Of a DNA stretch of 64,000 nucleotides, positions 1 through 64,000 are shown piece by piece. Both the position numbers and the translations under genes were made by a program. The notes under the pieces are model-generated. The model was given only the letters and a program-made list of their open reading frames with translations, did no database searches and had not been told where the DNA came from. Location: positions 124,001 through 188,000 of the IMG/VR virus record IMGVR_UViG_3300023174_000045. One strand, given 5' to 3'. How positions within the stretch are numbered: the first letter of the stretch is position 1; the number at the start of each line of letters is the position of its first letter.

Positions 1-1056
1 CTCAACGAAGGCATCTGGGACAGCATCAAAGGCACTGCCGGCAAGGCTGCTGGCAAGGCTGCTGACTGGGCCAAAACACAGGGTACCAATCTCACCACCA
101 AAGTCACTGCTGACAAATTAAAGAGTGCATGGCTCAAGGCTGGTTCACCCACAGACAGTGACCAAGTTTACAATGTGATGACTCAGGCCGGGGTGGCACC
201 ACAAATATTAGACACTGTGTACAAGACCATGGGCGTCCCCACGTTCAAAGAAAAAGCCCTAGCAAGACCAACAACACCTGCTTTTTCAAGCGCACCAATA
301 CCTGCTGGACCAGCATCTAAATCAGCAGCAGCCGCTGGGTCAGCACCAGCGACTACAACGCCAGCAAGTCCTGAAGTCACGCCTAACGCCGCTACACCAG
401 CAACAGCCGATGCCCCCAAGACAAAACAGTTGGGCACTGGTACTGGTCGTATCAATCCTGCCACTGGACGACCCTGGACTCCTAGCGAGCTCAAAGCCAA
501 GTATGCGCAACCACAGTCAACAGCGCCCACACCAGACTCAGAGCCACCTGCACCAGAACTTACTTCGCCAGAGCCTGCTTTAAAATCTAGCCCAACCGCA
601 CCGCAAAGCCCTGAAGAAATTAGAAAAGCCAAACAATCAGCTGCTGCTCTTGCTGCACAACAGGCCATGGGAGATGTTGCTTCACCAGCACCTGCACCTA
701 CTGTGGCGTCTACCCCGGCTCCAGCATCATCTGCCGCGCCTTCGGGTCCTCCTGGATTCAATGCTGGCAACTTGGCACAACTTCCCGGTATGGCACAATA
801 CATGCAACAAAAGCCGGCTGCGGCCAAACCTGCACCCAATTTTGCTCGAGGACCTGCTGCATATGGAAAGACCACAATGAATGTTGGACCAACTGCAACC
901 AAACCAACAGCCACAGCAGCACCAGCTGGCAAAAAGCCCACTGCACAACAGCAACAAGAATATTATAAATCTTTGGGATTGGCAGAGTCTCTGACCTGGA
1001 GCCAAAATTTTGATCCTGGACGCAGTCTGTATCGTAGAATGAAACAGGATATTTAA
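1..1056 (+). CDS. Ala/Pro-rich low-complexity protein, 5'-truncated
   Basis: Frame open from base 1 (LNEGIWDSIK...) through track ORF 175-1056. Confidence 0.75.
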   Translation, partial: LNEGIWDSIKGTAGKAAGKAADWAKTQGTNLTTKVTADKLKSAWLKAGSPTDSDQVYNVMTQAGVAPQILDTVYKTMGVPTFKEKALARPTTPAFSSAPIPAGPASKSAAAAGSAPATTTPASPEVTPNAATPATADAPKTKQLGTGTGRINPATGRPWTPSELKAKYAQPQSTAPTPDSEPPAPELTSPEPALKSSPTAPQSPEEIRKAKQSAAALAAQQAMGDVASPAPAPTVASTPAPASSAAPSGPPGFNAGNLAQLPGMAQYMQQKPAAAKPAPNFARGPAAYGKTTMNVGPTATKPTATAAPAGKKPTAQQQQEYYKSLGLAESLTWSQNFDPGRSLYRRMKQDI

Positions 1057-1136
1057 GAACACACCTACCTTAGGACCGTGTGGCCCGGCTGCTGGGTGAC
1101 GTGAGCGATTCGCTACCGTGATCGTCAAAGTGAGCA
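1057..1136. ncRNA. Candidate structured RNA with rRNA-complementary segments
   Basis: Three short hairpins; 15-nt and 9-nt complements to 23S 1919-1937 and 10-nt complement to 16S 518-527 (E. coli numbering). Confidence 0.55.
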
Positions 1137-1144
1137 AATTTCCA

Positions 1145-1172
1145 TTGACAATGCCAAAATTTGTGTTATACT
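1145..1172 (+). promoter_or_regulatory. sigma70-type promoter
   Basis: TTGACA-16-TATACT with TG extension. Confidence 0.65.
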
Positions 1173-1190
1173 AGTGTTTTAGGAGTATAC

Positions 1191-1451
1191 ATGGATACCA
1201 AAACATTCAACGGCGAGCAAAAACTCAAACTCACTCAAATCATCAACGAAGGTATGGCCGTGATGCACGAGATTGATACCCTTCAAGGTGGCCTGACCGA
1301 TACCATCAAGGCTGTGGCAGAAGAATTAGAAATCAAACCAGCTGTGCTGAAAAAAGCCATTAGAGTGGCACACAAGGCCGAATTTGGCAAGACCAAACAA
1401 GATCAAGAGCTGTTGGAAACAATTCTTGAAACCGTAGGCAAGACCTTATAA
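1191..1451 (+). CDS. T4 DsbA/GapR-like dsDNA-binding protein
   Basis: SD AGGAG; 86 aa helical, IKAVAEELEIKPAVLKKAIRVAHK pattern. Confidence 0.6.
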   Translation: MDTKTFNGEQKLKLTQIINEGMAVMHEIDTLQGGLTDTIKAVAEELEIKPAVLKKAIRVAHKAEFGKTKQDQELLETILETVGKTL

Positions 1452-1454
1452 ATA
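1447..1454 (+). promoter_or_regulatory. T4-type late promoter motif
   Basis: TATAAATA exact; also at 44482 and 46333. Confidence 0.5.
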
Positions 1455-1526
1455 CTGTTTTCAACAACAGCGAGTCGTTCACGTTACGAACATGTATCAT
1501 GGCTTACCGGCCACAAACGGAGAACA

Positions 1527-4187
1527 ATGAGTTATATTGACGCACTATTTGATCGTGAACACGATCGCATTCATGTTGTAGAACGCCGCGACGGCAAACG
1601 GCAGTATCGAGAGTATCCTGCCAATTATGTGTTCTACTACGACGACCCCCGAGGCAAGTTCCAAAGTATCTACGGCACGCCAGTGTCAAGGTTCAGTACC
1701 CGCAACAACAAAGAATTCCGCAAGGAAGTCCGAGCACAAAGCGGGCGACAGATCTACGAATCGGACATAAATCCCATATTCCGTTGCTTTGAAGAAAACT
1801 ACCGAGACCAAGACGCCCCCACATTACACACAGCATTTTTTGACATTGAAGTTGCTTTTGATGCTGTGCGTGGATTCTCGCCTGTGGAGGATCCTTTCAA
1901 TCCCATCACTGCTATATCGGTATATCTGGATTGGCTGGAGCAACTTGTGACACTTGTTGTGGCACCACGCCACATGAGTGCAGAGACTGCTCGTGAGATC
2001 TGTGCGGAATTTGAGAACACTGTGCTGTGCGAATCTGAAACAGACATGGTGAAGATGTTCCTGGACCTAATCGAAGATGCAGACATCTTGAGTGGTTGGA
2101 ATTCAGAAGGCTATGACATACCCTACACAATAAACCGTGTGACACGAGTACTCAGCAAAGACGACACCCGACGTTTTTGTTTGTGGGGGCAGTTTCCCAA
2201 GAAACGTATGTTTGAACGTTTTGGTGCTGAACAAGAAACTTATGACTTGGTGGGTCGTGTGCATATGGACTATATGCAACTGTATCGCAAATACACTTAT
2301 GAAGAGCGTCATAGTTATAGCCTGGATGCCATTGCTGAATACGAACTGGGTGAACGCAAAACACAATACGAAGGCACACTAGATCAATTGTACAACAACG
2401 ACTTTCCAAAGTTTATTGAATACAACCGACAAGATACATTGTTGTTGGACAAACTGGACAAGAAATTACGTTTCTTGGAACTGGCCAGCGAACTGGCACA
2501 TGCCAACACTGTGCTGTTGGCCACCACAATGGGTGCTGTGGCAGTGACTGAGCAGGCCATTATCAACGAAGCACATGAACGTGGCATGGTTGTGCCCAAT
2601 CGCAAGCAACGACTCACTGACGAGGACACACAGGCAGCAGGTGCCTATGTGGCATATCCCAAAAAAGGATTACATGAATGGATTGGGTCTGTGGACATCA
2701 ATTCATTGTATCCCAGTGCAATTCGTGCGTTGAACATGGGGCCAGAAACCATTATAGGTCAACTGCGTCCCATAATGACAGACCGGTATATCAAAGACAA
2801 AATGGCCAAGGGTGACTCATTTGCGGCAGCATGGGAAGGTGTGTTTGCCAGTCTAGAATACACTGCTGTGATGGAACAACAGCGTGGCACAGAGATCACC
2901 ATTGACTGGCAGTCAGGTGAGGAGACTGTACACTCGGGTGCTGAGATTTGGTACATGTTGTTTGACTCAAACCAACCTTGGATACTCAGTGCCAATGGTA
3001 CCATATTCACCTACGAAAAGAAAGGCGTTATTCCTGGCTTGCTGGAACGCTGGTATGCCGAACGCAAAGAAATGCAGGCCAAGAAAAAGGAGGCCAAGGA
3101 TGCCAAAGAGATTGCTTTCTGGGACAAACGTCAACTGGTTAAAAAGATTAATCTCAACAGTTTGTATGGCGCTATTCTTAATCCTGGCTGCCGCTTTTTT
3201 GACAAGCGAATTGGCCAATCAACTACCTTGACCGGTCGAAGTATTGCCAAACACATGGATGCGCACTTGAATGAATGTATCACAGGTGAATATGATCATA
3301 TGGGTAAAGCAGTAATCTACGGTGACACAGACTCCTGCTACTTCTCAGCATGGCCTGTGCTGAAACAAGAAGTTGCCGAAGGCCGCATGGAATGGTCAAA
3401 GGAAATCTGTATTCAGTTATACGATTCAATTGCTGACCAGGTGAACGACTCGTTCCCGGCATTTATGGAACGTGCTTTTCACTGTCCCAGAGACATGGGC
3501 GAGTTGATCAAAGCCGGACGTGAAACTGTAGCAGATCGCGGACTGTTCATCACCAAGAAACGCTATGCTGTGAACGCCATTGACATTGAAAACAAACGAC
3601 TGGACATCAACGGTGCTATTGGCAAGACCAAGGCTACTGGCCTGGATCTAAAGCGCAGTGATACCCCCAAAGTTATTCAAGACTTCTTGTTGGAAATTCT
3701 AAATAAAGTGCTGGCTGGTGCTGAACGTGAAGAAATCATTGAACGTGTGCGTGAGTTCAAGTATGAATTCAAAGAGCGGCCGGGCTGGGAAAAAGGCTCG
3801 CCCAAGCGTGTGAACAACTTGACCAAGTACGGCAAGGAAGAAGAACGCCTGGGCAAAGCCAACATGCCCGGACATGTACGTGCGGCCCTGAACTGGAACA
3901 ACTTGCGCAGAATGAATTCAGACAATTACAGTATGCAGGTGGTTGATGGTATGAAGACCATTGTGTGCAAACTGCGAAGCAATGCCTTGGGCTGGACGTC
4001 AATTGGCTATCCCACAGACGAGATGCACTTGCCGCAATGGTTCAAGGACTTGCCTTTTGATGACACAGAAATGGAAGCCACTGTGGTGGATCAAAAGATT
4101 GACAACTTATTAGGTGTGTTGGACTGGGACCTGGCAGCAGCCACCAACACTGAAAACACATTTACTTCGTTATTTTCTTTCGAATGA
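1527..4187 (+). CDS. DNA polymerase family B (T4 gp43-like)
   Basis: ExoI FDIE, motif A DINSLYPS, motif B KKINLNSLYG, motif C YGDTDS. Confidence 0.97.
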   Translation: MSYIDALFDREHDRIHVVERRDGKRQYREYPANYVFYYDDPRGKFQSIYGTPVSRFSTRNNKEFRKEVRAQSGRQIYESDINPIFRCFEENYRDQDAPTLHTAFFDIEVAFDAVRGFSPVEDPFNPITAISVYLDWLEQLVTLVVAPRHMSAETAREICAEFENTVLCESETDMVKMFLDLIEDADILSGWNSEGYDIPYTINRVTRVLSKDDTRRFCLWGQFPKKRMFERFGAEQETYDLVGRVHMDYMQLYRKYTYEERHSYSLDAIAEYELGERKTQYEGTLDQLYNNDFPKFIEYNRQDTLLLDKLDKKLRFLELASELAHANTVLLATTMGAVAVTEQAIINEAHERGMVVPNRKQRLTDEDTQAAGAYVAYPKKGLHEWIGSVDINSLYPSAIRALNMGPETIIGQLRPIMTDRYIKDKMAKGDSFAAAWEGVFASLEYTAVMEQQRGTEITIDWQSGEETVHSGAEIWYMLFDSNQPWILSANGTIFTYEKKGVIPGLLERWYAERKEMQAKKKEAKDAKEIAFWDKRQLVKKINLNSLYGAILNPGCRFFDKRIGQSTTLTGRSIAKHMDAHLNECITGEYDHMGKAVIYGDTDSCYFSAWPVLKQEVAEGRMEWSKEICIQLYDSIADQVNDSFPAFMERAFHCPRDMGELIKAGRETVADRGLFITKKRYAVNAIDIENKRLDINGAIGKTKATGLDLKRSDTPKVIQDFLLEILNKVLAGAEREEIIERVREFKYEFKERPGWEKGSPKRVNNLTKYGKEEERLGKANMPGHVRAALNWNNLRRMNSDNYSMQVVDGMKTIVCKLRSNALGWTSIGYPTDEMHLPQWFKDLPFDDTEMEATVVDQKIDNLLGVLDWDLAAATNTENTFTSLFSFE

Positions 4188-5125
4188 AGTTAAGCGACTT
4201 AGTTGATTATTTGAATTTGTTAGACAGCGATGCGTTATCGCCGGAATATGCGGTGGCCATGAACAGATTCCAGGCCATTGGCCATACCATTGCAAATCAT
4301 GCAGTGCAGATAGATAATTTCAGTGATGATATCAACAACAAACTGCAACAAGTCATTGACAGTTTTGCTGATGTGCAACAAACTGTGGAAGAACTCAAAT
4401 ACAGTATACGCAGACAAATTGCACAATTAGAACCTGCACAATATCAGCAAAGTCTTGCACTGTATGAAGATGAAATGGGTTATGAAACGTCAGAATACAT
4501 TTTAAACAGACGTCTGGCCATTGACTCTGAAAGTGAAGCATACTTGCGAGCCAGGCTGTTACGATACACAGATTGGCGGGTGCCTGGAATAATCATCAGA
4601 CCAGGGTTAGAAAAGTTTATTGAACATTTGGTGCCATTGGATCCATTGTACGTTGTGGATCAAAATTTAGAATTGCTAGAACCTGCATTAAATCAATTTA
4701 CTCCAGAGTATCGTCGACGACTACGTCCCTATGCTATCGACGATTACACAAACGAAAATGCCATGTGGCAGTTGCCAGACGGTCAATTTGGGTTTGTATT
4801 TGCCTACAACTATTTTAATTTTAAACCCATGCCAGTGTTGCGCAGATACATTGACCAAATTTACGCCAAGCTCAGACCTGGCGGAGTCGCACTGTTCACC
4901 TTCAATGATTGTGATTGGCGGCAAGGAGTAGCGCTTGCAGAAAAAAATTTCATGTGCTACACACCGGGAATCGAAGTTGTATCACATGCAAGTTCATTGG
5001 GATTTGAAATTTTGGACAGATATTGTGGACAGGGCAATCTTGCCTGGTTGGAAATTAAAAAACCCGGCGAAATCGAATCGATTAGGGGTGGTCAGAGCCT
5101 GGCCAAAATAATTGCTATTCAGTAA
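4184..5125 (+). CDS. Putative class I SAM methyltransferase-like protein
   Basis: GQFGFVFAYNYF and KLRPGGVALFT motifs; motif I degenerate. Confidence 0.5.
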   Translation: MKLSDLVDYLNLLDSDALSPEYAVAMNRFQAIGHTIANHAVQIDNFSDDINNKLQQVIDSFADVQQTVEELKYSIRRQIAQLEPAQYQQSLALYEDEMGYETSEYILNRRLAIDSESEAYLRARLLRYTDWRVPGIIIRPGLEKFIEHLVPLDPLYVVDQNLELLEPALNQFTPEYRRRLRPYAIDDYTNENAMWQLPDGQFGFVFAYNYFNFKPMPVLRRYIDQIYAKLRPGGVALFTFNDCDWRQGVALAEKNFMCYTPGIEVVSHASSLGFEILDRYCGQGNLAWLEIKKPGEIESIRGGQSLAKIIAIQ

Positions 5126-5160
5126 AAAAATCTATATAATCATACAACATAGGAGTATAC

Positions 5161-5883
5161 ATGAGAGATTATCTTAAAGACTTGGTAGAACACACACATG
5201 ATCTTGGCTGCATTGACTTGATCAAAATCACTGGCGATGACAAAAGCACAGCCATTGTGGGCGTGGCAGAAGATTTGAGTGTGGTGTTAGAAGGTGAATT
5301 CAAAAATCCACATCCAGATTTTATAGGCACATTTGGCATGCCCAACTTGAACAAGTTGAAAATTTTGTTGAACTTGCAAGAGTACAAGGAAAATGCCAAA
5401 CTCAAACTGACCAAGAAGGCCACAGGTGCTCCTGATGGCATTGAGTTTGAAAATGCTGGAGGAGACTTCCGCAACACATATCGTTTCATGGCAGCAGAAA
5501 TTGTCAACGACAAACTCAAAACACCCAAGTTCAAAGGGGTGACATGGCACATTGAATTTGAGCCCACTGTGGCTGCCATCCAAAAATTGCGTATGCAAGC
5601 ACAGGCCAATGCCGAAGAGCCCAACTTCCAGGCCCGGACCGAAAATGGCGACTTGAAGTTCTTCTTTGGTGACCATTCAACACACGCTGGTAACTTTGTG
5701 TTCCACTCAGGTGTCAACGGTCAATTGAAACGTGCTTGGAGTTGGCCTGCTCAACAGTTCATGTCCATCATGGCCCTGACTGGGGACAAAACTATTCGCA
5801 TCAGTGATGACGGTGCTGCCAAGATCACTGTGGATTCAGGCGTGGCTGTTTACAACTACATCTTACCAGCACAAAGCAAATAA
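5161..5883 (+). CDS. Sliding clamp (gp45-like)
   Basis: 240 aa near polB, FG.PNL.KL pattern of T4-like clamps. Confidence 0.7.
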   Translation: MRDYLKDLVEHTHDLGCIDLIKITGDDKSTAIVGVAEDLSVVLEGEFKNPHPDFIGTFGMPNLNKLKILLNLQEYKENAKLKLTKKATGAPDGIEFENAGGDFRNTYRFMAAEIVNDKLKTPKFKGVTWHIEFEPTVAAIQKLRMQAQANAEEPNFQARTENGDLKFFFGDHSTHAGNFVFHSGVNGQLKRAWSWPAQQFMSIMALTGDKTIRISDDGAAKITVDSGVAVYNYILPAQSK

Positions 5884-6089
5884 TGGAAACCAAAGCTAGA
5901 ACTGTGACAAGAATGATCACGTATAGAATAACCGCATGGTTGTTTACTATATTTTGGACTTGGTTGTTTACTGGTGACATTGCTTCGGCCACAGGATTTG
6001 CCACAGCTCTACACATCATGCTCAGTGTAGATTATTACATACACGAGCGTATCTGGTTAAAAATCAAGTGGGGCCGAATTGCAGGATAA
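5883..6089 (+). CDS. DUF2061-like small membrane protein
   Basis: ET..RT...YR and YYIHERIW..IKWG pattern. Confidence 0.65.
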   Translation: METKARTVTRMITYRITAWLFTIFWTWLFTGDIASATGFATALHIMLSVDYYIHERIWLKIKWGRIAG

Positions 6090-7605
6090 CTTAACCGCCA
6101 AACAAAATGATTACGCTGTGTTCTTACCAGCCATATCAGGTTTCTATGCCACATTTGTAGGCAAGCAACGCAACGAACCGTATGTGGATCCTGCACGTTT
6201 TCCTGCAGGGCTCACAGACATGGAACAAATGAATTGGCTCAACAGCCAAAAGGCGTTGTTCCCATACCGGTGGAGTCTGTATTCAGGCGGCCATGCCAAC
6301 TTGGACTTGAACAAACAAGACTGGTCAGAGGACATGGTTCGCAATCGCGAGCCAGGCACGTTCATGCTGGGCGACTCAGGTGGATTCCAGATTGCCAAGG
6401 GCCTGTGGGAAGGCGACTGGAAAGCCAACTCAGGCTGTGCCAAGGCTGAAAAGAAACGTAGTTCTATTCTTAAATGGTTGGACACGATCAGCGACTACGG
6501 TATGATCCTTGATATCCCTACCTGGGTCATTCATGACAAGAAAGCCAGCGATGCTTGCGGTATCAAGACACTGGAAGAAGCAGTGGATGCTACCAAGTAC
6601 AACAATGAGTACTTCATGGCTCATCGTAAAGGAAAGAAAAACGGTGGTGCTAAGTTCTTGAACGTGTTACAAGGTGACAACCACACATCAGCAGAAACAT
6701 GGTATCAAACCATGAAACAATACTGTGACCCTGTGCTGTACCCAGACACACACTTTGATGGGTGGGCCATGGGTGGTCAGAACATGTGTGATGTACACTT
6801 GGTGCTCAAACGTCTAATCGCACTCAAATACGATGGATTGTTGCAACCTGGCATACATGATTGGATGCACTTTTTGGGCACATCAAAGTTGGAATGGGCT
6901 GTGCTACTCACCGTGATTCAAAGAGCAGTTAGAAAATACGCTAATCCCGAATTTACTATCTCCTTTGATTGTGCCAGTCCATTCCTCGCCACAGCCAATG
7001 GTCAAGTGTACTATGAAAATGTGTTTGAACATGATTCAAAATGGTCGTATCGCATGGCACCGTCAGCAGACGACAAGAAGTATGCCACAGACACACGCAA
7101 GTGGCGAGATGGTGTACTTGCAGATGGCATCTATCCACGCTGGGAAGATAGTCCAATCAGCGACATGCTGAAGATGAAAGACATCTGTATCTATGCACCC
7201 GGAGATGTTAATAAAAATGGTAAAGAAGGCAAGACGTCGTGGGATAGTTTCTCATATGCTTTGCTGATGGGTCACAATGTTTGGATGCACTTGACTGCTG
7301 TGCAAGAAGCCAACAGACGCTTTGATGCCGGAGAACATCCTGCCATGATGCGTCGACAAGGCGGCGACTATGCCAAGTTCGAAGACATTGTGGAAGCCAT
7401 ATTTGCCGCGTCCACACGTGAGGAGAGTGAAGCCATTATTGAACACTACAGTGGTTATTGGATGGAGATTGTGGGCACACGTGGCTTCAAAGGCAAAAAA
7501 GCCATGAACGCACGTACACAATTCAATGCATTGTTTGAATATGAGCAGACTGAGCAAGAAGATTTTGATTCAACCAAACTTGATCGACTGGAGGCCACAG
7601 TATGA
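6079..7605 (+). CDS. TGT-family transglycosylase, DpdA-like (TTG start)
   Basis: DSGGFQ, LDIP, LQG, AMGG, HFLG, SFDCASP motifs; Zn-binding CxCxxC absent. Confidence 0.85.
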   Translation: MQDNLTAKQNDYAVFLPAISGFYATFVGKQRNEPYVDPARFPAGLTDMEQMNWLNSQKALFPYRWSLYSGGHANLDLNKQDWSEDMVRNREPGTFMLGDSGGFQIAKGLWEGDWKANSGCAKAEKKRSSILKWLDTISDYGMILDIPTWVIHDKKASDACGIKTLEEAVDATKYNNEYFMAHRKGKKNGGAKFLNVLQGDNHTSAETWYQTMKQYCDPVLYPDTHFDGWAMGGQNMCDVHLVLKRLIALKYDGLLQPGIHDWMHFLGTSKLEWAVLLTVIQRAVRKYANPEFTISFDCASPFLATANGQVYYENVFEHDSKWSYRMAPSADDKKYATDTRKWRDGVLADGIYPRWEDSPISDMLKMKDICIYAPGDVNKNGKEGKTSWDSFSYALLMGHNVWMHLTAVQEANRRFDAGEHPAMMRRQGGDYAKFEDIVEAIFAASTREESEAIIEHYSGYWMEIVGTRGFKGKKAMNARTQFNALFEYEQTEQEDFDSTKLDRLEATV

Positions 7606-8102
7606 ACAGAGCAGGACATGATGATGTCAACTTCTTTACAGGAACCGAAGTAGAACGCACACCAGCATTTGGTCGACGCACATTGTTTGTGGTAGGTGTA
7701 CAATCAGTGGACGCTATTGCTGCCAAGTTAGAAAATGTAGACCAACACATCTTTTTTGGTGCCAACCACAGTTTCAATCCTCAAACTCCTGCAGACTGGC
7801 GGACATGGGAAGAAATGATCACACACTTTTTGGACCTTGGATATCTTTGCACTTTGGACATTCCCATCGCCGCAGTGGAAGAATTTAATGATGGTTCATT
7901 GTGTGACTACCGCAACTTTATTCCACAGATTCGAGTAAGTGTGCCGTATACAAAACTGTGGAATTATAATACAATGTTAAAAATAGATGACAAGGACTTT
8001 GACGCTACCAATCCCGGCGTCTGGTGCCACAGTCTACACAGCCTGATGAGCCGTGAGACATTTACGTCGTGGGATGATTACAAAGGTGATAGAGAATTAT
8101 GA
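7602..8102 (+). CDS. Hypothetical protein coupled to DpdA-like gene
   Basis: ATGA overlap, 166 aa. Confidence 0.8.
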   Translation: MNRAGHDDVNFFTGTEVERTPAFGRRTLFVVGVQSVDAIAAKLENVDQHIFFGANHSFNPQTPADWRTWEEMITHFLDLGYLCTLDIPIAAVEEFNDGSLCDYRNFIPQIRVSVPYTKLWNYNTMLKIDDKDFDATNPGVWCHSLHSLMSRETFTSWDDYKGDREL

Positions 8103-8398
8103 AATGGTTTGATAATTGGTTTGCTAACAAAGTTCAAGAGTCTTGGAATCGAACCAGGGCGAACCCATCAACATCAAAAAATGAAATCATGGTCAGTGAA
8201 GATCGAAACAGCATCGGCGCCAGCCGACACAGAATAAACTTCACTGTGTATCGTGCCAATGGTGGCATGATGGTAGAATACAACAGATATGATGAACGCA
8301 AAGATCATCACTCTTGTGAATTGCACATTGTACATCCTGATCAAGACCTTGGTGACGCCTTGGGCAAAATTGTAACATTTGAAAGTTTGAAATCATGA
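8099..8398 (+). CDS. Hypothetical protein
   Basis: ATGA overlaps both sides. Confidence 0.75.
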   Translation: MKWFDNWFANKVQESWNRTRANPSTSKNEIMVSEDRNSIGASRHRINFTVYRANGGMMVEYNRYDERKDHHSCELHIVHPDQDLGDALGKIVTFESLKS

Positions 8399-8829
8399 AC
8401 CAAGAACAAAGAGACCAAGCAGAACGTGTGATGGAACACGCACAGCGACAAATCTGGGTCACATGGCAACGGGAAGGTATCCATAAATATCCTGCTGCCT
8501 TGACAGATCCTGCCCTTGCTGATGTACAATTCCTTGGTTATCCTCATCGTCACATGTTTCATTTCCGGGTGTGGATTGATGTGTTCCACAACGACCGAGA
8601 TCTTGAGTTCATCCAATTCAAACGCTGGTGTGAATCGCTGTATAGCAGTGACAATTCTGTTTTAAGCCTTGATCATAAAAGTTGCGAGATGATCGCAGAC
8701 GACCTATATATACAGATAGCATCACGCTATCCTGGTCGTGTGGTACATATCGAAGTCGCAGAAGACGGCGAAAATGGCGCACTGATCAAATACGAACTAA
8801 CCCGACCCAACCTCAACATTGTCATCTAA
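8395..8829 (+). CDS. QueD-paralogue T-fold protein, DpdL-like
   Basis: LGYPHRHMF = LxxxHRHxF; SCEMIA and EDGENGA T-fold motifs. Confidence 0.7.
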   Translation: MNQEQRDQAERVMEHAQRQIWVTWQREGIHKYPAALTDPALADVQFLGYPHRHMFHFRVWIDVFHNDRDLEFIQFKRWCESLYSSDNSVLSLDHKSCEMIADDLYIQIASRYPGRVVHIEVAEDGENGALIKYELTRPNLNIVI

Positions 8830-8839
8830 GGAGAACACC

Positions 8840-9064
8840 ATGGCAAGACCCACCTTCAAACCCAATCCCAAAGTCACAGAGATCCAAGAGGATCTTGAAG
8901 TGTACTTGGACTTCTGTCAGGACTATGGCTATCGTTACAACGAGGCCGATTTGTATAACTTCAAGAGTTATGCATGGCAACAATTCAACAAGTGGCATCA
9001 AGGCAAGAATGCCAAGAACATGTGGGACGAAGATACTCGTCGCTTTGCAGGATATCGCACATGA
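8840..9064 (+). CDS. Hypothetical protein
   Basis: SD AAGGAG, 74 aa. Confidence 0.75.
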   Translation: MARPTFKPNPKVTEIQEDLEVYLDFCQDYGYRYNEADLYNFKSYAWQQFNKWHQGKNAKNMWDEDTRRFAGYRT

Positions 9065-10263
9065 GAAAGTTGTACTACATGGGCCTTGAAAGTTATGAGG
9101 CCCGTTACACACTGCAACTAACTGAATGGAATCGACGTGTGTTTGAACGTCGAGGCTTGGATGTGGTATACGTACCTGGTGTCACCATTGACAACACCCA
9201 AAGCATCAGTGTTGGACAGGTGTTGGATGCGCATGGTCGCAGTTACTTTTCAATGAGCCAAATGATGAACTTGGTTCAACTCATGAAGAATGGAGAAGTC
9301 ACCAATGAAGATGTGGTCTACTTTGAAGACATGTTTCAGCCAGGTATCGAAAGTCTCCCTTACATCATGGATCAAATTGATCCTAGCCAGCGTCCCCGTG
9401 TTTATGTTCGTTGTCTTGCTCAGGCCATTGACCCTGATGATTTTGTACATGTGTGGGGCATGGCGAACTGGATGGCAACGTATGAAAAAATGGTCAACCA
9501 CTTTGTAACTGGCGTGTTAGCCACCAATGAAGAAATGGTGGCTCACATGCGTATTGCAGGTTGGACTGCTCCAATCTACAACATCTCCGGCTTGGCATTT
9601 GGCAAAGAGGAAGTGCTGGAACGCATTGGTGGTGCCAGCAACATTCGACCATTTGCAGATCGACCAAGACGAGTGGGCTTTGCGGCACGTTGGGATCAAG
9701 AGAAGCAACCAGGCTTCTTCATGGACTTGATTGAGATGTATGGTGAACTTACCACAGAGCCTTGCGAGTTTGCAATCTATTCGGGTGGCCCATTGCGTAG
9801 CAACAATCCAGAATATGTTACTAGAGCCAGGGCCATGGAAGCAGCCGGCAAACTCAAGATATACGACAACATCTCAAAGAACGAATACTATGCACATCTC
9901 AACAACACTCGTGTGTTGTTTAATTGTGCGTTACAAGATTGGGTGTCTAACACAGTTTCAGAAGCAGATACTCTGGGCTGTAATGTGTTGTATCCTGCTT
10001 ATAGATCTTTCCCCGAAACTTTTTCAAATGATCCCAACAGGCTGTATGTGCCTTGGAGCATAGATGATGCTTATCACAAAATGCAAAACCTTTTACGAGA
10101 ACCACATCACAACATGGGTCTCATATCTAACTGGACTGATGGTACTGTTGATCGCATCGTTGATATACTGCTTGGTAATGGTGAGCAGTGGAATCGTGCA
10201 GGCAATAGATATCGTGATCACGTGGCTGAAGAAAAGTATCATGTTGTAAAGGTTGAAGAATGA
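9061..10263 (+). CDS. GT-B fold glycosyltransferase (GT4-like)
   Basis: FAARWDQEKQP, QDWVSNTVSEADTLGC motif; ATGA overlap start. Confidence 0.8.
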   Translation: MRKLYYMGLESYEARYTLQLTEWNRRVFERRGLDVVYVPGVTIDNTQSISVGQVLDAHGRSYFSMSQMMNLVQLMKNGEVTNEDVVYFEDMFQPGIESLPYIMDQIDPSQRPRVYVRCLAQAIDPDDFVHVWGMANWMATYEKMVNHFVTGVLATNEEMVAHMRIAGWTAPIYNISGLAFGKEEVLERIGGASNIRPFADRPRRVGFAARWDQEKQPGFFMDLIEMYGELTTEPCEFAIYSGGPLRSNNPEYVTRARAMEAAGKLKIYDNISKNEYYAHLNNTRVLFNCALQDWVSNTVSEADTLGCNVLYPAYRSFPETFSNDPNRLYVPWSIDDAYHKMQNLLREPHHNMGLISNWTDGTVDRIVDILLGNGEQWNRAGNRYRDHVAEEKYHVVKVEE

Positions 10264-10454
10264 TTAACGAACACTTCAAAAATCAAATAGAGCAAGGTGC
10301 TACTACTATGTTTTTCTATGGCTTAGAATCAGGGTCGGGCCCGTTTAAAATTAATATCACAAATCACAAAGATACATTGGACACATTTCCAACTAACTTA
10401 GAGTTTGTTAGAATGCTGAGTGAAAGTATGCCATTATTCAAGGAAATCGAATGA
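10260..10454 (+). CDS. Hypothetical protein
   Basis: Coupled to both neighbours. Confidence 0.6.
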   Translation: MINEHFKNQIEQGATTMFFYGLESGSGPFKINITNHKDTLDTFPTNLEFVRMLSESMPLFKEIE

Positions 10455-11410
10455 GCACAGTAGTTGTCACAGGCATCTCAGGATTCATAGGTGGCCAAAC
10501 TGCACTGCTGTTGAAAGACGCAGGCGAACGTGTGATTGGCATTGATCGCCACCCACTGCCAGCACACCTCAAAGGTGTGTGTGATCGATTTGTGCAGGAA
10601 GATTTTTCCAGCAAACACGCACTCAGTGTGATTGTGCAAGAACTCCCTGACGCCATTGTACACTGTGCCGGTGCCAGCCTGGTTGGTCCCAGCATGAAGG
10701 ATCCAGCCTTGTACTACCAAAACAATGTGGTAGACACATTTGAATTGTTGGAAATTGTTCGCCGGGCGTTACCAAAAACCAAGATTATCTTCAGTAGCAG
10801 TGCAGCCACATACGGTGAGCCTGTGATGTTGCCTGTACACGAAGTTGATCCTGCTGAACCTGTGTCACCATATGGTCAAAGCAAACTCATGGTGGACATG
10901 ATGTTGGAATCATATCATCGTGCCTATGATCTCAACTGTGTGAGTTTTCGTTATTTCAATGCCTGTGGTGCTGATCCAAAGAAGCGGCATGGTCAAGCAC
11001 CGGGTGCCACACACATCATTGCCAGAGTGTTGGAAGCCCTTAGAGATGACAGCGAGTTCACGTTAAATGGTGTAGACTTTCCCACCCCGGATGGTACTTG
11101 TGTGAGAGACTACGTGCATGTGGAAGACATAGCACGAGCACACAGCCTGGCTATCTATCATGACATTGCCTCAGGTGTGTATAATCTAGGCTCCAACAAC
11201 GGAACCAGCAATCGAGAAATCATTGCCGCAGCCGAGCGTGTGACTGGACGGAAATTGAAAGTGATTATGGGTACAGCCAGGCCGGGTGATCCTGCTGTGC
11301 TCACTGCCAGTGCTGCCAAGTTTGGCCGGGTTGGGGAAGGTTGGCGACAGTTTGAACTGGATGACATGATTCAACACGCCTGGAACTGGTATGTTCGAAA
11401 AGATACTTGA
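10451..11410 (+). CDS. galE: UDP-glucose 4-epimerase-like SDR
   Basis: TGISGFIG, SSSAATYG, YGQSK, RYFNACG, RDYVHV. Confidence 0.88.
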   Translation: MSTVVVTGISGFIGGQTALLLKDAGERVIGIDRHPLPAHLKGVCDRFVQEDFSSKHALSVIVQELPDAIVHCAGASLVGPSMKDPALYYQNNVVDTFELLEIVRRALPKTKIIFSSSAATYGEPVMLPVHEVDPAEPVSPYGQSKLMVDMMLESYHRAYDLNCVSFRYFNACGADPKKRHGQAPGATHIIARVLEALRDDSEFTLNGVDFPTPDGTCVRDYVHVEDIARAHSLAIYHDIASGVYNLGSNNGTSNREIIAAAERVTGRKLKVIMGTARPGDPAVLTASAAKFGRVGEGWRQFELDDMIQHAWNWYVRKDT

Positions 11411-11981
11411 GTTTGAAACAGCCGTGGTCCAGTTCACTGGTGCGCCATATGCTGTGATGACTGACTGTTGTACCCATGCCATTGAATTGTGCATGCGGTA
11501 TGACCGGGTGGAGTTTTGTGCATTCACCCCATTTACCTATTTGAGCATACCCATGCTCATGCACAAGTTAGGTATCAAATATGCGTACGAAGTAGGTGAT
11601 CCTGCTCAATGGGTAGGCGAATATCGGTTTAGAAAAACACGAATCTGGGACAGTGCTCGACGCTTAGAACGCAACATGTATCGACCAGGACAGATACAAT
11701 GCGTGAGTTTTGGATATGACAAACCCTTGCCTATTGGGCGTGGCGGTGCAATATTGTTGGATGATGCTGAAGCTTATCACAACTTGTTGGCCATGCGTTA
11801 CGATGGACGAGATTTAACTGCATCGCCCTGGGTCTCACAACAAACTTTTAAGGTCGGATATCATTATCGACCTACAATAGAAGAAGCTGAACGTGGATTG
11901 GAGTTGTTAAATCAATACACCAGCCAACCACCAAGACAGATAGTTTATCCAGACTGCAGACAAATTATTATTATAGATTGA
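11391..11981 (+). CDS. DegT/DnrJ-type sugar aminotransferase (short)
   Basis: CCTHAIEL, WDSA, SFGYDKPL..GRGG with PLP Lys. Confidence 0.75.
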   Translation: MFEKILEFETAVVQFTGAPYAVMTDCCTHAIELCMRYDRVEFCAFTPFTYLSIPMLMHKLGIKYAYEVGDPAQWVGEYRFRKTRIWDSARRLERNMYRPGQIQCVSFGYDKPLPIGRGGAILLDDAEAYHNLLAMRYDGRDLTASPWVSQQTFKVGYHYRPTIEEAERGLELLNQYTSQPPRQIVYPDCRQIIIID

Positions 11982-12006
11982 CAACACAATCTAAATACTG
12001 TACAAT
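11978..12006 (+). promoter_or_regulatory. sigma70-type promoter for folE
   Basis: TTGACA-17-TACAAT. Confidence 0.7.
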
Positions 12007-12024
12007 TATGTATTGGAGAAATAA

Positions 12025-12765
12025 ATGGGCTACGACAAAGTATATATTAGCAACGACGAAGAAACTGTGAATACCAGCAAAAATTTATCACAAATACTTA
12101 GAGAACAAATGAAAGCCCGAGGTCAACGCTTCTGGGCTGGCGACAACATCAGCGATTACATGAGCGAAGCAGTGAAAGAAAAACTCATTGACGAAGCCAC
12201 AGTGGCATTTGAAGGTGTGTTAGATGCGTTACTAATTGACAGAGAAAACGATCCAAACTCAAAAGGCACAGCACGGCGCCTGGCTAAAATGTACTACAAC
12301 GAAATAATGGCAGGAAGATATGAACCAGCACCAGACGCAACAGCATTTCCAAATGATTCAGCAGACCGTTATGAAGGCATGCTGGTTGTACGCAGTGAAC
12401 TTCGCAGTATGTGCAGTCATCATCATCAACCAGTTAGTGGGGTCGCCTATATTGGAATCATCGCTGCCAACAAGCTCATTGGTCTATCTAAGTATACTCG
12501 CATTGCTCAATGGTGTGCTAGGCGTGGTACTTTACAGGAAGAACTGTGCATAGACATTGCCAATGAAATCATGGCAGCAACTGCGTCAAAGGATGTTGGT
12601 GTGTACATTCAGGCAGTGCATGGATGCTGTGAAAACCGTGGCATTATGGCACATAGTTCGTTGACACAGACCACTGTGTTGCGAGGTGCGTTTAAAACGG
12701 ATGACAGTGTTAAAAAAGAGTTCATGGACAATATTAAATTGCAACAAGAGTTTGCACCTCGCTGA
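12025..12765 (+). CDS. folE: GTP cyclohydrolase I
   Basis: SMCSHH, GLSK..R, LQE, HGCC..RG. Confidence 0.95.
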   Translation: MGYDKVYISNDEETVNTSKNLSQILREQMKARGQRFWAGDNISDYMSEAVKEKLIDEATVAFEGVLDALLIDRENDPNSKGTARRLAKMYYNEIMAGRYEPAPDATAFPNDSADRYEGMLVVRSELRSMCSHHHQPVSGVAYIGIIAANKLIGLSKYTRIAQWCARRGTLQEELCIDIANEIMAATASKDVGVYIQAVHGCCENRGIMAHSSLTQTTVLRGAFKTDDSVKKEFMDNIKLQQEFAPR

Positions 12766-12772
12766 TAAAAAA

Positions 12773-12828
12773 GTAGTACTTGAGTGCTACTTTTTAAGAT
12801 TGACTTCAAATTGATAATTTGTTACAAT
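12773..12828 (+). promoter_or_regulatory. 8-2-8 palindrome plus sigma70 promoter
   Basis: GTAGTACT-TG-AGTGCTAC then TTGACT-17-TACAAT. Confidence 0.7.
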
Positions 12829-12862
12829 AGGCATATTAATTGTAACTTTAGGTATTGCTGTC

Positions 12863-15304
12863 ATGAAGAGAATCGTGCTCTGGATTTCGATGTCTGGGAT
12901 TGTTGTTGCTGTGACCGCCTGTAGCGGCGGCGGCGGTTCGTCAGTCACAGTCAAAAGTGATCCGTACATAAGTACTCCCAATCTTTATGTTAGAACCGAA
13001 GTTCCATACTCGACTCCGGTATTACAGGCTGTGGTTGATCCCTTGGTCAATGTGGTTGACAACGGATATAAATGGGCTGTAGCTGATACGTTTGCCGCAG
13101 ATATTGCCGGCACTGGCGGGCAAGACTTGATCATTGCTGGTCGTATGACACAACCTACTCCAGTGTCTGATTGGGGCAACTTTCGACTCAGTATGTTGAC
13201 CTGGCAAAACAATAAGTTGGTTGATCGAACTGCTCAATGGTTTCCGAACGATACCAATATTATACTAGGGTCTGAACCCAGTGTAAAGTTTGCGGACTTT
13301 TTTAAAACTGGACGCAACGATATGTTTCTGAACACTGGCACCGACATGCAACATTACGGTCCCACTTATTTTTACCGCAACACTGGCACCAGTTTTGAGA
13401 GACAAGTTTTAACCACAGCAAATATTTGGTCACATGATTCAGCCATTGGCGACCTCAACGGTGATGGTTACACTGATATTGCCATCATTGATTATGGTCC
13501 CAACGCTACATTAGCGTTCAACAACAAAGTCAGCGGATTCAATGTGTACACACAAGATCCAACTAACATGCAACTGCACACTGGTAGTAGTGTGGCCATT
13601 GGTGATTTTATGGGCACTGGTCAAGGGCAATTGGTAGTCACAGATGCTCGTGCCAATGTTGGAACAAATCCCACAAAGTTATATTCATGGGCAATTGACT
13701 CAGGAAACAAACTAAATTTCACCGAAGTCAGCACCTTACCTACTCCCAGATTTGAGTTACCAAAATGGGCAGGCCATGGGTTCGCGCCCGGCAGTCATAA
13801 TGTACGGGCAGTGACGTATGATTTCAATGATGACAAAATCCCTGATGTGTTGATTTTTAGTAGACCCGGATTAGGTACTGTCAACTACAAGTACAGTGAG
13901 ATACAGTTTTTAAAGAATGATGGCAAAGGTACATTTTCTGATGTAACAGATACTGTGCTGGTAGGATATGACACCAACACCTATGTTTGTTATAATCCAA
14001 AATTTCTAGATCTCAACGGTGATGGTCGAGAAGACATATTGGTCGGCGGTTCGGACTGGACTGGTGTTAACAACAGCACACAATTTTTGTTGAAAAGTTC
14101 TGATGGCAAATATGTGGCTGCATATCAAAATATCATGACTGATTTTGCCACACAGGTCAACACTATCCAAGGCGCAGAGAATGTGGGCAATACTGTGAAT
14201 CTGCTGAAGGCACCCAATGGCAAACTGTACTTGGTCAGTGCGGTGAGTTTTATCAATCAAGCCAATGATCGACAGTTAGCGATATACATGAGCGAATTAG
14301 GCAGTCAGTCAGTGACAACTGCGCAAACAGCCATTAATTTAATATTGCAAAAATGGCCATACATGACTGTACCACAGGCCAATGCTGTGCTGGCCCAGAC
14401 CAGTGCCAAGTATCTTGGTGGCAATGTAATTGATTACGATGCATTATGGACACCGTCGGGCACACTTAGTTTAACCACTGCCGGTGGTATCAAGTCCATA
14501 TCTGGTTACATCAGTGGAGTGAACTTTGGTTCAACCGAATCAGTGGTAACTGACAACTTAAAACGATCTTTTACTGTGAATCTTGGATCCATGCATGTTG
14601 ATCGGCCAAGTGCGTTCAGTCAAAGTGTGGGATTCACCGAACAAGACACGTTGACCAGTCAAGCCGAATATTTAATCAACGGTCCGGTTGCTAATTTTGG
14701 TGACATAAGAGTAGGATCTAACTACAACACTCAAACTTCAAGTACCAGTCAATTGCAATATACCCTGGGCATACCCAACTACTATCAAAAGGGCAATTTT
14801 TCATTAGGAGCACAATACACACACTTGAATTCCAATCCCTGGATTAATTTTACCGGAGCATGGGGTGAAATCACTGGTAGCAGTATATTAGACAATGTAT
14901 TGACTTATCGCAAAAATGGATTTTCTGCACAGGCCAGTTTGATGTATGTGGCCACCAGCATTGACCCTGGCTTGGTTACCAAAGTCAGTCCTATGTTGGC
15001 TGCCTGGACAGAGGTTGGATACAAAACTGATCCTGAATCACCAATGGGAAATACCGGAGTGTACTTTGGCATCAAACCGGTAACATTGAGTGGTCATGTA
15101 AGTGCTAAAATACCAACAAGTGTTGACATGTCAGGCAATATTGTGTATACTAACAAGAAGTTAACTGTACAGGATCAGGTCATCGGCTATGCAAGAATTA
15201 CATATACCAATCAACTGAGTCGACACAGTCAATTTAAAGTTTCTGCAATGGGCACCGCAACAGGTGAGTACAAAATGGTAAATGAACTTAAACTTCAATT
15301 TTGA
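12863..15304 (+). CDS. FG-GAP/VCBS-repeat lipoprotein with probable C-terminal beta-barrel
   Basis: Lipobox VTAC; repeats GDLNGDGYTDI, DFNDDKIPDV, DLNGDGREDI; C-terminal Phe. Confidence 0.75.
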   Translation: MKRIVLWISMSGIVVAVTACSGGGGSSVTVKSDPYISTPNLYVRTEVPYSTPVLQAVVDPLVNVVDNGYKWAVADTFAADIAGTGGQDLIIAGRMTQPTPVSDWGNFRLSMLTWQNNKLVDRTAQWFPNDTNIILGSEPSVKFADFFKTGRNDMFLNTGTDMQHYGPTYFYRNTGTSFERQVLTTANIWSHDSAIGDLNGDGYTDIAIIDYGPNATLAFNNKVSGFNVYTQDPTNMQLHTGSSVAIGDFMGTGQGQLVVTDARANVGTNPTKLYSWAIDSGNKLNFTEVSTLPTPRFELPKWAGHGFAPGSHNVRAVTYDFNDDKIPDVLIFSRPGLGTVNYKYSEIQFLKNDGKGTFSDVTDTVLVGYDTNTYVCYNPKFLDLNGDGREDILVGGSDWTGVNNSTQFLLKSSDGKYVAAYQNIMTDFATQVNTIQGAENVGNTVNLLKAPNGKLYLVSAVSFINQANDRQLAIYMSELGSQSVTTAQTAINLILQKWPYMTVPQANAVLAQTSAKYLGGNVIDYDALWTPSGTLSLTTAGGIKSISGYISGVNFGSTESVVTDNLKRSFTVNLGSMHVDRPSAFSQSVGFTEQDTLTSQAEYLINGPVANFGDIRVGSNYNTQTSSTSQLQYTLGIPNYYQKGNFSLGAQYTHLNSNPWINFTGAWGEITGSSILDNVLTYRKNGFSAQASLMYVATSIDPGLVTKVSPMLAAWTEVGYKTDPESPMGNTGVYFGIKPVTLSGHVSAKIPTSVDMSGNIVYTNKKLTVQDQVIGYARITYTNQLSRHSQFKVSAMGTATGEYKMVNELKLQF

Positions 15305-15321
15305 TAACTTGGGAGAAAATT

Positions 15322-15435
15322 ATGTACATTACGAACATCACAGGTGAAATAAAATTGCCCTGGGAACCAGGGTTGTTGGAGTGGTTGCAGGAACACTATC
15401 CTGCTTCCAAATATAGAGTGGTAGAATTAACTTAA
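15322..15435 (+). CDS. 37-aa hypothetical protein
   Basis: SD GGAG; MYITNITGEIKLPW..., below track cutoff. Confidence 0.55.
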   Translation: MYITNITGEIKLPWEPGLLEWLQEHYPASKYRVVELT

Positions 15436-15445
15436 AGGAAAAATC

Positions 15446-15649
15446 ATGGCTACAAAGAAAATTACCAAACTCAGCGACAAGCTGGACAAAGTAAATGAAT
15501 CATTTACTGTTAATATGTACGACAATGGCTTCATGATTGAAGTTGGTGGTCGCAAAGACGACGACTGGCGCACAGCCAAAATCATGGTACCTACCATTGA
15601 AGAATTGGTTGTGTTGATCAAAGAAGCAGCCGAAATGGAACGCGATTAA
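15446..15649 (+). CDS. Hypothetical protein
   Basis: SD AAGGA. Confidence 0.75.
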   Translation: MATKKITKLSDKLDKVNESFTVNMYDNGFMIEVGGRKDDDWRTAKIMVPTIEELVVLIKEAAEMERD

Positions 15650-15662
15650 TCAGGAGTAGACT

Positions 15663-16079
15663 ATGGCCACTTGGAAACTCAGTACCCAATACAAAAAGTC
15701 TGCTGTTGAACGGTCTATCTGGACCAAAGATGGAGTCACTGTTGTACGTGAAGAAGGTTACCGCTGGGGCACCTTCTATTGCGAAATCGATGAAAAACCT
15801 GACATTGATTTAAAAAATCCCGACGGCTACGAAGTCGGCGGCGACTATGACTGGGAACTAGAAAGCCTGGATGATGGTTGCTGGGCCGACTGGGAGTTTC
15901 CAGATGGCATGAGTGATGAAGAGCGCGAAGCCATTGAAACAGCATGGGACGAAAACTGGTACGAAGGCATGGAAGAATTGGGTTGGTCAAACGACGACAC
16001 TGAATATCATTTCCATGGACCACTGCGTTTAGAAAATGAAGACACCGGCGAAGTATTTCAAGGAGAACCTGATGCCTAA
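15663..16079 (+). CDS. Acidic hypothetical protein
   Basis: SD AGGAG. Confidence 0.75.
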   Translation: MATWKLSTQYKKSAVERSIWTKDGVTVVREEGYRWGTFYCEIDEKPDIDLKNPDGYEVGGDYDWELESLDDGCWADWEFPDGMSDEEREAIETAWDENWYEGMEELGWSNDDTEYHFHGPLRLENEDTGEVFQGEPDA

Positions 16080-16257
16080 GAAAAAATCAAAAATAGAACT
16101 CTACGCAGAAGCACCTTATATCCAAGGTTATAATTCAGCCCAGGCAGGAGAAGATTTCTTCAATCCATATGCCGACGTTGAAAATGCCGAAGCTGATGCC
16201 GATGACTACCATCGCGGCTATGACAATGCTGTAGAAGAAATTGAAGTTGAGCAATGA
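16072..16257 (+). CDS. Small protein with Rmf-like pattern
   Basis: YIQGY.SA.AG....NPY...DYHRGY. Confidence 0.45.
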   Translation: MPKKKSKIELYAEAPYIQGYNSAQAGEDFFNPYADVENAEADADDYHRGYDNAVEEIEVEQ

Positions 16258-17297
16258 GTGTATGGACTGATTGGGATCCATTGGAAGAAGTCATAGTAGG
16301 CAACTGCTATTCTCCTGGTGCTCTCAATTGGTTTGTTGAACCCGCATTACAACACAAGTTCAACAACATACTAACGGAAACCAAACAAGATCTCAATAAT
16401 CTAGCAGTGTTATTGCAAGGACTGGGTGTACAGGTACACCGTCCGCAAGTACATGCCAGTACACACAGTGTAGATTTAGCAACATTCTCAGTACCATGCC
16501 CTACCAGTCCAATGGTGCCAAGAGATCAATATCTAGTGTATGGCGATACAGTGTATCAAACCTATACCAGCATGAATGACAGGTATTTTGACAGTCTCGG
16601 CTATTATAATATCTTTCAAGGATTATTTGATCAAGGGCATAACTGGATCAGTCAGCCGCCACCTAATCTTCGCAACTTACCTGCTGATAAAAATTGGAGC
16701 AATCAAGGATCGCTAATTTACAATCACTTGTATCACAATCAACTGTTGTGGCACACTGCTACCATGTTCAAGTGTGGCGATAGACTGATTACCAATACCA
16801 CAGGCCCAGGCACTCAATCTGGGCTAGAATGGATGCGCAGAAACTTGCCTGCAGACACCGTGGTAGAAAATACTAGTACCGCCATGCACAACTGGGGACA
16901 CATTGATCATGGATTTTTCATGATTGACGATGACACAGTGATCTGTGTTGATCGTGAGTTTGTTCCTGAATGTTTGCGTGACAAAACTGTGCATGAGGTA
17001 TATCAGTATCTTCCCAAGGAAAGTATTGATCCTGCTACACCGATAGACCGACTGCTTGATCCCAGCAAAGGATACGAACAGGTTGTGGCGTTTGATACCA
17101 ATGTATTGGTAGTTGATTCGCACAATATTGTGTTTGACAACAACATGCCCGAACTGTTTGAGTTCTTGGCAACACTTAGTGTAAAATGTTATGTAGCACC
17201 GCTGAGACACAGAAAGTTTTGGGCTTCAGGAATACATTGTTCAACCTTGGATATTCGACGCCGTGGTCAAAAAAGAAAGATTATCAATGAAGTATGA
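16254..17297 (+). CDS. Amidinotransferase (pentein family)
   Basis: WDPLEEVIVG, PRD, HIDH, GIHCSTLD with catalytic Cys. Confidence 0.85.
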   Translation: MSVWTDWDPLEEVIVGNCYSPGALNWFVEPALQHKFNNILTETKQDLNNLAVLLQGLGVQVHRPQVHASTHSVDLATFSVPCPTSPMVPRDQYLVYGDTVYQTYTSMNDRYFDSLGYYNIFQGLFDQGHNWISQPPPNLRNLPADKNWSNQGSLIYNHLYHNQLLWHTATMFKCGDRLITNTTGPGTQSGLEWMRRNLPADTVVENTSTAMHNWGHIDHGFFMIDDDTVICVDREFVPECLRDKTVHEVYQYLPKESIDPATPIDRLLDPSKGYEQVVAFDTNVLVVDSHNIVFDNNMPELFEFLATLSVKCYVAPLRHRKFWASGIHCSTLDIRRRGQKRKIINEV

Positions 17298-17688
17298 AAC
17301 ACTAGAAGAAGCGCAGGCAGCAGGTGTTGCGCCTTGGGACCTCAAGATTGGAGAATATAGCGACTACCATGTCTCTGTGTTCCAAGATCGATATCCTGTG
17401 GCTCGTGGACATTTGTTGTTTGTGCCGCAATACAATACAGATGAAGTGATAACAGACTGCTTTGAATCAGCCATGCGGCATGGTCGTAGACTGGTACGAG
17501 ATGGAGAATGTGATGCATTCAACATTGGCATCAACATGGGCGAGGCCGCTGGCCAAACTGTGATGTATCCACATGTGCATTTGATTCCCCGACGCCATGG
17601 CGACTGTGCTGATCCTGTGGGCGGTATACGTGGAGTCGTATTTGGACAAGCCAACTACAAAGCCGCAGGCTATCAACAGCCAGCATAA
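17287..17688 (+). CDS. HIT-family nucleotide hydrolase
   Basis: AGQTVMYPHVHLIPR. Confidence 0.85.
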   Translation: MKYETLEEAQAAGVAPWDLKIGEYSDYHVSVFQDRYPVARGHLLFVPQYNTDEVITDCFESAMRHGRRLVRDGECDAFNIGINMGEAAGQTVMYPHVHLIPRRHGDCADPVGGIRGVVFGQANYKAAGYQQPA

Positions 17689-17699
17689 GTATTTCTTTA

Positions 17700-17763
17700 A
17701 GCGGTCTTTGAGCATCATCCCGCTATACAAATTCTGCTGCCTATGCTAAAATTAACATAGGAG
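17700..17763 (+). promoter_or_regulatory. preQ1-I-like riboswitch candidate with SD-sequestering hairpin
   Basis: AGCGG/CCGCT stem, loop ending in C, ATACAAA tail, AGCA/TGCT pseudoknot, CCTATG/CATAGG over SD. Confidence 0.6.
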
Positions 17764-17770
17764 AAAAAGC

Positions 17771-18268
17771 ATGTCACCAGTAACATACAAATACACATCA
17801 ACCAAAGAATATCACGATGCATTTCCATGCGCATATCGGCAGTGGCGAGCAGACAGCCATTGTAATTTGATACACGGCTATTCGTTTAGTATGAAGTTTT
17901 ATTTTGGCACTGACAACTTAGACGCACGTAACTGGGCCGCTGACTATGGCGGCTTAAAAGAACTCAAAGGTGTGTTGGAAAGTCAATTTGATCATACATT
18001 GCTAGTGGCCGAAGACGATCCTGAACTAGAATTGTATTTAGAAATGCAAAACAAAAACATTGCCAAGTTGACTATATTACCTAAACTAGGATGCGAAGGA
18101 CTTGCTGATCAGCTGTACAAATATGTCAACGGCGTTTACATTCCTGACTTTTGGGGCCCAGGTGAAGCTGAACGTCTTTGGTGCTATCGTGTAGAGGTGC
18201 GTGAAACACAAAGTAACATGGCTTTCCGAGAAGGTCATAGAGAATGGAACGAAGATTTATTTGTGTGA
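17771..18268 (+). CDS. queD: 6-carboxytetrahydropterin synthase
   Basis: HCNLIHGY, FDH, GCEGLA, VEVRET. Confidence 0.9.
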   Translation: MSPVTYKYTSTKEYHDAFPCAYRQWRADSHCNLIHGYSFSMKFYFGTDNLDARNWAADYGGLKELKGVLESQFDHTLLVAEDDPELELYLEMQNKNIAKLTILPKLGCEGLADQLYKYVNGVYIPDFWGPGEAERLWCYRVEVRETQSNMAFREGHREWNEDLFV

Positions 18269-18320
18269 CACTGTAGCTGGCAAATTTTAATATACCCACA
18301 TTTAACAACTATATAATGCC

Positions 18321-19163
18321 ATGAGCACACATGATTTTGACATTTCCGTATTACTTCCCACGCGGGCAAGAACTGACATGCTGTTTCGCAGTATTCGAAC
18401 ACTGTTTGATCTAGCAGACAACAAAGATCGCATATATCTTTTGGTTGGTTTTGACCGCGACGATGCCAAGGGCATTGACTATTTCAGTCAAGAGATACAA
18501 CCTTGGTTGGCCGAAAATGACATTGAATACAGTGCTATGATTTTTGAGCCCATGGGGTATGAAAACTTAAATGTGTATTACAATCTGTTGGCCAAGCAAC
18601 AATCCGCTGATTGGTATTTTGTCTGGAATGATGATGCAACCATGGTCACCCAGGGATGGGACACAGTGATTCGCAACCACAACGCTGAGTTTCAAATACT
18701 CAAAGTGCATACGCATCATGAACACCCTTACAGTATTTTCCCCATTGTGCCACACAAATGGTATGAACTATTGGGCACATTGAGCCGACATCAGATGATT
18801 GACGCTGAAATAAGTCAAATGGCTTATATGTTGGACATGGTAAAAATTGTCGACATTGATGTGATTCATCAACCTTCGCCTGTGCCCAAAGTGCGATTTG
18901 AAAATACCATCAATGATGTTAGAGATTTTCATCATGAGACCTGGAGGAATCAACGCATGAAAGATTGTGCAACGCTGGCAACATACATGCACTCAGTTGA
19001 TCCCAACAGTACCACATTCTTCAGAAATGTGCTGGAAGGCCGGCAAGATCCTTGGGAAAAATTAGTGGCCAACGACATCAACAAACAACAAATACAATTT
19101 CCCATTGCAGTAGAACAACAAACATATTTTCCTGCTGAACTAAAGATTGGTCTGAATTCATGA
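18321..19163 (+). CDS. GT2-like glycosyltransferase
   Basis: SVLLPTR, VWNDD motif. Confidence 0.75.
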   Translation: MSTHDFDISVLLPTRARTDMLFRSIRTLFDLADNKDRIYLLVGFDRDDAKGIDYFSQEIQPWLAENDIEYSAMIFEPMGYENLNVYYNLLAKQQSADWYFVWNDDATMVTQGWDTVIRNHNAEFQILKVHTHHEHPYSIFPIVPHKWYELLGTLSRHQMIDAEISQMAYMLDMVKIVDIDVIHQPSPVPKVRFENTINDVRDFHHETWRNQRMKDCATLATYMHSVDPNSTTFFRNVLEGRQDPWEKLVANDINKQQIQFPIAVEQQTYFPAELKIGLNS

Positions 19164-20380
19164 GCATGATGCAAAGCCAAACAATTGATCATTGTTTGAT
19201 TTCCAAAAACGCAGTGACCAAGATTTTAGATCTAGGGCAACATCCTTATGCTGACACATTCGTAAGACCAGATCAGTTGCATTTGTCTGAACCTGTGTTT
19301 CCATTGCATGTGTATATGAATGAGAAGTCAGGACAAATTCAACTGCGCTACATCAGCAACGCTGAAGAACGCTACAATTTGTACAGTTACAGTTACACTT
19401 CCAGCAATTCAAAATTTGCAAGAGATCACTGGGACAGTTACGCACGGTCTATTGTTGAAAAATGTCGGCCTCAAGGGCTGGTTGTAGAAATTGGCAGCAA
19501 TGACGGATATTTGATCAATCAATTTAGATCACATCAACTGCCTACTCTAGGCGTTGACAGTAGCCGATACATGTGCGACCTGGCCGAATCACTGGGACAA
19601 CCTTGTGTGAATGCTGTGTTTGATCTTGCAGTGGCCGAACAAATAACCACTCAACACGGCCTGGCCAAATTGGTCATTGCCAACAATGTGTTCAATCATG
19701 CCAATGATCCTGTGAGCTTTGCTCGTGGTGTGGCTGAGTTGTTGGACCACGACGGTGTGTTTGTGTTTGAACTGCCTTACTGGGGAGCCATGGTTGACGC
19801 CGCACGATTTGACCAAGTATATCATGAACATGTGAGTTATTTCACTGTAAAAAGCTCTTGGAACCTGTTGCGAGCAGCTGGCATGACCATGATGGACTTT
19901 GAGCATGTGGATTACCATGGTGGTTCCATACGTGTGTTTGCACAAGTGGGCAACAAGTCAATGTCTGTCAAAATACAACAAGCCATAGAACAAGAAACTG
20001 CCGACGGATTGTTTTCTGTGCAACGATATCAAGTCATGCAACAACAAATGATACAGCAACGAGACACATGGTTACAGAATTTTTATACCATGCGTGTGGT
20101 GTCTCCTGATGCAGTGATAATTGGTGTGGGGGCTGCTGCCAAAGCCAACACATGGTTGAACTGGCACGGATTAAACTCATCCACATTGCATTGCATCACT
20201 GACAGTTCTGAGCACAAACAAGGCAAGTACACTCCACTGAGTCGAATTCCCATCCGGGGTGACGAAGAGTTTGCCAAGCATGCTGAACCCATTGCGCTGA
20301 TACTGAGCTGGAACATCAGCGCCGGACTCAAACAAGCCTTGTTGAAAATCAATCCCAACACAAAGTTTATTTCACAATGA
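19160..20380 (+). CDS. NDP-sugar C-methyltransferase
   Basis: LDLGQHP, EIGSNDG, ANNVFNH, YHEH, GAAAKANT. Confidence 0.85.
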   Translation: MSMMQSQTIDHCLISKNAVTKILDLGQHPYADTFVRPDQLHLSEPVFPLHVYMNEKSGQIQLRYISNAEERYNLYSYSYTSSNSKFARDHWDSYARSIVEKCRPQGLVVEIGSNDGYLINQFRSHQLPTLGVDSSRYMCDLAESLGQPCVNAVFDLAVAEQITTQHGLAKLVIANNVFNHANDPVSFARGVAELLDHDGVFVFELPYWGAMVDAARFDQVYHEHVSYFTVKSSWNLLRAAGMTMMDFEHVDYHGGSIRVFAQVGNKSMSVKIQQAIEQETADGLFSVQRYQVMQQQMIQQRDTWLQNFYTMRVVSPDAVIIGVGAAAKANTWLNWHGLNSSTLHCITDSSEHKQGKYTPLSRIPIRGDEEFAKHAEPIALILSWNISAGLKQALLKINPNTKFISQ

Positions 20381-20787
20381 AACACTACAACATCTACAAC
20401 AACAATGAAAAAGGTCTGGGAAGTTTCCAAGACAATCGAGGAACCATCACAGATATTTTTCATCATATCAACGTAAACTCTGCTTGTATCATTACCAACA
20501 CTCCAGGTGCAGTTCGTGCCAATCACTATCATGAATTGACCACACAGTATACCTATGTGTTGTCTGGATCATTGGATTACTATTCCAAGCCGGTGGGCAG
20601 TACAGAACCAGCTGATGTGATCACAGCAGGCCCCGGCGATATGATAATCAGCAAACCCAATGAGATACATGCATGGCGTACCGGTGCCGAAGGATGCACA
20701 TTGATTGCATTTGCACAAGGTCCACGTGGCGGCGAAGACTACGAAAATGACACTGTGCGTGTAGATTCAATCATTCCCGATGCCTAA
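20377..20787 (+). CDS. Cupin, sugar isomerase/epimerase-like
   Basis: DNRG, RANHYH, EIHA. Confidence 0.75.
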   Translation: MKHYNIYNNNEKGLGSFQDNRGTITDIFHHINVNSACIITNTPGAVRANHYHELTTQYTYVLSGSLDYYSKPVGSTEPADVITAGPGDMIISKPNEIHAWRTGAEGCTLIAFAQGPRGGEDYENDTVRVDSIIPDA

Positions 20788-21373
20788 AGCAGTTGTATTT
20801 GGGGTACATGGCGGCATAGGCACAGCCACTACAGAACATTTTTTGGCAGCTGGATACACTGTGGTGCCTGTAACCAGACAATTGATTGACTTTGCACAAC
20901 TTAACAGTTACAATGCAGTCAGTGAGTTGTTGATGAATCATCAACCGGATGTGGTTGTTAACTGTGCAGGTCATTTTGACCGCACAAATACCCAACCTCA
21001 CAGCATGACGTTTGATGTCAATGTTGGTTCTAATTGGGCCGTTATACAGCATTATATGAACAACGTACCTAAAAAATCAGTGCATGTAGTAATGGTGGGA
21101 TCCAGTGCTTACAGTTCTGGTCGCAAGAACTACATGTTGTATTCGGCCAGCAAGGCAGCAGTGTACAACTTATGGCAGGGTGCAGTTGAATATTTTTTAG
21201 ACAGCACAGTGTGTGTAAGTTTGATCAATCCTGTGCGAACTCGTACTGCCATGATTGGAACTGATGTCGCTGGTCCATGTTTGGAACCAGCTGACGTGGC
21301 TAGAGAAATTTTAAACATTGCATCAACTACAAGAAATCAAGTGGTTGATATGAACTATTCCAAGGAGAAATAA
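20780..21373 (+). CDS. Short-chain dehydrogenase/reductase
   Basis: GVHGGIG, VVNCAG, YSASK. Confidence 0.85.
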   Translation: MPKAVVFGVHGGIGTATTEHFLAAGYTVVPVTRQLIDFAQLNSYNAVSELLMNHQPDVVVNCAGHFDRTNTQPHSMTFDVNVGSNWAVIQHYMNNVPKKSVHVVMVGSSAYSSGRKNYMLYSASKAAVYNLWQGAVEYFLDSTVCVSLINPVRTRTAMIGTDVAGPCLEPADVAREILNIASTTRNQVVDMNYSKEK

Positions 21374-22147
21374 ATGAAAATTGGTATTATTGGTCGAGGC
21401 ACTGTGGGCAAGGCAGTGTATGAAGGCTTGTCACATCTAGGGCACAAAATGAGTTTCTTTGATCCAGCATATGAAGGATCCACGCTGAATGATGTATTGA
21501 GCACAGACTGTGTGTTCATTTGTGTGCCAACCAATCAAGCTGACAATGGCGATTGCGACACCAGCATTGTGGAAAAAGTCATCAGCGAATTAGACACCGC
21601 CGGATACCAAGGCCTAGTGGGAATCAAAAGCACTGTGGTACCCGGCACCAGCGATCGACTGTCTGCTGCTCATCCTAACTTACGCATTTGCAGTGTGCCA
21701 GAATTTTTACGTGCCAAAACAGCCTTGGCCGACTTCATGTACAATCATGATTTGTTGATCATTGGCAGTCATCGTGAAGAGGACTTTGACACAGTCAAGG
21801 CCATACACGGGAATCTTCCCAAAGCAGTGTCGTGTGTCAAACCAGCCGAAGCCGAAGTGGTCAAGTACTTCAACAATGTAAATCATTCAGTGCAGATTAT
21901 CTTTGCCAATATTGCCTACGAGGTATGTAACAAACTAGGTTTGGACTACAACAATGTTTACAATGCCATTATCAAAAGAGAATGTTTCAATCCAGCATAC
22001 TTGATGTGCAATGACAACCTGAGAGGATTCGGCGGACATTGTTTGCCCAAGGACACCGCTGCCTGGGCCAACTTGGTACGTGATCTAGGACTTGAATTTG
22101 ACCTGATCACGGCCACCATCAAAGACAACGAGAAAATAAACAAATGA
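21374..22147 (+). CDS. UDP-glucose/GDP-mannose dehydrogenase family (no C-terminal domain)
   Basis: GRGTVG, CVPT, KSTV, PEFLR, GFGGHCLPKD. Confidence 0.88.
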   Translation: MKIGIIGRGTVGKAVYEGLSHLGHKMSFFDPAYEGSTLNDVLSTDCVFICVPTNQADNGDCDTSIVEKVISELDTAGYQGLVGIKSTVVPGTSDRLSAAHPNLRICSVPEFLRAKTALADFMYNHDLLIIGSHREEDFDTVKAIHGNLPKAVSCVKPAEAEVVKYFNNVNHSVQIIFANIAYEVCNKLGLDYNNVYNAIIKRECFNPAYLMCNDNLRGFGGHCLPKDTAAWANLVRDLGLEFDLITATIKDNEKINK

Positions 22148-23034
22148 GTAAAATACTAGTAACCGGTGCTTCAGGTTTGTTGGGCACAGAATTTTGTCGA
22201 CAGTTGATCAATGACGGTCACATTGTGTATGCGGTGGACAATCACAGTCGTAGCACAACCATTCCCAGTTGCAGTGAATGGTATCCCATGGATCTAAACA
22301 ATGTTGATACCATCAACAGTTTGCCCACAGACTTTGATTACATCTATCACTACGGTGCCATCAACGGTACCACCAACTTCTACAACATGCCCAACAAGGT
22401 GTTGGAAAATAACTTTGTGTGTGATTTGAACATTTTTAATTTTGCTCGAAAGTGCAAGAATCTAACACGTTTGGTGTATGCTTCAAGTTCAGAAATTGTA
22501 GCCGATGATGCTGTGAGTCCTGTGCCAGAGCACACTGATGTGTTGATTAAAAACATTCACAATGCACGTTGGAGTTATAGACTGGCCAAGATCACTTCAG
22601 AAAACTACTTGGTCAATTCAGACTTGCCTTACATGATCATTAGATATTTCAATGTGTACGGCGAGAACAGCAAGCAAGGACATTTCTTAGGCGATCAAAT
22701 CAGCAAGATACGCAAGGGTGTGTTCTCTGTTATTGGCGCACAAGAAACACGCAGTTTCTGTCATGTCAGTGATGCCACTCGTGCCAGTATTTTTGTTGCT
22801 GAAAATTGCAATCGCGAAGTGATCAACGTGGGCAATGATCGTGAAATTTCAATTGGTGATGCAGTCAAGGCCATTGCTGCAATAATGGGCCATGCCAATG
22901 CAGAGTTTGAACAGTTGCCCAGCATGCCTGGATCAGTGACCAATCGACGTCCCGACATCAGCAAACTGCGCAGTATCATGCCTGACTATGAGCCTATGTC
23001 TTTTGAACAAGGCATTAGACAAATTTTATCCTGA
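22144..23034 (+). CDS. NAD-dependent epimerase/dehydratase (UDP-GlcA decarboxylase-like)
   Basis: TGASGLLG, ASSSE, SYRLAK, ETRSFC. Confidence 0.85.
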   Translation: MSKILVTGASGLLGTEFCRQLINDGHIVYAVDNHSRSTTIPSCSEWYPMDLNNVDTINSLPTDFDYIYHYGAINGTTNFYNMPNKVLENNFVCDLNIFNFARKCKNLTRLVYASSSEIVADDAVSPVPEHTDVLIKNIHNARWSYRLAKITSENYLVNSDLPYMIIRYFNVYGENSKQGHFLGDQISKIRKGVFSVIGAQETRSFCHVSDATRASIFVAENCNREVINVGNDREISIGDAVKAIAAIMGHANAEFEQLPSMPGSVTNRRPDISKLRSIMPDYEPMSFEQGIRQILS

Positions 23035-23065
23035 TGCAAAATGAAAAGATTGTTTGGATGCAGTA

Positions 23066-23094
23066 TTGACAAAAGATAGAACTCGTGTTAAAAT
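23066..23094 (+). promoter_or_regulatory. sigma70-type promoter for queE
   Basis: TTGACA-17-TAAAAT. Confidence 0.7.
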
Positions 23095-23122
23095 GCATGA
23101 CAGATTATAAAGGCAATGCAAC

Positions 23123-23995
23123 ATGTTTGGAACTAACGAAATTATTGGCAAGAAGTATTTTAAGGACGCACCCGCAGACAGTTTGTTTGTAACCAGTATG
23201 TTCTTTACACTGCAAGGTGAAGGTCCGTATGCAGGTCAGCCTGCGCTGTTTATACGCCTGGCCAAATGTAACTTGGATTGCAGTTTCTGTGACACATACT
23301 TTGATGATGGTGACTGGTTGACATTCGATCAACTTGAAAACAAAATGCATGCCGCGGTCAATGACTTTTGGGGCAAGCAAGGCAAAACTGTGCCTGTCTG
23401 GGCCAACAATGGTATTGGCCATCCAGGTGTGGTGTTGGTAATGACCGGTGGCGAACCGTTGTTACAAGAAAATATTTCAGCGTTTATGAGTCGCCAATTA
23501 CCGCGATTCAAGGCTGTACAAGTTGAAAGCAATGGCATTCCAGAAACTGCTGTGCCCGAGGGTGTCACGCTGGTATGCAGTCCCAAGTGCATGGAAAAGA
23601 ACGGTGTTGCCACTAAATATCTTGCACCAAGCAAAACCATATTGGATCGTGCAGACTGCTTGAAGTTTGTTATGACAGCAGATGCAGATAGTCCATACAA
23701 CAGTATTCCTGAGTGGGCACATGAATGGAAGCGTGTGAATCCCCAAAAAGAAATCTATTGCAGTCCAATGAATGTGTACAACGATTTCCCACAAAGGATC
23801 AAACTGTTGCGAGCAGAAAAGGGCACAATCACCATGGCCGAACGTAGCACAGTGGATGAGGTCATCAGTTTCTGGGAGCCTGGTTTGTTGAACTTGACAG
23901 CCAATCAAGCCAATCACGAATACACCGGTCGCTACTGTGTTGAGCATGGGCTCAAATTGAACTTGCAGATGCATTTATATGCAAGCCTGGCATGA
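23123..23995 (+). CDS. queE: 7-carboxy-7-deazaguanine synthase (radical SAM)
   Basis: TLQGEGP, CNLDCSFCDT, TGGEPLL, ESNG, SPK. Confidence 0.93.
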   Translation: MFGTNEIIGKKYFKDAPADSLFVTSMFFTLQGEGPYAGQPALFIRLAKCNLDCSFCDTYFDDGDWLTFDQLENKMHAAVNDFWGKQGKTVPVWANNGIGHPGVVLVMTGGEPLLQENISAFMSRQLPRFKAVQVESNGIPETAVPEGVTLVCSPKCMEKNGVATKYLAPSKTILDRADCLKFVMTADADSPYNSIPEWAHEWKRVNPQKEIYCSPMNVYNDFPQRIKLLRAEKGTITMAERSTVDEVISFWEPGLLNLTANQANHEYTGRYCVEHGLKLNLQMHLYASLA

Positions 23996-24015
23996 TACTA
24001 GATGGAGCATTTGAA

Positions 24016-24414
24016 ATGTGGGATTGGTTAACAAAAAAGAAAACGCCTCCTGTAAAAGAGGAAAAAGAAAAAGTTATTCGTGTGCCCCGGGCACCAGAAA
24101 AAACTGCCAAACAAATTGCCACAGAGAACAATGAACCTTATGTGGCTATTTTAACAATGGACATCGATCCTACCAACTTGCACCAAGGTGCATTTGAATT
24201 GGATTGGAACGAGATATTCATTGCCAGGCTGGTCAAAGCCGGTTACATGATGAAACCCACAGACGCAGACTCAGACATTGTGGACCGTTGGTTCCAAAAT
24301 GTGTGCAGACACGTTGTGATGGAAACATGGGAACAGGATCAAGCCATGCGCAACTCAGCAAATGGTTATGTACACACTCGAGACATTGGTGATGGCCGCA
24401 GTGAAATAAGTTAA
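24016..24414 (+). CDS. Hypothetical protein
   Basis: SD GGAG, open 132 aa. Confidence 0.75.
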   Translation: MWDWLTKKKTPPVKEEKEKVIRVPRAPEKTAKQIATENNEPYVAILTMDIDPTNLHQGAFELDWNEIFIARLVKAGYMMKPTDADSDIVDRWFQNVCRHVVMETWEQDQAMRNSANGYVHTRDIGDGRSEIS

Positions 24415-24424
24415 GGATATTGAT

Positions 24425-24916
24425 ATGATGGATGGAAGACGAGTGGGCTTTACCGCCTCAACTTTTGATTTGTTACACGCTGGCCACATTGCCATGTTGC
24501 GTGAAGCCAAAGAAGAATGCGACTATTTGATTTGCGCATTGCAAAACGACCCCACCCTGGATCGGCCCAACAAGAATCGTCCAGTGCAAAGCATTGTAGA
24601 ACGACAACTGCAACTGATTGGGTGCAAGTATGTGGACGAAGTTTGGGTGTACAACACAGAAAAAGATCTAGAAGACTTGTTGTTGATCCTGCCCATTGAT
24701 GTGCGTATACTGGGTGTAGAATACGAAGGACGTGAATTTACCGGACGTGAAATTTGTCACAAACGAGATATTGAATTGCACTTCAACGGACGTGATCACT
24801 CTTTTAGTAGCAGTGAACTACGCCAGCGTGTGGCCAATGCTGAATCTTTAAAAAAGAAACTGGAAGAATGGGAACCAGTGGGTGCAGATGACACAGGTGG
24901 ACCCAGCCCAAGATGA
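24425..24916 (+). CDS. Cytidylyltransferase (TagD-like)
   Basis: FDLLHAGH, KYVDEV, SSSELR. Confidence 0.9.
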   Translation: MMDGRRVGFTASTFDLLHAGHIAMLREAKEECDYLICALQNDPTLDRPNKNRPVQSIVERQLQLIGCKYVDEVWVYNTEKDLEDLLLILPIDVRILGVEYEGREFTGREICHKRDIELHFNGRDHSFSSSELRQRVANAESLKKKLEEWEPVGADDTGGPSPR

Positions 24917-25638
24917 TATTGTATGCCAACGGATGTAGCAACACCGCAGCCGCCGAAGCTGTTTTGCCCTATGGGTTCGCCGAGGACGATGGCGAGTTGT
25001 ATCATTTGGGACGGCGTCCACATCCTGTAAATTTAGAAGCAAGCTGGTGTACCCACTTGGCACGTGACCTCGGTATGACATTGTATTGTGACGCAGAATC
25101 TTCAGCCAGCAATGATAGAATTTTAAGAACTACCCGTGAATGGATAGCAAACAATCCTGAAAAATTGAACAACACATTCATGGTCATACAATGGACCACC
25201 TGGGAACGAGAAGAATGGTTACACGATGATGGCACATGGTATCAAGTCAATGCATCGGGTGCAGACATGGTACCTGAAGAATGGCGTCGACGCTACCAAA
25301 AATATATAGTTGGTGTAAATTGGGAAAAGAAAACTCAAGAAGCACATGAAAAGATTTGGGCATTACACACCGAACTACAAAGTTTAAATGTTCCTCATTT
25401 GTTTTACAGTGGGCACAGTACCTTTAATGATATCCAAAATCATCTAGATTGGGGCACAAGTTATATGGAACCTTACAATAGGCAAGGATCTTACAATGCC
25501 ATTTTACAACAAAATGGGCATGTACCCACAAAATGGTACCATTTTGATGCCAAAGGCCATTGCTTTTGGGCCAACTATGTGTTACAATACATCAAGCAAA
25601 ACAACTTGGTGAACACAGATGCGCTACCTACTGATTGA
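24913..25638 (+). CDS. SGNH/GDSL-like protein
   Basis: ANGCS, ASNDRI, C-terminal HF...GH. Confidence 0.6.
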   Translation: MILYANGCSNTAAAEAVLPYGFAEDDGELYHLGRRPHPVNLEASWCTHLARDLGMTLYCDAESSASNDRILRTTREWIANNPEKLNNTFMVIQWTTWEREEWLHDDGTWYQVNASGADMVPEEWRRRYQKYIVGVNWEKKTQEAHEKIWALHTELQSLNVPHLFYSGHSTFNDIQNHLDWGTSYMEPYNRQGSYNAILQQNGHVPTKWYHFDAKGHCFWANYVLQYIKQNNLVNTDALPTD

Positions 25639-26659
25639 TACTAGCAACATGTTTTTCCGTGCGCGGCACCAAGCGCATCGTGCCGCAGACACATGGACCA
25701 AATTGGGGTTTGCCCTGCACTTGACTATAATGAGCGCTAACAAAGTGGCTCGACAATTTGGCGCCGATCACGTGGTTTTCGCACTAGAAGGTCGAAGCTG
25801 GCGCAAAGATCACTACCGGCCCTACAAAGCCAACCGTGCTGTGGCACGTGGGCAAATGAGCGAAACTGAAGCAGAAGAGGACAAATTGTTCTGGGAAACC
25901 TATGATGAGCTGACTAAATACTTGTCTACACGAACCAACTGTAGTGTCGTCCGTTGTGCCACAGCAGAAGCAGACGATATCATTGCACGTTGGATTGCTT
26001 TACACCCCCAAGACGAACACGTAATTGTCAGCTCAGATTCAGACTTTGTGCAATTGGTTGCACCCAATGTCAAACTGTACAATGGCATCAACGATTACTT
26101 GTTCAGCACTGAGGGTGTTACAGACGCAAAAGGCAAACACTTGAGTTTTACCATTGAGAGCAACAGCAAGATCAAGGTTGGCAAAGCCAATTCAGAATTT
26201 GTCACACCTCCTGACTATCAACGTTGGGTGTTGTTCTTGAAGTGCATGCGTGGTGATCCTGGTGACAATGTGTTTTCAGCATACCCGGGTGTGCGACTCA
26301 AAGGCACCAAGAACCAAGTGGGACTCACCGAAGCATTTGAAGATCGTGACCGCAAAGGCTATGCGTGGAACAATCTCATGTTGCAACGTTGGGCCGATCA
26401 TGAACAAGTGGAACACAAGGTGTTAGAAGATTATGAACGCAATCGTGTGTTGATTGATCTCACTGCACAACCTGATGAAGTCAAAGCTGTGGTAGACGAA
26501 GCCATACGTGAGCAAGTTAGTCATAGAGATGTGGGCATGGTGGGTGCGCACTTTTTACGGTTCTGTGGCCGATACGAGCTGACCAAACTCAGCGATCATG
26601 CAGAACAAGTGGGTCGTTGGATGAATGAAACTTACAAAGGAGTTTTAGATGCAAGTTAA
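25619..26659 (+). CDS. 5'-3' exonuclease / T4 RNase H (FEN family)
   Basis: LIDTSN, SWRK, EADDII, SSDSDF, GDPGDN. Confidence 0.92.
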   Translation: MRYLLIDTSNMFFRARHQAHRAADTWTKLGFALHLTIMSANKVARQFGADHVVFALEGRSWRKDHYRPYKANRAVARGQMSETEAEEDKLFWETYDELTKYLSTRTNCSVVRCATAEADDIIARWIALHPQDEHVIVSSDSDFVQLVAPNVKLYNGINDYLFSTEGVTDAKGKHLSFTIESNSKIKVGKANSEFVTPPDYQRWVLFLKCMRGDPGDNVFSAYPGVRLKGTKNQVGLTEAFEDRDRKGYAWNNLMLQRWADHEQVEHKVLEDYERNRVLIDLTAQPDEVKAVVDEAIREQVSHRDVGMVGAHFLRFCGRYELTKLSDHAEQVGRWMNETYKGVLDAS

Positions 26660-27449
26660 ATCTGTTGCCATTTTTGGGGACAGTTGGACTGCTAATAGTT
26701 TTAAAAAATTACAACAACACGAAGATATCTCCGTGGGATTTACTCAGTTTGGACACGAAGCTGTTGGAAGTATGACTTTTCAACAACTGTTTAAAAACAA
26801 TGGTATTGCTGCCGACAATTTTTCTGAGAGTGGTTGTTCTAACAATGATATAGTTGCTACTTTAGAAAAACAAATATCAATAATCCATAATTCGGATTTG
26901 ATTTTAATTTGTCAAACTGACCCGCTGAGAAATTTTTGTATGCCCGATGCGGCGTTGTTAATAGATGAACACAAAATAAATCAAATCAAATACTACGAAA
27001 ATTTAAATGATTTTACAGAAAATTTGTGTAAAGATTTCTACAATCAACTGTCTAAAATTCAAAAACAACTCAATAAACCATTTTTATTGTTTACAGGATG
27101 TAGCAAATTATGCAAAAAATACATACCTACCAATATAGATTATCTCTTACCATGCTGGACTGGCATCGTTGACAAAAGATTTAAACCTGATCAGTCAATT
27201 TATTATGACACATGGCAAAGGCCATTGCTTGTTCAGAAGTACCTGACAAAAAAATTCAATTTGCGTGACACTAATTCTTTAAAGAATTTCTTTAAGATTG
27301 AAAAAATGATTGATTATCGAATGAGTATATGGAAAACCAATGAAAATTTTGGATGGATACATCCTGGAGATGGGGCATATCAAACCATGTTTGATACATT
27401 AGTAAAATATATAGGAGAATTAGATGATAGAAGCCAAGCCAGTAATTGA
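26649..27449 (+). CDS. SGNH/GDSL-like protein
   Basis: IFGDSW, GCSN, IHP. Confidence 0.6.
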   Translation: MQVKSVAIFGDSWTANSFKKLQQHEDISVGFTQFGHEAVGSMTFQQLFKNNGIAADNFSESGCSNNDIVATLEKQISIIHNSDLILICQTDPLRNFCMPDAALLIDEHKINQIKYYENLNDFTENLCKDFYNQLSKIQKQLNKPFLLFTGCSKLCKKYIPTNIDYLLPCWTGIVDKRFKPDQSIYYDTWQRPLLVQKYLTKKFNLRDTNSLKNFFKIEKMIDYRMSIWKTNENFGWIHPGDGAYQTMFDTLVKYIGELDDRSQASN

Positions 27450-27873
27450 TAAAAAATATTGGATACTAAAAAAAGACAATCTCAAGATTGGTGCATTAGA
27501 AGCTGAGCCCGATGGCTATACCATGCGTATCCTGGACCAGATTGGCAAGTTCAAGACCATTCCCATGGTACGCAAAAAGGTCGACATTGAATTTGCGCCG
27601 CCCGAAAAGACCACCCGTCCAGCGCCAGACCAGGTGCATGGATATGCCACAGGTTGCAGGGCATACAATCCCATGTGGGATGTCAAACACCGATTACCAC
27701 TGTTTACCAAAGAACGCAAATCAAAGTCTTGGTATGCCGCAGGTTATTATGCTGTGAAACAACATCGTGCCTGGAAGATCTTGCGTAACCCCAAGTTGAT
27801 TGTGCTGGAACGTTATCAATATCAAGGACCATTTCATACTCAGGAGGCAGCACGTGACAAATCCCTTTCGTGA
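27424..27873 (+). CDS. Hypothetical protein
   Basis: SD AGGAG, 149 aa. Confidence 0.75.
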   Translation: MIEAKPVIDKKYWILKKDNLKIGALEAEPDGYTMRILDQIGKFKTIPMVRKKVDIEFAPPEKTTRPAPDQVHGYATGCRAYNPMWDVKHRLPLFTKERKSKSWYAAGYYAVKQHRAWKILRNPKLIVLERYQYQGPFHTQEAARDKSLS

Positions 27874-28225
27874 TCAAGAAAAATTCATGCGGGCTTGCGA
27901 CCAAAGTGTCGACGGTTTTAACAAAGACCAATTTGCACTTTACTTTAATTTAATTAAAGAAGAATTGGAAGAATTGGAAGTTGCATATTCAGCAGGTGAT
28001 AACGTAGAAACATTAGATGCACTTATTGATATTCTTGTGGTCACTATTGGTGCCATACATAGCATGGGTGCTGATGCAGAAGGTGCTTGGCGGGAAGTCA
28101 TGGCCACCAACTTTGCCAAGATTGATCGAGATACAGGCAAGGTTCGCAAACGTGAAGATGGCAAGGTACTCAAGCCTGTGGGTTGGCACCCGCCTGTGTT
28201 GTCGCCATTTCTGACTAGAAAATGA
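27854..28225 (+). CDS. MazG-like/PRA-PH NTP pyrophosphohydrolase (GTG start)
   Basis: LIKEELEEL, DALID, N..K, DGKVLKP. Confidence 0.85.
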   Translation: MTNPFRDQEKFMRACDQSVDGFNKDQFALYFNLIKEELEELEVAYSAGDNVETLDALIDILVVTIGAIHSMGADAEGAWREVMATNFAKIDRDTGKVRKREDGKVLKPVGWHPPVLSPFLTRK

Positions 28226-28602
28226 TTGAGGAAAAAACCAAAGTTTGCAACGGGTGCGGACAAACACTGCCAGTGTCACTGTACAGCAAAAGCAATGGTG
28301 CCAAGTATCCTAGAAGCAAATGCAAGGCCTGTGAAAAAGCCCTGGACCAAGTTAGAAAACAACTCAGACGCGAAGTTGCACCTCCTCCCCCCGATCATCA
28401 ATGTCCTATTTGTCAACGTGGCTACGAACAAATAAAAGGGCGCGGCGGTATGAGATCTGGTGCCTGGTGTTGTGATCATGATCATGTTACAAAAAAATTC
28501 AGAGCATGGTTGTGCCATGATTGCAATCGTGGCCTGGGGTTTCTTGGTGATGATGCTGAACGTTGTCAACGAGCAGTTGATTATTTGAAAGGCAATCAAT
28601 GA
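28222..28602 (+). CDS. Endonuclease VII-like nuclease
   Basis: CPIC, DHDH....RAWLCHDCNRGLG. Confidence 0.88.
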   Translation: MIEEKTKVCNGCGQTLPVSLYSKSNGAKYPRSKCKACEKALDQVRKQLRREVAPPPPDHQCPICQRGYEQIKGRGGMRSGAWCCDHDHVTKKFRAWLCHDCNRGLGFLGDDAERCQRAVDYLKGNQ

Positions 28603-28811
28603 GCTTGCACATACATCGATTTGTGGATTCGATCAAAGCACATGAAGCACGGGGGCAAAAAGACTTCACCATGCCCATGCGTGATGCTAAAGACTTACAC
28701 GCAGACATAACCAAATTATTGGTCACACTGGAACAAATGCGTGAAAAATCCGCAAGTGGGCCCGAAGTTGTAGAATTACAAATCACCGGGGGCAGTTTTA
28801 AATCTGCATAG
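28599..28811 (+). CDS. Hypothetical protein
   Basis: ATGA overlap. Confidence 0.7.
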   Translation: MSLHIHRFVDSIKAHEARGQKDFTMPMRDAKDLHADITKLLVTLEQMREKSASGPEVVELQITGGSFKSA

Positions 28812-28841
28812 TTATTGGCATAAATAAACACGGAGTTTAAT

Positions 28842-29129
28842 ATGTCAAGACCAAAGCCGCAAGTGCTGATTGAGCACACCAACAAACAAACTTACAAGAC
28901 TGAGCAAGTGCTGGCTAGTGAAGGCGTGTGGGCAGTGTTCTTTGATACCAAGCCCATTAATTTGAAAACCAGCAACTTGCTCACACAGTTTCCCGGGCCC
29001 AAGTACAAAAAAGTATCGTTCTCCAACCCCGGACACGCTATCAATTTGGCTCGCAAACTCAACACACAATTCCGAACAGACAAGTTTTCAGTAGTGCTGT
29101 TAATGCAAGGGGACAAGGTCTATCCATGA
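28842..29129 (+). CDS. Hypothetical protein
   Basis: SD GGAG. Confidence 0.75.
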   Translation: MSRPKPQVLIEHTNKQTYKTEQVLASEGVWAVFFDTKPINLKTSNLLTQFPGPKYKKVSFSNPGHAINLARKLNTQFRTDKFSVVLLMQGDKVYP

Positions 29130-30382
29130 TCAAAATCTATGCGCATCATGATGATAGCGGTAAGGTGGTCAGTATTCATGAAAAAAATCAACACAATATT
29201 TTCCCTGGCATAAAAAGTGATTCTTTAGTAAAGCATGGCTGGACCACTGACATGTTTGTCCAGCAATTAAAGCAAATACCAAATTCAGAAAATTATTTTA
29301 AAATTTGTATGTGGAATGAACAGATTCCAATAGCAGAACACGGCTATTACTTAATGCACTATGGAAATGATATCCAGGCAGAACAGCATTATGGTTTTAT
29401 TACTTTGCCGTCCATTATTATTGACCAAATCAATGATGGTACGTTGACCCTGTTGGTAGTCATGGTGTATGAGACTTTTGGCGCAGTTAGTCTTGCCAAG
29501 TGGCAAAATGATTTTTGTACTCATTTAAATTTTTTAGGTATACAAAGACATGGATCAGTAAAAGTAGTGCTGGGTGCGTACAGCCCTACTATGCAAAAGC
29601 ATGTAGACCAGCGTGTGTCATGGATCTTTTACCCATGGTTTGAAGCTGCCTTGCAAAGCCAAATCAAGGTCAGTGGTATTACCACCGTACCACGTGATGC
29701 ATTGTTGAAAAAGAAGTACAAGTTTTTAAGTTTAAACAAGAGACCTAGGCCCCAAAGATTTTTATTAACAGCCTGGCTAGAACATCTTCAGCTTGCTCAT
29801 CATGGGCATATATCTTGGCCATTGACTCATAGCAGAACATTAGATGAATTAACAACAAATCCATTGTACTCTTGTGGATTAAAGTTTTTTCCAAGAATAG
29901 AACGACATGTTCGTGAAGTCAACAAAATCATAGGCAGTTATCCAGATGCAGACAAACACCACGGGACGGATTGGTTGAGTTCAACATCGTTGTACAACGA
30001 TGTTGATTTTGAAATAGTAAATGAAACACATCACCAAAACATAGGCGACAATATATTTTTGACTGAAAAGACTTTTCGTGCAATTTACATGGGTGTACCA
30101 TTTATGATTTGTGGCAACCCTGGCAGTTTAGAGTTATTGAGAATGCTGGGTTACAAAACATTTCCCTCGGCATTTGATGAACAATATGATGAAATAATGT
30201 CTCCAGTAATGGCCATTAATTATGTCATTGATGAGGTACGTAAACACGCAATGACTAATTTGCCACTTAGTGGATTTGCGCATGATGAAATCTTACAAGC
30301 AACAAATCACAATCAACAACTTTTTCTAAGCAAACAACATGCTCAAAATATATTTGAGGTTATTCAAAAAAGTTACAGTTAA
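29126..30382 (+). CDS. Glycosyltransferase-like hypothetical protein
   Basis: FLSLNKRPR, ETH, TEKTFR, GYKTF. Confidence 0.45.
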   Translation: MIKIYAHHDDSGKVVSIHEKNQHNIFPGIKSDSLVKHGWTTDMFVQQLKQIPNSENYFKICMWNEQIPIAEHGYYLMHYGNDIQAEQHYGFITLPSIIIDQINDGTLTLLVVMVYETFGAVSLAKWQNDFCTHLNFLGIQRHGSVKVVLGAYSPTMQKHVDQRVSWIFYPWFEAALQSQIKVSGITTVPRDALLKKKYKFLSLNKRPRPQRFLLTAWLEHLQLAHHGHISWPLTHSRTLDELTTNPLYSCGLKFFPRIERHVREVNKIIGSYPDADKHHGTDWLSSTSLYNDVDFEIVNETHHQNIGDNIFLTEKTFRAIYMGVPFMICGNPGSLELLRMLGYKTFPSAFDEQYDEIMSPVMAINYVIDEVRKHAMTNLPLSGFAHDEILQATNHNQQLFLSKQHAQNIFEVIQKSYS

Positions 30383-30741
30383 TGTTAAACAAGCTGGTCC
30401 TTACCCAAGAGCTCATAACACGTTATCCCGATGCACCACCCTTGGATGAGGCCATGGCCACCTGGTGGCAAAACATAAGAGATGACGGTGGCTTGAGGCT
30501 CACTTACGAAGGCTTTTATGTGTTTGAAAATTTGCTGGAACTCAGCAGTTATTCTTTTGAGTTGCCAGAAAAATTGTTGACACCTAAAAACTTAATTGCA
30601 TTAGATCGACGTATGACCTGTCCTTACTACATGGTCAACAATCGCAAACTCAACAAATTGGTAATGTTTGGTAGTAAAGAAGCCATGATGGCTGTGTTAC
30701 ATGGCAACATGCAACAGTTTATCAACAGTTTGGGGTACTAA
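30382..30741 (+). CDS. Hypothetical protein
   Basis: TAATG overlap. Confidence 0.75.
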   Translation: MLNKLVLTQELITRYPDAPPLDEAMATWWQNIRDDGGLRLTYEGFYVFENLLELSSYSFELPEKLLTPKNLIALDRRMTCPYYMVNNRKLNKLVMFGSKEAMMAVLHGNMQQFINSLGY

Positions 30742-30767
30742 TTAAATACACACAAACAAGGCAACGC

Positions 30768-32183
30768 ATGGATATAAACAAAATGAAGCAATGGAAAATT
30801 GAAAATTTGGACTCCAAGAGTGCAACTTTTTGTGGATCCAAATGGTACAACGCCAGTGTATGGTTGAGCCAAGGCTGGACCACCAGCTGCCATCACAATC
30901 CGCCACATGCCATTGATGTAGATGCTATTGCCGCAAATCCCATGGCCATGCACAACACTCCCATAAAAAAACAAGAACGTGCCATGATGCAACAAGGGCT
31001 GAGACCCAAGAACTGCCAATTTTGCTGGGTAATGGAAGACACTGATCCAGACGCTCTCAGTGATCGAGTGTGGACCAGCTGGGGAGGTCAAATGACTCCC
31101 GAACAATTGGATTCAGCATTTAATCAAAGTGCCGATGACGATTTTGATTTGACTTATTTGGAGTTTGTTCCTGACCGTACATGTAATCTAGGTTGCAGTT
31201 ATTGTGCTCCAACCATTAGCACAACTTGGGCCCGAGACATCACACAGAATGGACCATACGAAAACTTGCCAACTGATCACCGCAACCATTACAAAACCAA
31301 TGGCAATGAGTTTGTTGATTACAAATACGGCGATGCAAATCCCTATGCTGATGCATTTTTCAAATGGTGGGATTCAAGTTTGCACAAGACCATCAAGCAG
31401 ATACGCATCAGCGGCGGCGAACCCATGATGTCAGGCCACACCTGGAAACTCATGGACTGGCTGTCTGAACACGCAGGCGAGGCTGACTGCCGAGTTGAAA
31501 TGACCACAAACTTGGCCTACGATCAAGACACACTCATGCGTTTCTTGGATGCTTGCAGTCGTGTGAGTGTGCCAATTTGGTTGTTTACCAGCGGTGAATG
31601 CACCGAGAAAAAAATTGAATATGTGAGAGATGGCCTGGACTGGGAATTGTGGAACAACAATATAGATCATGTATTGAATTCTGGAGTGATTGCCATGACT
31701 GGTATATGTGGTACACTGAGTGCGGCCAGTGCTGATGGGTTTACAGATTTTTTGTATTGGTTGGCCGACCGCAAACGCAATGCACCACACAATCCCAATA
31801 ACACAAATAGTCTCATGTTGTCTGTAAACCCGGTACGTTTTCCCACTTTTCAAAATGTTGTAATTTTACCGTCCGCATTACGCTTGGAGTACAGCCAAGA
31901 GATTGATAAATTTTTAGAGCAACGAGATATTGTTAGTTTGTTTGACCCTATTGAATTAGATCATATCAAACGATATTCTACATATCTACGTGAAGTCAAA
32001 GTACCACACGAAGAAACACAGATAACCCACACGCAAACTGAATATGCAGGTACTCTGCAAAATATTGACGTGGCAGCATTGGGTCGTGATTTCAAGAGTT
32101 TTTTCTCACAATACGATCAACGAAGAAATCAAAATTTTGTCAAAACATTTCCACGTCTCTCTGAATGGTATGCAGGCTTATGA
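30768..32183 (+). CDS. Radical SAM protein
   Basis: CNLGCSYC, SGGEP, TTN; extra N-terminal Cys cluster. Confidence 0.88.
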   Translation: MDINKMKQWKIENLDSKSATFCGSKWYNASVWLSQGWTTSCHHNPPHAIDVDAIAANPMAMHNTPIKKQERAMMQQGLRPKNCQFCWVMEDTDPDALSDRVWTSWGGQMTPEQLDSAFNQSADDDFDLTYLEFVPDRTCNLGCSYCAPTISTTWARDITQNGPYENLPTDHRNHYKTNGNEFVDYKYGDANPYADAFFKWWDSSLHKTIKQIRISGGEPMMSGHTWKLMDWLSEHAGEADCRVEMTTNLAYDQDTLMRFLDACSRVSVPIWLFTSGECTEKKIEYVRDGLDWELWNNNIDHVLNSGVIAMTGICGTLSAASADGFTDFLYWLADRKRNAPHNPNNTNSLMLSVNPVRFPTFQNVVILPSALRLEYSQEIDKFLEQRDIVSLFDPIELDHIKRYSTYLREVKVPHEETQITHTQTEYAGTLQNIDVAALGRDFKSFFSQYDQRRNQNFVKTFPRLSEWYAGL

Positions 32184-32992
32184 AAAATATAGTATTTGTA
32201 GGTGACAGCTATTGCAGTGCCTGGGGTGGTCCCAGTGGTAATCTTTACCAATGGTCTCGTCAACAAAAATTTATTCTTGGTGATCTTGACCGATGTAGTT
32301 GGTTGGATGTGTCTGCGGCCAAACTTGGACTTGATCTTTACAGTTTTGGATATGCTGGAGTCAGCTGGTATTACAGTCGATTACAATTATTTAATCATAT
32401 AGCATCAAACCCTGATTGGATTGAGAATGTAGCTGTTATGATATTTTGTCACACCGATTGTTGGAGATACAACACCGGCAGTGGGGACATAGGCGTAGAA
32501 ATGGCAAATCCAGATTATCAACCAGCTGATAAAAATCAATTTTACAAGGGCAAGATCAAAGCAGCCAAAGCCTACAAGACATGGTTATTGGATCTAATGG
32601 ATGTGGACTATCAATTTTGGGCGCAAGAACAATGGTTTCATGAAATAGCTAGAACATTTCAACATGTGCCACAAATGCATTTTTGTGCATTTCCTCACAA
32701 TGTGGATATTGCTAAAAAAATACTTCCTGGTATTGTGTTTACTACGCCGCTGGTGCATATCAGCCTTGGCGAAGCCACGGGCACAGACGTAGAAATTACG
32801 CAAAAATTTATGTTAACTGATCAACGAATCAATCATTTTAACATGCGAAACAACCAGGCCTTGGGCGAGTTGGTTGCAGACTCAATGCAAAATTATCAGC
32901 CCGGTGCAAGACCAATTGATACAGACAAGTTTGATATAATTAATCCAAACGCTGTCAACTGGCCAAATCCTGGATTTGGTACTGTTTTTTAG
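32180..32992 (+). CDS. SGNH/GDSL-like protein
   Basis: FVGDSYC, late NHF. Confidence 0.6.
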   Translation: MKNIVFVGDSYCSAWGGPSGNLYQWSRQQKFILGDLDRCSWLDVSAAKLGLDLYSFGYAGVSWYYSRLQLFNHIASNPDWIENVAVMIFCHTDCWRYNTGSGDIGVEMANPDYQPADKNQFYKGKIKAAKAYKTWLLDLMDVDYQFWAQEQWFHEIARTFQHVPQMHFCAFPHNVDIAKKILPGIVFTTPLVHISLGEATGTDVEITQKFMLTDQRINHFNMRNNQALGELVADSMQNYQPGARPIDTDKFDIINPNAVNWPNPGFGTVF

Positions 32993-33010
32993 TAGACTGA
33001 TTTAACAAAT

Positions 33011-33676
33011 TTATACAATATTGTATTGCTTGATGTGATTGGCCACACGTTCGGCCCAGGCACGTTGTGCCGCAGGTTCATAATGGAACCATCCAGGCGT
33101 GATTTCTTTGTAGTTGTTGCGGGCACACCAATGAACATAGGTCAAATCTTGATCGTATGGATTCATGAATCTGTTATTCCAATTCAAATGATACTGTGTG
33201 CAATGCAGTTTGAAATCATGAAAAGCATGGAAAAACACATGTGGAATATGCAGGTGTTCAAGGTATTTGTGCAAATTATAAATTCGCTCATGCCAGTACA
33301 AACTCAAGCCTGTGCGGTAATCTAAATTCAAAGTAGATTGGTTCCAGTGTTCTAACCGCATTAGATATTCAGCAGGCGGGGTTCTTCTTCCAATGCCTAA
33401 ATTGTTTATTTCTATCCATTCAGGACGGCCTTCATCTGTTACAAACCATTGCACCCTGGCATACTCACTCCAGCCTATCACAATCAAGTCCGGTGCAGTT
33501 TGATTTTGTACATACTGCATGGTGGTGTCATAGATGCGGTCATTGCTGGATCCTGTTAGGCTTAGATTGGTTTCTTGGCCGCCAAGCATGGAAGATAATT
33601 GTGTAGCGATTCCCAAAGAACGATCATCAAGTTCTTCTCCGCTCATGTTGCTGTCGCCGTTGAATAGTATTTTCAT
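33011..33676 (-). CDS. SGNH/GDSL-like protein
   Basis: FNGDS, GSSNDRI, FHY. Confidence 0.65.
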   Translation of the reverse strand: MKILFNGDSNMSGEELDDRSLGIATQLSSMLGGQETNLSLTGSSNDRIYDTTMQYVQNQTAPDLIVIGWSEYARVQWFVTDEGRPEWIEINNLGIGRRTPPAEYLMRLEHWNQSTLNLDYRTGLSLYWHERIYNLHKYLEHLHIPHVFFHAFHDFKLHCTQYHLNWNNRFMNPYDQDLTYVHWCARNNYKEITPGWFHYEPAAQRAWAERVANHIKQYNIV

Positions 33677-33770
33677 AGTCTGTTTAATTACCGTTGAGAT
33701 ATGCAATACTTATTGTTGCGGGCTAAGTTGGGTCAAAAAACCAATGCTGTGCAATGGTAATACTTTTTTA

Positions 33771-33827
33771 GTAATACTTTTATAGTACTACTTTTCGGTT
33801 GACCGAATATGCCCGAAATGCTATAAT
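33771..33827 (+). promoter_or_regulatory. Palindrome plus early promoter
   Basis: GTAATACT-5-AGTACTAC, TTGACC-17-TATAAT. Confidence 0.7.
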
Positions 33828-33833
33828 ACACAC

Positions 33834-34166
33834 ATGATGAGAAAGAAACGTGTTGATCGAACCCACATTGTGTACACAATCCAAATTGGATTGGAGTACT
33901 ACATTGGTATTACCGCTAAAACTCAGCGCACCATAAACATGTCGCTTCGTAGTCGTGTAAACAAGCACATCTACCGCGCCCGCACTGAAGACAAGAGCTG
34001 GAACCTGTACGAAGCAATTCGTGCCGCTGGCGAAGCCGCTGTAAACTACGCAATCGTGGACATTGTACGTGGCAAAGATGTTGCACACAAGCTCGAGCGC
34101 GAGTTAATACAAAAGTATACACCTGCACTGAACACTGATGTGCGTGTGAAATCGGTTGCTCAATAA
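33834..34166 (+). CDS. Small GIY-YIG-like nuclease domain protein
   Basis: IVYTI....YYIGIT, R...H, E..LI..Y.P.LN. Confidence 0.6.
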
Positions 34167-34184
34167 TTCACAAACTGTTATAAT
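34156..34184 (+). promoter_or_regulatory. Early promoter
   Basis: TTGCTC-17-TATAAT; leader CACATACAAAGCAAAAAGGAGCC shared with 55245. Confidence 0.7.
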
Positions 34185-34214
34185 AACCACATACAAAGCA
34201 AAAAGGAGCCGCAA

Positions 34215-34586
34215 ATGGAACAGTTCAAAAGTTGGGAAGACATGACTGCGCTCGAGCAAGCCCAATGCACTTATTGGGACATGTACAAGGACGCCTACGG
34301 CTACCGTCCCCGCGGTATTGACACCAGCACTTGGACCCTTGCAGACTTCGAACAGGAGTTTGCAAGCCTGGGCAGTGTGATTGAGCGTGAAGAGGCTGAC
34401 CGCAAGACTGCTGAAGCCGACGCCATTGTCAAGTTTGAAGATCGTGTAGCCAGCCTCATGCACACTGGCGCTGACCGTGAGCGTGTGATTGCCTGGCTCA
34501 TGGACGCCGAACACGCCAATGGCGATGACGAGTATTTTTGTTTCACGCAGGGCTTGCCCTACGGTTATTTTAGAAAGGCAGCATAA
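34215..34586 (+). CDS. Early hypothetical protein
   Basis: SD AAGGAG. Confidence 0.8.
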   Translation: MEQFKSWEDMTALEQAQCTYWDMYKDAYGYRPRGIDTSTWTLADFEQEFASLGSVIEREEADRKTAEADAIVKFEDRVASLMHTGADRERVIAWLMDAEHANGDDEYFCFTQGLPYGYFRKAA

Positions 34587-34795
34587 TGAAATTCACAGTT
34601 GATTACAATGACAAAATGCATCGTTGGGACGTGGTTCGTTGGGACACCACTGCGGAAGGTGCGTATGCTGGCACCACAGTGGACCGGTGTACCACACTAG
34701 ACGAAGCAGAAGAAATCTGTGCATACCACACAGACATGATGAACCCTGACTTGTGGGCAGACGTTGGTTGTGAATTTGATCGGGAGACAGCATAA
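34586..34795 (+). CDS. Hypothetical protein
   Basis: TAATG overlap. Confidence 0.7.
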   Translation: MKFTVDYNDKMHRWDVVRWDTTAEGAYAGTTVDRCTTLDEAEEICAYHTDMMNPDLWADVGCEFDRETA

Positions 34796-34968
34796 TGGCA
34801 GGCAAAGCAAAATCAGTTTATCTCACAATCACTGCCAAAGGCAGACTCAATGCAGTGTTTCGCAAAGTGTTTTTCAATGCCAGTGACTACAATGCCTACG
34901 TCAAAACTGACGGGTTCAAGGCACAATGGCCCGCCACAGAGTTTGATATCATAAAGGAAACATACTGA
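34795..34968 (+). CDS. 57-aa hypothetical protein
   Basis: TAATG overlap, SD GGAG; MAGKAKSVYL..., not in track. Confidence 0.65.
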   Translation: MAGKAKSVYLTITAKGRLNAVFRKVFFNASDYNAYVKTDGFKAQWPATEFDIIKETY

Positions 34969-34969
34969 C

Positions 34970-35365
34970 ATGATGCCCGCAGGAAAGTACTACATTGGTG
35001 ACTTGTGCTACGTTATGGACAATGACGAGTGGCGTGAACTTTGCAACATCATCATACAAGGTGAAAAGATTGCTGACGGGGAATTTGAACTGCCCGATGG
35101 CCGCAGGTTTGCCATCTACAGCACTGCCTACGGTGACGGCGAGTACTATGATCAATACGGTCATACATACAGTGTGGACGCAGGAAGTATTGGTTGTATC
35201 TTGATGTCAGATATTCGTGCCCACAAGTATGACAACATCTTGGACTTGGGTGCTGTGCAAGAGTTTGCCGAGCCGTTTGTGACTGGCTCACAAGGCGGAC
35301 AACTTGAGTTCGGACATGTGATAATTGAGACTGATGCTGTTGACTGGCACGAGGATGAACTATGA
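34970..35365 (+). CDS. Hypothetical protein
   Basis: YYIGDLCYV, DAGSIG. Confidence 0.75.
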   Translation: MMPAGKYYIGDLCYVMDNDEWRELCNIIIQGEKIADGEFELPDGRRFAIYSTAYGDGEYYDQYGHTYSVDAGSIGCILMSDIRAHKYDNILDLGAVQEFAEPFVTGSQGGQLEFGHVIIETDAVDWHEDEL

Positions 35366-35802
35366 CTAAAATTGTGATAAATCGATGCTATGGTGGGTTT
35401 GGCCTCAGTCACGAGGCTGTGCTGTCATATCTTGACAAGTGTGGCACACCGTTATGGACTGAGGCAACTGAAAAGTTTAGCACTCTAATCCCGTTCAACT
35501 ACTACTTGGTGCCACCAGAACAACGCATCGAAGGTAGCCCAGACAACTGGCATGAAATGACTCTGGCAGAACGTGCCGCACACAATGCCGCATACAGTGA
35601 AACCGTGTTCACTGATCGTGATGTGGCTCGTGATGATCCCTATCTAGTGGCAGTGGTTGAAGAGCTGGGCGATGCGGCCAGCGGACGTCATGCCAACCTC
35701 AAGGTTGTTGACGTTCCTGATGATGTCAACTGGTACATAGAGGACTATGATGGCCTAGAATGGGTGGCTGAACGGCACCGAACTTGGGGAGAAGATTTAT
35801 GA
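35362..35802 (+). CDS. Hypothetical protein
   Basis: KIVINRCYGGFGLS, RDDP.LV.VVEELG, YDG.E. Confidence 0.8.
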   Translation: MTKIVINRCYGGFGLSHEAVLSYLDKCGTPLWTEATEKFSTLIPFNYYLVPPEQRIEGSPDNWHEMTLAERAAHNAAYSETVFTDRDVARDDPYLVAVVEELGDAASGRHANLKVVDVPDDVNWYIEDYDGLEWVAERHRTWGEDL

Positions 35803-36017
35803 CAGCAACAAAAGCCACCGGCGTTGAAGGATGTTTAATACGCGGCCATGACGGCGAATATTACTTCCGTGTGTACGATGCTGAACACAATTTTGTGGAC
35901 TATGATTTGGCGCACACGGATTTGAGCATCACAATCACAGACCCAGATGCGTTCTTTTACAGCGATGAATACAGTGCTAGACTGGATCACGCACCTGCCA
36001 CACTGGGAATAGAATAA
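35799..36017 (+). CDS. Hypothetical protein
   Basis: ATGA overlap. Confidence 0.7.
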   Translation: MTATKATGVEGCLIRGHDGEYYFRVYDAEHNFVDYDLAHTDLSITITDPDAFFYSDEYSARLDHAPATLGIE

Positions 36018-36271
36018 TGGCCACCACTCCCGTTGACGACGACTTTGACATGCCCGATCTCACTGACGAGATGCTGTCGGAGTTCAAACCGCTGACTGAC
36101 TTGGCTCACACTGATCTGCACATGGGCGCGGCTGTAGTGCAACCATTCAACGCACCCAAAGTAGAGCCGTTTGATTGGGTCAGCGTCATTGCAAATGCCG
36201 CTGTGGGCGCAGGTTATCTGGTTGCTGTTTGGCTATTTGTGAAGGTATGGGCGTGGGTGTTGTTCAGTTAG
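36017..36271 (+). CDS. Hypothetical membrane protein
   Basis: C-terminal hydrophobic helix. Confidence 0.65.
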   Translation: MATTPVDDDFDMPDLTDEMLSEFKPLTDLAHTDLHMGAAVVQPFNAPKVEPFDWVSVIANAAVGAGYLVAVWLFVKVWAWVLFS

Positions 36272-36317
36272 GCAAAATTGCTCTAGCTAGGTCACAGGGC
36301 TAAAACGTTATATATAC

Positions 36318-36455
36318 ATGAAGCGAGAAATCATCAATCAAGTACGCGAGCTGTTAGAACGCAATCTCAGCACCGCAGAAATAGCGCACAGGATGGGCAT
36401 TGATTTGGACTTGGTCAAAATGGCCATAGACGTTATCAACCAACTGCTGACCTAA
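36318..36455 (+). CDS. 45-aa HTH-like protein
   Basis: LSTAEIAHRMGIDLDLV; not in track. Confidence 0.6.
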   Translation: MKREIINQVRELLERNLSTAEIAHRMGIDLDLVKMAIDVINQLLT

Positions 36456-36466
36456 CCCACTCTGGG

Positions 36467-36495
36467 TTGACTATAAATAAAATTCCTGTTACAAT
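36467..36495 (+). promoter_or_regulatory. Promoter for first tRNA block
   Basis: TTGACT-17-TACAAT. Confidence 0.7.
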
Positions 36496-36503
36496 ACATT
36501 ATT

Positions 36504-36578
36504 GGGCTGATAGCTTAATGGTAAAGCAGTCGACTCATAATCGATTGAGTCTAGGTTCAATTCCTAGTCAGCCCACCA
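36504..36578 (+). tRNA. tRNA CAT, Ile2-like (or Met)
   Basis: Cloverleaf, CGACTCATAATCG arm as in ileX, CCA. Confidence 0.85.
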
Positions 36579-36581
36579 ACA

Positions 36582-36656
36582 CTGGCGTTAGTATAATGGA
36601 TAATACAAAGAGCTTCTACCTCTTGAATGTGGGTTCGATTCCTGCACGCCGGACCA
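36582..36656 (+). tRNA. tRNA-Arg(TCT)
   Basis: Cloverleaf, CCA. Confidence 0.9.
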
Positions 36657-36670
36657 GTAAATACAACAGT

Positions 36671-36753
36671 GCGGGTGTGGTGGAATTGGTAGACACACCT
36701 GGTTTAAGCCCAGACGCTAAGGCGTGAGAGTTCAAGTCTCTCCACCCGTACCA
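36671..36753 (+). tRNA. tRNA-Leu(TAA)
   Basis: Cloverleaf with variable arm, CCA. Confidence 0.9.
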
Positions 36754-36764
36754 AAGGAACAATC

Positions 36765-37238
36765 ATGAGCGATATCAAAATTGAACCACATCATGACAGC
36801 GAAGGCACTGAAGATGACTTCTTTGATGACTTTCGTGCCAATGTGGCTCGATTAGAAGCCGAGCGCCGAGCCAGTGATGAGTTTAAAATCAACAACATGG
36901 AATATGACATGAGCCAGGCCGAGTGGTTTGTAAGCAAGGTGCGTGGCAGTGACAACTACGCACAGAACTTGTATGCTGCCATGTGCAACAACAGTTTTCA
37001 AAAGCAAGATGTTTGGCTGGTGCTGAAAGATGCGCACTGGAGTTGTAGTTGGCGTTACGCTGGTGGTGTTGTGGCTGACTTTAGAGATTGCAACGAAGAC
37101 TACATGAACTGGTACTGCTCAGGCATTGGTCCCAAAGAAGACACTGAGTTTGTGGGCGAAGGCACAGTCACAGACGAAATAGCCGCAGATTTGGCACTCC
37201 TGGGATGGCGTGTGATTGAAGATCCCGACAGCGAATAA
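36765..37238 (+). CDS. Hypothetical protein
   Basis: SD AAGGA. Confidence 0.75.
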   Translation: MSDIKIEPHHDSEGTEDDFFDDFRANVARLEAERRASDEFKINNMEYDMSQAEWFVSKVRGSDNYAQNLYAAMCNNSFQKQDVWLVLKDAHWSCSWRYAGGVVADFRDCNEDYMNWYCSGIGPKEDTEFVGEGTVTDEIAADLALLGWRVIEDPDSE

Positions 37239-37242
37239 CAGC

Positions 37243-37860
37243 ATGTACAAATACACCAATGCTACCCCCGATTGGCTGTATCAACAGCCAAATTTAAGTG
37301 TTGATGCATTACCGATTATCAAAAAAGAATTACTAACATTGTTTGAGTTGAGCAAAGAATTCAGTTTGGTTCCTTATACCAGCACATACATGGAAACGGG
37401 CAACAACGAGTTCATAGATCAGTACTGTCCAACATTGTGCAAAGAATTGAAAAAATTAAACCTACGAGATTCACTCAAGGTATTGGCATTTATTTCTGTT
37501 GTGATAGACAAACATTTTCCCGCCCATGTAGACGCTGAGTCAGAAGTGGCGTTGAATATTCCTTTGATCAACTGCGATGGTACCTATACTGTTTGGTACG
37601 ACGGCCAGACACAGTCAAAAGAATTTGACGATTATTTGATAGGCGTAGAATCTGCAAGAACTGCAATAGAAGGAACTGCTGATAGTTTGATAGAAATTGA
37701 TCGCTGCGAGGCCAACGTACCACGTTGGATCAATGTGAATGTGTTGCATAGACCTGAAACACAGCATGACAAATTAAGAGTTGCGGCTAGTTTGCGTTTT
37801 GATCCCGAACCATTGGACAATCATAGGCAGCTTTGGTCGCATTTGACAGTGTCAAAATGA
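37243..37860 (+). CDS. 2OG-Fe(II) oxygenase-like
   Basis: PAHVD, LNIPL, HRP, RVAASLRF. Confidence 0.65.
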   Translation: MYKYTNATPDWLYQQPNLSVDALPIIKKELLTLFELSKEFSLVPYTSTYMETGNNEFIDQYCPTLCKELKKLNLRDSLKVLAFISVVIDKHFPAHVDAESEVALNIPLINCDGTYTVWYDGQTQSKEFDDYLIGVESARTAIEGTADSLIEIDRCEANVPRWINVNVLHRPETQHDKLRVAASLRFDPEPLDNHRQLWSHLTVSK

Positions 37861-37871
37861 ACATGTTGAAA

Positions 37872-37900
37872 TTGACTGTAAACTTGTGTTTTGTTATAAT
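37872..37900 (+). promoter_or_regulatory. sigma70-type promoter
   Basis: TTGACT-17-TATAAT. Confidence 0.75.
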
Positions 37901-37992
37901 ACTAGCAGTGACGTTCACAAGCTATCAAAATCTAGCTGTAGACATCGGTCAAGCCTGGAGTTTGTGTAAATAACAGTCAACCGGAGACTGCT

Positions 37993-38148
37993 ATGAATTT
38001 GGTCAAATATCGAGATGCTGAGATGTGGACGTATACTTGGTTTTATGTGGGTGATACCGGACACATTGTGAGTCCGTATTTTGAAACAGAAAAACAAGCT
38101 CAGGAGTGGTTTGATCAAATTTTTGAAGGTGTTGAGGAGCAGTTATGA
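37993..38148 (+). CDS. 51-aa hypothetical protein
   Basis: SD GGAG, ATGA overlap with next gene. Confidence 0.6.
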   Translation: MNLVKYRDAEMWTYTWFYVGDTGHIVSPYFETEKQAQEWFDQIFEGVEEQL

Positions 38149-38537
38149 AAAAAGTGTTATTTGGTTTGTTATTGGTATCTGGTACAGTTCTGGCACAAGA
38201 TGTGTATGTGGTGGGCGCCCAGCCCAGGTATGTTACTGTGCAACAACAACAATGTCATGTAGTCAACGTGACTGAAAACAACAGCGGCGTTGGCACTGTG
38301 ATTGGTGCTGTGGCTGGTGGTGTAATCGGACATCAAGTGGGTCGTGGGTTTGGTCGCGATGTGGCCACTGTGTTGGGCACCGGCATTGGCGCTTCGGTGG
38401 GACAACGCATTGGACAAGATCAACAACAAACAGTGACCAAGCAAGTTTGTGACATGGTACCAGTTGTCATACAACAAGGTGAAACTGTGACATTTAATTA
38501 CAAGGGACGAGTGTTTACACAAGTTTTTGGTAATTAA
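38145..38537 (+). CDS. Secreted glycine-zipper 2TM protein (YcfJ-like)
   Basis: Signal peptide, GAVAGGVIGHQVGRG. Confidence 0.8.
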   Translation: MKKVLFGLLLVSGTVLAQDVYVVGAQPRYVTVQQQQCHVVNVTENNSGVGTVIGAVAGGVIGHQVGRGFGRDVATVLGTGIGASVGQRIGQDQQQTVTKQVCDMVPVVIQQGETVTFNYKGRVFTQVFGN

Positions 38538-38539
38538 AG

Positions 38540-38930
38540 TTATTGCTGTATGAAGCCGAGAGAAAAGTGTTCTGGACGGGGGTGCGAATCCCCCCAGGTC
38601 CACCATAAAGAAATTTGATGAAACCAAAAAAAGTAAAACAGTATTTTGTTATAGTAGACAAAGATGACACAGTAAAAAGAGTGTGTTGGGCACCTTTACT
38701 GTGGGATATTCCTAACCTGGGATATCGTTTTACAGGATTTGACGGTGGTATTCCAAAGTTTCTTTATGTCGGGCCTGCATAGTTTCGACAGGGCAACAAG
38801 TAACAGAGTGGACAGCACGGTAGGCGATGACCGTTAATCAAGCAAAAAACGTAAATGCAAACGACGAACAGTTCGCTTTGGCAGCCTAAACACTGCCTAG
38901 GGTAGGAAATACCTCGTAACAGAAACAACC
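38540..38930 (+). ncRNA. ssrA: Circularly permuted (two-piece) tmRNA, tag ANDEQFALAA
   Basis: T arm and CCA end at 38605 precede 5' GGGCCTG at 38771; G3:U70; tag 38857-38889; ends approximate. Confidence 0.92.
38618..38782 (+). CDS. Possible 54-aa ORF in tmRNA intervening segment
   Basis: Open ATG-TAG, no clear SD. Confidence 0.3.
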   Translation: MKPKKVKQYFVIVDKDDTVKRVCWAPLLWDIPNLGYRFTGFDGGIPKFLYVGPA

Positions 38931-38960
38931 CAAAAGGCCTTGACGGGCCTTTTGTCTTTG
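38931..38960 (+). terminator. Intrinsic terminator after tmRNA
   Basis: CAAAAGGCCT-TGAC-GGGCCTTTTG. Confidence 0.8.
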
Positions 38961-38988
38961 TGTATACTACACTATTGAGGAGAACAAC

Positions 38989-39180
38989 ATGAGCAAAGGC
39001 ACACGACCCCGTCCGTCAGTGGTCAGTCAACAAGAACTGGCTGCAAGGCACGAAGCCATATTTGGCCGGAAGCCACCACGAGAACGTTATGTTCCGCCAC
39101 CCTTGCCACCTGAACTGGCAGGACCCAGTTCTTTTGAACAGCAGTTGGGCACCACAAAACTTCCGCCCGGAAGAACATAA
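38989..39180 (+). CDS. Small Pro-rich hypothetical protein
   Basis: SD GAGGAG. Confidence 0.7.
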   Translation: MSKGTRPRPSVVSQQELAARHEAIFGRKPPRERYVPPPLPPELAGPSSFEQQLGTTKLPPGRT

Positions 39181-39205
39181 ATTGGCAAAAGACATTTAAA
39201 AATCG

Positions 39206-39234
39206 TTGACTTTCTTTCATTCATCATATATAAT
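39206..39234 (+). promoter_or_regulatory. Promoter of attenuator 1
   Basis: TTGACT-17-TATAAT; ATG 6 nt downstream. Confidence 0.8.
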
Positions 39235-39239
39235 ACACT

Positions 39240-39347
39240 ATGAACAAGCAAAACGCCCAACTGTCCTTTGAGATACCCTCACATGATTTACACGATTATG
39301 CACGTGAGGCGCTGGCCTATACTAACAGCGGGTGGAGCGGTACCTAA
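39240..39347 (+). CDS. Leaderless 35-aa leader peptide (attenuator 1)
   Basis: MNKQNAQLSFEIPSHDLHDYAREALAYTNSGWSGT. Confidence 0.65.
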   Translation: MNKQNAQLSFEIPSHDLHDYAREALAYTNSGWSGT

Positions 39348-39367
39348 TACAAAAGTACTACTCAAGC

Positions 39368-39400
39368 AAAAACCCGCCACCTAGGCGGGTTTTTCTTTTT
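39368..39400 (+). terminator. Attenuator 1 terminator
   Basis: AAAAACCCGCC-ACCTA-GGCGGGTTTTT plus T tract. Confidence 0.88.
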
Positions 39401-39404
39401 GTGC

Positions 39405-39548
39405 TAGACCAATAATGGGATAGGTGTTATACTAGAGACTAGTTAGGAAAGCAACACAGCAAAGTTTGCAAAGACCCTACAAAGCGAAGGGATTTTGCAA
39501 AACAAGTTGACCAGAATAGCACAAGGTGTTATACTAGAGACTAGTTAG
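39405..39548 (+). promoter_or_regulatory. Tandem promoters sharing a 25-nt repeat
   Basis: TAGACC/TTGACC-17-TATACT; AGGTGTTATACTAGAGACTAGTTAG at 39422 and 39524. Confidence 0.75.
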
Positions 39549-39731
39549 AAAGCAAGGCGGTCCTCGAATGTAAGAACCCACGCAGAAATGCAAAAAGGGT
39601 TGGAACCAAGGGACACGAAGCGAGTTTGTAGACTCGGCCTCCGCAGGTTAAAACAGCACAGTCGATCGAGACTAGTTGAAAGGTTCGTTAAAATTTTGAT
39701 TGTCATGTAGTCCCTGTCTAGTTACAGGGTA

Positions 39732-39963
39732 CTATATGTAAACACATTAGGGTTACCTAGCCGTTAGGGGTGAACGAAGGCCAGACAGCGCAAGCCGGAT
39801 ACCCATGAAGCAGGAGGGTTCTACAGTATGACGAGACACCATCGAGTCAAAGGGCAAGAACTATCAAACTCCAGGAAGGCGACGGAACAACTGGGCCCGT
39901 AATGAGGTCTTGACGCAAGTTGGTGATGCGTGTCAAGAACTTCCCTAATGTATTTTCATATAG
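39732..39963 (+). ncRNA. Helix-closed ncRNA A (~230 nt)
   Basis: CTATATG..CACATTAGGG pairs with CCCTAATGT..CATATAG; internal hairpins. Confidence 0.7.
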
Positions 39964-39966
39964 CAT

Positions 39967-40042
39967 GCACGGTTCGTCTATCGGTTTAGGACACTAGCCT
40001 TTCACGTTAGTAAGACGGGTTCGATTCCCGTACCGTGTACCA
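39967..40042 (+). tRNA. tRNA-Glu(TTC)
   Basis: Cloverleaf, CCA. Confidence 0.92.
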
Positions 40043-40045
40043 AGT

Positions 40046-40185
40046 TGTCGAGGAACTCCATCCTTAAACGGGGGGCAACACTGGGCCTACGAAGTGGGTG
40101 ATTGCAAAAACCAGAAAGAGCAACGTTGACATTGACGAAAAAATGTCTTACGATGAATAAACGTCCTAATAGGGGCTTGTCGACA
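40046..40185 (+). ncRNA. Candidate ncRNA B
   Basis: TGTCGA/TCGACA closing helix, imperfect extension. Confidence 0.45.
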
Positions 40186-40208
40186 CACAAGTAGCCTGTA
40201 CTAATTTT

Positions 40209-40294
40209 GGAGATGTGGCAGAGTGGTTGATTGCACCAGACTGTAAATCTGGCCCCTAAAAAGCGCGGTGGTTCGAATCCATCCGTCTCCACCA
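40209..40294 (+). tRNA. tRNA-Tyr(GTA)
   Basis: Cloverleaf with variable arm, CCA. Confidence 0.92.
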
Positions 40295-40303
40295 ATTTTG
40301 TTT

Positions 40304-40455
40304 TTATAGTCAAGCATCGATACAGGTATCGTGTAAGGACGCTTACGCTATTCGGGTCCAACCGGCCGGGAACGGATCCTAATATAACTGCTATCGGCTG
40401 TTGCACTCTTAGCGGAGGACGCATAAATTGAGCATCTCTCGGTGCTTGACTATAA
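40304..40455 (+). ncRNA. Helix-closed ncRNA C
   Basis: 17-bp closing helix, three internal hairpins. Confidence 0.7.
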
Positions 40456-40461
40456 GAATTT

Positions 40462-40537
40462 GGTCCTAAAGTGTTCATGGACGCACGACGGCTTGTCACG
40501 CCGTAAGAGTGGGGATCGTTACCCCCTAGGACCGCCA
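40462..40537 (+). tRNA. tRNA-Asp(GTC)
   Basis: Cloverleaf, atypical T loop ATCGTTA, CCA. Confidence 0.88.
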
Positions 40538-40543
40538 AGTTTT

Positions 40544-40622
40544 GCAGATAATGGATAGGGCGGGCATCTATTGGTGCCTAATACTAGTTGCCGCAGAGGT
40601 TCGAGTCCTCTGGTCTGCACCA
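40544..40622 (+). ncRNA. tRNA-like RNA 1 (acceptor and T arm, no canonical D/anticodon arms)
   Basis: GCAGAT/GTCTGC, A73-CCA, AGAGG-TTCGAGT-CCTCT. Confidence 0.65.
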
Positions 40623-40628
40623 AGTTTT

Positions 40629-40727
40629 TGCGTTATAGTATAGTGGCCAGTACGCAAGGGCCCACACAATGAAAATTGTATGGTGGGAATTGCCAGTGTA
40701 GCGATGGTTCGATTCCATCTAACGCAA
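40629..40727 (+). ncRNA. tRNA-like RNA 2 (anticodon arm replaced by GAAA-capped long hairpin)
   Basis: 7-bp acceptor, D arm with GG, T arm; no encoded CCA. Confidence 0.7.
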
Positions 40728-40734
40728 TATCATT

Positions 40735-40952
40735 TTTGAGAGTGTCAGCAAGCGCAGTCACGCTATCTAGGTAAGTTCGAACTACCGAAATAGTAAAAGG
40801 GGACGGGTTCAACTCCCGGGGGATCGGAAGATCCCTGCAGATTGGTTGCTAACTGGACAGGTACCCAAGTGATATCCATCGCGAGCGAGGTCAGGCTAGG
40901 CGGCCGGTAGGTCCTGAATAAATCTACGATAAAAGTGACGTAGGCTCTCAAA
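40735..40952 (+). ncRNA. YrlA-like RNA with circularly permuted tRNA domain
   Basis: T arm, then GGAA-closed acceptor helix, then D arm (40804-40854); 9-bp terminal helix. Confidence 0.65.
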
Positions 40953-40960
40953 TTCAATCG

Positions 40961-41037
40961 GCGACCATAGCTCATTTGGATAGAGCACTGTGCTACGAAC
41001 GCAGGGGTGGGAGGTTCGAATCCTTCTGGTCGCGCCA
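40961..41037 (+). tRNA. tRNA-Arg(ACG)
   Basis: Cloverleaf, CCA. Confidence 0.92.
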
Positions 41038-41132
41038 TGTAAAAACACTCTAAACTGGACGCAGGATCTGAGAAGGTTGAACGTAGGTTGATCACTACTA
41101 GTAAGCTGGAGATCAAGAGTGTTTCTACATGG
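41035..41132 (+). ncRNA. Inter-tRNA helix element
   Basis: CCATGTAAAAACACTCT / AGAGTGTTTCTACATGG. Confidence 0.7.
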
Positions 41133-41207
41133 TGCGTGTCGTCAAGCGGTCAAGACCTCGGATTGTGATTCCGATATGCGTGGGTTCGAATCCCATCATG
41201 CACCCCA
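41131..41207 (+). tRNA. tRNA-His(GTG)
   Basis: Encoded G-1:C73, CCA. Confidence 0.92.
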
Positions 41208-41230
41208 ACACAAGATAAATAAAAGAATAA

Positions 41231-41305
41231 CGCGGGGTAGAGAAGCAGTAACTCGTTAGGCTCATAACCTAAAGATCGGCGGTGCGAATCCGTCCTCCGC
41301 AACCA
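41231..41305 (+). tRNA. tRNA-fMet(CAT)
   Basis: C1:A72 mismatch; only two G-C pairs next to anticodon loop. Confidence 0.85.
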
Positions 41306-41321
41306 AATTTTAGGAGTTTTT

Positions 41322-41729
41322 ATGATAGCAATTAACACGGTAATAAAACCGATGGTGGGCCACGAACAAGAAGCAATTGACAATTTCTATACTTTTCATA
41401 AATCACCACACCCGGAGTTATTTGAATTTTTTAAAGAGTTTGTGGATCAAAATTTAATTTTGAATACGATGTTTTGGCAGCCATATGATGACCGAAATCT
41501 CAATCATTTGCTTAGATACTATGCTGTCAATATGGAAAATGCCGAAATTTTTCAAGAAAAATTATTGAGTGAGTCTGCAGATTTTTCAATGAAAAAATTC
41601 TGGGATCAAAATAAATTTGACTATTCAATTGAGTTGACAGAAATAAACTTTGATGAAGAATTTCCACAATACTATGTTGTAGATAATGAGTCTGGTGGAG
41701 TTTGGGGAGACGTTTGGCCATTGCTTTGA
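41322..41729 (+). CDS. Hypothetical protein, paralogue A
   Basis: SD AGGAG; FEFFKEFVDQNLILN. Confidence 0.75.
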   Translation: MIAINTVIKPMVGHEQEAIDNFYTFHKSPHPELFEFFKEFVDQNLILNTMFWQPYDDRNLNHLLRYYAVNMENAEIFQEKLLSESADFSMKKFWDQNKFDYSIELTEINFDEEFPQYYVVDNESGGVWGDVWPLL

Positions 41730-42208
41730 TATGCGTTGAAGTTTATTGCAGGCCAACAAAAAAATGTGATTTTGTTGCTGTTCGATCGTGGACAGAATTT
41801 ATATGTGCTGAGTATCCAGCGATGTTTGACTTCTTTCAAGAGTGCATTGATCAAAATTTAATTGTGAACAAATTTGCATTAAATGTAGATGGAGTTACAG
41901 ACTTATGGAAATACTACTCCTCCAATCAAACTCAAGCTGAAATTTTTCTTGAAAAATTTAAAAATATGCCTTTGAATTTTTCTAAAGAGAAGTTTTCAAT
42001 GAAAGAATTTTGGAATCGTTATGAGTTTGAAATTGATATGTCACTCAAAGAAATAGATTTTGACAACGAAAAAGAATTATTTGATTTGATAAACAAAGAC
42101 ACCGGTGAGATGTGGGCTACTACATTTCCATTAGGTGGACCGCTTGATAATTATTACCAGTTAGAAAAACATTTTCAGCCACAGTGGTTGACAACAAAAG
42201 ATAAATAA
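41726..42208 (+). CDS. Hypothetical protein, paralogue B (probable TTG start)
   Basis: FDFFQECIDQNLIVN aligns to A; start chosen by alignment. Confidence 0.65.
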   Translation: MICVEVYCRPTKKCDFVAVRSWTEFICAEYPAMFDFFQECIDQNLIVNKFALNVDGVTDLWKYYSSNQTQAEIFLEKFKNMPLNFSKEKFSMKEFWNRYEFEIDMSLKEIDFDNEKELFDLINKDTGEMWATTFPLGGPLDNYYQLEKHFQPQWLTTKDK

Positions 42209-42216
42209 ACTATAAT
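42188..42216 (+). promoter_or_regulatory. Promoter of attenuator 2
   Basis: TTGACA-17-TATAAT exact consensus. Confidence 0.85.
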
Positions 42217-42223
42217 AGGAACT

Positions 42224-42334
42224 ATGATGAAACAACAATTCTGTTCAATGTCCAAGCCCCAAACACTCCAGGCAACAACCTGGCTGTTGGCCAATGGCTC
42301 ATTCAACAGCATTCCAGGAGAACCGGGGTTCTGA
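42224..42334 (+). CDS. Leaderless 36-aa leader peptide (attenuator 2)
   Basis: MMKQQFCSMSKPQTLQATTWLLANGSFNSIPGEPGF. Confidence 0.7.
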   Translation: MMKQQFCSMSKPQTLQATTWLLANGSFNSIPGEPGF

Positions 42335-42361
42335 TTAGACTATATTCGTATACCTAACAAG

Positions 42362-42396
42362 AACCCCGGAACTAAACACTCCGGGGTTTTTCATTT
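42362..42396 (+). terminator. Attenuator 2 terminator
   Basis: AACCCCGGA/TCCGGGGTT 9 bp plus T tract. Confidence 0.85.
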
Positions 42397-42399
42397 AGT

Positions 42400-42578
42400 G
42401 CAACGGCAACGCGAGCCGGTATCACTCTAAACTACAAATGTGGGCGGCCCGGAGGATGGGAAGCTGGTGGTGAAAACGCCAGTGGTAAAATTCCGGAGTA
42501 TCGAAGCATTCTCGGGCCTTGGGGCAAGTGGGTTCATCCATGAAGAGTGCTTCGATACACACATTGGCAACAGTGTGT
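42400..42578 (+). ncRNA. Structured leader / candidate ncRNA D
   Basis: 15-bp helix 42498-42512/42544-42558 plus nested hairpins. Confidence 0.55.
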
Positions 42579-42588
42579 TGAAATTTAT

Positions 42589-42662
42589 TCCGGTGTAGTA
42601 TAATGGCAGTGCGGCGGTCTCCAAAACCGTTAGTGGGAGTTCGATTCTCTCCACCGGAGCCA
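42589..42662 (+). tRNA. tRNA-Trp(CCA)
   Basis: Cloverleaf, CCA. Confidence 0.92.
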
Positions 42663-42669
42663 AGTTAAT

Positions 42670-42744
42670 GGGGGGTTGGTGCTAACGGGAACACATGTGC
42701 TTTGCAAGCATGAGTTAAGGGTTCGATTCCCTTACCCTCCACCA
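42670..42744 (+). tRNA. tRNA-Ala(TGC)
   Basis: G3:U70, CCA. Confidence 0.9.
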
Positions 42745-42766
42745 TAGTCAGTATAAGTATTCACAA

Positions 42767-42856
42767 GGTGCGGTCCTATAATGGTATTAGAGCAGATTGC
42801 TAATCTGTCGCTCGGCGTAATCCGGGTTCTGAGTTCGAGTCTCAGTCGCACCGCCA
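42767..42856 (+). tRNA. tRNA-Ser(GCT)
   Basis: Long variable arm, G73, CCA. Confidence 0.9.
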
Positions 42857-42863
42857 AGAACAT

Positions 42864-42939
42864 TCCCTCGTAGCACAGCGGTAGTTGCGCTTCACTGTTA
42901 ATGAAGATGTCGTTCGTTCGATCCGAACCGAGGGAGCCA
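42864..42939 (+). tRNA. tRNA-Asn(GTT)
   Basis: Cloverleaf, CCA. Confidence 0.92.
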
Positions 42940-42957
42940 AATAAAAAAGGAAACGCA

Positions 42958-43140
42958 ATGTCAGCATTTAACACACACAACGACCCATTGAAACACAAGA
43001 CTGGTAAGCCCAGACTTGGTCCAATGAATGTAGAACAGTTGACCCGACTGTTGGAGAGTGCCAGACCCAAACATCGTGCAAAGATTCAACGTGCCTTGGA
43101 CTACAAGAAAACAATTCAAAAGATCATAGCAAAGGCTTGA
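42958..43140 (+). CDS. Basic 60-aa hypothetical protein
   Basis: SD AAGGA. Confidence 0.65.
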   Translation: MSAFNTHNDPLKHKTGKPRLGPMNVEQLTRLLESARPKHRAKIQRALDYKKTIQKIIAKA

Positions 43141-43145
43141 TATCC

Positions 43146-43219
43146 GCCCTACTAGTATAATGGCATTACACTGGTTTTGTAATCCTGTGATGGCAGTTCG
43201 ATTCTGTCGTGGGGCACCA
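43146..43219 (+). tRNA. tRNA-Thr(TGT)
   Basis: Cloverleaf; two U:U mismatches in anticodon stem. Confidence 0.82.
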
Positions 43220-43271
43220 AATTTTTACAAAGGAGATCTGTCATGAGTAGTGACAAGAGTGACAAACCTAT

Positions 43272-43346
43272 GGGGGTATAACTTAACGGCTAAAGTAGTG
43301 GGCTTTTAACCCATTAATCAGAGTTCGATTCTCTGTGCCCCTACCA
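43272..43346 (+). tRNA. tRNA-Lys(TTT)
   Basis: Cloverleaf, CCA. Confidence 0.9.
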
Positions 43347-43420
43347 TATAAAAACACATTAACAGCGTCGTACCGGTCGCCGGACTTAGGTTGAATTCCT
43401 AATAGTGTGTTTCTATATGG
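43344..43420 (+). ncRNA. Inter-tRNA helix element
   Basis: CCATATAAAAACACATT / AGTGTGTTTCTATATGG. Confidence 0.7.
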
Positions 43421-43494
43421 TAATATAGCATAGTGGCTAATGCAGTTGCTTCATACGCAACCCACCGTTGGTTCGAGTCCAACTATTACCACCA
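43419..43494 (+). tRNA. tRNA-Met(CAT), elongator-like
   Basis: Cloverleaf, CCA. Confidence 0.85.
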
Positions 43495-43500
43495 AGTTTT

Positions 43501-43575
43501 GGCCAGTTAGCTCAGGGGTAGAGCAACGTCTTGATAAGGCGTGGGTCGGTGGTTCGAGACCACCACTGGCTACCA
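43501..43575 (+). tRNA. tRNA-Ile(GAT)
   Basis: Cloverleaf, CCA. Confidence 0.92.
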
Positions 43576-43582
43576 ATTCAGT

Positions 43583-43658
43583 TGGGGTGTCGCCTAGAGG
43601 CCTAAGGCACTGGTCTTTGAAATCAGTATCATGAGTTCGAATCTCATCTCCCCTGCCA
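43583..43658 (+). tRNA. tRNA-Gln(TTG)
   Basis: Unpaired 1:72, G73, CCA. Confidence 0.85.
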
Positions 43659-43665
43659 AACAACG

Positions 43666-43694
43666 TAGACAAACTTTGATGTTTGTTGTATAAT
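43666..43694 (+). promoter_or_regulatory. Internal promoter
   Basis: TAGACA-17-TATAAT. Confidence 0.7.
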
Positions 43695-43702
43695 TACACA
43701 AT

Positions 43703-43777
43703 GCGGGATTAACTCAGGGGTAGAGTGTCAGCCTTCCAAGCTGTTCGTCAGCGGTTCGAATCCGCTATCCCGCTCCA
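43703..43777 (+). tRNA. tRNA-Gly(TCC)
   Basis: U73, CCA. Confidence 0.92.
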
Positions 43778-43797
43778 CTTTAACAGAAAGAAACAAC

Positions 43798-44004
43798 ATG
43801 ACAATTGAGAGTGCCGCAACCTTTTTGGTATGTGTAATTTTATTGAGCTGTGGTATCATAGTGCTGGCCGGTCTAGTATTATTGATCAACAACCTGTTGC
43901 ATCGCTACTGGAAAGATCTAAACTGGACTCTACCTGAGAGCATGCAGTCCGTACGTTATGTTGAAGTTGACAAAACTCAAGAACCCCATTTAGACCGCAA
44001 GTAA
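43798..44004 (+). CDS. Small membrane protein
   Basis: N-terminal hydrophobic helix. Confidence 0.6.
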   Translation: MTIESAATFLVCVILLSCGIIVLAGLVLLINNLLHRYWKDLNWTLPESMQSVRYVEVDKTQEPHLDRK

Positions 44005-44048
44005 TACCGACCCCTTGACGGTTTAGGTCCCTTGTACTTGCGGTCTAA
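43990..44048 (+). other. 14-bp inverted repeat before tRNA-Pro
   Basis: TTAGACCGCAAGTA / TACTTGCGGTCTAA. Confidence 0.7.
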
Positions 44049-44055
44049 TTTTTTA

Positions 44056-44129
44056 CTCCGATTGGTGAAATGGTATCATTCATGGTTTGGGACCATGTGG
44101 CGCAAGTTCGATTCTTGCATCGGAGACCA
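44056..44129 (+). tRNA. tRNA-Pro(TGG)
   Basis: Cloverleaf, CCA. Confidence 0.9.
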
Positions 44130-44135
44130 TGTAAT

Positions 44136-44213
44136 GCAACGGTGGCAGAGCGGCCCAATGCACGGGATTGCAAATCCCGAAAACCACTGGTTCAAATCCA
44201 GTCCGTTGCTCCA
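44136..44213 (+). tRNA. tRNA-Cys(GCA)
   Basis: U73, CCA. Confidence 0.92.
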
Positions 44214-44227
44214 ACAAGAAAGTACCT

Positions 44228-44473
44228 ATGTGGGAATATGTTTTAACGTTTTTTGCTGTGTTGTTCACAGATATTTTTTATACCTACTACCTAAAAGCAG
44301 TACAAGATGAACGTGTGATGGCTGCCAGTGTTTGGGCCACTGTTGTATTTTTGGTAGCCTGCGTAGCAGTGATCAACTACACAACAAATTACTGGTTGCT
44401 GATTCCTGCAGGGCTAGGTGCGTTTTGTGGCACTTGGATAGGCATGAGATTACGGGCTCAACAAAAGCAGTAG
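44228..44473 (+). CDS. Small multi-TM protein (DUF2179-like)
   Basis: Three hydrophobic helices, GAFCGTWIG. Confidence 0.6.
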   Translation: MWEYVLTFFAVLFTDIFYTYYLKAVQDERVMAASVWATVVFLVACVAVINYTTNYWLLIPAGLGAFCGTWIGMRLRAQQKQ

Positions 44474-44493
44474 TGATCGTCTATAAATATAGC

Positions 44494-44889
44494 ATGTCCA
44501 TTTACAATCAGTATTTTTGCCAACATTGTCGTTCTGCGTATTCTAGATCACAAGAAAAATTAACTCCAGGATATTGCAGTTTGAATTGTTCTGTGGTTGA
44601 GTCAAAAAGACAGTCGCAAAAAACTTTCAAAGAACTAACTTTGGAAGACAGAATCAAAAATCGACCTGGTGGCACATATCTTGAGTACAACAGTGGTATT
44701 CCTCCTGAACTGGCTGTAGAAACAACCCCAGTCAAAAGAAGAGAGTACAAATGTGTTTGTTGCGGCATTGCTGATTACAATGGCCGTCCGTTGAAACTAC
44801 AACTGTTTCACCATGACGGTAATCAAAAGAATTTTGACCCAGACAATGTTAAATTTTTGTGTCCAAATTGTTTGAGCCAACATCAATAA
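44494..44889 (+). CDS. HNH-family protein, possibly degenerate
   Basis: CVCC, LQLFHHDGN..N..FLCPNCL; TATAAATA upstream. Confidence 0.7.
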   Translation: MSIYNQYFCQHCRSAYSRSQEKLTPGYCSLNCSVVESKRQSQKTFKELTLEDRIKNRPGGTYLEYNSGIPPELAVETTPVKRREYKCVCCGIADYNGRPLKLQLFHHDGNQKNFDPDNVKFLCPNCLSQHQ

Positions 44890-44895
44890 ATCAAA

Positions 44896-44985
44896 GGAAG
44901 TGTGGCAGAGTCCGGCTGATTGCACCTGTCTTGAAAACAGACGGCTCGAAAGGGTCCGTGAGTTCGAATCTCACCGCTTCCACCA
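44896..44985 (+). tRNA. tRNA-Ser(TGA)
   Basis: Long variable arm; A73 rather than G73. Confidence 0.88.
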
Positions 44986-44991
44986 AAAATC

Positions 44992-45066
44992 GCCTTGTTA
45001 ACTCAGCGGTAGAGTAGCGCCTTTACACGGCGAATGTCGGCGGTTCGATCCCGTCACAAGGTACCA
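44992..45066 (+). tRNA. tRNA-Val(TAC)
   Basis: Cloverleaf, CCA. Confidence 0.92.
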
Positions 45067-45072
45067 ACCAAT

Positions 45073-45148
45073 GGCTCGATAGCTCAGTTGGTAGAGCAGT
45101 AGACTGAAAATCTATGTGTGGGCGGTTCGATCCCGTCTCGAGCCACCA
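45073..45148 (+). tRNA. tRNA-Phe(GAA)
   Basis: Cloverleaf, CCA. Confidence 0.93.
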
Positions 45149-45345
45149 AATGTATTATCCAACACAAACTCATGTTGTTGTGGTTCAAATATGGGATCGT
45201 CTGCATATTGAGGCACAGTGTGTTGGTAAAGAGGATTCACTGTGAATTCTTTGGTTGTGGTCCATGATCGGTTGGGCCTGTAGGGTTCATGGCTAAATGC
45301 GGCATACAGCACCTGCACAGTGTCTCGTAGTTCATATGGAATCAT
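45112..45345 (-). CDS. Possible antisense ORF overlapping tRNA-Phe 3' end
   Basis: 77 aa, TAAATA just upstream on minus strand. Confidence 0.35.
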   Translation of the reverse strand: MIPYELRDTVQVLYAAFSHEPYRPNRSWTTTKEFTVNPLYQHTVPQYADDPIFEPQQHEFVLDNTFGGSRRDRTAHT

Positions 45346-45357
45346 ATTGTATTTAAT

Positions 45358-45434
45358 GCCCCGGTGATGGAATTGGTATACATGCCGGTCTTAGAAGCCG
45401 TATTTTAGGAGTTCGAGTCTCCTCTGGGGCACCA
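45358..45434 (+). tRNA. tRNA-Leu(TAG), short variable loop
   Basis: 77 nt, A73, CCA. Confidence 0.85.
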
Positions 45435-45439
45435 ATTCA

Positions 45440-45514
45440 GGATGTTTAGCACAGCGGTAGTGCATCACCTCGACACGGTGAGGGTCAGTGGTTCAATTCC
45501 ACTAACATCCACCA
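45440..45514 (+). tRNA. tRNA-Val(GAC)
   Basis: Cloverleaf, CCA. Confidence 0.9.
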
Positions 45515-45521
45515 CAAATCT

Positions 45522-45600
45522 GCCCCCATGGACAAATCGGTAAAGTCGTCTCTCTCAAAAGGAGAAGTTGTTCTCTGTTCGAATCAGAGTGGGGGTACCA
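45522..45600 (+). tRNA. tRNA-Leu(CAA), short variable loop
   Basis: 79 nt, A73, CCA. Confidence 0.85.
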
Positions 45601-45608
45601 TTCCTAAT

Positions 45609-45685
45609 GCCCTGGTGGCGCAATTGGTAGACGCACCACTTTGAGGGGGTGTACAGTGTGAGTTCGAGTCTCACCCAGGGCACCA
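45609..45685 (+). tRNA. tRNA-Leu(GAG), short variable loop
   Basis: 77 nt, A73, CCA. Confidence 0.82.
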
Positions 45686-45686
45686 A

Positions 45687-45715
45687 TTGACAACAAATTC
45701 AAAATCAATTACAAT
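45687..45715 (+). promoter_or_regulatory. Internal promoter
   Basis: TTGACA-17-TACAAT. Confidence 0.75.
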
Positions 45716-45723
45716 ACACACAC

Positions 45724-45797
45724 GGGCTGTTAGTTAAATGGGATAACTCTGCCATGGCATGGCAGCATCGGGAGTTCGACTCTCCCACGGTCCACCA
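45724..45797 (+). tRNA. tRNA-Ala(GGC)
   Basis: G3:U70 and A32-U38 as in bacterial Ala(GGC). Confidence 0.92.
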
Positions 45798-45818
45798 CTA
45801 TCAAGAAAGGAGTCAGTG

Positions 45819-46253
45819 ATGAGTGAATTTAACGTATTGGTTGGCAAGCGCATCAATGGCTTGTTCATAGGCGAAGATGCTTGGGCCTTGGTGTTTCGCG
45901 ACATCAATGAACGTTACTATTGTTTTCGCACAGAGAACGATTGTTGCAACGCTGTGTGGTTCAATCACGTAAACGGTGTAGAAACTGTGCTGGGCGAAGG
46001 CAACTTGTTCGATGTCCTGCGTGGTGCCATGGTAACTGCTGTGGAAGACAAAGGCTGGACTGATGATCGCGACGACGAAGATGGCTACGAAGTTGTGCAA
46101 GATGGTTTCTGGACCATAAAAACAGACCGTGGCTACATAGACTTAGAAGTACGCAACAGTCACAACGGCTACTATGGTGGCCGTGTGCGGTATGATGAAG
46201 AGTCCAAGCCTGGTGACATCAAAGATTTACAAGCAGTGACTGAAGATTTTTAA
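45819..46253 (+). CDS. Hypothetical protein
   Basis: SD AAGGAG; RNSHNGYYGG. Confidence 0.75.
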   Translation: MSEFNVLVGKRINGLFIGEDAWALVFRDINERYYCFRTENDCCNAVWFNHVNGVETVLGEGNLFDVLRGAMVTAVEDKGWTDDRDDEDGYEVVQDGFWTIKTDRGYIDLEVRNSHNGYYGGRVRYDEESKPGDIKDLQAVTEDF

Positions 46254-46330
46254 CGGAATATGGCGCAGCCTGGCAGCGCACTTGCATGGGGTGCAAGGGG
46301 TCGCAAGTTCGAATCTTGCTATTCCGACCA
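46254..46330 (+). tRNA. tRNA-Pro(GGG)
   Basis: Cloverleaf, CCA. Confidence 0.92.
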
Positions 46331-46355
46331 ACTATAAATAACCTTGAAAGTGTAT

Positions 46356-46826
46356 ATGAAAAAACTTGATATAGAACAAGTGGCCGAATTTATCCGGACT
46401 CAAAGTCCAGAAACACGCATCTATCTTGGATGCGACAGTGAACGCATCAAAATTGATGGTGCATGGTGGGCTGACTATGTGTTGGCCATTGTGGTTCACA
46501 TCAACGGCAACAACGGTTGCAAACTGTTTGGTGAAGTACATCGTGAACGTGTGTGGGATCAAAAAGCATCCAAGCCGGCCATGCGGCTCATGACTGAAGT
46601 TTACAAAGTTTCAGAACTGTACTTGAAACTGGCAGAAGTGTTGGAAGGGCGCGATGTTGAAGTTCACTTGGACATCAACCCTGACGAAATGCACGGATCA
46701 AGTTGTGTTGTCAGCCAAGCCATCGGTTACATCAAAGGCACATGTAATGTGATTCCTTTTGTGAAGCCTGAGGCTTTTGCAGCCAGCTATGCTGCCGACA
46801 GATTCAAAGGCTTGCGGGCGGCGTAG
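46356..46826 (+). CDS. RNase H-like YkuK/DUF458 family protein
   Basis: IYLGCDS, RLMTEV, EVHLDIN, KPEAFAASYAAD. Confidence 0.8.
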   Translation: MKKLDIEQVAEFIRTQSPETRIYLGCDSERIKIDGAWWADYVLAIVVHINGNNGCKLFGEVHRERVWDQKASKPAMRLMTEVYKVSELYLKLAEVLEGRDVEVHLDINPDEMHGSSCVVSQAIGYIKGTCNVIPFVKPEAFAASYAADRFKGLRAA

Positions 46827-46832
46827 AATATT

Positions 46833-46908
46833 GCGGACGTAGCTCAGTTGGTAGAGCATTACCTTGCCAAGGTAAATGTCGTCGGTTCGAACCCGATCGT
46901 CCGCTCCA
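46833..46908 (+). tRNA. tRNA-Gly(GCC)
   Basis: U73, CCA. Confidence 0.93.
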
Positions 46909-46922
46909 ACTAAAAAGTTTGT

Positions 46923-47576
46923 ATGATCAATCTACCAAAAGAATTTATCTCTGGGCACAGGTATCTTTTTGTGCATGGGCAAAGAAGCAGTGATGCTGAA
47001 TTTGAGGTATGTATTAATGGCAAAACAATCGACAACCCATTTGCAAGCGTTGAACAATTTGATTTAGATCACCCTGATCTTGGTCCAACGCAGTACGCAT
47101 TCAGCACTGAAACTTCTTTTTTGGGAGCCAGGACCATCTGCATCAAAATGCTTAAAGGGTCATTGACTTTGACAAGAGCTAGGGTAAGTTATCCTGCCAA
47201 GATAACCAACAGCGAAGGTATTGACTCATTTGGTTACTATTCATTGTTTCAGCCCATTGGTGATCCAAAGTGGCTTGTTAAGATAAATGGTCAGTTACAA
47301 ACGCTGGAACCACAAGATCAACATTTAACTGGCGAAGTCCACCACAGCATAACTGCTGGAGATGTCCTAGAATACTATCATGTCATGATTGAAGGTCCGA
47401 GCCACTGGTGTATTGCCTATTCACAATCTATACACAATGGAATAATTGATCAACAAGATCCCAACATTGAATCTATATTGCCTATTGATAATCAATCTGG
47501 AGTTGATTATCAATCCAGTAACAATCGATTGAACATTTTAAAAAATCAGCTTTTGGCTGATTACAAAAATAGCTGA
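46923..47576 (+). CDS. Hypothetical protein
   Basis: 217 aa; stop lies inside tRNA-Thr 5' end. Confidence 0.65.
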   Translation: MINLPKEFISGHRYLFVHGQRSSDAEFEVCINGKTIDNPFASVEQFDLDHPDLGPTQYAFSTETSFLGARTICIKMLKGSLTLTRARVSYPAKITNSEGIDSFGYYSLFQPIGDPKWLVKINGQLQTLEPQDQHLTGEVHHSITAGDVLEYYHVMIEGPSHWCIAYSQSIHNGIIDQQDPNIESILPIDNQSGVDYQSSNNRLNILKNQLLADYKNS

Positions 47577-47646
47577 TGTGGCACAGTGGTAGCGCACTCC
47601 CTTGGTAAGGGAGAGGTCGCGGGTTCAATCCCCGCCATCAGCACCA
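47572..47646 (+). tRNA. tRNA-Thr(GGT)
   Basis: Cloverleaf, CCA. Confidence 0.93.
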
Positions 47647-47651
47647 GACAA

Positions 47652-47726
47652 CGGCCTTTGGTGAAATGGATATCATGCTTGTCTTCGAAACAAGCGGTGG
47701 CGGTTCGATCCCGTCAGGGCTGGCCA
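47652..47726 (+). tRNA. tRNA-Arg(TCG)
   Basis: Cloverleaf, CCA. Confidence 0.9.
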
Positions 47727-48955
47727 TTTAATGCTACAGGCTTACTGGAAAAAGTCTTGTAGTTTAGCACTGTGTAGTTGTCATACAGTGTCTTATCAAC
47801 CCAAGGAGTTAGTCCACCGTTGGTAATGTCTCCTATAGACAGAGATGTTTCACCAATGCGATGCGCAACTTCATTCAGCACCTCGCCTAACACAGTGCGA
47901 ATATGAGGGTGCTGTTGTTCCAACACACGCAATACTGGCAGTTCAAACTGCATAAAAAATCCATAGTCCACTTGTTTGTCTGCTTGCCAGGCTCGCGAAT
48001 CGAACCCTGGATACAAATGGCACCGCATGGTGTCTTGCACATATCTGCTGAACTTTAATTCAGCCCGATCATTTTCGCTGGTGGCTTGATTGTGTGCTCT
48101 TGCTATCACAGGATCTTGTTTACACAAATTAATCAATTCATACCATCCACGTATGGCCAGTTCAGGCAGGTCTGGTGTCCAATAAAACGGTTCCCAAATT
48201 ACATTGTCTGGAAAGCCGTTGCTCCGAGTGCAGTAAGTGTAGTTACGTATCAGTCCTTCGGGGAAGAAGCCTTGATAGGTGTTGCCTGTTTGCATCACAC
48301 AAGGTTTGTCCAAGCCCAACATCAGTGCGGCACGACGATTGCCTATGCGCCGTTGCAGTTGCGCATCGGTGGCCACACTGAGCCAACGTCCAAAGAACAC
48401 ACCTGGTTTGGGACGACTATCCTTGAACACTTGTTCTGCGTCTTTATACGACTCAGCTACACGATCCAACCACTCTATTTTGATTACACCTGTGCCTGGA
48501 TGCTCATGTGCATAGCGTTCAGCATAGGGAACGGCATGATACTTGATTTCTCCGTACCAGTTATCTGGATTCAAATTGTTGAATGGTGTTGAATTTTCCA
48601 ACTCCTGTGTGACGAACACAATGATGTCATCTATGCGCAGGCCTTGTGCTGAGAAACTTTCAATGATATTGCGACTATCCCAGCCGCCACTGAACATCAC
48701 AGCCACATAGTCGTACTGTTCACGTATTTGTCTTGCTCTAGCATAGTAAAGTTCTTTCAAACTTTGATTGCGCCAGTGTCCTGCTGAATGTGCTTGAGCC
48801 CATACATCATCATAGTAATGCCAAGACACTGGTTGACCAGTGCGATGCCCTGCTTCCAGCGCATCTCGGTTTGAGTAAAACCAACTGTCGCCCACAGTGT
48901 AATGGCCCAGTGGACTGTACAACACTTCACCCACTGAATCTGGAACGTATATCAT
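47714..48955 (-). CDS. PP-loop (N-type ATP pyrophosphatase) protein
   Basis: VAVMFSGGWDS; start at overlap with upstream stop. Confidence 0.7.
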   Translation of the reverse strand: MIYVPDSVGEVLYSPLGHYTVGDSWFYSNRDALEAGHRTGQPVSWHYYDDVWAQAHSAGHWRNQSLKELYYARARQIREQYDYVAVMFSGGWDSRNIIESFSAQGLRIDDIIVFVTQELENSTPFNNLNPDNWYGEIKYHAVPYAERYAHEHPGTGVIKIEWLDRVAESYKDAEQVFKDSRPKPGVFFGRWLSVATDAQLQRRIGNRRAALMLGLDKPCVMQTGNTYQGFFPEGLIRNYTYCTRSNGFPDNVIWEPFYWTPDLPELAIRGWYELINLCKQDPVIARAHNQATSENDRAELKFSRYVQDTMRCHLYPGFDSRAWQADKQVDYGFFMQFELPVLRVLEQQHPHIRTVLGEVLNEVAHRIGETSLSIGDITNGGLTPWVDKTLYDNYTVLNYKTFSSKPVALNGQP

Positions 48956-49857
48956 GCTAGTAAGAACTCCCGAACACGATCCAGTGCTGACTGATAACCA
49001 TGTTCCCACAGTGCAAAGTGTGTGGCACCGGGTATGGTATACGTTTGCAACTCAGCCATAGCAAAATATTCACATGCGCGATCAAACCAATCTTGCGGAA
49101 CATCCACATCATGTTCGCCACGAGTAAACAAAATTGGCACCCCGGCCAATGCGTCCACATCAAAGCCATGATTGTCATGCAACAAGGGCCAGTTGATCCT
49201 GTCCAACCACCATGTTCTAGGTGCAGTCCACGAATCCAAGTTGTAAGAAGTATAGTCTTGTGTGAGTCTTTGCATTTCCTTGTACCAAGAATCCACACGC
49301 TGTGGCTTGCCTATTTCACGATCACTGATTTTATTGAGTTGTTGCTCTACCAGCATATCCAAACTGGTACTCCAGTAGCCCGATTCAGTAGCAGTACGTT
49401 GCCACAGTCGTATCATAGCAGGGTGTTGTTGGCACCAGGTGGTATCAAACACCGTAGGGCTCATTACCACAGCACGATTGACCACGCCTTGTGCAGCCAG
49501 CACCAGTGGGACCATGGTGGTGTTGCAGAAGCCTAGTGCGGCAATGTTATTGTACCCAGGCAAGGTTTCAGTCACAGCCGCAATCTGTTCAGCAAAGTAA
49601 ATTCTATTGTAGTCAGGGCGCGACACACCTGTGCTGTTGCCAAATCCCAAAGCATCTACCATGTACACATCCACACCTTGTTCAGCCAATTGTTCAGCAT
49701 GTGTTGTACCTGTGCCTGGATCAAAATGCCAAAAGTTTCTGCCACTCATTGAACGGCCAGGTAAGATTATCACAGCACGTTGATTGTTGGGTGCAGTGAC
49801 TCGGTGAACATAAATGTTCCCTGATTCAAACGGTACGTAATAGTGTGGAATAACCAT
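48952..49857 (-). CDS. Alpha/beta hydrolase with Cys nucleophile
   Basis: GFGNS, GFCNT elbow, GEHD, THF. Confidence 0.75.
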   Translation of the reverse strand: MVIPHYYVPFESGNIYVHRVTAPNNQRAVIILPGRSMSGRNFWHFDPGTGTTHAEQLAEQGVDVYMVDALGFGNSTGVSRPDYNRIYFAEQIAAVTETLPGYNNIAALGFCNTTMVPLVLAAQGVVNRAVVMSPTVFDTTWCQQHPAMIRLWQRTATESGYWSTSLDMLVEQQLNKISDREIGKPQRVDSWYKEMQRLTQDYTSYNLDSWTAPRTWWLDRINWPLLHDNHGFDVDALAGVPILFTRGEHDVDVPQDWFDRACEYFAMAELQTYTIPGATHFALWEHGYQSALDRVREFLLA

Positions 49858-50695
49858 CCAGTGTCCAGGCTTTTTGTATGAGTTTTTTCAGTGTGTACTG
49901 TTCAGGTGACACTGAAAACTTTTGAGATTCAAATTCAGTAACAGGCACAATGTCTCCAGCTGTGCTGGTAACAAACATGTCAGTGGCAGCTTCTAGCATG
50001 CCCGCATCAATGTCTGAATATTTATAGTTGATACCATGAGCATCACACAACTGTTGCACAAGATGCATGGTAATTCCGCCCAGTACGTTTTGTCGTGGTA
50101 TGTGTATGACTGAATCAATGACCACAGCCACATTAAATCCAGGTCCTTCAGTCAAATGCCCATTGTGATCCAACAGCACTGCACTGTCATATCCACGGTC
50201 TTGGGCCTGCCATTGGCTTTGTGTTAGATCTTGCCAGGCCCAGTTTTTGTAACTCTGATTGATAGATGTTGAAGGAACTCGTTGAGTTGTGCTCAAGCAC
50301 AGTCTAGCAGAGTTGGCCACATTGAATCCGTAATAGGGTTTGACATAGGCCATGACTTGTGTGTTGCAACGGGTTAAGTCTCTAGGGTTACCTGAATCAG
50401 GAATACCTCTTGTGACCACAAACCAAACAAACGCTGATTCTAATTTGCTACGGTTGTATAACTCTGCCACCACGGTTTTTAATTCTTCACTGGTGTACAG
50501 CAAAGGCAATCGCCAACCACGACAACTGTTCTCTAATCTGTTGATATGTTGATTGAGTTGTAATGCTCGGCCATGTTTGACTGCCAACACGTCATAGGTG
50601 GCATCTGAGTGTACCACACCCAGATCCATGATGCTCAAGGAGAGATCGGCAAGATTGCAATAGGTTCCATTGCGCCAGGCAGGAAAGTTGTTCAT
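49826..50695 (-). CDS. Fold-type IV PLP aminotransferase, (R)-amine transaminase-like
   Basis: HSDATYDV, YKNWAWQDL, EGPGFN, LGGIT, TSTAG. Confidence 0.85.
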   Translation of the reverse strand: MNNFPAWRNGTYCNLADLSLSIMDLGVVHSDATYDVLAVKHGRALQLNQHINRLENSCRGWRLPLLYTSEELKTVVAELYNRSKLESAFVWFVVTRGIPDSGNPRDLTRCNTQVMAYVKPYYGFNVANSARLCLSTTQRVPSTSINQSYKNWAWQDLTQSQWQAQDRGYDSAVLLDHNGHLTEGPGFNVAVVIDSVIHIPRQNVLGGITMHLVQQLCDAHGINYKYSDIDAGMLEAATDMFVTSTAGDIVPVTEFESQKFSVSPEQYTLKKLIQKAWTLDGYSTLLRTV

Positions 50696-50858
50696 GATAT
50701 ATTATATAATAAATTTTGGTAAAACGCAATAGAAAATGCCAAACATCAACATTAAAAAATACAATGGCAAAAACCGTAGATCTCCACTATAGACATGCTA
50801 TATACTAGTGTTAATACTAATAGACTTAGTATTTCATTCATTAACACAAGGAGATAAA

Positions 50859-51392
50859 ATGAAAACAGTTGGCGATAAAATTGAAAAGTTTGCAGTGACC
50901 GGAATCAACCCTGGTAAAGATGATTTCTTTACTATCACAGATGAGAGTTTTGCCGGCAAGTGGAAAGTGATTGCTTTCTATCCCAAAGACTTTACATTTG
51001 TTTGCCCCACAGAGATTGTGGCCTATGACAAGTTGAACTCGGACTTTGCTGACCGTGATGCTGTATTGCTTACAGGTAGCACAGACAATGAGTTCTGCAA
51101 ACTAGCATGGCAACGTAGTCATGAAGACTTGAGCAAGATCACCCACATTCAGTTTGCTGACACACAGCGTGGTGAACTCAGTTTGGTTGAACAACTGGGT
51201 GTGTTCTTTGCACCAGCAGGTGCGGCACTTCGTGCTACATTCATTGTGGACCCAGACAATGTGATCCAACACGTGACTGTGAACAACTTGAATGTTGGTC
51301 GTAGCCCAGAAGAATCTTTGCGTATTTTGGACGCATTGCAAACTGGCGAACTGTGTGCTTGTAACCGTACTGTGGGCGGGGAGACACTGTAA
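50859..51392 (+). CDS. ahpC: Peroxiredoxin
   Basis: FYPKDFTFVCPTE, GELC. Confidence 0.95.
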   Translation: MKTVGDKIEKFAVTGINPGKDDFFTITDESFAGKWKVIAFYPKDFTFVCPTEIVAYDKLNSDFADRDAVLLTGSTDNEFCKLAWQRSHEDLSKITHIQFADTQRGELSLVEQLGVFFAPAGAALRATFIVDPDNVIQHVTVNNLNVGRSPEESLRILDALQTGELCACNRTVGGETL

Positions 51393-51898
51393 TGGCATTC
51401 ATTGACTCCGTAAAGGAAGCGTTGCCAGACTACGCCAAGGACACCAAGTTAAATCTTGACGCTGTTCTTTTGCGTAGTACTTTGGATGCAGATGTGGCCA
51501 TGGGTTGTGCTGTGGCCGCACTGGCTGCAACTGGTAACGGTAAAATCCTATCAGTAATTTTAGCAGATGCTCCAGTACATGCAGAGTCAGCAATGACAGC
51601 GGCTAGTATCATGGCACAGAACAATGTATGGTATCCATATGTTGAAATGGCAGATGATCCTGCATTAAAAGGTTTACCGGCAGGATTGCGCATGAATGCT
51701 ATTGCGTCACATGGTGGAACTACCAAATCAAACTTTGAGGCGTTTAGCCTTGCTGCCAGCATTGTGGGCAAGTGTCACTTCTGTGTGAAAGCACACTACG
51801 AAACGCTCAAGCAAGAAGGTTACACAGTTGAACAGCTTCGTGACATTGGAAGAATTGCAGCCGTAATGAATTCGGTTGCCAAAGTTTTAAACGCTTGA
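51392..51898 (+). CDS. ahpD: Alkylhydroperoxidase reductant
   Basis: NNVWYP, SIVGKCHFC..AH. Confidence 0.9.
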   Translation: MAFIDSVKEALPDYAKDTKLNLDAVLLRSTLDADVAMGCAVAALAATGNGKILSVILADAPVHAESAMTAASIMAQNNVWYPYVEMADDPALKGLPAGLRMNAIASHGGTTKSNFEAFSLAASIVGKCHFCVKAHYETLKQEGYTVEQLRDIGRIAAVMNSVAKVLNA

Positions 51899-51900
51899 TC

Positions 51901-51955
51901 AAAAGGGTCCAATGGGCCCTTTTTCATTGACACACAATGGATTCTTTGTTATACT
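51901..51955 (+). terminator. Terminator followed by promoter
   Basis: AAAAGGGTCC/GGGCCCTTTT; TTGACA-17-TATACT at 51927. Confidence 0.75.
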
Positions 51956-51980
51956 GTATGCCAAGGATGTAAATAACAGT

Positions 51981-52163
51981 ATGACTGAACAAACTGAACC
52001 TAAAAAATTTACCGATACGTTGAAAGACGCATTAGCCAAAAAACACGCGGCTGCTCATCCTGATGCCAAAACCAAAACAGGCAAAAGTGGCAAAACCAAA
52101 AAATCTGGCACTCCTGTGGTAGCAGGGAGACCTGTGCAACGAGCAGTGGGACGTGGTGGATGA
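51981..52163 (+). CDS. Small basic protein
   Basis: Lys-rich, 60 aa. Confidence 0.65.
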   Translation: MTEQTEPKKFTDTLKDALAKKHAAAHPDAKTKTGKSGKTKKSGTPVVAGRPVQRAVGRGG

Positions 52164-52456
52164 GCAACGAATTAGCCCGATTTGTCAACAGCCGACGGCG
52201 ACACAAAACTGATGTGGCTGTGGCCAGGCAAGTCAAGATTGCTCGAGCACACAATAGTACTTCAGATGTTAAGCAACCACATCGACTTGCAAAACGTCAT
52301 GCCATGGACTGTGGTAACCCGCAATGTTACTTGTGTGGCAACCCACGCAAGACACACAAAGACAAACTGACACAACAAGAAAAACGCTTGTTCCAAGACT
52401 TGGAACAACAAACAGATCGACATTCAAACGGATTATCAACCAAGGAAGAACCATGA
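52160..52456 (+). CDS. Basic protein with CGNPQCYLC
   Basis: ATGA overlaps. Confidence 0.7.
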   Translation: MSNELARFVNSRRRHKTDVAVARQVKIARAHNSTSDVKQPHRLAKRHAMDCGNPQCYLCGNPRKTHKDKLTQQEKRLFQDLEQQTDRHSNGLSTKEEP

Positions 52457-52719
52457 AGCACCCAGCAGACAGAACAGCCGGCCTCAACTCAGAACTAGCA
52501 GTGGAGATGATTGGCAACAGATACAATTTGATCCTAGCTGGCGCCCGCCGCATGAGAGAACTCAGTCGTGGTGACTTGCCTAAAATCACACTTAAATTTC
52601 CACACAGTGCAGGCGTCACAGCCATGCTGGAAATTGAAGCTGGCAAGATTGGCAAGGATTATATCTATCGTGAAACAGAAGTTCAACCACGACGCCGCAA
52701 CAAGCAACAACCCTTGTAA
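52453..52719 (+). CDS. RNA polymerase omega subunit-like protein
   Basis: IGNRYNLILAGARRMREL..G and AMLEIEAGKI match omega core. Confidence 0.75.
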   Translation: MKHPADRTAGLNSELAVEMIGNRYNLILAGARRMRELSRGDLPKITLKFPHSAGVTAMLEIEAGKIGKDYIYRETEVQPRRRNKQQPL

Positions 52720-52721
52720 CA

Positions 52722-53186
52722 GTGGATGAAAAGAACAGCGCCCGGGGACGTGACAGTTTTGATTCGGAAACTGGCAACACCTTGGTGCATTTTTTTAACC
52801 GCAATGTCATGCCATATCCCACTGAAGCTGGTGGGCACAAATTTGACCTTGTACCGGTTCAAAATCAAAAAGACCTCATGGTCAATGCGGCACGTATGCA
52901 TGCTCAACAAGAGTATGATCGCATTATGGAACTGGTGGCAGTGTTGCAACGCCAAGCTGAGGACATACAACACCGTTTGAACATAACCGATCAGGTTCGT
53001 GAGGCAAAATACGAATTCCAAACTTACCATGGACAGATCTACTGGTTGGTTGAAGACCATCGACACAACTGCAAACGGCTAGTTCACACTGGACCTGCAG
53101 ACTGGAACACTGGCCGACCTGAGGGATACGAATACATTTGCCAGGTGCAATGGCTAGGCGACTACACATGGAAAAAAGTAGAGTAA
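52722..53186 (+). CDS. DUF2452-like protein (GTG start)
   Basis: PYPT..G..KFDLVPV, AKYEFQ..HGQIY. Confidence 0.65.
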   Translation: MDEKNSARGRDSFDSETGNTLVHFFNRNVMPYPTEAGGHKFDLVPVQNQKDLMVNAARMHAQQEYDRIMELVAVLQRQAEDIQHRLNITDQVREAKYEFQTYHGQIYWLVEDHRHNCKRLVHTGPADWNTGRPEGYEYICQVQWLGDYTWKKVE

Positions 53187-53193
53187 ATAATTT

Positions 53194-53757
53194 ATGTTTT
53201 ATAAATTTGTTGACCTACCAAATTTGTCACAGATTCAGTCTGACGTTTTGAATTTTGTAAATTCCGCAGAATATGCTTTGGAAGAAAATGAAGCTCATAG
53301 CATTAGATTTGCTCATACTTGGCAGCATGTTCAAAGTGTGGTTGATGCAGTTGAAACTATTTGTTCTTGGCAACATGTAAAATACATTGCATTTGCCACC
53401 ACTCAAGCAAGAACATTTGGTACAACACCGCATAGAGATTCTGTCACAGATGATACAGAATATCCTTGGGCACTGAATATTCCCATAGCAAATTGGAATC
53501 AGACCTATGTGAATTTTTACAGCGCTCAGAATACAACTGGCGCCACAGTGACATTTGGTCGTGATCAATATCAATATCCAGCAACACTGTTTGATCCTTC
53601 CCAAGTAAAACTTGAAGAAACAGTTTGTCTTGACCGGCCAGCATTTTTTAACACCAGAGAAATACATTCACCTGTTAACTATACATCAAAAGCCAGACAC
53701 ATAATCAGTGTGAGATTTCACGTTGATTTGCGAAAATACAATTTGGGATTGGTGTAG
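53194..53757 (+). CDS. 2OG-Fe(II) oxygenase-like
   Basis: PHRD, ALNIPI, HSP, RHIISVRF. Confidence 0.65.
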   Translation: MFYKFVDLPNLSQIQSDVLNFVNSAEYALEENEAHSIRFAHTWQHVQSVVDAVETICSWQHVKYIAFATTQARTFGTTPHRDSVTDDTEYPWALNIPIANWNQTYVNFYSAQNTTGATVTFGRDQYQYPATLFDPSQVKLEETVCLDRPAFFNTREIHSPVNYTSKARHIISVRFHVDLRKYNLGLV

Positions 53758-53800
53758 TACTTTGGTAGTACTTGACCAATAATTGCCAAACTGTTATAAT
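53754..53800 (+). promoter_or_regulatory. Palindrome-like box plus early promoter
   Basis: GTAGTACT-TT-GGTAGTAC, TTGACC-17-TATAAT. Confidence 0.75.
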
Positions 53801-53806
53801 TTGAGA

Positions 53807-54040
53807 ATGTATAAAATAATAAGCAAAAATGGGTTACCACTGAATTCGTGTCCAACACTGGACGAAGCCATGGCATTTGCCAAAATTGTAGGTGCATTTG
53901 TGACTATACGTGGGCCAGGATTTGAAGTATGCGGGCGCTTTGGCGTTGATGCAGTGCAGGATGGGCTTTGCCCAGATGGTGTTGCATATGACTGGAACAA
54001 AGCAAGTCGCATTGGACGAGTAAAACGAGAACGAACATAA
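53807..54040 (+). CDS. Early hypothetical protein
   Basis: ATG at predicted +1. Confidence 0.7.
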   Translation: MYKIISKNGLPLNSCPTLDEAMAFAKIVGAFVTIRGPGFEVCGRFGVDAVQDGLCPDGVAYDWNKASRIGRVKRERT

Positions 54041-54050
54041 GGAGCATGAC

Positions 54051-54617
54051 ATGCCAGCAGTATTTTTAGTCAGTGACACACACTTTGGTCACGCTGGTGT
54101 GTGCCGCTTCACTCACCCTGATGACGCCACTGTGAAGTTGCGTCCCTGGGACAACCCTGACGACATGGATGAAGAAATGATCCGTCGCTGGAACGATCGT
54201 GTGCGTCCCTCAGACAAGGTGTATCACTTGGGCGATGTAGTAATCAACCGCAAGGCATTGAGCACCTTGGCCAGGTTGAACGGGGACAAAGTATTGATCC
54301 GTGGCAATCATGACATTTTCCGTGATGACGAATACAGACAGTACTTTCGTGAGTTGCGAGCATACCATGTCATGAACGGAATGATATTGAGTCATATCCC
54401 AATTCACTCAGAATCGTTGGGTCGATTTGGCACCAACATTCACGGACACTTGCACGCCAGTCGTGTAAAGATCAACGGTGAAGTTGACGTACGGTATCAT
54501 TGTGTGTGCGTGGAGCAGACTGACTTTGCACCTATCTTGTTGGATGATGTGTACAAACGCATTGAGGCAGAAGGTGGTAGCATTGGCTTCCGCAATGGCA
54601 ACGGTCCCGCAATGTAA
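54051..54617 (+). CDS. Calcineurin-like metallophosphoesterase
   Basis: SDTHFGH, HLGD, GNHD, HGHLH. Confidence 0.92.
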   Translation: MPAVFLVSDTHFGHAGVCRFTHPDDATVKLRPWDNPDDMDEEMIRRWNDRVRPSDKVYHLGDVVINRKALSTLARLNGDKVLIRGNHDIFRDDEYRQYFRELRAYHVMNGMILSHIPIHSESLGRFGTNIHGHLHASRVKINGEVDVRYHCVCVEQTDFAPILLDDVYKRIEAEGGSIGFRNGNGPAM

Positions 54618-54692
54618 TACTTGAGTATTACTTTTTAAAACCCTGCCCTGTGCAGGGTTTTTCTTGACCAATAATTGCCAAAATGCTATAAT
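54614..54692 (+). promoter_or_regulatory. Perfect palindrome, terminator hairpin and early promoter
   Basis: GTAATACT-TG-AGTATTAC; AAAACCCTGC/GCAGGGTTTT; TTGACC-17-TATAAT. Confidence 0.8.
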
Positions 54693-54723
54693 ATGGACAT
54701 ATTGTAACAACAAGGAGCCAGCA

Positions 54724-54951
54724 ATGAAATCGATCAAAGAACAGTTTCCCGGCATCATGGTCCTGGACACAGAGCCTGTCATGGTTGAGAATTTTTTCAG
54801 CGGTGAGACTTGTGTGCTCTCCCCTGATGAGGTTGCAGTGTACGATTACCTCAAAGGCTGTGAGCTTGTGGGTGACTACAAAATGCTACAAAAAGCCCTG
54901 GACTGGTTCCGTGAGCACAATGCAGAAGCATACATGACCCTGCTGGACTAA
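54724..54951 (+). CDS. Early hypothetical protein
   Basis: SD AAGGAG. Confidence 0.75.
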   Translation: MKSIKEQFPGIMVLDTEPVMVENFFSGETCVLSPDEVAVYDYLKGCELVGDYKMLQKALDWFREHNAEAYMTLLD

Positions 54952-54952
54952 T

Positions 54953-54999
54953 GTAATACTTAGGTAGTACTTGACCAGAAATTCCCAATTTGCTATAAT
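54953..54999 (+). promoter_or_regulatory. Palindrome-like box plus early promoter
   Basis: GTAATACT-TA-GGTAGTAC, TTGACC-17-TATAAT. Confidence 0.75.
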
Positions 55000-55030
55000 A
55001 TAGGCATAGTTTAACAAAAAGGAGCCGGTA

Positions 55031-55216
55031 ATGAAGATCACAATTTCTGTTCCAAAATCTGCTGTCAAAGCAGTCAAAGAGTATGCCAAAGAGATCAATG
55101 GCAAGGCTCCCTCCAAAGAAGAACTGGCCAAGTTCTTTGCCCAGGACATCCAGGGCTTGTACGGCGACACTTTTGACGAAGGTATTGAAGACGCTGTTGA
55201 ATGCTATTTCGGTTGA
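55031..55216 (+). CDS. Early hypothetical protein
   Basis: SD AAGGAG. Confidence 0.75.
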   Translation: MKITISVPKSAVKAVKEYAKEINGKAPSKEELAKFFAQDIQGLYGDTFDEGIEDAVECYFG

Positions 55217-55241
55217 CCAATAATTGCCAAACTGTTATAAT
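55213..55241 (+). promoter_or_regulatory. Early promoter identical to 53772-53800
   Basis: TTGACCAATAATTGCCAAACTGTTATAAT. Confidence 0.8.
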
Positions 55242-55271
55242 AGTCACATACAAAGCAAAAAGGAGCCAGTG

Positions 55272-55544
55272 ATGAGAAAAGCGTTTGAAGGACTTACTAC
55301 CAAAGAAATCCGTGAAGTGGGCATGTACGGTTGCACAGAAGCGCAGATGCGTGAAGCAGTGGAATCCAGTAGCACTTTCCGTTTTTCAGGACCTGCTATG
55401 GTTGTGGCGTCAATGATGAGTGATGCACAGGAAATGATGGCATACGAACAGCCTGACTTCAACACCATCGAAGATCAGCGCCAACTGCTGAACCGTGCAA
55501 AATTTGTTTTATTCACTTACATCATGGACCGGGAGACAGCATAA
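55272..55544 (+). CDS. Early hypothetical protein
   Basis: SD AAGGAG. Confidence 0.75.
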   Translation: MRKAFEGLTTKEIREVGMYGCTEAQMREAVESSSTFRFSGPAMVVASMMSDAQEMMAYEQPDFNTIEDQRQLLNRAKFVLFTYIMDRETA

Positions 55545-55807
55545 TGAAAATTCTAATTTGGAAAAGCCACGGTGACATCCGTGTTTATGATGTTTCTACT
55601 CCTGACAAACTACGTGCTCAGATTGAAGATGCCATTGATTGTCTAGATGGGTGGGGATTGGAAAAGGAAGTTGAATTGCTTCAAAAGCATATTGAAAAAC
55701 ATCCTAATGACCTTGTGGAATTGAGCCGAGCAGTTAACCAAATCATGATGGCAGTTGGAGACGAGGAAGAGATGTTTGAACAATTTTATATTGGGGAATT
55801 AGAATGA
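55544..55807 (+). CDS. Hypothetical protein
   Basis: TAATG overlap. Confidence 0.7.
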   Translation: MKILIWKSHGDIRVYDVSTPDKLRAQIEDAIDCLDGWGLEKEVELLQKHIEKHPNDLVELSRAVNQIMMAVGDEEEMFEQFYIGELE

Positions 55808-55998
55808 GCGAGAAGTTAGCACAGGCTGAGGCCAGATTCGACGAACTGGTTGATGCTGTTCAAGCATTGTCCAAAAAGATGACTGAGTTTCGTAGACTTT
55901 ATGAGCCCGAGTGTGTGGACTTCAATCAGATCAATGAATTGTTATACGACATGCTGGGCGAAATTGATGACCAATTGATTGAGGAGAATTTTGAATGA
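55804..55998 (+). CDS. Hypothetical coiled-coil protein
   Basis: ATGA overlap. Confidence 0.65.
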   Translation: MSEKLAQAEARFDELVDAVQALSKKMTEFRRLYEPECVDFNQINELLYDMLGEIDDQLIEENFE

Positions 55999-56210
55999 CA
56001 CAGGATGTGATTGGTCGTGAGATCACCGTGGGTTCGGCAGTGTTTTACAACGGTGTCTTGTACAAGGTCACCAAGACCAAAGGCCACATGATTGGCATGA
56101 ACTACCTGCGTGGGCACTACCAACTGGTCAGGGACAAAACCAAGCCTGGAAGAGAATGTTGCATTGTTGAAGGCCCGGCACTGACAGCATATTTGTTGGC
56201 CAAACAATAA
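55995..56210 (+). CDS. Hypothetical protein
   Basis: ATGA overlap, SD GAGGAG. Confidence 0.7.
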   Translation: MTQDVIGREITVGSAVFYNGVLYKVTKTKGHMIGMNYLRGHYQLVRDKTKPGRECCIVEGPALTAYLLAKQ

Positions 56211-56221
56211 AGGAAACCAAG

Positions 56222-56398
56222 ATGAGCATGAGCGACATCAGCATTGACATTCAGAACATGTTGGAAGACGGCGACCACCCCACAGTGATTGCTAGGGTGT
56301 TGGGCGTTCCATTGGCTTGGGTGTACAACACCCTGGAACAAATGGATCCTGACACCATTGAAGAAGACCGTTGCAGACTTGCAACAGGCTACAATTGA
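56222..56398 (+). CDS. 58-aa HTH-like protein
   Basis: HPTVIARVLGVPLAWVYNTL; SD AAGGA; not in track. Confidence 0.55.
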   Translation: MSMSDISIDIQNMLEDGDHPTVIARVLGVPLAWVYNTLEQMDPDTIEEDRCRLATGYN

Positions 56399-56423
56399 CC
56401 ACAAATTCAACTTCAGCTACAAT
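56395..56423 (+). promoter_or_regulatory. Early promoter
   Basis: TTGACC-17-TACAAT. Confidence 0.7.
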
Positions 56424-56464
56424 AACGACTTAACTTATTTTTAACCCCCGAAAGGAAACAGCCC

Positions 56465-57556
56465 ATGTCAGCAGTATCAGATGCACGTACAGTAACCAGT
56501 GCCCAAGTTCGCAAATCAATCATGCATGCGTTTAAGAAAAAGCGCCCTATGTTTTTGTGGGGTCCTCCCGGCATCGGCAAGAGCGAAGTTGTGGCTGGCA
56601 TCACCGAAGAACTTGGTGGCTTGATGATTGACTTGCGCCTGGGTCAAATGGAGCCCACAGACATTCGTGGTATTCCGTTTTACAACAAAGACATCGGCAA
56701 GATGGATTGGGCTCCTCCTGTGGAGATGCCCGATGAAGAAACTGCCAGCCAGTACCCTGTGGTGGTGTTGTTCTTGGACGAGATGAACTCGGCTCCAGCG
56801 TCAGTGCAAAGTGCCGCATATCAGTTGATTTTGAATCGACGCATTGGCAAGTATCGACTGCCTGACAATGTGGTAATGGTTGCTGCCGGTAACCGTGAGA
56901 GTGACAAAGGTGTCACATTCCGCATGCCTACTCCACTGGCAAATCGTTTTGTTCACCAAGAAATGCGTGTGGACTTTGCATCTTGGCAAGAGTGGGCTGT
57001 TAAAAACAACATCCACAAGGACGTGGTGGGTTACTTGAGTTTTGCCAAGCAAGACTTGTATGATTTTGATGCCAAGTCCAGTTCACGTGCGTTTGCTACA
57101 CCACGCTCATGGAGTTTTGTGAGTGAGTTGTTGGCAGATGAATGTGATGAGGACACAGAAATGAACCTGATTGCAGGTACTGTGGGCGAGGGTCTTGCAG
57201 TTAAGTTCAAGGCTCACCGCAAAGTGTCTGGACGCATGCCACAGCCCTCGGACATCTTGAGTGGCAAGGTCACTGACTTGAATGTAAAAGAGGTGAGTGC
57301 CATGTACAGTTTGGTGATCTCCATGTGCTACGAACTCAAAGACGCCATCGAGCAAAAGAAAGTTGGCGACAAAGAGTTCCATGAAATGTCCAACAACTTT
57401 TTGACATACATGATGAAGAACTTTGAAACTGAGCTGGTGGTGTTGGGTGCTCGTATTGCACTGACAACTTACTTGTTGCCAATGCAACCCACCAAGATCA
57501 AGTGCTTTGACGAGTTCCACAGCCGCTACGGCAAGTACATTTTGCAAGCCAACTGA
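56465..57556 (+). CDS. MoxR-like AAA+ ATPase
   Basis: GPPGIGKS, LFLDEMN, AAGNR, LANRF, TPRSW. Confidence 0.9.
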   Translation: MSAVSDARTVTSAQVRKSIMHAFKKKRPMFLWGPPGIGKSEVVAGITEELGGLMIDLRLGQMEPTDIRGIPFYNKDIGKMDWAPPVEMPDEETASQYPVVVLFLDEMNSAPASVQSAAYQLILNRRIGKYRLPDNVVMVAAGNRESDKGVTFRMPTPLANRFVHQEMRVDFASWQEWAVKNNIHKDVVGYLSFAKQDLYDFDAKSSSRAFATPRSWSFVSELLADECDEDTEMNLIAGTVGEGLAVKFKAHRKVSGRMPQPSDILSGKVTDLNVKEVSAMYSLVISMCYELKDAIEQKKVGDKEFHEMSNNFLTYMMKNFETELVVLGARIALTTYLLPMQPTKIKCFDEFHSRYGKYILQAN

Positions 57557-57564
57557 TTGGGGGT

Positions 57565-57607
57565 GGGTGGTGCAGTCTACTAGGGCTGTGACTGCGCCAC
57601 CCTTTTT
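57565..57607 (+). terminator. Long-stem intrinsic terminator
   Basis: GGGTGGTGCAGTC / GACTGCGCCACCC plus TTTTT. Confidence 0.8.
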
Positions 57608-57609
57608 CT

Positions 57610-57942
57610 ATGAACTACGAAATTGTCAAATTAAATGGTCGCAATGCTTGGAGCAAGATCTATCGGTACACCATTGAGTTTCCCAAGGGTGATTACAGCA
57701 GTGGTGTGCTGGAGTTTGATCGAGCCCGACGTTGGTTCAACCGCACTTATGGTTACAGCACAGATGTCCGAACACAGAATGAAATTGCTGAACAACTCAA
57801 TGACCGAATACCAGAAAGCCATCAATCAGATGATCTAAACTTGTTGTGGGCTTACAGCACTGAGTATCGCAACTACCGAATCTACGTGGCTTCGGACAAA
57901 GAGTTGATGTTTTTTGAACTTGCACATTCTGGCACTGCATGA
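57610..57942 (+). CDS. Hypothetical protein
   Basis: 110 aa. Confidence 0.7.
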   Translation: MNYEIVKLNGRNAWSKIYRYTIEFPKGDYSSGVLEFDRARRWFNRTYGYSTDVRTQNEIAEQLNDRIPESHQSDDLNLLWAYSTEYRNYRIYVASDKELMFFELAHSGTA

Positions 57943-58178
57943 AACACTGGCGTCATGAATATCATGTCCGGGTTGATGCTGTTCCACGTATTCGTTGGTG
58001 CAGAAAGAACTTGGGAGACCATGGAGACCGTTGGGACTATTTGAGTGGCAAAAACATTGTAGTCATATACATCATGAGCGACGAGGATGCCGCACTGTAC
58101 GACAAGCATTGGAGATTTTGGAATGTCCTTAAAGGTGACCACAAAGAAGAATCTCATTATTTTTCACAATCCCGATGA
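57939..58178 (+). CDS. Hypothetical protein
   Basis: ATGA overlap. Confidence 0.6.
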   Translation: MKHWRHEYHVRVDAVPRIRWCRKNLGDHGDRWDYLSGKNIVVIYIMSDEDAALYDKHWRFWNVLKGDHKEESHYFSQSR

Positions 58179-58434
58179 GTGGGCTCAGGTACTGGACCGC
58201 TTGGAACAGGATTTTGGTTTTTCCATTCGCATGCGGCATGTGATGCGGCGTGAACTGGGTTTTACCGCACGTGACCATCGTGGGTTGGTACCTAATCGCA
58301 AACTGGGGGAAATGTGGGCCGTGCTTCAATCACAGGAAATTGAGGATGCACCAGGGCACCACTATGAACAGCAAGTGCATTTGGACTTCTACACAGAGTA
58401 CGCACAGTCATGGTTCATACTAAAGTATTTGTAA
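58123..58434 (+). CDS. Hypothetical protein
   Basis: SD GGAG. Confidence 0.65.
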   Translation: MSLKVTTKKNLIIFHNPDEWAQVLDRLEQDFGFSIRMRHVMRRELGFTARDHRGLVPNRKLGEMWAVLQSQEIEDAPGHHYEQQVHLDFYTEYAQSWFILKYL

Positions 58435-58478
58435 TACTCAAGTACTACATTGACCATTAATTCACGATCTGCTATAAT
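58431..58478 (+). promoter_or_regulatory. Palindrome plus early promoter
   Basis: GTAATACT-CA-AGTACTAC, TTGACC-17-TATAAT. Confidence 0.78.
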
Positions 58479-58501
58479 ACATGAAACAAACAAGGAATCG
58501 C

Positions 58502-59806
58502 ATGCACTATTTTAACCCTGACGTACTACATGCCACAGCAGGCACCACTGCCACAAAAGATGACGCAAAGAAATTTGCCAACTTGATCGGTCCCATGGAC
58601 ATGAAACTGGATCGAGTTGTGCGTGAAAAATTGATTTCAGCCCGTGTGGGTTTGTTGCTGAAAGCAAGTTTTTTTGGCAACCTTGCAACACGTTTGAAAC
58701 TGGTCAATGCTGATGAGTGGTGTCCCACTGCCGCAACAGACGGACGCAATTTTTACTACAACACTCGCTTCATTGAGATGTTGCGCCCCAAAGAAATTGA
58801 GTTTTTGTTTGGACATGAAGTGTTGCATTGTGTATATGATCACTTTGGACGCCGCGGTGATCGTGACCCACAGTTGTGGAACATTGCCAATGATTATTGT
58901 GTGAATGGTGACTTGGTAAAGCACAATGTGGGTGAGAAGATCACTAGTGTGCCGTGTTTGTATGACCGCAAGTATGACGGCATGAGCTCGGAAGAAGTGT
59001 ACGATGCCTTGTACGAAAATGCTGAAAAGATTGACATTGGCAAATTGCTGGATCAAATGATTGACGAGCACTTGGACGGTGATGGCGAAGGTGACGGCGA
59101 CGAGGACGGTGAAGGCAAGGGTCGTCCCAAGTTGAGCGCTGAAGAAAAACAGGCCATCAAGGACGAGATCAAAGAAGCCATGTTGGCGGCTGCCGCTACT
59201 GTGGACGGTGCTGGTAACTTGCCCGCAGGTGTCAAGCGACTGATCCAACAGCTGACAGAACCCCAGATGAACTGGCGTGAGATCTTGCGCATGAACTTGG
59301 AGAGCACCATCAAAGCCGACTACACCTGGATGCGGGCCAGCCGCAAAGGTTGGCACATGGATGCAGTCATGCCCGGCCAAAAGCCCGATGAAATGATTGA
59401 CATTGCAGTGATGTTGGATGCATCTGGTTCAATCTCGGAATCCATGCTCAAGGACTTCTTGAGTGAAATCCAAGGCATCATGGACTCGTTCCCTGCATAC
59501 AAGATTCATGTTGTGACATTTGATACCGAAGCATACAATCCTGCACAATATGACTCGGACAATCTTGACAGCATGATTGACTATGAAGTGTCCGGTGGTG
59601 GTGGTACTGATTTTGATTGTATCTTCACCTACTTGAAGGAAGAGGAAATCACACCACGCCGACTCATCGTGTTCACAGACGGCTACCCGTTTGGTTCATG
59701 GGGTGACGCCGAATACTGCGACACCACCTGGATATTGCATGGTACCACAACCATTGTTCCACCCTGGGGCACACATGCCTACTACGACGAGAACAAGGAA
59801 GATTGA
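58502..59806 (+). CDS. Metallopeptidase-like plus VWA domain protein (DUF2201-like)
   Basis: HEVLH, MIDAS DASGS, GGGGTDF, VFTDG. Confidence 0.88.
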   Translation: MHYFNPDVLHATAGTTATKDDAKKFANLIGPMDMKLDRVVREKLISARVGLLLKASFFGNLATRLKLVNADEWCPTAATDGRNFYYNTRFIEMLRPKEIEFLFGHEVLHCVYDHFGRRGDRDPQLWNIANDYCVNGDLVKHNVGEKITSVPCLYDRKYDGMSSEEVYDALYENAEKIDIGKLLDQMIDEHLDGDGEGDGDEDGEGKGRPKLSAEEKQAIKDEIKEAMLAAAATVDGAGNLPAGVKRLIQQLTEPQMNWREILRMNLESTIKADYTWMRASRKGWHMDAVMPGQKPDEMIDIAVMLDASGSISESMLKDFLSEIQGIMDSFPAYKIHVVTFDTEAYNPAQYDSDNLDSMIDYEVSGGGGTDFDCIFTYLKEEEITPRRLIVFTDGYPFGSWGDAEYCDTTWILHGTTTIVPPWGTHAYYDENKED

Positions 59807-59817
59807 GGAGTGCCGGA

Positions 59818-60096
59818 ATGAACGAACGAATTCAAGAACTTGCCCAACAATCACAACTTGCAGAGTTGTATGACCGCTATGTTGAACAATGTATGAAAAA
59901 TGCCGACGACGATATTCTTGATTACGATGTGATTGTTAAAGAGTTTGCCGAGTTGTTTGTGCAGGAATGTGCCCAAGTTTGTGAGCCGACACTGGATGAA
60001 CCTTACGAGGATATGACTGAATTTGGCAAAGGGTTAGTTGAAGGGCAAGATATTGCCATTGAACGAATCAAAAAACATTTCGGAGTCGAAGAATGA
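59818..60096 (+). CDS. MNERI-family paralogue 1
   Basis: MNERIQELA...FAEL...HFGVEE. Confidence 0.8.
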   Translation: MNERIQELAQQSQLAELYDRYVEQCMKNADDDILDYDVIVKEFAELFVQECAQVCEPTLDEPYEDMTEFGKGLVEGQDIAIERIKKHFGVEE

Positions 60097-60224
60097 AAAC
60101 CGTGTTTGCTATTGTAGGTGCGTTCACTGTGGCTCTAGGCATCCTTGGAGCATTTGGTGTTGGCCACTTTGTTATGATCTACAGTCCAGATAAAATTTCC
60201 TGCGTCAAAGGAGTTGAAGCGTGA
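60093..60224 (+). CDS. 43-aa hydrophobic protein
   Basis: Starts in junction repeat, ends GVEA. Confidence 0.55.
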   Translation: MKTVFAIVGAFTVALGILGAFGVGHFVMIYSPDKISCVKGVEA

Positions 60225-60385
60225 GCAACCTTTGGTTTAACATTAGATTTGGTACTAGGCATTTTCAGTTCTCACGTGACTGGGAGATTTCGTTCAGGGT
60301 CAACTCCTACTGGATTGAGAATCCGCCTGCCAAGTGGTTTGAAGTATACTGCCTGTTTGGGCATCATTTCGGAGTTGAAGAATGA
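60221..60385 (+). CDS. 54-aa protein ending HFGVEE (GTG start)
   Basis: Ends in junction repeat. Confidence 0.55.
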   Translation: MSNLWFNIRFGTRHFQFSRDWEISFRVNSYWIENPPAKWFEVYCLFGHHFGVEE

Positions 60386-60576
60386 ACACAGCAGTATTTT
60401 CAGCCGCAGTTTGGGTATTGGTTACATCATTTGTTGATTCACACGGTGGTGGTAGCGTAACTTATAGTCCACCTTTGAAAGACCTACCGTCGTGTGAATA
60501 CTTACAAAAGAGTTTGCCTGATTCAGTATCATACCGTACTCGGTGTGTTCAAATTAACATGGCGGTGACAAAATGA
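60382..60576 (+). CDS. Small secreted/membrane protein
   Basis: ATGA overlap. Confidence 0.6.
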   Translation: MNTAVFSAAVWVLVTSFVDSHGGGSVTYSPPLKDLPSCEYLQKSLPDSVSYRTRCVQINMAVTK

Positions 60577-60812
60577 ACGAACGAATCCGAGAACTTGCTG
60601 AACAGGCTGGGATATTAAAAGAGCAATCTGTACAAGCAAAGATAGTAAAGAATGAAGATGGAACATGGACTTCAATTTTAGAATATCCTGATTTAGAAAA
60701 GTTCGCCGAGTTATTGATCCGGCAATGTATCCAGGCCGTAAAAAATGTCGGTGGCTACAACGAAGACTATCATATGAATGCTATCAAAAAATATTTCGGA
60801 GTTGAAGAATGA
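60573..60812 (+). CDS. MNERI-family paralogue 2
   Basis: Shared motifs. Confidence 0.8.
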   Translation: MNERIRELAEQAGILKEQSVQAKIVKNEDGTWTSILEYPDLEKFAELLIRQCIQAVKNVGGYNEDYHMNAIKKYFGVEE

Positions 60813-61063
60813 ACGAACGAATTCGACAACTTGCTGAACAGGCTAAAATAGATTATGAATTGCTGCCTGAGATTGCACGGGAACCTGTGTGGATCGCTCT
60901 TGATGACGAACTTGAAAAGTTCGCCGAATTATTGATCCGGCAATGCATGCGTATGTGCGATTGTGCAGATGTATCATTGCTAGAACATAATCGTCCTCAA
61001 GAAGCCAGTGGTGCAGCCGGCGCTAAACAATTTATCAAAGAATGGTTTGAGGTCGAAGAATGA
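60809..61063 (+). CDS. MNERI-family paralogue 3
   Basis: Shared motifs. Confidence 0.8.
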   Translation: MNERIRQLAEQAKIDYELLPEIAREPVWIALDDELEKFAELLIRQCMRMCDCADVSLLEHNRPQEASGAAGAKQFIKEWFEVEE

Positions 61064-61245
61064 ACGATTGGATTCAAGAACTTGAAGCTACACTCATGGA
61101 TCTATACCAGGGTCGACGGGTGGTTGTGCCACATGATATCGACCATGCTCATAACATGCTGATGGTGGCGGGTGCCTATATTCAACATGACAAACAGCGC
61201 ATGTGGAGCACACTAACGGAGATGAAAAGTGAACGAACGAATTAA
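61060..61245 (+). CDS. Hypothetical protein
   Basis: ATGA overlap. Confidence 0.65.
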   Translation: MNDWIQELEATLMDLYQGRRVVVPHDIDHAHNMLMVAGAYIQHDKQRMWSTLTEMKSERTN

Positions 61246-61486
61246 GGAACTTGCTGAACAGGCTACATCAATTGTAGAAATGGTAGGGCCCGAAGGTTAT
61301 ACCAGCAGTTATGCCAAATTTGATAGGGAAAAGTTCGCCGAGTTATTGATTCAGCAATGTATCAACGTTTGTGAGCCAGTTTTAGACGAACCGTATGAGG
61401 ATATGAGTGAGTTTGACAAAGGGTTAGTCGAAGGACAGGATGTTGCAGTAGAAAAGATCAAACAACATTTCGGAGTTGAAGAATGA
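61229..61486 (+). CDS. MNERI-family paralogue 4 (GTG start)
   Basis: Shared motifs. Confidence 0.8.
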   Translation: MNERIKELAEQATSIVEMVGPEGYTSSYAKFDREKFAELLIQQCINVCEPVLDEPYEDMSEFDKGLVEGQDVAVEKIKQHFGVEE

Positions 61487-61531
61487 AGCCAAACACACAG
61501 GCGTGGCGAGCATGGATGTTGGAGATCTACT

Positions 61532-61756
61532 ATGAATGAACGAATTAAAGAACTTGCTCAACAGGCTGAAATCTATGCTGGCGATCTGATAGATCAGGGT
61601 GCTGATTACGATCAGTATCCACGCTATTACACAGAAAAGTTAACCGAGTTAATGGTCCGGGAATGTTATGTGGCATTGTTTCCTGCCCTGCGTGACATGA
61701 TCAGCCGTGGACAAGCATACGACATGATTCGACAACACTTTGGAGTTGAAGAATGA
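61532..61756 (+). CDS. MNERI-family paralogue 5
   Basis: Shared motifs. Confidence 0.8.
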   Translation: MNERIKELAQQAEIYAGDLIDQGADYDQYPRYYTEKLTELMVRECYVALFPALRDMISRGQAYDMIRQHFGVEE

Positions 61757-62127
61757 CCGACGAAATCACTTTGGAGATGCTGGACCGCAAGACGGCATGG
61801 TGCGAGCAAAACGCATTTTGGGGGCAAGATTCGGCCATACAGCGTATGCAAGATTTTTACTTTGAAAAGACTCGAACCAGTGTGAACGAAGCCTGGCCTG
61901 AAAGTTTTACCCTGGACGATCTTGCCAAAGTATTGAATGTGGAACGTGTGAGTTATAGAGTCTATTACAGCCGGGATAATCTTACATTGAGACTGTTTGT
62001 GTTCCGTGCCCACTGCACCAAGTACGAAGAGCGCGAGATGTTGGCGTTGGGATTTGTACATGCCAAAGACGGCGATACAGACAACATCCCTGACCAACCA
62101 GTAGAAGAAGTTAAAGGAGAAGAATAA
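61753..62127 (+). CDS. Hypothetical protein
   Basis: Starts in junction repeat. Confidence 0.7.
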   Translation: MTDEITLEMLDRKTAWCEQNAFWGQDSAIQRMQDFYFEKTRTSVNEAWPESFTLDDLAKVLNVERVSYRVYYSRDNLTLRLFVFRAHCTKYEEREMLALGFVHAKDGDTDNIPDQPVEEVKGEE

Positions 62128-62423
62128 TGGGCAGTATCGTTGCAATGGTGGTTATTTTGTTGATTGAATTTGGAACCAAGGTGTAACCATGTGGGCATTG
62201 ATTATTGCATTTGTAGTTGACATTGCGCCACCTGAATCCAAATACATTCAGTTGGCCGAAACAAAAACATATCAAGAGTGCCGAGACCTGTCTAAGATAT
62301 TGAAAGCTCATGGACTCACTGATGGTGTATTTTTATTCTGCGTGGAGCGACAATGATATTTGCATTGGGCATGATAGCAGGTATTGTGTTGGGCGTAATA
62401 ATTTACTTTTTGATTAGTCGCTG

Positions 62424-62669
62424 ATGGGCAATCAAACTGAATACTTTGAACGTATTGCATACCAGCCTGAATATCACATAGGCGACAGGGTGTTTGGTCA
62501 TTATCGCGGTATTCCCTTTGCAGGCTCTGTGGGCAATGACACACTAATCAATCCTGTGCAAGGTCCCAGGATCAGCATACACTTGGATTTGCCTATACGC
62601 TTGGAAGGTGTTGTAAAGAATGTTATAATTGTTCAGCACAAAGATGTTCGACGCATGAAGGAGTTTTAA
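62424..62669 (+). CDS. Hypothetical protein
   Basis: IGDRVFG, VHLDLP-like SH3/KOW pattern. Confidence 0.7.
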   Translation: MGNQTEYFERIAYQPEYHIGDRVFGHYRGIPFAGSVGNDTLINPVQGPRISIHLDLPIRLEGVVKNVIIVQHKDVRRMKEF

Positions 62670-62897
62670 ATGGTGTATAAAAGTGTTTACACAGAAGTTG
62701 AAGTAGAGGTTGATCTCGAAGAGTTTGACACAGATGATTTGCTGGAAGAATTAGACTCACGAGGTGCATTGCCCCCAGAAGGCAATGTCAATGCCAAAGA
62801 ACTGGTAGAGCAGATTTACTACCTACGCAGGCAAGGACAAGCATACGACCACTTGATGGATTCGTTGATGTATGCTGTGCTGGGACGCATAGCGTGA
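62670..62897 (+). CDS. Hypothetical protein
   Basis: SD AAGGAG. Confidence 0.75.
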   Translation: MVYKSVYTEVEVEVDLEEFDTDDLLEELDSRGALPPEGNVNAKELVEQIYYLRRQGQAYDHLMDSLMYAVLGRIA

Positions 62898-63017
62898 TAC
62901 AATTTGAATGGTTTGTGTATGGATTGATGGCAGGCTTGGTGGCTCCTTATGTGTGGCCGTTGATCAGCCGGTGCATTGAAGAAGCACACATAGCACGTAG
63001 AGACTGGCGCAAAGACC

Positions 63018-63224
63018 GTGAACACCATTGATCAAATCATAAACAGGATCAAACGCCTGGAACAGTTTGTGGTAAAAGTGCATGTTCCTGAAGATTTTGC
63101 GTTTCGAGGGGCAGTGCCGTTTGACATGGAAATTGTGGGGTCAACTGCCATGGTCACTGTATGGGCCGTGAGCGAAGCAGAAGCGCAAAGACGAGCCGAA
63201 GAATACTTCCAAAATAATCCATAA
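63018..63224 (+). CDS. Hypothetical protein (GTG start)
   Basis: 68 aa. Confidence 0.55.
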   Translation: MNTIDQIINRIKRLEQFVVKVHVPEDFAFRGAVPFDMEIVGSTAMVTVWAVSEAEAQRRAEEYFQNNP

Positions 63225-63261
63225 AAATTTACCCCCTGGTGGTTTGGTATTAAATATTTGC

Positions 63262-63471
63262 ATGGAAAATATTCAACTTACCCTGGCTGATCTCGCATCA
63301 CTCAAAAATTTAATCGAAGCTGCCACTGAACGTGGCGCTTACAAGGCTGCTGAATTGAGCGTTGTAGGTGGCATCTATGACAAGCTCACTGCTTTCTTGG
63401 TTGCATCACAAGCACAATTAGCACAACAAGCTGAAGCACAACAACCAGCTGAACCCACACAAGGAGCATGA
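63262..63471 (+). CDS. Hypothetical protein
   Basis: TAAATA upstream; RGAYKAAEL. Confidence 0.7.
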   Translation: MENIQLTLADLASLKNLIEAATERGAYKAAELSVVGGIYDKLTAFLVASQAQLAQQAEAQQPAEPTQGA

Positions 63472-63473
63472 CA

Positions 63474-64000
63474 ATGTTGAAACACATAGGACGACACGGT
63501 GACCGCAAGGTTGCAATCATATTTAGAGAACTACCTGGCGAGGACCACATGTGCCTGGTGATTTATCCTGAGACATTGCCAACACATATTCATAACACCA
63601 TTATGGGTATTTTGGAAAGTGCTCCTGGACAAGCCGCACCCAATTTGGCCGATGTGTTGCACCGCAACCTGTTGCCCGATGGCAGAGTTATTTTACAGGC
63701 CTTGCACAATGAAGGCATGTTGAAGAAAATTCAAACCAACCAAGTCATTATCACTCCCACAGCACAAAGCAACGTCAAACTGGACGAACTCAATCGCATT
63801 GTAAAAGAAATGGAATCAGGCGCCGATGCTCTTAAACGCATGCAGGAACTGGATGCCAATGCTGGTTTTGTGGACCCTGCTGTAAAACGCAAGGCTGAGA
63901 AGGCATTCAAAGCAGGCAAACTTGCTGAAGCCGAAGCCATGGTCACACCATTGGTTGCGCCTGCCTCGGGTGCGTTAGATGATCAGTCACTGGCAGCCAA
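63474..64000 (+). CDS. Hypothetical protein, 3'-truncated
   Basis: SD AAGGAG; MLKHIGRHGDRKVAIIFRE... open to window end. Confidence 0.75.
   Translation, partial: MLKHIGRHGDRKVAIIFRELPGEDHMCLVIYPETLPTHIHNTIMGILESAPGQAAPNLADVLHRNLLPDGRVILQALHNEGMLKKIQTNQVIITPTAQSNVKLDELNRIVKEMESGADALKRMQELDANAGFVDPAVKRKAEKAFKAGKLAEAEAMVTPLVAPASGALDDQSLAA

What the first reader, a model, noticed from the sequence alone, without database searches (positions are those of the whole stretch)
17684..17773. preQ1-I-like riboswitch upstream of phage queD, possibly with altered ligand
Seen: AGCGG(17700-04) U...C(17719) CCGCU(17720-24) AUACAAAUUC UGCU mirrors the B. subtilis preQ1-I layout AGAGG U...C CCUCU AUAAAAAA. 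Loop AGCA (17711-14) can pair with UGCU (17735-38). Next, CCUAUG (17740-45) pairs with CAUAGG (17756-61), covering the SD. Loop AGCAU can alternatively pair with AUGCU (17743-47), opening the SD. CATAAGTA at 17684 is a late-promoter-like motif that would put the aptamer at the 5' end. Inference: feedback control of phage deazaguanine synthesis. With no queC/queF here, the ligand could be CDG, 7-deazaguanine or host preQ0/preQ1. Phage riboswitches are rare.
Basis: partly seen in the sequence, partly recalled or inferred. Interest (0 to 1): 0.85.

Follow-up and report, generated by a model that had tools for sequence, protein, structure and literature searches.

The report
Phage queD-leader pseudoknot riboswitch candidate
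Just upstream of a phage QueD-like gene lies a small knotted RNA, conserved in hundreds of uncultured phages and always next to this enzyme family, that looks like a new relative of the preQ1 riboswitch, seemingly wired to switch translation on rather than off.

Summary
Window 17700-17740 folds as an H-type pseudoknot. P2 is in a different register: 17712-14 pairs with 17738-40 and 17716-17 with 17735-36, around a conserved U.C mismatch. More than 270 copies were recovered from IMG/VR phage contigs. Both helices show compensatory changes. L3 has a fixed length and conserved bases. 269 of 274 copies sit directly before a PTPS/QueD-family ORF, across at least 8 subfamilies down to 23% identity. 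No Rfam 15 family matches, preQ1-I included, even at E<=10. Nothing turned up in the papers searched or in isolate phage genomes. The 3' strand of P2 doubles as the anti-SD strand (window type) or anti-start-codon strand (other type). Knot formation and RBS masking therefore exclude each other, which predicts an ON switch, opposite to classical preQ1-I. The ligand is unknown; a guanine-like 7-deazapurine or pterin is the best guess. The window type also carries a sigma70-like promoter inside the element. Verdict: a strongly supported new structured cis-regulatory RNA and probable new riboswitch class or deep preQ1-I variant. Ligand and polarity are untested.

The parts
17684..17691 (+). CATAAGTA, a T4-late-promoter-like hexamer/octamer overlapping the stop codon of the HIT-domain ORF. 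It would place the transcription start a few nt before P1.
   Evidence: Sequence. TAAATA/TAAGTA or TAnnnT hexamers end 3-16 nt upstream of P1 in 105 of 132 unique relatives, mode 6-8 nt. Inference only; no transcript data.
17700..17704 (+). P1 5' strand (AGCGG).
   Evidence: Pairs with 17720-24. 99.8-100% paired in 100 sequences, with three pair types at the middle pair and rare swaps at pairs 1 and 2.
17705..17711 (+). L1, variable in length (3-9 nt in the family), starting N-C-U.
   Evidence: Alignments A4-A6 and the length tally.
17712..17714 (+). P2a 5' strand (GCA) inside the P1 loop.
   Evidence: Pairs with 17738-40. In the family the inner three P2a pairs are canonical in 93-98% against 45-51% in shuffles. 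All five pairs show changes on both sides.
17715..17717 (+). U of the conserved U.C mismatch (17715) plus the P2b 5' strand, C17716 and A17717.
   Evidence: C17716-G17736 and A17717-U17735. Variant UCUAC in L3 always comes with UUA (6 of 6). Variant UCCGC comes with UCG in 44 of 45; the one exception has no P1.
17718..17719 (+). L2 (U, C). C17719 is the near-invariant C just before the P1 3' strand.
   Evidence: Invariant in A1-A6. An IMG/VR scan for non-C at this position found one real lineage (U) and four chance hits.
17720..17724 (+). P1 3' strand (CCGCU).
   Evidence: See P1 5' strand.
17725..17734 (+). L3, 10 nt (AUACAAAUUC), of fixed length, with A at positions 3, 5 and 7 and a conserved UC at the end.
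   Evidence: The stretch from P1 to P2a is 13 nt in all 135 unique sequences. Invariant columns appear in A1-A3.
17735..17740 (+). P2 3' strand: U17735 and G17736 (P2b), C17737 (mismatch), U17738, G17739 and C17740 (P2a).
17740..17745 (+). P3 5' strand (CCUAUG), the anti-SD. It shares C17740 (and C17741/U17742 if the A.C and G.U positions count) with P2a.
   Evidence: 93.9% paired in A1, though mostly invariant. It is in the MFE of the platform.
17756..17763 (+). P3 3' strand (CAUAGG, 17756-61) overlapping the Shine-Dalgarno AGGAG (17759-63).
17724..17752 (+). Embedded sigma70-like promoter: TATACA, 17 nt, TG-c-TAAAAT (-35 in L3, -10 in the P3 loop).
   Evidence: Consensus scan. In the family, L3 'ACA' co-occurs with TGnTAnnnT at 17-18 nt spacing in 73 of 77, against 23 of 126 otherwise.
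17771..18268 (+). The regulated ORF: a 165-aa PTPS/QueD-superfamily (T-fold) protein with CxxxHGY.
   Evidence: Pfam PTPS 8.5e-14. QueD equivalog scores 32 bits, below its 89-bit cut-off. Profile matches to QueD structures 3jyg and 7v0f. Alignment A7.

Best explanation
The 5' leader of the QueD-like mRNA carries a roughly 41-nt H-type pseudoknot aptamer (17700-17740). It consists of a 5-bp P1 and a P2 formed between the P1 loop and the sequence 10 nt downstream of P1. P2 has a variable part (P2a), a conserved U.C mismatch, and two conserved pairs (P2b). The conserved unpaired bases are N-C-U in L1, Y-C in L2, and alternating A's plus UC in L3. The outer part of the P2 3' strand is also the 5' strand of a helix that masks the ribosome-binding site. 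In the window type that helix is CCUAUG/CAUAGG over the SD. In the other type it is G-Y-C-A-U-C/G-A-U-G-R-C over the start codon. Without the knot, the RBS is masked and QueD-like protein is not made. When the knot is stabilised, most likely by a small planar guanine-like ligand (a 7-deazapurine or pterin of the FolE-QueD-QueE pathway) stacking at the P1/P2 junction or at the U.C mismatch, the masking helix loses its strand and translation turns on. Shown: the structure, its conservation, its gene specificity, and the mutual exclusivity of the two helices. Inferred: that a ligand exists, what it is, and the ON polarity in vivo.
For: The element is conserved upstream of the gene in 66 of 81 sources found by protein similarity. 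It was found again in over 200 further IMG/VR loci by motif-only scans. It occurs once in the window (66.6 bits; next best 11.2 bits). On 82 sequences, 97.4% of P1+P2 cells are paired against 83.8% in shuffles (0 of 500 reach the observed value). The covariation score is 0.429 against 0.155, and slid controls give 34-59%. An anchor-based P2 test that was not selected on P2 gives the same answer. P2b shows compensation in 6 of 6 and 44 of 45 cases. L3 length is fixed and the loop bases are conserved. 269 of 274 copies precede a PTPS/QueD-family ORF; the rest are a false hit, a truncated QueD, or cases with one small ORF in between. The proteins span at least 8 subfamilies at 23-95% identity, with different active-site motifs. 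The P2 3' strand pairs with the SD/AUG region in the MFE of 131 of 134 sequences. Its duplex energy with its own RBS is -6.96, against -5.82 with permuted partners (z=-9.8) and -2.7 with the strand reversed. The anti-start helix has compensatory pairs (C-G or U-A at -1; C only with G at +4). The modelled cost of opening SD..AUG drops by about 4 kcal/mol when the P2 3' strand is engaged, in both types; for the window the drop is 3.3-4.4. Promoter-like hexamers lie just upstream of P1.
Against: There is no binding or expression data, and covariation proves a structure, not a ligand. P2 (7 pairs plus a mismatch) could be stable without any ligand. An ON switch on an early biosynthetic enzyme is unusual and has no obvious rationale. 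In the window itself only C17740 is shared for certain between P2a and P3, or up to 3 nt if A.C and G.U count. The coupling there is therefore weaker than in the other type. The window type carries an internal sigma70-like promoter that would bypass the element. Many sequences are related, so the counts are not independent events. The window's own MFE is not unusual.
Confidence: 0.55

Rival explanations
1. It is an ordinary member of the preQ1-I riboswitch family. It would bind preQ1 or preQ0 and switch QueD translation OFF as feedback.
For: It has the same fold topology and a 5-bp P1 (AGAGG/CCUCU in many relatives). A pyrimidine-C precedes the P1 3' strand, as in type I (for the definition; for the data). 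It is associated with a queuosine-pathway gene family.
Against: No match to RF00522 or to any Rfam family appears, even at E<=10 on 141-251 nt stretches or at gathering score on 14 diverse loci. L1 is 3-9 nt, P2 is 7 pairs plus a mismatch, and L3 is a fixed 10 nt with alternating A's, against the 34-nt aptamer with an A-rich L3 described. The P2 3' strand is complementary to the RBS region rather than containing it.
Confidence: 0.1
2. It is a protein-binding translational operator. The pseudoknot would be recognised by the QueD-like protein itself (autoregulation) or by a phage translational regulator, with no small molecule involved.
For: Pseudoknotted leaders that bind their own gene product are known in T4-type phages (the gene 32 operator; my own knowledge). 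The element is strictly tied to one gene family.
Against: The proteins downstream differ down to 23% identity and in their active-site motifs, while the unpaired RNA bases stay nearly invariant. The element is unique in the window, so it is not a general regulator site. No RNA-binding domain was found in the T-fold proteins.
Confidence: 0.15
3. It is a constitutive structural element with no sensing role. Possible roles are a 5'-terminal fold that protects the mRNA from decay, a folding chaperone that keeps the RBS open, or a thermosensor.
For: The knot probably sits at the very 5' end of the transcript. P2 is fairly long and might form on its own.
Against: This does not explain why only QueD-family genes carry the element. 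It also does not explain the conserved loop bases and fixed L3 length, or a conserved competing RBS-masking helix that shares the P2 strand.
Confidence: 0.12
4. The conservation acts at the DNA level only, as a promoter (TTTACA, 17 nt, TGnTATAAT) plus flanking sequence, and no functional RNA is involved.
For: A near-consensus extended -10 promoter overlaps L3 and P3 in the window type, with the variation pattern of a real -10 box.
Against: The other type keeps P1, P2, L2 and L3 but has no such promoter (103 of 126 lack it). Compensatory base changes in P1, P2a, P2b and the anti-start helix only make sense for RNA.
Confidence: 0.03

Closest known systems
preQ1-I riboswitch (Rfam RF00522; types I-III)
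   Same: It is an H-type pseudoknot with a 5-bp P1 whose top pairs are G-C. A cytosine lies immediately 5' of the P1 3' strand, preceded by a pyrimidine as in type I. An A-containing tail runs along P1, and P2 is formed by the P1 loop. It is linked to 7-deazaguanine/queuosine pathway genes and is built for translational control.
   Different: It is not detected by the family's covariance model. L1 is 3-9 nt, not 2-3. P2 has 7 pairs with a conserved U.C mismatch, not 3-4 pairs. L2 is only 2-3 nt. L3 is exactly 10 nt with A at alternate positions plus a conserved UC. The aptamer is about 41-47 nt, not 34. The P2 3' strand is the anti-RBS strand, so the predicted polarity is ON rather than OFF. 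It was found almost only in uncultured phage contigs.
THF-II riboswitch (folE motif)
   Same: It is a small aptamer controlling a gene of the GTP cyclohydrolase I / pterin branch. From my own knowledge, its ligand (a pterin or 7-deazaguanine) is read by opposing conserved pyrimidines, which resembles the conserved U.C mismatch in P2 here.
   Different: THF-II is a long hairpin rather than an H-type knot of this layout, and it is an OFF switch of bacterial folE. No Rfam match was found here. The resemblance is a lead, not a test.
Phage T4 gene 32 mRNA pseudoknot operator
   Same: It is a pseudoknot at the 5' end of a phage mRNA leader that controls translation of the downstream gene.
   Different: The T4 operator binds its own protein product and has no conserved small-ligand-type pocket. 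Here the downstream proteins are too divergent for a shared RNA-protein interface to be likely.
Known riboswitches carried by phages (glutamine glnA RNA in pelagi- and cyanophages)
   Same: It is a metabolite-type leader RNA encoded by aquatic T4-like phages that also carry tRNAs and two-piece tmRNA (PMC9004378).
   Different: Those are copies of bacterial families that Rfam recognises. This element has no recognised bacterial counterpart in the one genome scan that could be run (1 real hit, on a MAG contig).

Membership tests
preQ1-I riboswitch (RF00522) | Scores at or above the family's gathering threshold with the Rfam covariance model | tested here: not met
   No match at gathering score in the window or in 14 diverse loci. 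No match even at E<=10 on window 17600-17850 or L093 1060-1200.
preQ1-I riboswitch (RF00522) | H-type pseudoknot with P2 formed between the P1 loop and the 3' tail | tested here: met
   P1 and P2 are both supported by compensatory changes.
preQ1-I riboswitch (RF00522) | Specificity cytosine immediately before the P1 3' strand, preceded by U (type I) or A (types II/III) (PMC11625349) | tested here: met
   C17719 is invariant in A1-A6 and preceded by U or C. Only one lineage with U at this position was found in IMG/VR. Its role in ligand recognition is untested.
preQ1-I riboswitch (RF00522) | Compact 34-nt aptamer: L1 of 2-3 nt, P2 of 3-4 pairs, A-rich L3 of about 6-7 nt | tested here: not met
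   L1 is 3-9 nt. P2 is 4-5 variable pairs plus a U.C mismatch plus 2 conserved pairs. L3 is a fixed 10 nt with alternating A's.
preQ1-I riboswitch (RF00522) | P2 3' strand includes SD bases, so ligand binding hides the RBS (OFF) | tested here: not met
   The P2 3' strand is complementary to the SD/AUG region and pairs with it in the MFE of 131 of 134 sequences.
preQ1-I riboswitch (RF00522) | Binds preQ1 or preQ0 | not testable with these tools
   Needs ITC or in-line probing.
Riboswitch (generic: metabolite-sensing cis-regulatory mRNA leader) | Conserved structured aptamer with covariation, conserved unpaired bases, and consistent association with one pathway's genes | tested here: met
Riboswitch (generic: metabolite-sensing cis-regulatory mRNA leader) | Expression platform with mutually exclusive structures coupled to the aptamer | tested here: met
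   The strand shared between P2a and the RBS-masking helix is supported by permutation and compensatory evidence.
Riboswitch (generic: metabolite-sensing cis-regulatory mRNA leader) | Direct, selective ligand binding that changes gene expression | not testable with these tools
QueD (6-carboxytetrahydropterin synthase, TIGR03367), for the regulated gene | Equivalog score and the CxxxHGH zinc/catalytic motif | tested here: not met
   32 bits against a cut-off of 89.25. The window protein has CxxxHGY, and Tyr where canonical members have the first zinc His (A7). It belongs to the PTPS/QueD superfamily, but its reaction is unknown.

The most novel reading that the evidence does not exclude
This is a previously undescribed riboswitch class, found almost only in uncultured aquatic jumbo and T4-like phages. 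It uses a preQ1-I-like knot with an extended, mismatch-containing P2 to sense a guanine-like pathway intermediate (a pterin such as dihydroneopterin triphosphate or CPH4, or a 7-deazapurine such as CDG or preQ0). On sensing it, the element turns ON translation of QueD-family T-fold enzymes. In the window type it acts only on transcripts from the upstream late-type promoter, because an internal sigma70-type promoter bypasses it.
Probability: 0.45. Interest if true: 0.9.

Novelty: new variant of a known kind. Interest (0 to 1): 0.8.

Why it matters
Riboswitches encoded by phages are few, and those known are copies of bacterial families. This would be a class that is abundant in phages, has no recognised bacterial counterpart, and controls the enzyme family at the entry to 7-deazaguanine DNA-modification chemistry. 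It is small (about 45 nt), has hundreds of natural variants, and its structure is already well constrained, so it can be tested directly by ITC, in-line probing and reporters. If the ON polarity holds, it would show the preQ1-I fold rewired to the opposite logic. Its ligand would reveal which intermediate these phages monitor. It could also help assign a function to the non-canonical 'HGY' QueD-like proteins.

Tried and rejected
- **Rfam.** No match at gathering score over the whole window. No match at E<=10 on the element in the window or in a second-type relative. No match at gathering score on 14 diverse loci. The only hit was a chance Thr_leader match on the opposite strand at E=3.7.
- **Single-sequence folding.** Not informative; z=-0.46.
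Within the window type it cannot be told apart from the correct register, because UGC is repeated. It is rejected because UGC covaries with the UCA of L2 and because of the second type.
- **Local extension of P1 (G-N-C with G-N-C inside the loop).** Rejected: the middle pair is canonical in only 40%.
- **MAFFT alignments of the aptamer.** These misplace P1 or P2 when L1 is long. Covariance-model alignments were used instead.
- **Isolate phages.** No copy was found by BLASTN in 50,697 records. Acidovorax phage ACP17, the only DNA-level relative of the gene, lacks the element.
- **Bacterial and archaeal genomes.** One narrow pattern gave 1 real copy, on a MAG contig, and 2 partial chance hits. 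No second scan was allowed.
- **Literature.** Six searches found no description of the motif. One search retrieved the DpdL paper. DpdL (LxxxHRHxF) does not fit the window protein.
- **Gene neighbourhoods of two second-type QueD genes.** No nearby pathway genes that would point to the ligand.
- **QueC, QueF and TGT/DpdA.** Not found among the window ORFs scanned.

Full report
**What is at the coordinates.** The finding lies in the 82-nt gap between a HIT-domain ORF (17263-17688) and a 165-aa ORF (17771-18268). That ORF matches Pfam PTPS at 8.5e-14. It scores only 32 bits on the QueD equivalog model, whose cut-off is 89. The stretch is not remarkable by itself. Its MFE is -17.2 kcal/mol, with z=-0.46 against shuffles. 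No Rfam 15 family matches, either at gathering score over the whole window or at E<=10 on 17600-17850. The only hit there is a chance Thr_leader match on the other strand.

**Comparative evidence.** The protein has more than 600 relatives in IMG/VR, of which 80 loci were fetched. In 66 of 81 sources the same element sits once, on the same strand, directly upstream of the ORF. The sources without it have the gene immediately behind another gene, for example a phosphoribosyltransferase in L008. Scans that used only a piece of the RNA motif recovered over 200 further loci. These include forms whose P1 3' strand is CCUCU or CCACU, and in each the 5' strand carries the complementary change. A covariance model built from the aptamer finds exactly one copy in the window (17697-17743, 66.6 bits, E about 1e-16). 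The next best match in the window scores 11.2 bits. The model also finds exactly one copy in each of 100 loci.

**P1 and P2a.**
In 100 sequences it is 99.8-100% paired. Its middle pair is A-U 37, C-G 33 and U-A 30, and single G-C to C-G and A-U to U-A swaps occur at pairs 2 and 1.
- RNAalifold recovers P1 on its own.
- P2a is the pseudoknot helix. I tested it with an anchor rule that did not use P2 to select sequences: the bases just before UCA in the loop against the bases just after UGC. The inner three pairs are canonical in 93-98% of 135 unique sequences. Shuffles give 45-51%. Each position has four to six canonical pair types.
- On a model-based alignment of 82 sequences, P1+P2a is 97.4% paired against 83.8% in shuffles (0 of 500 reach the observed value). 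The covariation score is 0.429 against 0.155. Slid controls give 34-59%. All five P2a pairs show changes on both sides.

**P2b.**
- The UCA that follows P2a in the loop faces the UGC that precedes P2a downstream. This gives C-G and A-U pairs next to a conserved U.C mismatch.
- Two dedicated IMG/VR scans tested this. When the downstream G is A, the loop C is always U (6 of 6 unique sequences). When the downstream U is C, the loop A is G in 44 of 45. The one exception has no P1 and is a chance hit.

**Window coordinates and loops.**
- P2a: G17712-C17740, C17713-G17739, A17714-U17738.
- Mismatch: U17715 opposite C17737.
- P2b: C17716-G17736, A17717-U17735.
- The remaining loops are L1 (3-9 nt, starting N-C-U), L2 (Y-C, with C17719 nearly invariant) and L3 (always 10 nt, with A at positions 3, 5 and 7 and a conserved UC).
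- A scan for any other base in place of C17719 found one real lineage, which carries U, and four chance hits.

**Gene association.** Of 274 copies with a downstream ORF, 269 are followed by a protein that matches a PTPS/QueD profile. The five exceptions are one regex false positive, one truncated QueD, and three loci in which one extra ORF lies between the element and queD. One of those three, L271, has two copies of the element. The proteins fall into at least eight subfamilies, at 23-95% identity to the window's protein. Some have the canonical CxxxHGH motif. Most, including the window's, have CxxxHGY and lack the first zinc histidine. The window protein does not carry the DpdL signature (LxxxHRHxF) proposed for CDG decarboxylase (PMC10516641). 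The window also encodes FolE (12025-12765) and radical-SAM proteins. No QueC, QueF or TGT/DpdA was found among the ORFs scanned.

**Expression platform.** Two types exist.
- The window type has P3 (CCUAUG/CAUAGG) over the SD. Its first one to three bases are also the last bases of the P2a 3' strand.
- The other type has no P3. There the P2a 3' strand and the next three bases (G-Y-C-A-U-C) pair with the start codon region (G-A-U-G-R-C). The flanking pairs are compensatory: C-G 64 and U-A 13 at position -1, and at +4 C occurs only with G (12 of 12) while U pairs with G or A.
- Over 134 unique sequences, the MFE of the platform pairs the P2 3' strand with the SD/AUG region in 131.
- The duplex energy of that strand with its own RBS is -6.96 kcal/mol. 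Permuted partners give -5.82 (z=-9.8), and the reversed strand gives -2.7.
- In a partition-function model, the cost of opening SD..AUG falls by about 4 kcal/mol when the strand is engaged in the knot. This holds for both types. For the window the fall is 3.3-4.4 kcal/mol, depending on how many bases are counted as engaged.

The knot and RBS masking therefore exclude each other, so whatever stabilises the knot should turn translation on. This is the opposite of classical preQ1-I, in which the P2 3' strand contains SD bases (PMC11625349).

**Transcription.** A TAAATA/TAAGTA or TAnnnT hexamer ends 3-16 nt before P1 in 105 of 132 unique relatives, most often 6-8 nt before. The window type also carries a second, internal promoter-like site: TATACA, 17 nt, TG-c-TAAAAT at 17724-17752. 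Across 203 unique elements, the 'ACA' in L3 co-occurs with TGnTAnnnT at 17-18 nt spacing in 73 of 77, against 23 of 126 otherwise. The -10 variants keep the positions that real -10 boxes keep. A transcript from that site would lack both the aptamer and the anti-SD strand. This is an inference and needs 5'-end mapping.

**Comparison with known families.** The element has the preQ1-I fold class, a P1 with G-C top pairs, and a pyrimidine-C before the P1 3' strand. Type I is defined by UC at that place. It also shares the pathway context. It fails the family's covariance model, and it differs in L1, P2, L2 and L3 and in regulatory logic. I therefore do not file it as a preQ1-I member. It works like a preQ1-I-type knot that has been rewired. 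No Rfam family matched any of the 16 stretches tested. Six literature searches found no description. No isolate phage genome carries it by BLASTN, and ACP17 lacks it. One narrow scan of 185,579 species genomes gave a single real copy, on a MAG contig.

**Host phage.** The DNA polymerase is about 50% identical to those of jumbo phages Phosso and Atu_ph07. The window carries 33 tRNAs and a two-piece tmRNA.

**Verdict.** That the element is a conserved, gene-specific, pseudoknotted cis-regulatory RNA is close to certain; I put it at about 0.9. That it is a small-molecule riboswitch with ON polarity is the best explanation, at about 0.55. The main rivals are a protein-binding operator, a constitutive structural element, and a true OFF-type preQ1-I member. 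The ligand cannot be named from sequence. A guanine-like heterocycle of the FolE-QueD-QueE branch is the most reasonable guess. That guess rests on the invariant C, the U.C mismatch and the gene context.

Noticed in passing
window 36504-47723: 33 tRNA genes, and a two-piece (permuted) tmRNA at 38513-38957 that also matches the betaproteobacterial tmRNA model.
   Followed up: no
window 17724-17752: A sigma70-like promoter (TATACA, 17 nt, TG-c-TAAAAT) is embedded in the RNA element. It is conserved with the element in the window type only (73 of 77 against 23 of 126). It would give a transcript that bypasses the aptamer.
   Followed up: partly
window 17771-18268: The QueD-like protein has CxxxHGY, and Tyr (Phe in other subfamilies) in place of the first zinc-binding His. 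Two of the three canonical zinc ligands are missing, so its reaction may not be CPH4 synthesis.
   Followed up: partly
L271 4080-5470; L282 1385-2361; L215 (minus strand): L271 has two copies of the element, one before an unknown 236-aa ORF and one before queD. L282 has a related 233-aa ORF between the element and queD, and L215 has an 85-aa ORF there. Pfam finds no family for the unknown ORF.
   Followed up: partly
L008 285-4455: Relatives without the element have, in a row: peptide deformylase, a UDP-glucose-dehydrogenase-like protein, a 302-aa Fer4_12 (QueE-like?) protein, a phosphoribosyltransferase, queD and FolE. A PRTase next to deazapurine genes recalls nucleoside-antibiotic-type pathways.
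   Followed up: no
L307-L309 (e.g. L307 1950-2010): One lineage has U instead of the otherwise invariant C before the P1 3' strand, while close relatives (L120, L155) have C. It may be a natural specificity variant or an error.
   Followed up: no
L021 2917-2966 and L194: The conserved U.C mismatch in P2 is a U-A pair here (UGA instead of UGC).
   Followed up: no
window 10451-11981 and 19160-23034: Two clusters of sugar-nucleotide genes flank FolE (12025-12765) and the queD-like gene. They include an epimerase/dehydratase, a DegT-type aminotransferase fragment, a C-methyltransferase, a cupin, an SDR, a short UDP-glucose-dehydrogenase-like ORF and a second epimerase.
   Followed up: no
window 18321-19163: The 280-aa ORF just after queD has no Pfam match. 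It is conserved in the same position in relatives (49% identity in L271).
   Followed up: partly
window 1527-4187: The family B DNA polymerase is about 50% identical to those of jumbo phages Sinorhizobium phage Phosso and Agrobacterium phage Atu_ph07. Related IMG/VR contigs reach 350-380 kb.
   Followed up: partly
window 17743-17747 with 17768-17772: AUGCU can pair with AGCAU, which covers the first two bases of the start codon. This becomes the predicted structure when P3 is weakened. GCAUG at the start is common in the window type but not universal.
   Followed up: partly

Follow-up and report, generated by a model that had tools for sequence, protein, structure and literature searches.

Ahead of the tRNA gene array of an uncultured jumbo phage, we found a near-consensus promoter followed by an ATG at the predicted transcription start, a 35-codon open reading frame (ORF) and an intrinsic terminator, behind which lie genes for tRNA-Glu, Tyr, Asp, Arg(ACG), His and Met(CAT). 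The window analyzed here is a stretch of 64,000 nucleotides (positions 124,001 to 188,000 of IMG/VR virus record IMGVR_UViG_3300023174_000045), and it contains a second unit of the same layout that heads the Trp-to-Cys tRNA block. The coordinates of both units are collected in Table 1. These observations lead us to suggest that both units are ribosome-mediated transcription attenuators, probably leaderless, whose codons poll the tRNAs that they control.

Table 1. Features of the two leader units and the tRNA blocks behind them (window coordinates)
Feature	Coordinates	Strand	Description
Promoter P1	39206-39234	+	-35 TTGACT (39206-11), 17-nt spacer, -10 TATAAT (39229-34); 11 of 12 matches
Leader ORF 1, putatively leaderless	39240-39347	+	35 codons, stop TAA; ATG 5 nt after the -10, no Shine-Dalgarno sequence
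Hairpin A	39277-39309	+	CCUCAC (39277-82) with GUGAGG (39304-09); encloses the His-Asp-(Leu-His-Asp)-Tyr-(Ala)-Arg codons
Proposed control codons	39282-39308	+	CAT GAT TTA CAC GAT TAT GCA CGT GAG (H D L H D Y A R E)
Hairpin B	39310-39330	+	CGCUG (39310-14) with CAGCG (39326-30); proposed 1:2 anti-antiterminator
Antiterminator 5' strand, unit 1	39328-39333	+	GCGGGU; can pair with ACCCGC (39372-77)
Small spacer hairpin	39339-39359	+	GGUAC/GUACU, spanning the stop codon
Intrinsic terminator 1	39368-39400	+	20 nt after the stop; stem 39368-39394 (11 pairs, 6 G-C, 5-nt loop), T tract; -17.4 kcal/mol
Promoter-like site Px	39405-39433	+	TAGACC, 17-nt spacer, TG-TATACT
Second copy of Px	39507-39535	+	
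tRNA block 1	39967-41305	+	Glu(TTC), Tyr(GTA), Asp(GTC), tRNA(CTA), Arg(ACG), His(GTG), Met(CAT)
Unit 2	42188-42393	+	
Promoter P2	42188-42216	+	TTGACA, 17-nt spacer, TATAAT; 12 of 12 matches
Leader ORF 2	42224-42334	+	36 codons, stop TGA
Antiterminator 5' strand, unit 2	42323-42332	+	CCGGGGUUCU, overlapping the stop codon; pairs with 42360-69
Intrinsic terminator 2	42360-42393	+	5' arm 42360-69, loop ACUAAACAC, 3' arm 42381-90, T tract; -18.1 kcal/mol
tRNA block 2	42589-44213	+	Trp, Ala, Ser, Asn, Thr, Lys, Met, Ile, Gln, Gly, Pro, Cys

Architecture of the two units

Every element that a sequence-only reading of unit 1 had described is present, including the distal half of the leader, which reads E-I-P-S-H-D-L-H-D-Y-A-R-E-A-L-A-Y and uses GAG, CAT/CAC, GAT, TAT and CGT codons, and the two promoter-like sites after the terminator, of which that reading had warned. 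It had not listed a tRNA(CTA) and a 99-nt tRNA-like hit that also lie in block 1. The ensemble is far above chance, as a scan of both strands of the window for a promoter, an ATG within 12 nt, an ORF of 12-60 codons and a terminator within 70 nt found only these two units, and in about 20 related loci it found only their homologues.

The same two-unit layout occurs in a large family of uncultured jumbo phages. Near and distant DNA searches of the phage collection found nothing for this region among cultured phages, and the nearest cultured phage carrying the array's RNase H-like gene, Stenotrophomonas phage DLP_6 (58% identity), has a tRNA array but no such unit. Likewise, a more distant contig with 30 tRNAs has many promoters but no plus-strand terminator units. 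A comparison with Rfam gave no riboswitch or leader family above threshold, the only weak hit over unit 1 being the rnk leader at 28 bits against a cut-off of 55.

Conservation of the leader frames

Unit 1 is kept in 34 distinct relatives. In 34 of 34 distinct copies, which were retrieved through the terminator alone, the leader ORF stays open at 31-36 codons and every indel is a multiple of 3. The P1 hexamers are invariant while the spacer varies, and the terminator stem is invariant while its loop varies. Because the criteria of our layout scan would bias a count of open frames, unit 2 was assessed from its own terminator motif, and 32 of 32 distinct unit-2 terminators are preceded by an ORF running toward the terminator. 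Across the family, the ATG lies 5-7 nt after the -10 in 33 of 40 leaders and 10 nt after it in the other 7, a geometry that is consistent with a leaderless mRNA. The order of the tRNA genes in block 1 is the same in close relatives, and the unit travels with the tRNA-Glu block when upstream genes differ.

Alternative RNA pairings

In unit 1, an RNAalifold consensus revealed a trp-like chain of alternative pairings in which the 3' arm of hairpin B overlaps the antiterminator strand, which in turn competes for the 5' arm of the terminator, with the His/Asp/Tyr/Arg/Glu codons sitting just 5' of hairpin B. One pair of hairpin A co-varies through synonymous changes (A-U 25, G-C 6, G-U 3, A-C 0), and three of the indel sites lie in its loop. 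The arms of hairpin B are invariant, whereas its loop varies in sequence and length, and the antiterminator strand is an island of nucleotide conservation between variable codons. The antiterminator forms in the nascent RNA when a ribosome is modeled upstream. In this window, however, it is only 6 bp, and 620 of 5000 dinucleotide shuffles (12%) reach a 6-nt complement, so this one element is not above chance on its own; moreover, the terminator wins at equilibrium, so any effect must be kinetic. Homologues have 7-11 pairs, and diverged homologues show 7-9 antiterminator pairs in the nascent fold, with paired sequences that track the terminator arm, such as GCGGGUCUU with AAGACCCGC in one related locus (L141). 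The AGUACUAC motif of the small spacer hairpin is also kept in diverged unit-1 homologues. A second pairing register that the sequence-only reading had proposed (GGUGG with CCACC) is specific to a few sequences and does not co-vary consistently, and a long-range pairing of CGCCC (39254-58) with GGGUG, seen in the fold of the window, is not kept in relatives, where the local hairpin B replaces it in the consensus.

The structural evidence is much stronger for unit 2. Its antiterminator is the minimum-free-energy fold, and the 10-nt complement is reached by 0 of 5000 shuffles. In a ribosome-mask model, the probability of the terminator is at most 0.25 with the A site at codons 2-29 and 1.0 from codon 31 to the stop. 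In 30 diverged relatives the antiterminator is 86.7% paired, with 18 doubly changed cells against 6.1 +/- 2.7 in shuffles (0 of 500), and pair 35-90 is C-G in 25 and U-A in 5 with no mismatch, while the terminator, which shares the same 5' arm, is 98.2% paired and also co-varies. One relative (L059) has two uncompensated mismatches in the antiterminator. Nonsynonymous changes preserve RNA pairs in unit 2, and the GGGUC core of the antiterminator is read in two different frames in different lineages.

Leader codons and the tRNA genes behind them

The majority form of the unit-1 control region in relatives is H-D-Y-R-E, one codon for each of the five tRNAs behind it, and such a run occurs in 7e-4 of random 31-residue peptides and in 0 of 126,456 real 5-mers. 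Codons 2-32 of leader 2 include a cognate codon for 20 of the 23 non-Met tRNA species encoded downstream and for 0 of the 5 block-1 species. Coverage of 20 or more is seen in 2 of 11,877 real windows and both properties together in 0, while the random codon model gives 1 in 300,000.

In more distant phages the peptides diverge, but their codons follow the tRNA genes placed behind each unit. The comparative test that the sequence-only reading had proposed, namely whether leader codons co-vary with downstream tRNA identity, came out positive. Family-wide, 72% of downstream species are covered against 17% of upstream-only species, and unit-1-like leaders cover 85% of their own block against 45% of later blocks. 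Counted per tRNA as downstream with codon, downstream without, upstream with and upstream without, the values are 21/1/0/9 for Cys, 26/1/0/4 for His, 18/0/1/4 for Arg(ACG) and 10/1/6/9 for Tyr; the association also involves Glu and Asp. Block-1 sets of {E,Y,D,C} are preceded by leaders containing CEREYD and YESDCE, and a set of {E,R,L,D,I,T} by one containing SIERTT..IYERD. There are counterexamples, as five related leaders and one further leader (L147) keep a Tyr codon in leader 2 although tRNA-Tyr lies upstream, two loci (L083 and L088) have His, Trp and Cys codons in leader 1 with only Glu and Asp tRNAs behind it, another (L080) has CGT without Arg(ACG) in its block, and Val tRNAs are covered in only 15 of 31. 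In addition, a phylogenetically independent-pairs test was underpowered, as it ran on a single-gene tree with 4 of 27 well-supported branches; about 7 independent pairs go the expected way and about 0 the other way, but no single tRNA reaches significance. The alignable leader 1 of one relative (L108) has lost His and Arg codons where those tRNAs moved to block 2, and single-unit lineages with Glu, Asp and Tyr tRNAs downstream have those codons in the leader.

Discussion

Our results support the interpretation of the sequence-only reading that unit 1 is a leader-peptide attenuator of the trp/his type, and we consider it the best explanation, with a probability of about 0.6, that unit 1 is a leaderless, ribosome-mediated transcription attenuator and one of two that head this tRNA array. 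In the proposed mechanism, which rests on sequence evidence without experimental data, host RNA polymerase would start at or next to the AUG, as inferred from the promoter geometry, and a 70S ribosome would translate the leader while the RNA is being made, as inferred from frame conservation. A segment near the end of the ORF (AGCGGGU) can pair backward with CGCUG to form hairpin B or forward with the 5' arm of the terminator. A ribosome that runs to the stop codon would cover this segment, so that the terminator forms and transcription stops, whereas a ribosome held up at the His, Asp, Tyr, Arg or Glu codons just upstream would mask the backward partner and leave the segment free, so that the antiterminator forms and the transcript continues into tRNA-Glu, Tyr, Asp, Arg and His. 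Because the control codons are read by the very tRNAs encoded downstream, the circuit would be a supply-and-demand feedback on tRNA availability. Px, directly after terminator 1, is conserved across the whole family (its second copy sits in a stretch that relatives lack), so block 1 can be transcribed without readthrough and unit 1 can only add to tRNA transcription, not gate it alone. Unit 2 is proposed to work the same way without a backward partner, in that the antiterminator is the default fold and only a ribosome reaching the last codons lets the terminator form; no sigma-70-like promoter is predicted between terminator 2 and tRNA-Trp.

Some features of unit 1 do not fit neatly into this model. 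The simple ribosome-mask model does not confine sensing to the H-D-Y-R-E codons, as a stall anywhere from codon 2 to about 26 raises the probability of the antiterminator above the no-ribosome level, most strongly at codons 10-26. Leader 1 also holds unmatched codons, including Leu TTA and Ala GCA inside the cluster and many outside it, and its core QLSFEIPS is conserved at the nucleotide level, which the model does not explain.

It is possible, although unlikely, that the units are general sensors of translation capacity that report any failure to translate the leader, be it few ribosomes, any scarce tRNA or translation shut-off, rather than the specific tRNAs encoded behind them. In line with this, every stall at codons 2-29 of unit 2 gives readthrough in the model, the model does not single out the H-D-Y-R-E codons of unit 1, and leader 2 uses 14 amino-acid types. 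However, leader composition tracks which tRNA genes lie downstream rather than upstream of each unit, and leader 2 in the window avoids all five block-1 species, which a generic sensor would not need. We also regard it as doubtful that unit 1 is an independent mini-gene whose 31-36-residue peptide has a function of its own that is not linked to the tRNA genes. While the core QLSFEIPSHDYREALAY is strongly conserved in the close clade, a separate promoter follows the terminator and the antiterminator is weak in this window, outside the close clade the peptide sequence is not conserved, whereas the architecture, the position before the tRNA block and the antiterminator are. The pairing-preserving nonsynonymous changes and the two reading frames of the antiterminator core in unit 2, as well as the linkage of the unit to the tRNA-Glu block, likewise speak against this view.

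Less likely still is a noncoding element, in which the unit makes a small RNA of about 155 nt, or the terminator merely ends transcripts of the upstream 63-codon gene, and the ORF is incidental. The region is highly structured (-50 kcal/mol), its nucleotide-level conservation exceeds what a coding constraint needs and no terminator lies between the 63-codon ORF and unit 1, but the in-frame indels, the ORF that is open in every one of the 34 copies and the ATG fixed at the predicted transcript start across the family argue against it. A T-box-like riboswitch that reads uncharged tRNA by base pairing without translation appears very improbable. The downstream genes are tRNA-related and the sequence GGGUGG...GGUACC of the window may vaguely resemble the T-box motif, but no T-box or other riboswitch match was found at E up to 1 in 36000-48500, the GGGUGG is not kept in relatives and the conservation of the frame argues for translation.

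Phage tRNA genes have usually been treated as passively expressed codon supplements or as spare parts against tRNA-cleaving defenses, and how their expression is controlled is essentially unknown. We speculate, and consider it about as likely as not, that a large family of uncultured jumbo phages controls its tRNA gene arrays with leaderless leader-peptide attenuators, each of which polls exactly the tRNA species encoded behind it. This would be the first case of tRNA genes under ribosome-mediated attenuation and would provide a built-in sensor that raises phage tRNA output when particular tRNAs become limiting, possibly following host shut-off or attack by host anticodon nucleases, although this trigger is inference. 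It would extend classical attenuation from amino-acid biosynthesis to the decoding apparatus itself and would give a link between tRNA-targeting immunity and phage countermeasures. If the units, which are compact at about 190 nt, work as proposed, they could serve as sensors of the availability of chosen tRNAs in living cells.

Phage tRNA arrays that act as counter-defense against tRNA-targeting host systems (PMC10264068, PMC11555353) give a physiological setting in which sensing tRNA shortage would pay, as host nucleases deplete particular tRNAs and phage tRNAs replace them. Text searches of PMC10264068 found no mention of attenuators, leader peptides or terminators, and no leader-peptide control of phage tRNA genes turned up in our literature searches. 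As proposed for our units, T-box riboswitches sense the state of a specific tRNA and switch a terminator/antiterminator ahead of translation-related genes, but they bind tRNA directly and need no translation. The pheM leader attenuator of the E. coli pheST operon appears to use ribosome-mediated attenuation to control a component of the decoding apparatus in response to the supply of charged tRNA; it probably differs in being chromosomal, in controlling an aminoacyl-tRNA synthetase and in having a Shine-Dalgarno-led leader with Phe codons only.

In mycobacteria, polycysteine leaderless short ORFs act as cysteine-responsive attenuators (bioRxiv 10.1101/834739), and there, as proposed here, a leaderless short ORF at the 5' end of an operon tunes downstream expression through the translation of particular codons. 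Those units use Cys runs to control cysteine-metabolism operons in a bacterium, whereas the leaders described here are not single-amino-acid runs, precede tRNA genes and have, most clearly in unit 2, an explicit terminator/antiterminator pair that co-varies. The trp/his/leu/thr/ilv leader-peptide attenuators of enterobacterial amino-acid operons (modeled in PMC1183508) share with our units a short promoter-proximal ORF, an intrinsic terminator and mutually exclusive pairings (proposed as 1:2, 2:3 and 3:4 in unit 1; 2:3 and 3:4 in unit 2), control codons just 5' of region 1, a stop codon next to or inside region 2 and, as in trp, an antiterminator weaker than the terminator, and multi-amino-acid leaders exist already in thr (Thr and Ile) and ilv (Ile, Leu and Val). 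In contrast to these systems, the genes proposed to be regulated here are tRNA genes rather than biosynthetic enzymes, so the signal, tRNA supply, is the product itself, and the leaders carry one or two codons each for 5 to about 20 different tRNA species instead of runs of one codon, on a phage-borne and putatively leaderless mRNA that in unit 1 is followed by its own promoter.

Genomic context and anatomy

The window is part of a 225-kb IMG/VR contig of an uncultured jumbo phage, whose T4-type DNA polymerase is about 48-51% identical to those of Sinorhizobium phage Phosso and Agrobacterium phage Atu_ph07. Positions 36.5-47.7 kb hold 34 tRNA genes and a two-piece tmRNA, all on the plus strand, and no cultured phage shares DNA similarity with the region of the finding. 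A sequence-only reading had described a promoter, a short ORF with no Shine-Dalgarno sequence and a terminator ahead of the tRNA block that begins with tRNA-Glu (block 1), and we confirmed that all of these elements are present (unit 1), as are the two promoter-like sites that it had noted after the terminator. We also found a second unit with the same anatomy (unit 2). In a scan for a promoter, an ATG within 12 nt, an ORF of 12-60 codons, and a terminator within 70 nt, only these two units were found on both strands of the 64-kb window, and only their homologues were found in about 20 related loci.

Positions of the features in the window
Feature	Position	Details
Two-piece (permuted) tmRNA	38510-38980	just upstream of unit 1; tag peptide ANDEQFALAA; Rfam beta_tmRNA model, 134 bits
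Unit 1 promoter, -35	39206-11	TTGACT; 17-nt spacer to the -10
Unit 1 promoter, -10	39229-34	TATAAT
Leader 1 start codon	39240	ATG five bases after the -10; no Shine-Dalgarno sequence; ORF of 35 codons
5' half of leader 1	39258-39281	CAACUGUCCUUUGAGAUACCCUC, reading Q-L-S-F-E-I-P-S
Hairpin A	39277-82 with 39304-09	CCUCAC with GUGAGG
Hairpin B	39310-14 with 39326-30	CGCUG with CAGCG
Possible unit 1 antiterminator pairing	39328-33 with 39372-77	GCGGGU with ACCCGC
Leader 1 stop codon	39345-47	TAA
Terminator 1	39368-39400	20 nt after the ORF; 11-bp stem with a T tract; -17.4 kcal/mol
Promoter-like sites after terminator 1 (Px and its second copy)	39405-33 and 39507-35	
Promoter Px and following repeats	39405-39680	TAGACC, 17-nt spacer, TG-TATACT; direct repeats of GAGACUAGUU at 39437-46, 39539-48, 39668-77
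tRNA with anticodon CTA	40544-40622	inside tRNA block 1; called 'Pyl' by ARAGORN
Rfam tRNA hit	40629-40727	99 nt, 43 bits
tRNA-Met(CAT)	41231-41305	ends block 1
Two tandem paralogous ORFs	41322-42208	about 135 residues; no Pfam match; between block 1 and unit 2; the second ends inside promoter P2 of unit 2
Unit 2	42188-42393	perfect consensus promoter; ATG 7 nt after the -10; 36 codons; terminator
Unit 2 antiterminator pairing	42323-32 with 42360-69	CCGGGGUUCU (last codons and stop) with the terminator's 5' arm
Loop of terminator 2	42370-42380	9 nt, ACUAAACAC or ACUAAAAAC
Stretch between terminator 2 and tRNA-Trp	42400-42588	190 nt
DUF7448 gene	45819-46253	neighbour of the RNase H-like gene
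RNase H-like gene (PF04308)	46344-46826	embedded in the tRNA array

The tmRNA is conserved in relatives with variant tags. The tRNA with anticodon CTA is of the amber-suppressor type, and a similar one occurs in locus L108; this may point to stop-codon reassignment or suppression by the phage. The 99-nt Rfam tRNA hit is not called by ARAGORN in standard mode but is called tRNA-Ser(TGA) with a 9-nt insert when introns are allowed; its nature is unclear. The tRNA-Met(CAT) that ends block 1 has, by inspection, a C1/A72 mismatch, as bacterial initiator tRNAs do, while its anticodon stem has only two G-C pairs, and a Met(CAT) gene sits immediately before unit 2 in most of the two-unit relatives.

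Unit 1 in close relatives

We fetched copies of unit 1 through a pattern in the spacer and terminator, which is blind to the ORF, and obtained 34 distinct sequences from IMG/VR and metagenomes. Every copy keeps the promoter hexamers, with a variable spacer between them, and every copy keeps the ATG and an open frame of 31-36 codons, with all length differences being multiples of three. The majority form of the variable stretch reads S-H-D-Y-R-E, whereas the window has H-D-L-H-D-Y-A-R-E and other forms are H-D-Y-T-R-E, H-D-Y-R-R-E, and H-E-L-H-D-Y-R-R-E. Moreover, the unit stays with the tRNA-Glu block when other genes are inserted upstream, as in the related loci L003 and L017.

RNAalifold places the His-Asp-Tyr-Arg codons inside hairpin A, one pair of which co-varies through two synonymous changes, TCA to TCG and CGT to CGC, with counts of A-U 25, G-C 6, G-U 3, and A-C 0. 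Immediately 3' lies hairpin B, whose 3' arm overlaps the strand that can pair instead with the terminator's 5' arm. This is the 1:2, 2:3, 3:4 topology of the trp leader, with the His, Asp, Tyr, Arg, and Glu codons just 5' of region 1. AGCGGG and GGUACCUAA are islands of nucleotide conservation between codons that vary even at the amino acid level. The 5' half of leader 1 is almost invariant at the nucleotide level in the 34 relatives, third codon positions included, which neither the attenuator model nor the predicted hairpins explain.

The evidence for a switch in unit 1 of this window is nevertheless weak in several respects. The 6-nt antiterminator complement is reached by 12% of dinucleotide shuffles. 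In a ribosome-mask folding model the terminator always wins at equilibrium, and the antiterminator appears only in the nascent RNA, for stalls anywhere from codon 2 to about 26 and most strongly at codons 10-26. Any effect must therefore be kinetic, which is also true of trp by textbook energies, but the thermodynamics do not single out the H-D-Y-R-E codons. In addition, promoter Px follows the terminator directly in all relatives and is conserved across the whole family. The window carries an extra copy of this promoter that relatives lack, and the direct repeats that follow Px could be an operator or a processing signal.

Alternative pairings in unit 2 and its homologues

Unit 2 is a clean switch by these criteria. 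The 10-nt complementarity between the end of the ORF and the terminator's 5' arm was reached by no shuffle in 5000, and the antiterminator is the minimum-free-energy fold of the whole leader. In the mask model, P(terminator) is at most 0.25 with no ribosome or with the A site at codons 2-29 and is 1.0 from codon 31 to the stop. No sigma-70-like promoter is predicted between this terminator and tRNA-Trp. The stretch between them is conserved and contains a helix whose arms co-vary (CCGG/CCGG, UCGA/UCGA, CUGG/CCAG) and a hairpin ACACAC..GUGUGU next to the tRNA, and it is a structured leader or a small RNA of unknown role.

The RNase H-like gene inside the array, which may act in tRNA processing, is very conserved, with 546 relatives in IMG/VR and up to 58% identity in cultured phages of Stenotrophomonas, Xanthomonas, and Synechococcus. 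The 80 best IMG/VR loci (74-99% identity) show the same two-unit layout in most contigs and a single unit in some. Terminators of unit 2 identified by their own motif are preceded by an open ORF running toward the terminator in 32 of 32 distinct cases.

We aligned 30 distinct unit-2 sequences, in which the antiterminator helix is 86.7% paired, with four pairs changed on both sides and 18 doubly changed cells against 6.1 +/- 2.7 in shuffles (0 of 500), while registers slid by 1-3 columns are at most 56% paired. Pair 35-90 is C-G in 25 sequences and U-A in 5, with no mismatch, and because the terminator partner of column 90 is a U that tolerates both A and G, this co-variation is specific to the antiterminator. 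The terminator is 98.2% paired on the same 5' arm. The GGGUC core of the antiterminator is read as GGG UCC in most lineages and as AGG GUC in others (loci L100, L104, L127, and L133), and within the ORF a hairpin pair takes four forms through nonsynonymous changes. These points indicate RNA-level rather than peptide-level constraint. The loop of terminator 2 is nearly invariant across diverged phages (homologues in loci L076-L155), which is unusual for a terminator loop and suggests a sequence-specific partner.

Unit-1 homologues outside the close clade show 7-9 antiterminator pairs in the nascent fold, and the paired sequences follow the terminator arm, for example GCGGGUCUU with AAGACCCGC in locus L141 and an extended helix around GGGGUCUUUG with CAAAGACCC in locus L080. 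The window's 6-bp version is therefore a shortened member of a real class.

Leader codons and downstream tRNA genes

An H-D-Y-R-E-type run, meaning five consecutive residues that are a permutation of the five block-1 amino acids, is expected in 7e-4 of random 31-residue peptides and was found in 0 of 126,456 5-mers of real ORFs. Leader 2 (codons 2-32) has a cognate codon for 20 of the 23 non-Met tRNA species encoded downstream, that is, 11 of 11 in the Trp-to-Cys block and 9 of 12 in the later block, and for none of the five block-1 species. Coverage of 20 or more occurs in 2 of 11,877 real 31-codon windows, and both properties together occur in none of these and in 1 of 300,000 random draws. 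Thirteen close homologues keep 17-20 of 23 despite about ten variable positions.

Across the family, 72% (448 of 624) of downstream tRNA species have a codon in the sensing part of unit-2-like leaders, against 17% (16 of 95) of species encoded only upstream, and unit-1-like leaders cover 85% of their own block against 45% of later blocks, although these tests are not corrected for relatedness. The informative cases are tRNAs that change sides. The Cys codon, for example, sits at different leader positions in different lineages (F-C-S, or T-M-C) and is replaced by R, Y, H, or L where tRNA-Cys lies upstream.

Leader codons for tRNAs that change sides
tRNA	Downstream with codon	Downstream without	Upstream with	Upstream without
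Cys	21	1	0	9
His	26	1	0	4
Arg(ACG)	18	0	1	4
Tyr	10	1	6	9
Asp	2	1	0	21
Glu	1	2	0	22

Block-1 tRNA sets and the matching leader 1 clusters
Block-1 tRNA set	Leader 1 cluster
{E,Y,D,R,H}	SHDYRE
{E,Y,D,C}	CEREYD, YESDCE
{E,R,L,D,I,T}	SIERTT..IYERD
{S,E,Y,D,M}	SYNYEHM

Block-1 sets and their leaders match in the same way. Locus L108 has a leader 1 that can be aligned with the window's (QLSREIPSLNYASEALDYD) and has lost the His and Arg codons where those tRNAs moved to block 2, the tRNA block behind unit 2, and two tRNA-Leu genes arrived. There are, however, counterexamples, as five related leaders plus that of locus L147 keep a Tyr codon with tRNA-Tyr upstream, loci L083 and L088 have His, Trp, and Cys codons in leader 1 with only Glu and Asp tRNAs behind it, and tRNA-Val is covered in only half the cases. 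On a single-gene tree in which only 4 of 27 branches are well supported, about seven independent pairs go the expected way and about none the other way, but no single tRNA reaches significance. Four single-unit lineages with Glu, Asp, and Tyr tRNAs downstream carry those codons in the leader.

Discussion

Our results lead us to conclude that the best-supported reading, based on sequence and predicted structure alone, is that both units are leaderless, ribosome-mediated attenuators, and the interpretation offered by the sequence-only reading for unit 1 is supported by comparative evidence. In this view, a ribosome that reaches the end of the leader covers the antiterminator strand and the terminator forms, while a ribosome delayed at upstream codons leaves that strand free and transcription continues into the tRNA genes. 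Because the leaders are built from codons read by the tRNAs behind them, the circuit would raise phage tRNA output when those tRNAs are scarce and lower it when supply is restored. For unit 1 this would add to the basal promoter Px, while for unit 2 it appears to be the only route.

The trigger might possibly be host tRNA loss, anticodon nucleases, or host shutoff, although this is inference. Phage tRNAs can replace tRNAs destroyed by host defences (PMC10264068, PMC11555353), but we found no description of leader-peptide control of phage tRNA genes in full-text searches of the literature. Leader-peptide attenuation as such is a known mechanism, and leaderless attenuating short ORFs are known in mycobacteria (bioRxiv 10.1101/834739), whereas the target proposed here (tRNA genes), the polling design of the leader, the inferred leaderless start, and the phage setting appear to be new.

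What the first reader, a model, noticed from the sequence alone, without database searches (positions are those of the whole stretch)
39732..43420. One conserved closing helix used three times to frame unrelated RNA cargo between tRNAs
Seen: CYATRT-AAA(A)-CACWYT ... RGTGT-TTYY-AYATRG closes inserts at 39732-39963 (~190 nt cargo), 41035-41132 and 43344-43420. In the latter two the helix begins with the CCA of one tRNA and ends with the first GG of the next, and has the same single A:C mismatch. The tmRNA IVS has the same CCA-to-5'-end geometry. Inference: a dedicated processing or protein-binding handle that releases or stabilises cargo RNAs, or times tRNA maturation; a modular RNA-cassette system.
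Basis: partly seen in the sequence, partly recalled or inferred. Interest (0 to 1): 0.7.

Follow-up and report, generated by a model that had tools for sequence, protein, structure and literature searches.

The report
Swappable RNA cassettes in phage tRNA arrays
A large freshwater phage carries, between its tRNA genes, small structured RNAs all closed by the same 18-base-pair stem; hundreds of related phage contigs share the stem but put about 190 different RNAs inside it, a family found neither in Rfam nor in four literature searches.

Summary
All three helices exist at the stated coordinates. Copies 2 and 3 run from a tRNA's CCA to the first Gs of the next tRNA, each with one A:C mismatch.

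The helix is widespread. I catalogued 353 elements:
- All lie on the tRNA strand.
- Seventeen base pairs are predicted, 11 with compensatory changes.
- G:U far outnumbers A:C, which points to a sense-strand RNA helix.
- The elements enclose 187 unrelated cargo families.

Cargo and position recombine freely. The same cargo follows different tRNAs, and one position (tRNA-Lys-UUU to tRNA-Met) holds 24 different cargos. In an unbiased sample, 56% of tRNA-Lys(UUU) genes and 37% of tRNA-Glu(UUC) genes carry such a CCA-anchored hairpin.

No Rfam family and no paper matched. They also lack RNase III, Ro/TROVE, integrase, reverse transcriptase and RtcB.

Best reading (inferred): small RNAs cut out of tRNA precursors by host enzymes, with the stem acting as a processing and stability handle and the arms allowing cassette exchange. 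No RNA ends could be mapped.

The parts
39732..39752 (+). Copy 1, 5' arm (CUAUAUGUAAACACAUUAGGG); variant handle, not preceded by a tRNA
   Evidence: same variant arm with 170-300 nt cargos in other contigs
39753..39942 (+). Copy 1 cargo: conserved ~190-nt structured RNA of unknown family
   Evidence: 89-93% identical in 4 other contigs, with some compensatory pairs; no Rfam match
39943..39963 (+). Copy 1, 3' arm; ends 3 nt before tRNA-Glu(UUC) (39967-40042)
41035..41051 (+). Copy 2, 5' arm; its first three bases are the CCA of tRNA-Arg(ACG) (40961-41037)
41052..41115 (+). Copy 2 cargo (64 nt); homologous cargos at 78-84% identity in 8 loci
41116..41132 (+). Copy 2, 3' arm; its last two Gs are G-1/G+1 of tRNA-His (to 41207)
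   Evidence: G-1 assignment is my reading of the acceptor stem
43344..43361 (+). Copy 3, 5' arm (canonical CCAUAUAAAAACACAUUA); starts with the CCA of tRNA-Lys(UUU) (43272-43346)
   Evidence: the commonest context in other contigs
43362..43402 (+). Copy 3 cargo (41 nt): a 5' hairpin plus a T-arm-like hairpin (UUAGG-UUGAAUU-CCUAA) abutting the 3' arm, as in a tRNA
   Evidence: same cargo with different arm variants in L134 and L051, near-identical copy in L120
43403..43420 (+). Copy 3, 3' arm; its last GG are G1G2 of tRNA-Met (43419-43494)
40292..40463 (+). Same geometry, different handle: the CCA of tRNA-Tyr pairs with UGG at the start of tRNA-Asp. Inner 15-bp stem 40301-40320 / 40439-40458 encloses a ~118-nt RNA
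   Evidence: (pair I6); region conserved in 14 loci
38603..38770 (+). Intervening segment of the permuted tmRNA, closed by a CCA-anchored AU-rich helix of similar style
   Evidence: (pair I5)
42188..42216 (+). Consensus sigma-70-like promoter upstream of the tRNA run that holds copy 3. Similar sites at 39507-39535 and 40126-40154 lie upstream of copies 1 and 2
   Evidence: consensus matches only
46344..46826 (+). YkuK-like RNase H-fold protein (PF04308): frequent array neighbour, tested as candidate partner and not required

Best explanation
The three helices belong to a large, phage-specific family of small structured RNAs embedded in polycistronic tRNA transcripts.

Anatomy (shown):
- Each element is an 18-bp stem, consensus 5'-CCAUAU(A/U)(A/G)AA(A/G)CACAUU ... 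AGUGUGUUUCUAUAUGG-3'.
- The outer part is AU-rich. Position 8 is usually non-Watson-Crick and position 16 is usually U:G.
- The stem closes a variable cargo of about 40-100 nt, with a subclass of 170-300 nt.
- The 5' arm normally begins with the CCA of the preceding tRNA, most often tRNA-Lys(UUU) or tRNA-Glu(UUC).
- The 3' arm often ends in the first Gs of the next tRNA.

Proposed mechanism (inferred, not shown):
1. The cassette is transcribed together with the tRNAs.
2. Host enzymes separate it from them. RNase P acts at the 5' end of the downstream tRNA. A double-strand-specific cut (RNase III type) or breathing of the weak AU-rich outer stem, followed by exonuclease trimming, acts at the CCA side.
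3. The inner, GC-containing stem stays with the cargo and protects its ends, giving a stable small RNA.
4. Because the arms are shared, recombination within them exchanges cargos between positions and between co-infecting phages. This produces the observed library of cargos.

What the cargos do is unknown. About a tenth look like tRNA elbow or minihelix mimics.
For: Family and conservation:
- At least 119 viral contigs carry exact arms.
- 256 elements were found in those loci.
- 97 more were found in 80 loci chosen by a protein alone; only 12 of these 97 are canonical.

Structure:
- RNAalifold predicts 17 pairs, 11 with double compensatory changes.
- The minimum-free-energy fold forms at least 15 of the 18 closing pairs in 194 of 202 elements.

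Sense-strand RNA:
- All elements lie on the tRNA strand, and no exact antisense copy exists.
- Excluding position 8, G:U pairs outnumber A:C pairs by about 257 to 32, and by about 130 to 14 in the unbiased set.

Within tRNA transcripts:
- 208 of 353 elements start exactly at a tRNA's CCA, and 100 overlap the next tRNA by 1-2 nt.
- Promoter-like sites lie upstream.
- RNA-library contigs read from tRNA-Lys into the 5' arm and across copy 2.

Cargo is functional and modular:
- There are 187 cargo clusters.
- 67 clusters occur after tRNA-Lys(UUU), and 24 at the single Lys-to-Met position.
- 10 of the top 30 clusters follow more than one tRNA species.
- One cargo family can carry up to 7 arm variants.
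- Compensatory changes occur inside cargo hairpins.
- T-arm-like hairpins occur in 22 of 217 cargos against 0.9 expected, mostly close to the 3' arm.

Host enzymes rather than a phage partner:
- Five helix-bearing genomes, three of them 100% complete, encode no RNase III, integrase, reverse transcriptase or RtcB.
- Only two of the five have the YkuK-like gene and only one has an RNA ligase.
- The helix occurs in two lineages whose DNA polymerases are only 29-36% identical.
Against: - No RNA 5' or 3' ends were mapped. The RNA runs are assembled contigs that break where cargos diverge, and they may contain DNA.
- RNase III involvement is pure inference.
- An 18-bp stem with a mismatch is short for a canonical RNase III site.
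- Near-invariant base pairs (A3:U, U4:A, A9:U, A10:U, C12:G, A13:U, U17:A) beside freely covarying ones hint at sequence-specific recognition that a simple processing stem does not need. My scan's mismatch limit inflates this invariance.
- Cargo folding energies are only slightly better than shuffles, with mean z of -0.5.
- The link to tRNA-Lys and tRNA-Glu may reflect inherited gene order rather than function.
Confidence: 0.5

Rival explanations
1. The stem is a dedicated protein-binding handle. A conserved host or phage protein recognises the AU-rich helix with its position-8 mismatch and forms a ribonucleoprotein, with the variable cargo as effector or tether module, as in Ro60/Y RNA.
For: Several base pairs are nearly invariant while neighbours covary, and a non-Watson-Crick pair at position 8 persists as A:C, C:A or U:U. 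Exact arm identity holds across phage lineages with 29-36% identical DNA polymerase. About 10% of cargos carry tRNA-like T-arms, as YrlA does. A DUF2828+DUF7788 protein is encoded in 15 of the helix loci.
Against: - No TROVE/Ro protein is encoded in the own genome, and the Y-RNA motif GNCGAA is absent from the arms.
- DUF2828 is absent from the own genome, and that protein has no sequence match in the PDB.
- The YkuK-like protein is absent from two complete helix-bearing genomes.
- Divergent handles with the same geometry exist.
- Position 8 is fully paired in about 40% of unbiased elements.
- No protein family shared by all helix-bearing genomes was found among those tested.
Confidence: 0.2
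2. The helix is mainly a cis-acting device for the upstream tRNA. By pairing the CCA of tRNA-Lys(UUU) or tRNA-Glu(UUC) it delays or orders maturation, or shields the 3' end from host nucleases. The cargo is mostly a tolerated loop.
For: - The 5' junction with a tRNA CCA is the most constant feature, seen in 208 of 353 elements.
- The 3' arm keeps UGG to pair with CCA even when no tRNA follows.
- When no tRNA precedes, both sides change together to CUA...UAG.
- 27 of 48 tRNA-Lys(UUU) genes and 17 of 46 tRNA-Glu(UUC) genes carry a CCA-anchored hairpin, against 9% or fewer of any other tRNA species.
Against: - Cargo families are conserved across contigs whose arms have diverged, and they show compensatory changes.
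- Elements also occur without any upstream tRNA, and in tandem.
- A loop under no selection would not keep T-arm-like hairpins far above chance.
Confidence: 0.17
3. The arms are DNA-level sites, either terminal inverted repeats of a miniature mobile element or attC-like folded recombination sites, and the cargo is passenger DNA.
For: Identical cassettes sit in different flanks, with identity ending exactly at the helix ends (cluster 2). HNH endonuclease genes lie in many arrays, including 44332-44889.
Against: - Orientation is strictly that of the tRNAs, with no antisense copy.
- G:U greatly exceeds A:C on the sense strand.
- There is no consistent target-site duplication.
- No tyrosine recombinase or reverse transcriptase occurs in five helix-bearing genomes.
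- The terminal CCA and GG belong to functional tRNAs.
- Cargos are structured and conserved.
Confidence: 0.06

Closest known systems
Stable RNAs encoded inside the phage T4 tRNA cluster (species 1 and 2, rnaC/rnaD) (from general knowledge)
   Same: Small non-tRNA RNAs that sit among phage tRNA genes, are co-transcribed with them and released by host tRNA-processing enzymes. Their function is unknown.
   Different: The T4 RNAs are two fixed genes. No shared handle with a large, exchangeable cargo repertoire is known for them. I could not test sequence relatedness because no model was available, and Rfam gave no match.
sRNAs derived from tRNA operon spacers in E. coli (3'ETS-leuZ, metZWV internal spacers) (from general knowledge)
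   Same: Functional RNAs cut from transcribed spacers next to tRNAs.
   Different: Those are single-stranded sponge sequences released by RNase E. They are host-encoded and have no conserved closing stem or modular cargo.
RNase III processing stems (rRNA operons, T7 early mRNA sites, T4 tRNA cluster leader) (from general knowledge)
   Same: Flanking sequences pair to frame a stable RNA inside a polycistronic precursor. Internal mismatches are known to steer cleavage.
   Different: Cleavage here is untested. The stem is only 18 bp, and its sequence is conserved far beyond what known RNase III sites require.
Y RNAs / bacterial YrlA (PMC4201824)
   Same: A terminal stem made by the 5' and 3' ends serves as the constant module. 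The rest is a variable or tRNA-like module, and homologues are present in phages.
   Different: There is no Ro60/TROVE gene, no GNCGAA motif and no Rfam match. Only about 10% of cargos have a T-arm, and the elements are anchored to tRNA CCA ends.
Engineered polycistronic tRNA-guide RNA arrays and tRNA-scaffold RNA expression (from general knowledge)
   Same: Works alike in principle. Cargo RNAs placed between tRNAs would be released by RNase P and 3'-end processing, and terminal helices would stabilise them.
   Different: Those are man-made. This is a natural phage arrangement with its own conserved handle.
Integron attC sites / MITEs
   Same: Conserved imperfect inverted repeats flank a variable centre, and the unit appears in different contexts.
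   Different: These genomes lack an integrase and a target-site duplication. The elements show only one orientation and an RNA-type G:U bias, and the repeats enclose the cargo rather than follow a gene.

Membership tests
Y RNA / YrlA | Ro60/Rsr (TROVE) gene nearby, within about 4 kb on the same strand | tested here: not met
   No PF05731 match in the own 225-kb contig, while the control genomes rang. The contig is only about 65% complete.
Y RNA / YrlA | Ro-binding motif GNCGAAN0-1G / GGUCCGA in the 5' strand of the terminal stem (PMC4201824) | tested here: not met
   The arm consensus CCAUAUAAAAACACAUU has no such motif. No Y_RNA or YrlA model matched at E<=5.
Y RNA / YrlA | tRNA-like T and D arms in the variable module | tested here: inconclusive
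   T-arm-like hairpins occur in 22 of 217 cargos, including copy 3. Most cargos lack one.
RNase III processing stem | Double-stranded RNA of about two helical turns formed by sequences flanking a stable RNA in a precursor | tested here: met
   An 18-bp covarying stem, often extended into the cargo, lies inside tRNA transcription units.
RNase III processing stem | Staggered cleavage by RNase III in vivo or in vitro | not testable with these tools
   Only assembled RNA-library contigs were available, so no ends could be mapped. The phages encode no RNase III, so the enzyme would be the host's.
Integron attC cassette | IntI-type tyrosine recombinase and R''/R' core sites (RYYYAAC / GTTRRRY) | tested here: not met
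   No PF00589 match in five helix-bearing genomes, while all controls rang. The arm sequence does not fit the core sites.
MITE / TIR transposon | Insertion in either orientation with a target-site duplication | tested here: not met
   129 canonical copies are sense and none is antisense. The flanks show no constant duplication.
Retron ncRNA | Adjacent reverse transcriptase | tested here: not met
   No PF00078 match in five helix-bearing genomes.
Any Rfam 15 family | Covariance-model match | tested here: not met
   Only tRNA and tmRNA models match in the window region and in five cassette-rich loci.
tRNA-operon-embedded stable RNA (T4 species 1/2 kind) | Non-tRNA structured RNA gene inside a phage tRNA cluster, on the same strand, flush with tRNA ends | tested here: met
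tRNA-operon-embedded stable RNA (T4 species 1/2 kind) | Accumulates as a discrete processed RNA | not testable with these tools
   No read-level RNA data were available.

The most novel reading that the evidence does not exclude
Large freshwater phages maintain and trade a library of hundreds of small structured RNAs through one universal plug: a CCA-anchored stem placed just after tRNA-Lys(UUU) and tRNA-Glu(UUC). On this reading the cargos are fast-turning effector RNAs, such as tRNA mimics or decoys aimed at host tRNA-targeting defences or tRNA-handling enzymes. That would make this an RNA counterpart of a gene-cassette system.
Probability: 0.25. Interest if true: 0.9.

Novelty: new variant of a known kind. 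Interest (0 to 1): 0.75.

Why it matters
Phage tRNA arrays are usually read as codon-supply or anti-defence tRNA sets, and their spacers are ignored. Here the spacers hold a very diverse set of conserved structured RNAs: at least 187 families in about 200 contigs. All are delivered through one shared stem, and they are concentrated after two tRNAs (Lys-UUU and Glu-UUC).

If the RNAs are released as predicted, three things follow:
- It would be a natural version of the tRNA-flanked RNA expression trick used in engineering.
- It would be a new source of stable RNA scaffolds.
- It would offer a way in to what small RNAs do in large-phage infections.

The idea is directly testable by end mapping. 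A cultured freshwater phage (Synechococcus phage BUCT-ZZ01) carries related hairpins.

Tried and rejected
- **YkuK-like protein as obligate partner.** It is the commonest neighbour, in 25 of 120 loci. It is absent from two complete helix-bearing genomes, and it is present in cultured phages (DLP6, Vibrio nt-1) whose sampled arrays have no helix.
- **Paralogues 41322 and 41702.** They have no Pfam or PHROG hit and homologues in only 2 loci.
- **Ro/Y-RNA idea.** No TROVE gene was found. DUF2828+DUF7788 occurs in 15 loci but not in the own genome, and that protein has no PDB sequence match.
- **Other phage-encoded enzymes.** RNase III, integrase, reverse transcriptase and RtcB are absent from the helix-bearing genomes tested. 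An RNA ligase occurs in only one of them.
- **Host origin.** Only 2 short freshwater MAG contigs matched among 185,579 species. Both are near-identical to parts of this phage.
- **Cargo as antisense guide to the phage's own genome.** No complementarity beyond chance was found.
- **Anticodon-loop mimicry of tRNA-Lys.** CUUUUA is not enriched; only T-arm words are.
- **RNA evidence.** Two rounds of metatranscriptome contigs gave presence and read-through but no ends.
- **Close relatives among cultured phages.** A DNA search found only tRNA matches.
- **Literature.** Four searches found no description of the element.
- **Scanning error.** A first fuzzy scan with 12-nt cores slipped register on the ATAT repeat. 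It was replaced by a 14-nt anchored scan.

Full report
**Setting**

The window is bases 124001-188000 of a single 225,080-bp IMG/VR virus contig. The contig has 44.8% GC, is linear, and CheckV estimates it as about 65% complete. DNA runs that hold it are lake, river and other freshwater metagenomes. The window carries a family-B DNA polymerase, 34 tRNA genes and a permuted tmRNA, all on the + strand. Several sigma-70-like promoter matches lie inside the array.

**The observation**

- Copy 2 (41035-41051 / 41116-41132) begins with the CCA of tRNA-Arg(ACG). It ends with G41131/G41132, which I read as G-1/G+1 of tRNA-His.
- Copy 3 (43344-43361 / 43403-43420) begins with the CCA of tRNA-Lys(UUU) and ends with G1G2 of tRNA-Met.
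- Both have one A:C mismatch at helix position 8.
- Copy 1 (39732-39752 / 39943-39963) is a variant. It has two compensatory changes and a U:U at position 8, encloses 190 nt, and ends 3 nt before tRNA-Glu.

No other copy exists in the contig. RNAfold closes each with the helix.

**The helix is a widespread phage element**

- The same pattern hit only 2 short MAG contigs among one genome each of 185,579 prokaryote species. Both are near-identical to pieces of this phage.
- The 119 loci hold 2015 tRNA genes in 1.07 Mb, so they are all tRNA arrays.
- A scan allowing variation found 256 elements in these loci plus the window, 129 of them with canonical arms.

To remove the bias of searching with the helix itself, I fetched 80 loci using only a neighbouring protein, the YkuK-like protein. 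These loci hold 1482 tRNAs on the protein's strand. Fifty of them carry 97 elements, and only 12 of the 97 are canonical. The sequence therefore drifts, but it does so by paired changes.

**It is a sense-strand RNA helix**

- RNAalifold on 70 diverse elements predicts 17 pairs (7 + 10, skipping position 8). Eleven of them show double compensatory changes.
- Positions 1-18 pair in nearly all of the 217 unique elements.
- Position 8 is A:C in 145, G:C in 23, A:U in 21 and U:U in 13. Position 16 is U:G in 134.
- Leaving position 8 aside, G:U pairs outnumber A:C pairs by about 257 to 32 on the tRNA strand. In the unbiased set the ratio is about 130 to 14. These would be mismatches on the other strand.
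- All tRNAs in each of the first 119 loci lie on one strand, the scan of those loci was run on that strand, and none of them holds an exact antisense-form copy on it.

These facts argue for selection on the transcript and against a DNA element that inserts either way round.

**Cargo**

- The 353 catalogued elements fall into 187 cargo clusters, 116 of them singletons.
- The 118 elements after tRNA-Lys(UUU) carry 67 different clusters. The 36 elements in the single Lys-to-Met position carry 24.
- Ten of the 30 largest clusters follow more than one tRNA species, and one cargo family can have up to seven arm variants.
- The copy 3 cargo recurs in L134 with different arm bases at positions 7-8.
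- Cargos keep hairpins through compensatory changes.
- The copy 1 cargo is a conserved ~190-nt RNA found in four other contigs.
- The only enriched words in cargos are T-arm words.
- Twenty-two of 217 cargos have a T-arm-like hairpin against 0.9 expected. It lies mostly near the 3' arm (16 of 22 within 16 nt of it; 13 at 3-4 or 11 nt), as a T-arm abuts the acceptor stem in a tRNA. Copy 3 is one of these.
- No Rfam family other than tRNA and tmRNA matches here or in five cassette-rich loci.

**Context**

- 208 of 353 elements start exactly at a tRNA's CCA. One hundred overlap the next tRNA by 1-2 nt, and 62 more end within 10 nt of it.
- When no tRNA precedes, positions 1-3 and their partners change together (CUA...UAG). 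Pairing of the CCA is therefore itself selected.
- In the unbiased loci, a CCA-anchored hairpin with at least 15 of 16 pairs follows 61 of 1459 tRNAs, against 2 in a control.
- By tRNA species this is 27 of 48 tRNA-Lys(UUU), 17 of 46 tRNA-Glu(UUC), 4 of 51 tRNA-Gln(UUG) and 9% or fewer of any other. The loci are related phages, so the nominal p-value is not independent evidence.
- Some of these hairpins use quite different arm sequences with the same geometry.
- The window's tRNA-Tyr to tRNA-Asp spacer (40292-40463) is one such case. The tmRNA intervening segment is closed in a similar style.

**Partners tested**

- The YkuK-like RNase H-fold protein is the commonest neighbour. PMC3985635 groups this family with RNase H1 but gives it no assigned function.
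- It is missing from two 100%-complete helix-bearing genomes of 364 and 352 kb. It occurs in cultured phages whose sampled arrays lack the helix.
- Helix-bearing genomes encode no RNase III, tyrosine recombinase, reverse transcriptase or RtcB. Only one has an RNA ligase.
- The own contig has no TROVE or DUF2828 protein.
- The helix occurs in two lineages whose DNA polymerases share only 29-36% identity with each other's type.

This points to host enzymes, or to no dedicated protein at all.

**Mechanism**

Shown: a covarying sense-strand stem, anchored on tRNA ends, framing conserved but interchangeable structured cargos.

Inferred:
1. The cassette is co-transcribed with the tRNAs.
2. RNase P frees its 3' side.
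3. A double-strand cut, or melting of the weak outer stem (nine consecutive A/U positions including the mismatch), followed by exonuclease trimming, frees the CCA.
4. The inner CAC/GUG-containing stem stays with the cargo as a protective cap.
5. Shared arms give the homology for cassette exchange.

The rivals are a protein handle, a device that mainly governs tRNA-Lys/Glu maturation, and a DNA-level element. They are weighed in their own sections of this report.

RNA-library contigs show the region and read-through from tRNA-Lys into the 5' arm. However, the assemblies break where cargos diverge, and no ends can be read.

**Comparison and novelty**

In kind, this resembles the stable RNAs of the T4 tRNA cluster and spacer-derived sRNAs. 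In logic, it resembles rRNA processing stems and engineered tRNA-flanked RNA arrays. It fails the tested defining features of Y RNAs, integron attC sites, MITEs and retrons. I found no description in four literature searches and no Rfam family. The constant handle with a large exchangeable cargo set is the new part.

**Limits**

- The element counts come from my own scanner, which allows at most 4 mismatches per arm and requires at least 12 of 14 pairs. This inflates apparent sequence invariance and misses divergent handles.
- The contigs are related, so counts are not independent events.
- Function is inferred.

Noticed in passing
window 40735-40955: A conserved ~220-nt structured RNA with its own closing helix (UUUGAGAGU...GGCUCUCAAA, showing compensatory AG/UA changes) is present in 24 loci. 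It has very high depth in two freshwater metatranscriptomes (up to about 11,700 against tens for its neighbours). No Rfam match.
   Followed up: partly
window 42395-42588, 40295-40461 and 39547-39700: Further inter-tRNA non-coding regions are conserved in 28, 14 and 5 loci respectively. The array holds several other unannotated structured RNAs. By contrast, 40043-40208 had no match in any locus.
   Followed up: partly
window 40629-40727: A 99-nt sequence scores as a tRNA in Rfam (43 bits, full model) but is missed by ARAGORN. It appears to carry an insertion of about 27 nt, possibly an intron. No homologue in the fetched loci.
   Followed up: no
window 40544-40622: ARAGORN calls a 79-nt tRNA with anticodon CUA (labelled Pyl), which would be an amber-suppressor-type tRNA. 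The cultured phage DLP6 also has a tRNA-Sup-CTA annotated in its array. Possible stop-codon read-through late in infection.
   Followed up: no
loci L122-L201 (unbiased set); window 43272-43346 and 39967-40042: CCA-anchored hairpins concentrate after tRNA-Lys(UUU) (56%) and tRNA-Glu(UUC) (37%), with some after tRNA-Gln(UUG). From general knowledge, these three tRNAs share the 2-thiouridine wobble modification and include known targets of anticodon nucleases. The pattern may instead be inherited gene order.
   Followed up: partly
L203 (Synechococcus phage BUCT-ZZ01, ON615601.1) 2520-2626, 4561-4698, 8045-8182, 13978-14100: A cultured freshwater phage of S. elongatus PCC 7942 carries related hairpins (for example CCATATTAAAGCATGC...GCATGCTTTAATATGG). 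They are not flush with called tRNAs, and one lies under an annotated hypothetical CDS. This is a possible experimental system.
   Followed up: partly
window 39405-39445 and 39507-39547: Two near-identical promoter-like modules (GGTGTTATACTAGAGACTAGTTAG after a -35 box) lie 100 nt apart, just downstream of a strong terminator-like hairpin at 39368-39394.
   Followed up: no
window 41322-41729 and 41702-42208: Two adjacent paralogous ORFs (135 and 168 aa) inside the array have no Pfam or PHROG match and homologues in only 2 other loci. An HNH endonuclease gene sits at 44332-44889.
   Followed up: partly
L120 (Planktophila MAG contig) and L121 (Polynucleobacter MAG contig): Short contigs binned into two different freshwater bacterial MAGs are 96-99% identical to parts of this phage's tRNA array. 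They are probably phage fragments mis-binned and are not reliable host evidence.
   Followed up: partly
loci L049 10016-11437 and 14 others: A 473-aa DUF2828+DUF7788 protein is encoded in 15 of the helix loci but not in this contig. Its fold and any RNA-binding role were not examined beyond a negative PDB sequence search.
   Followed up: partly
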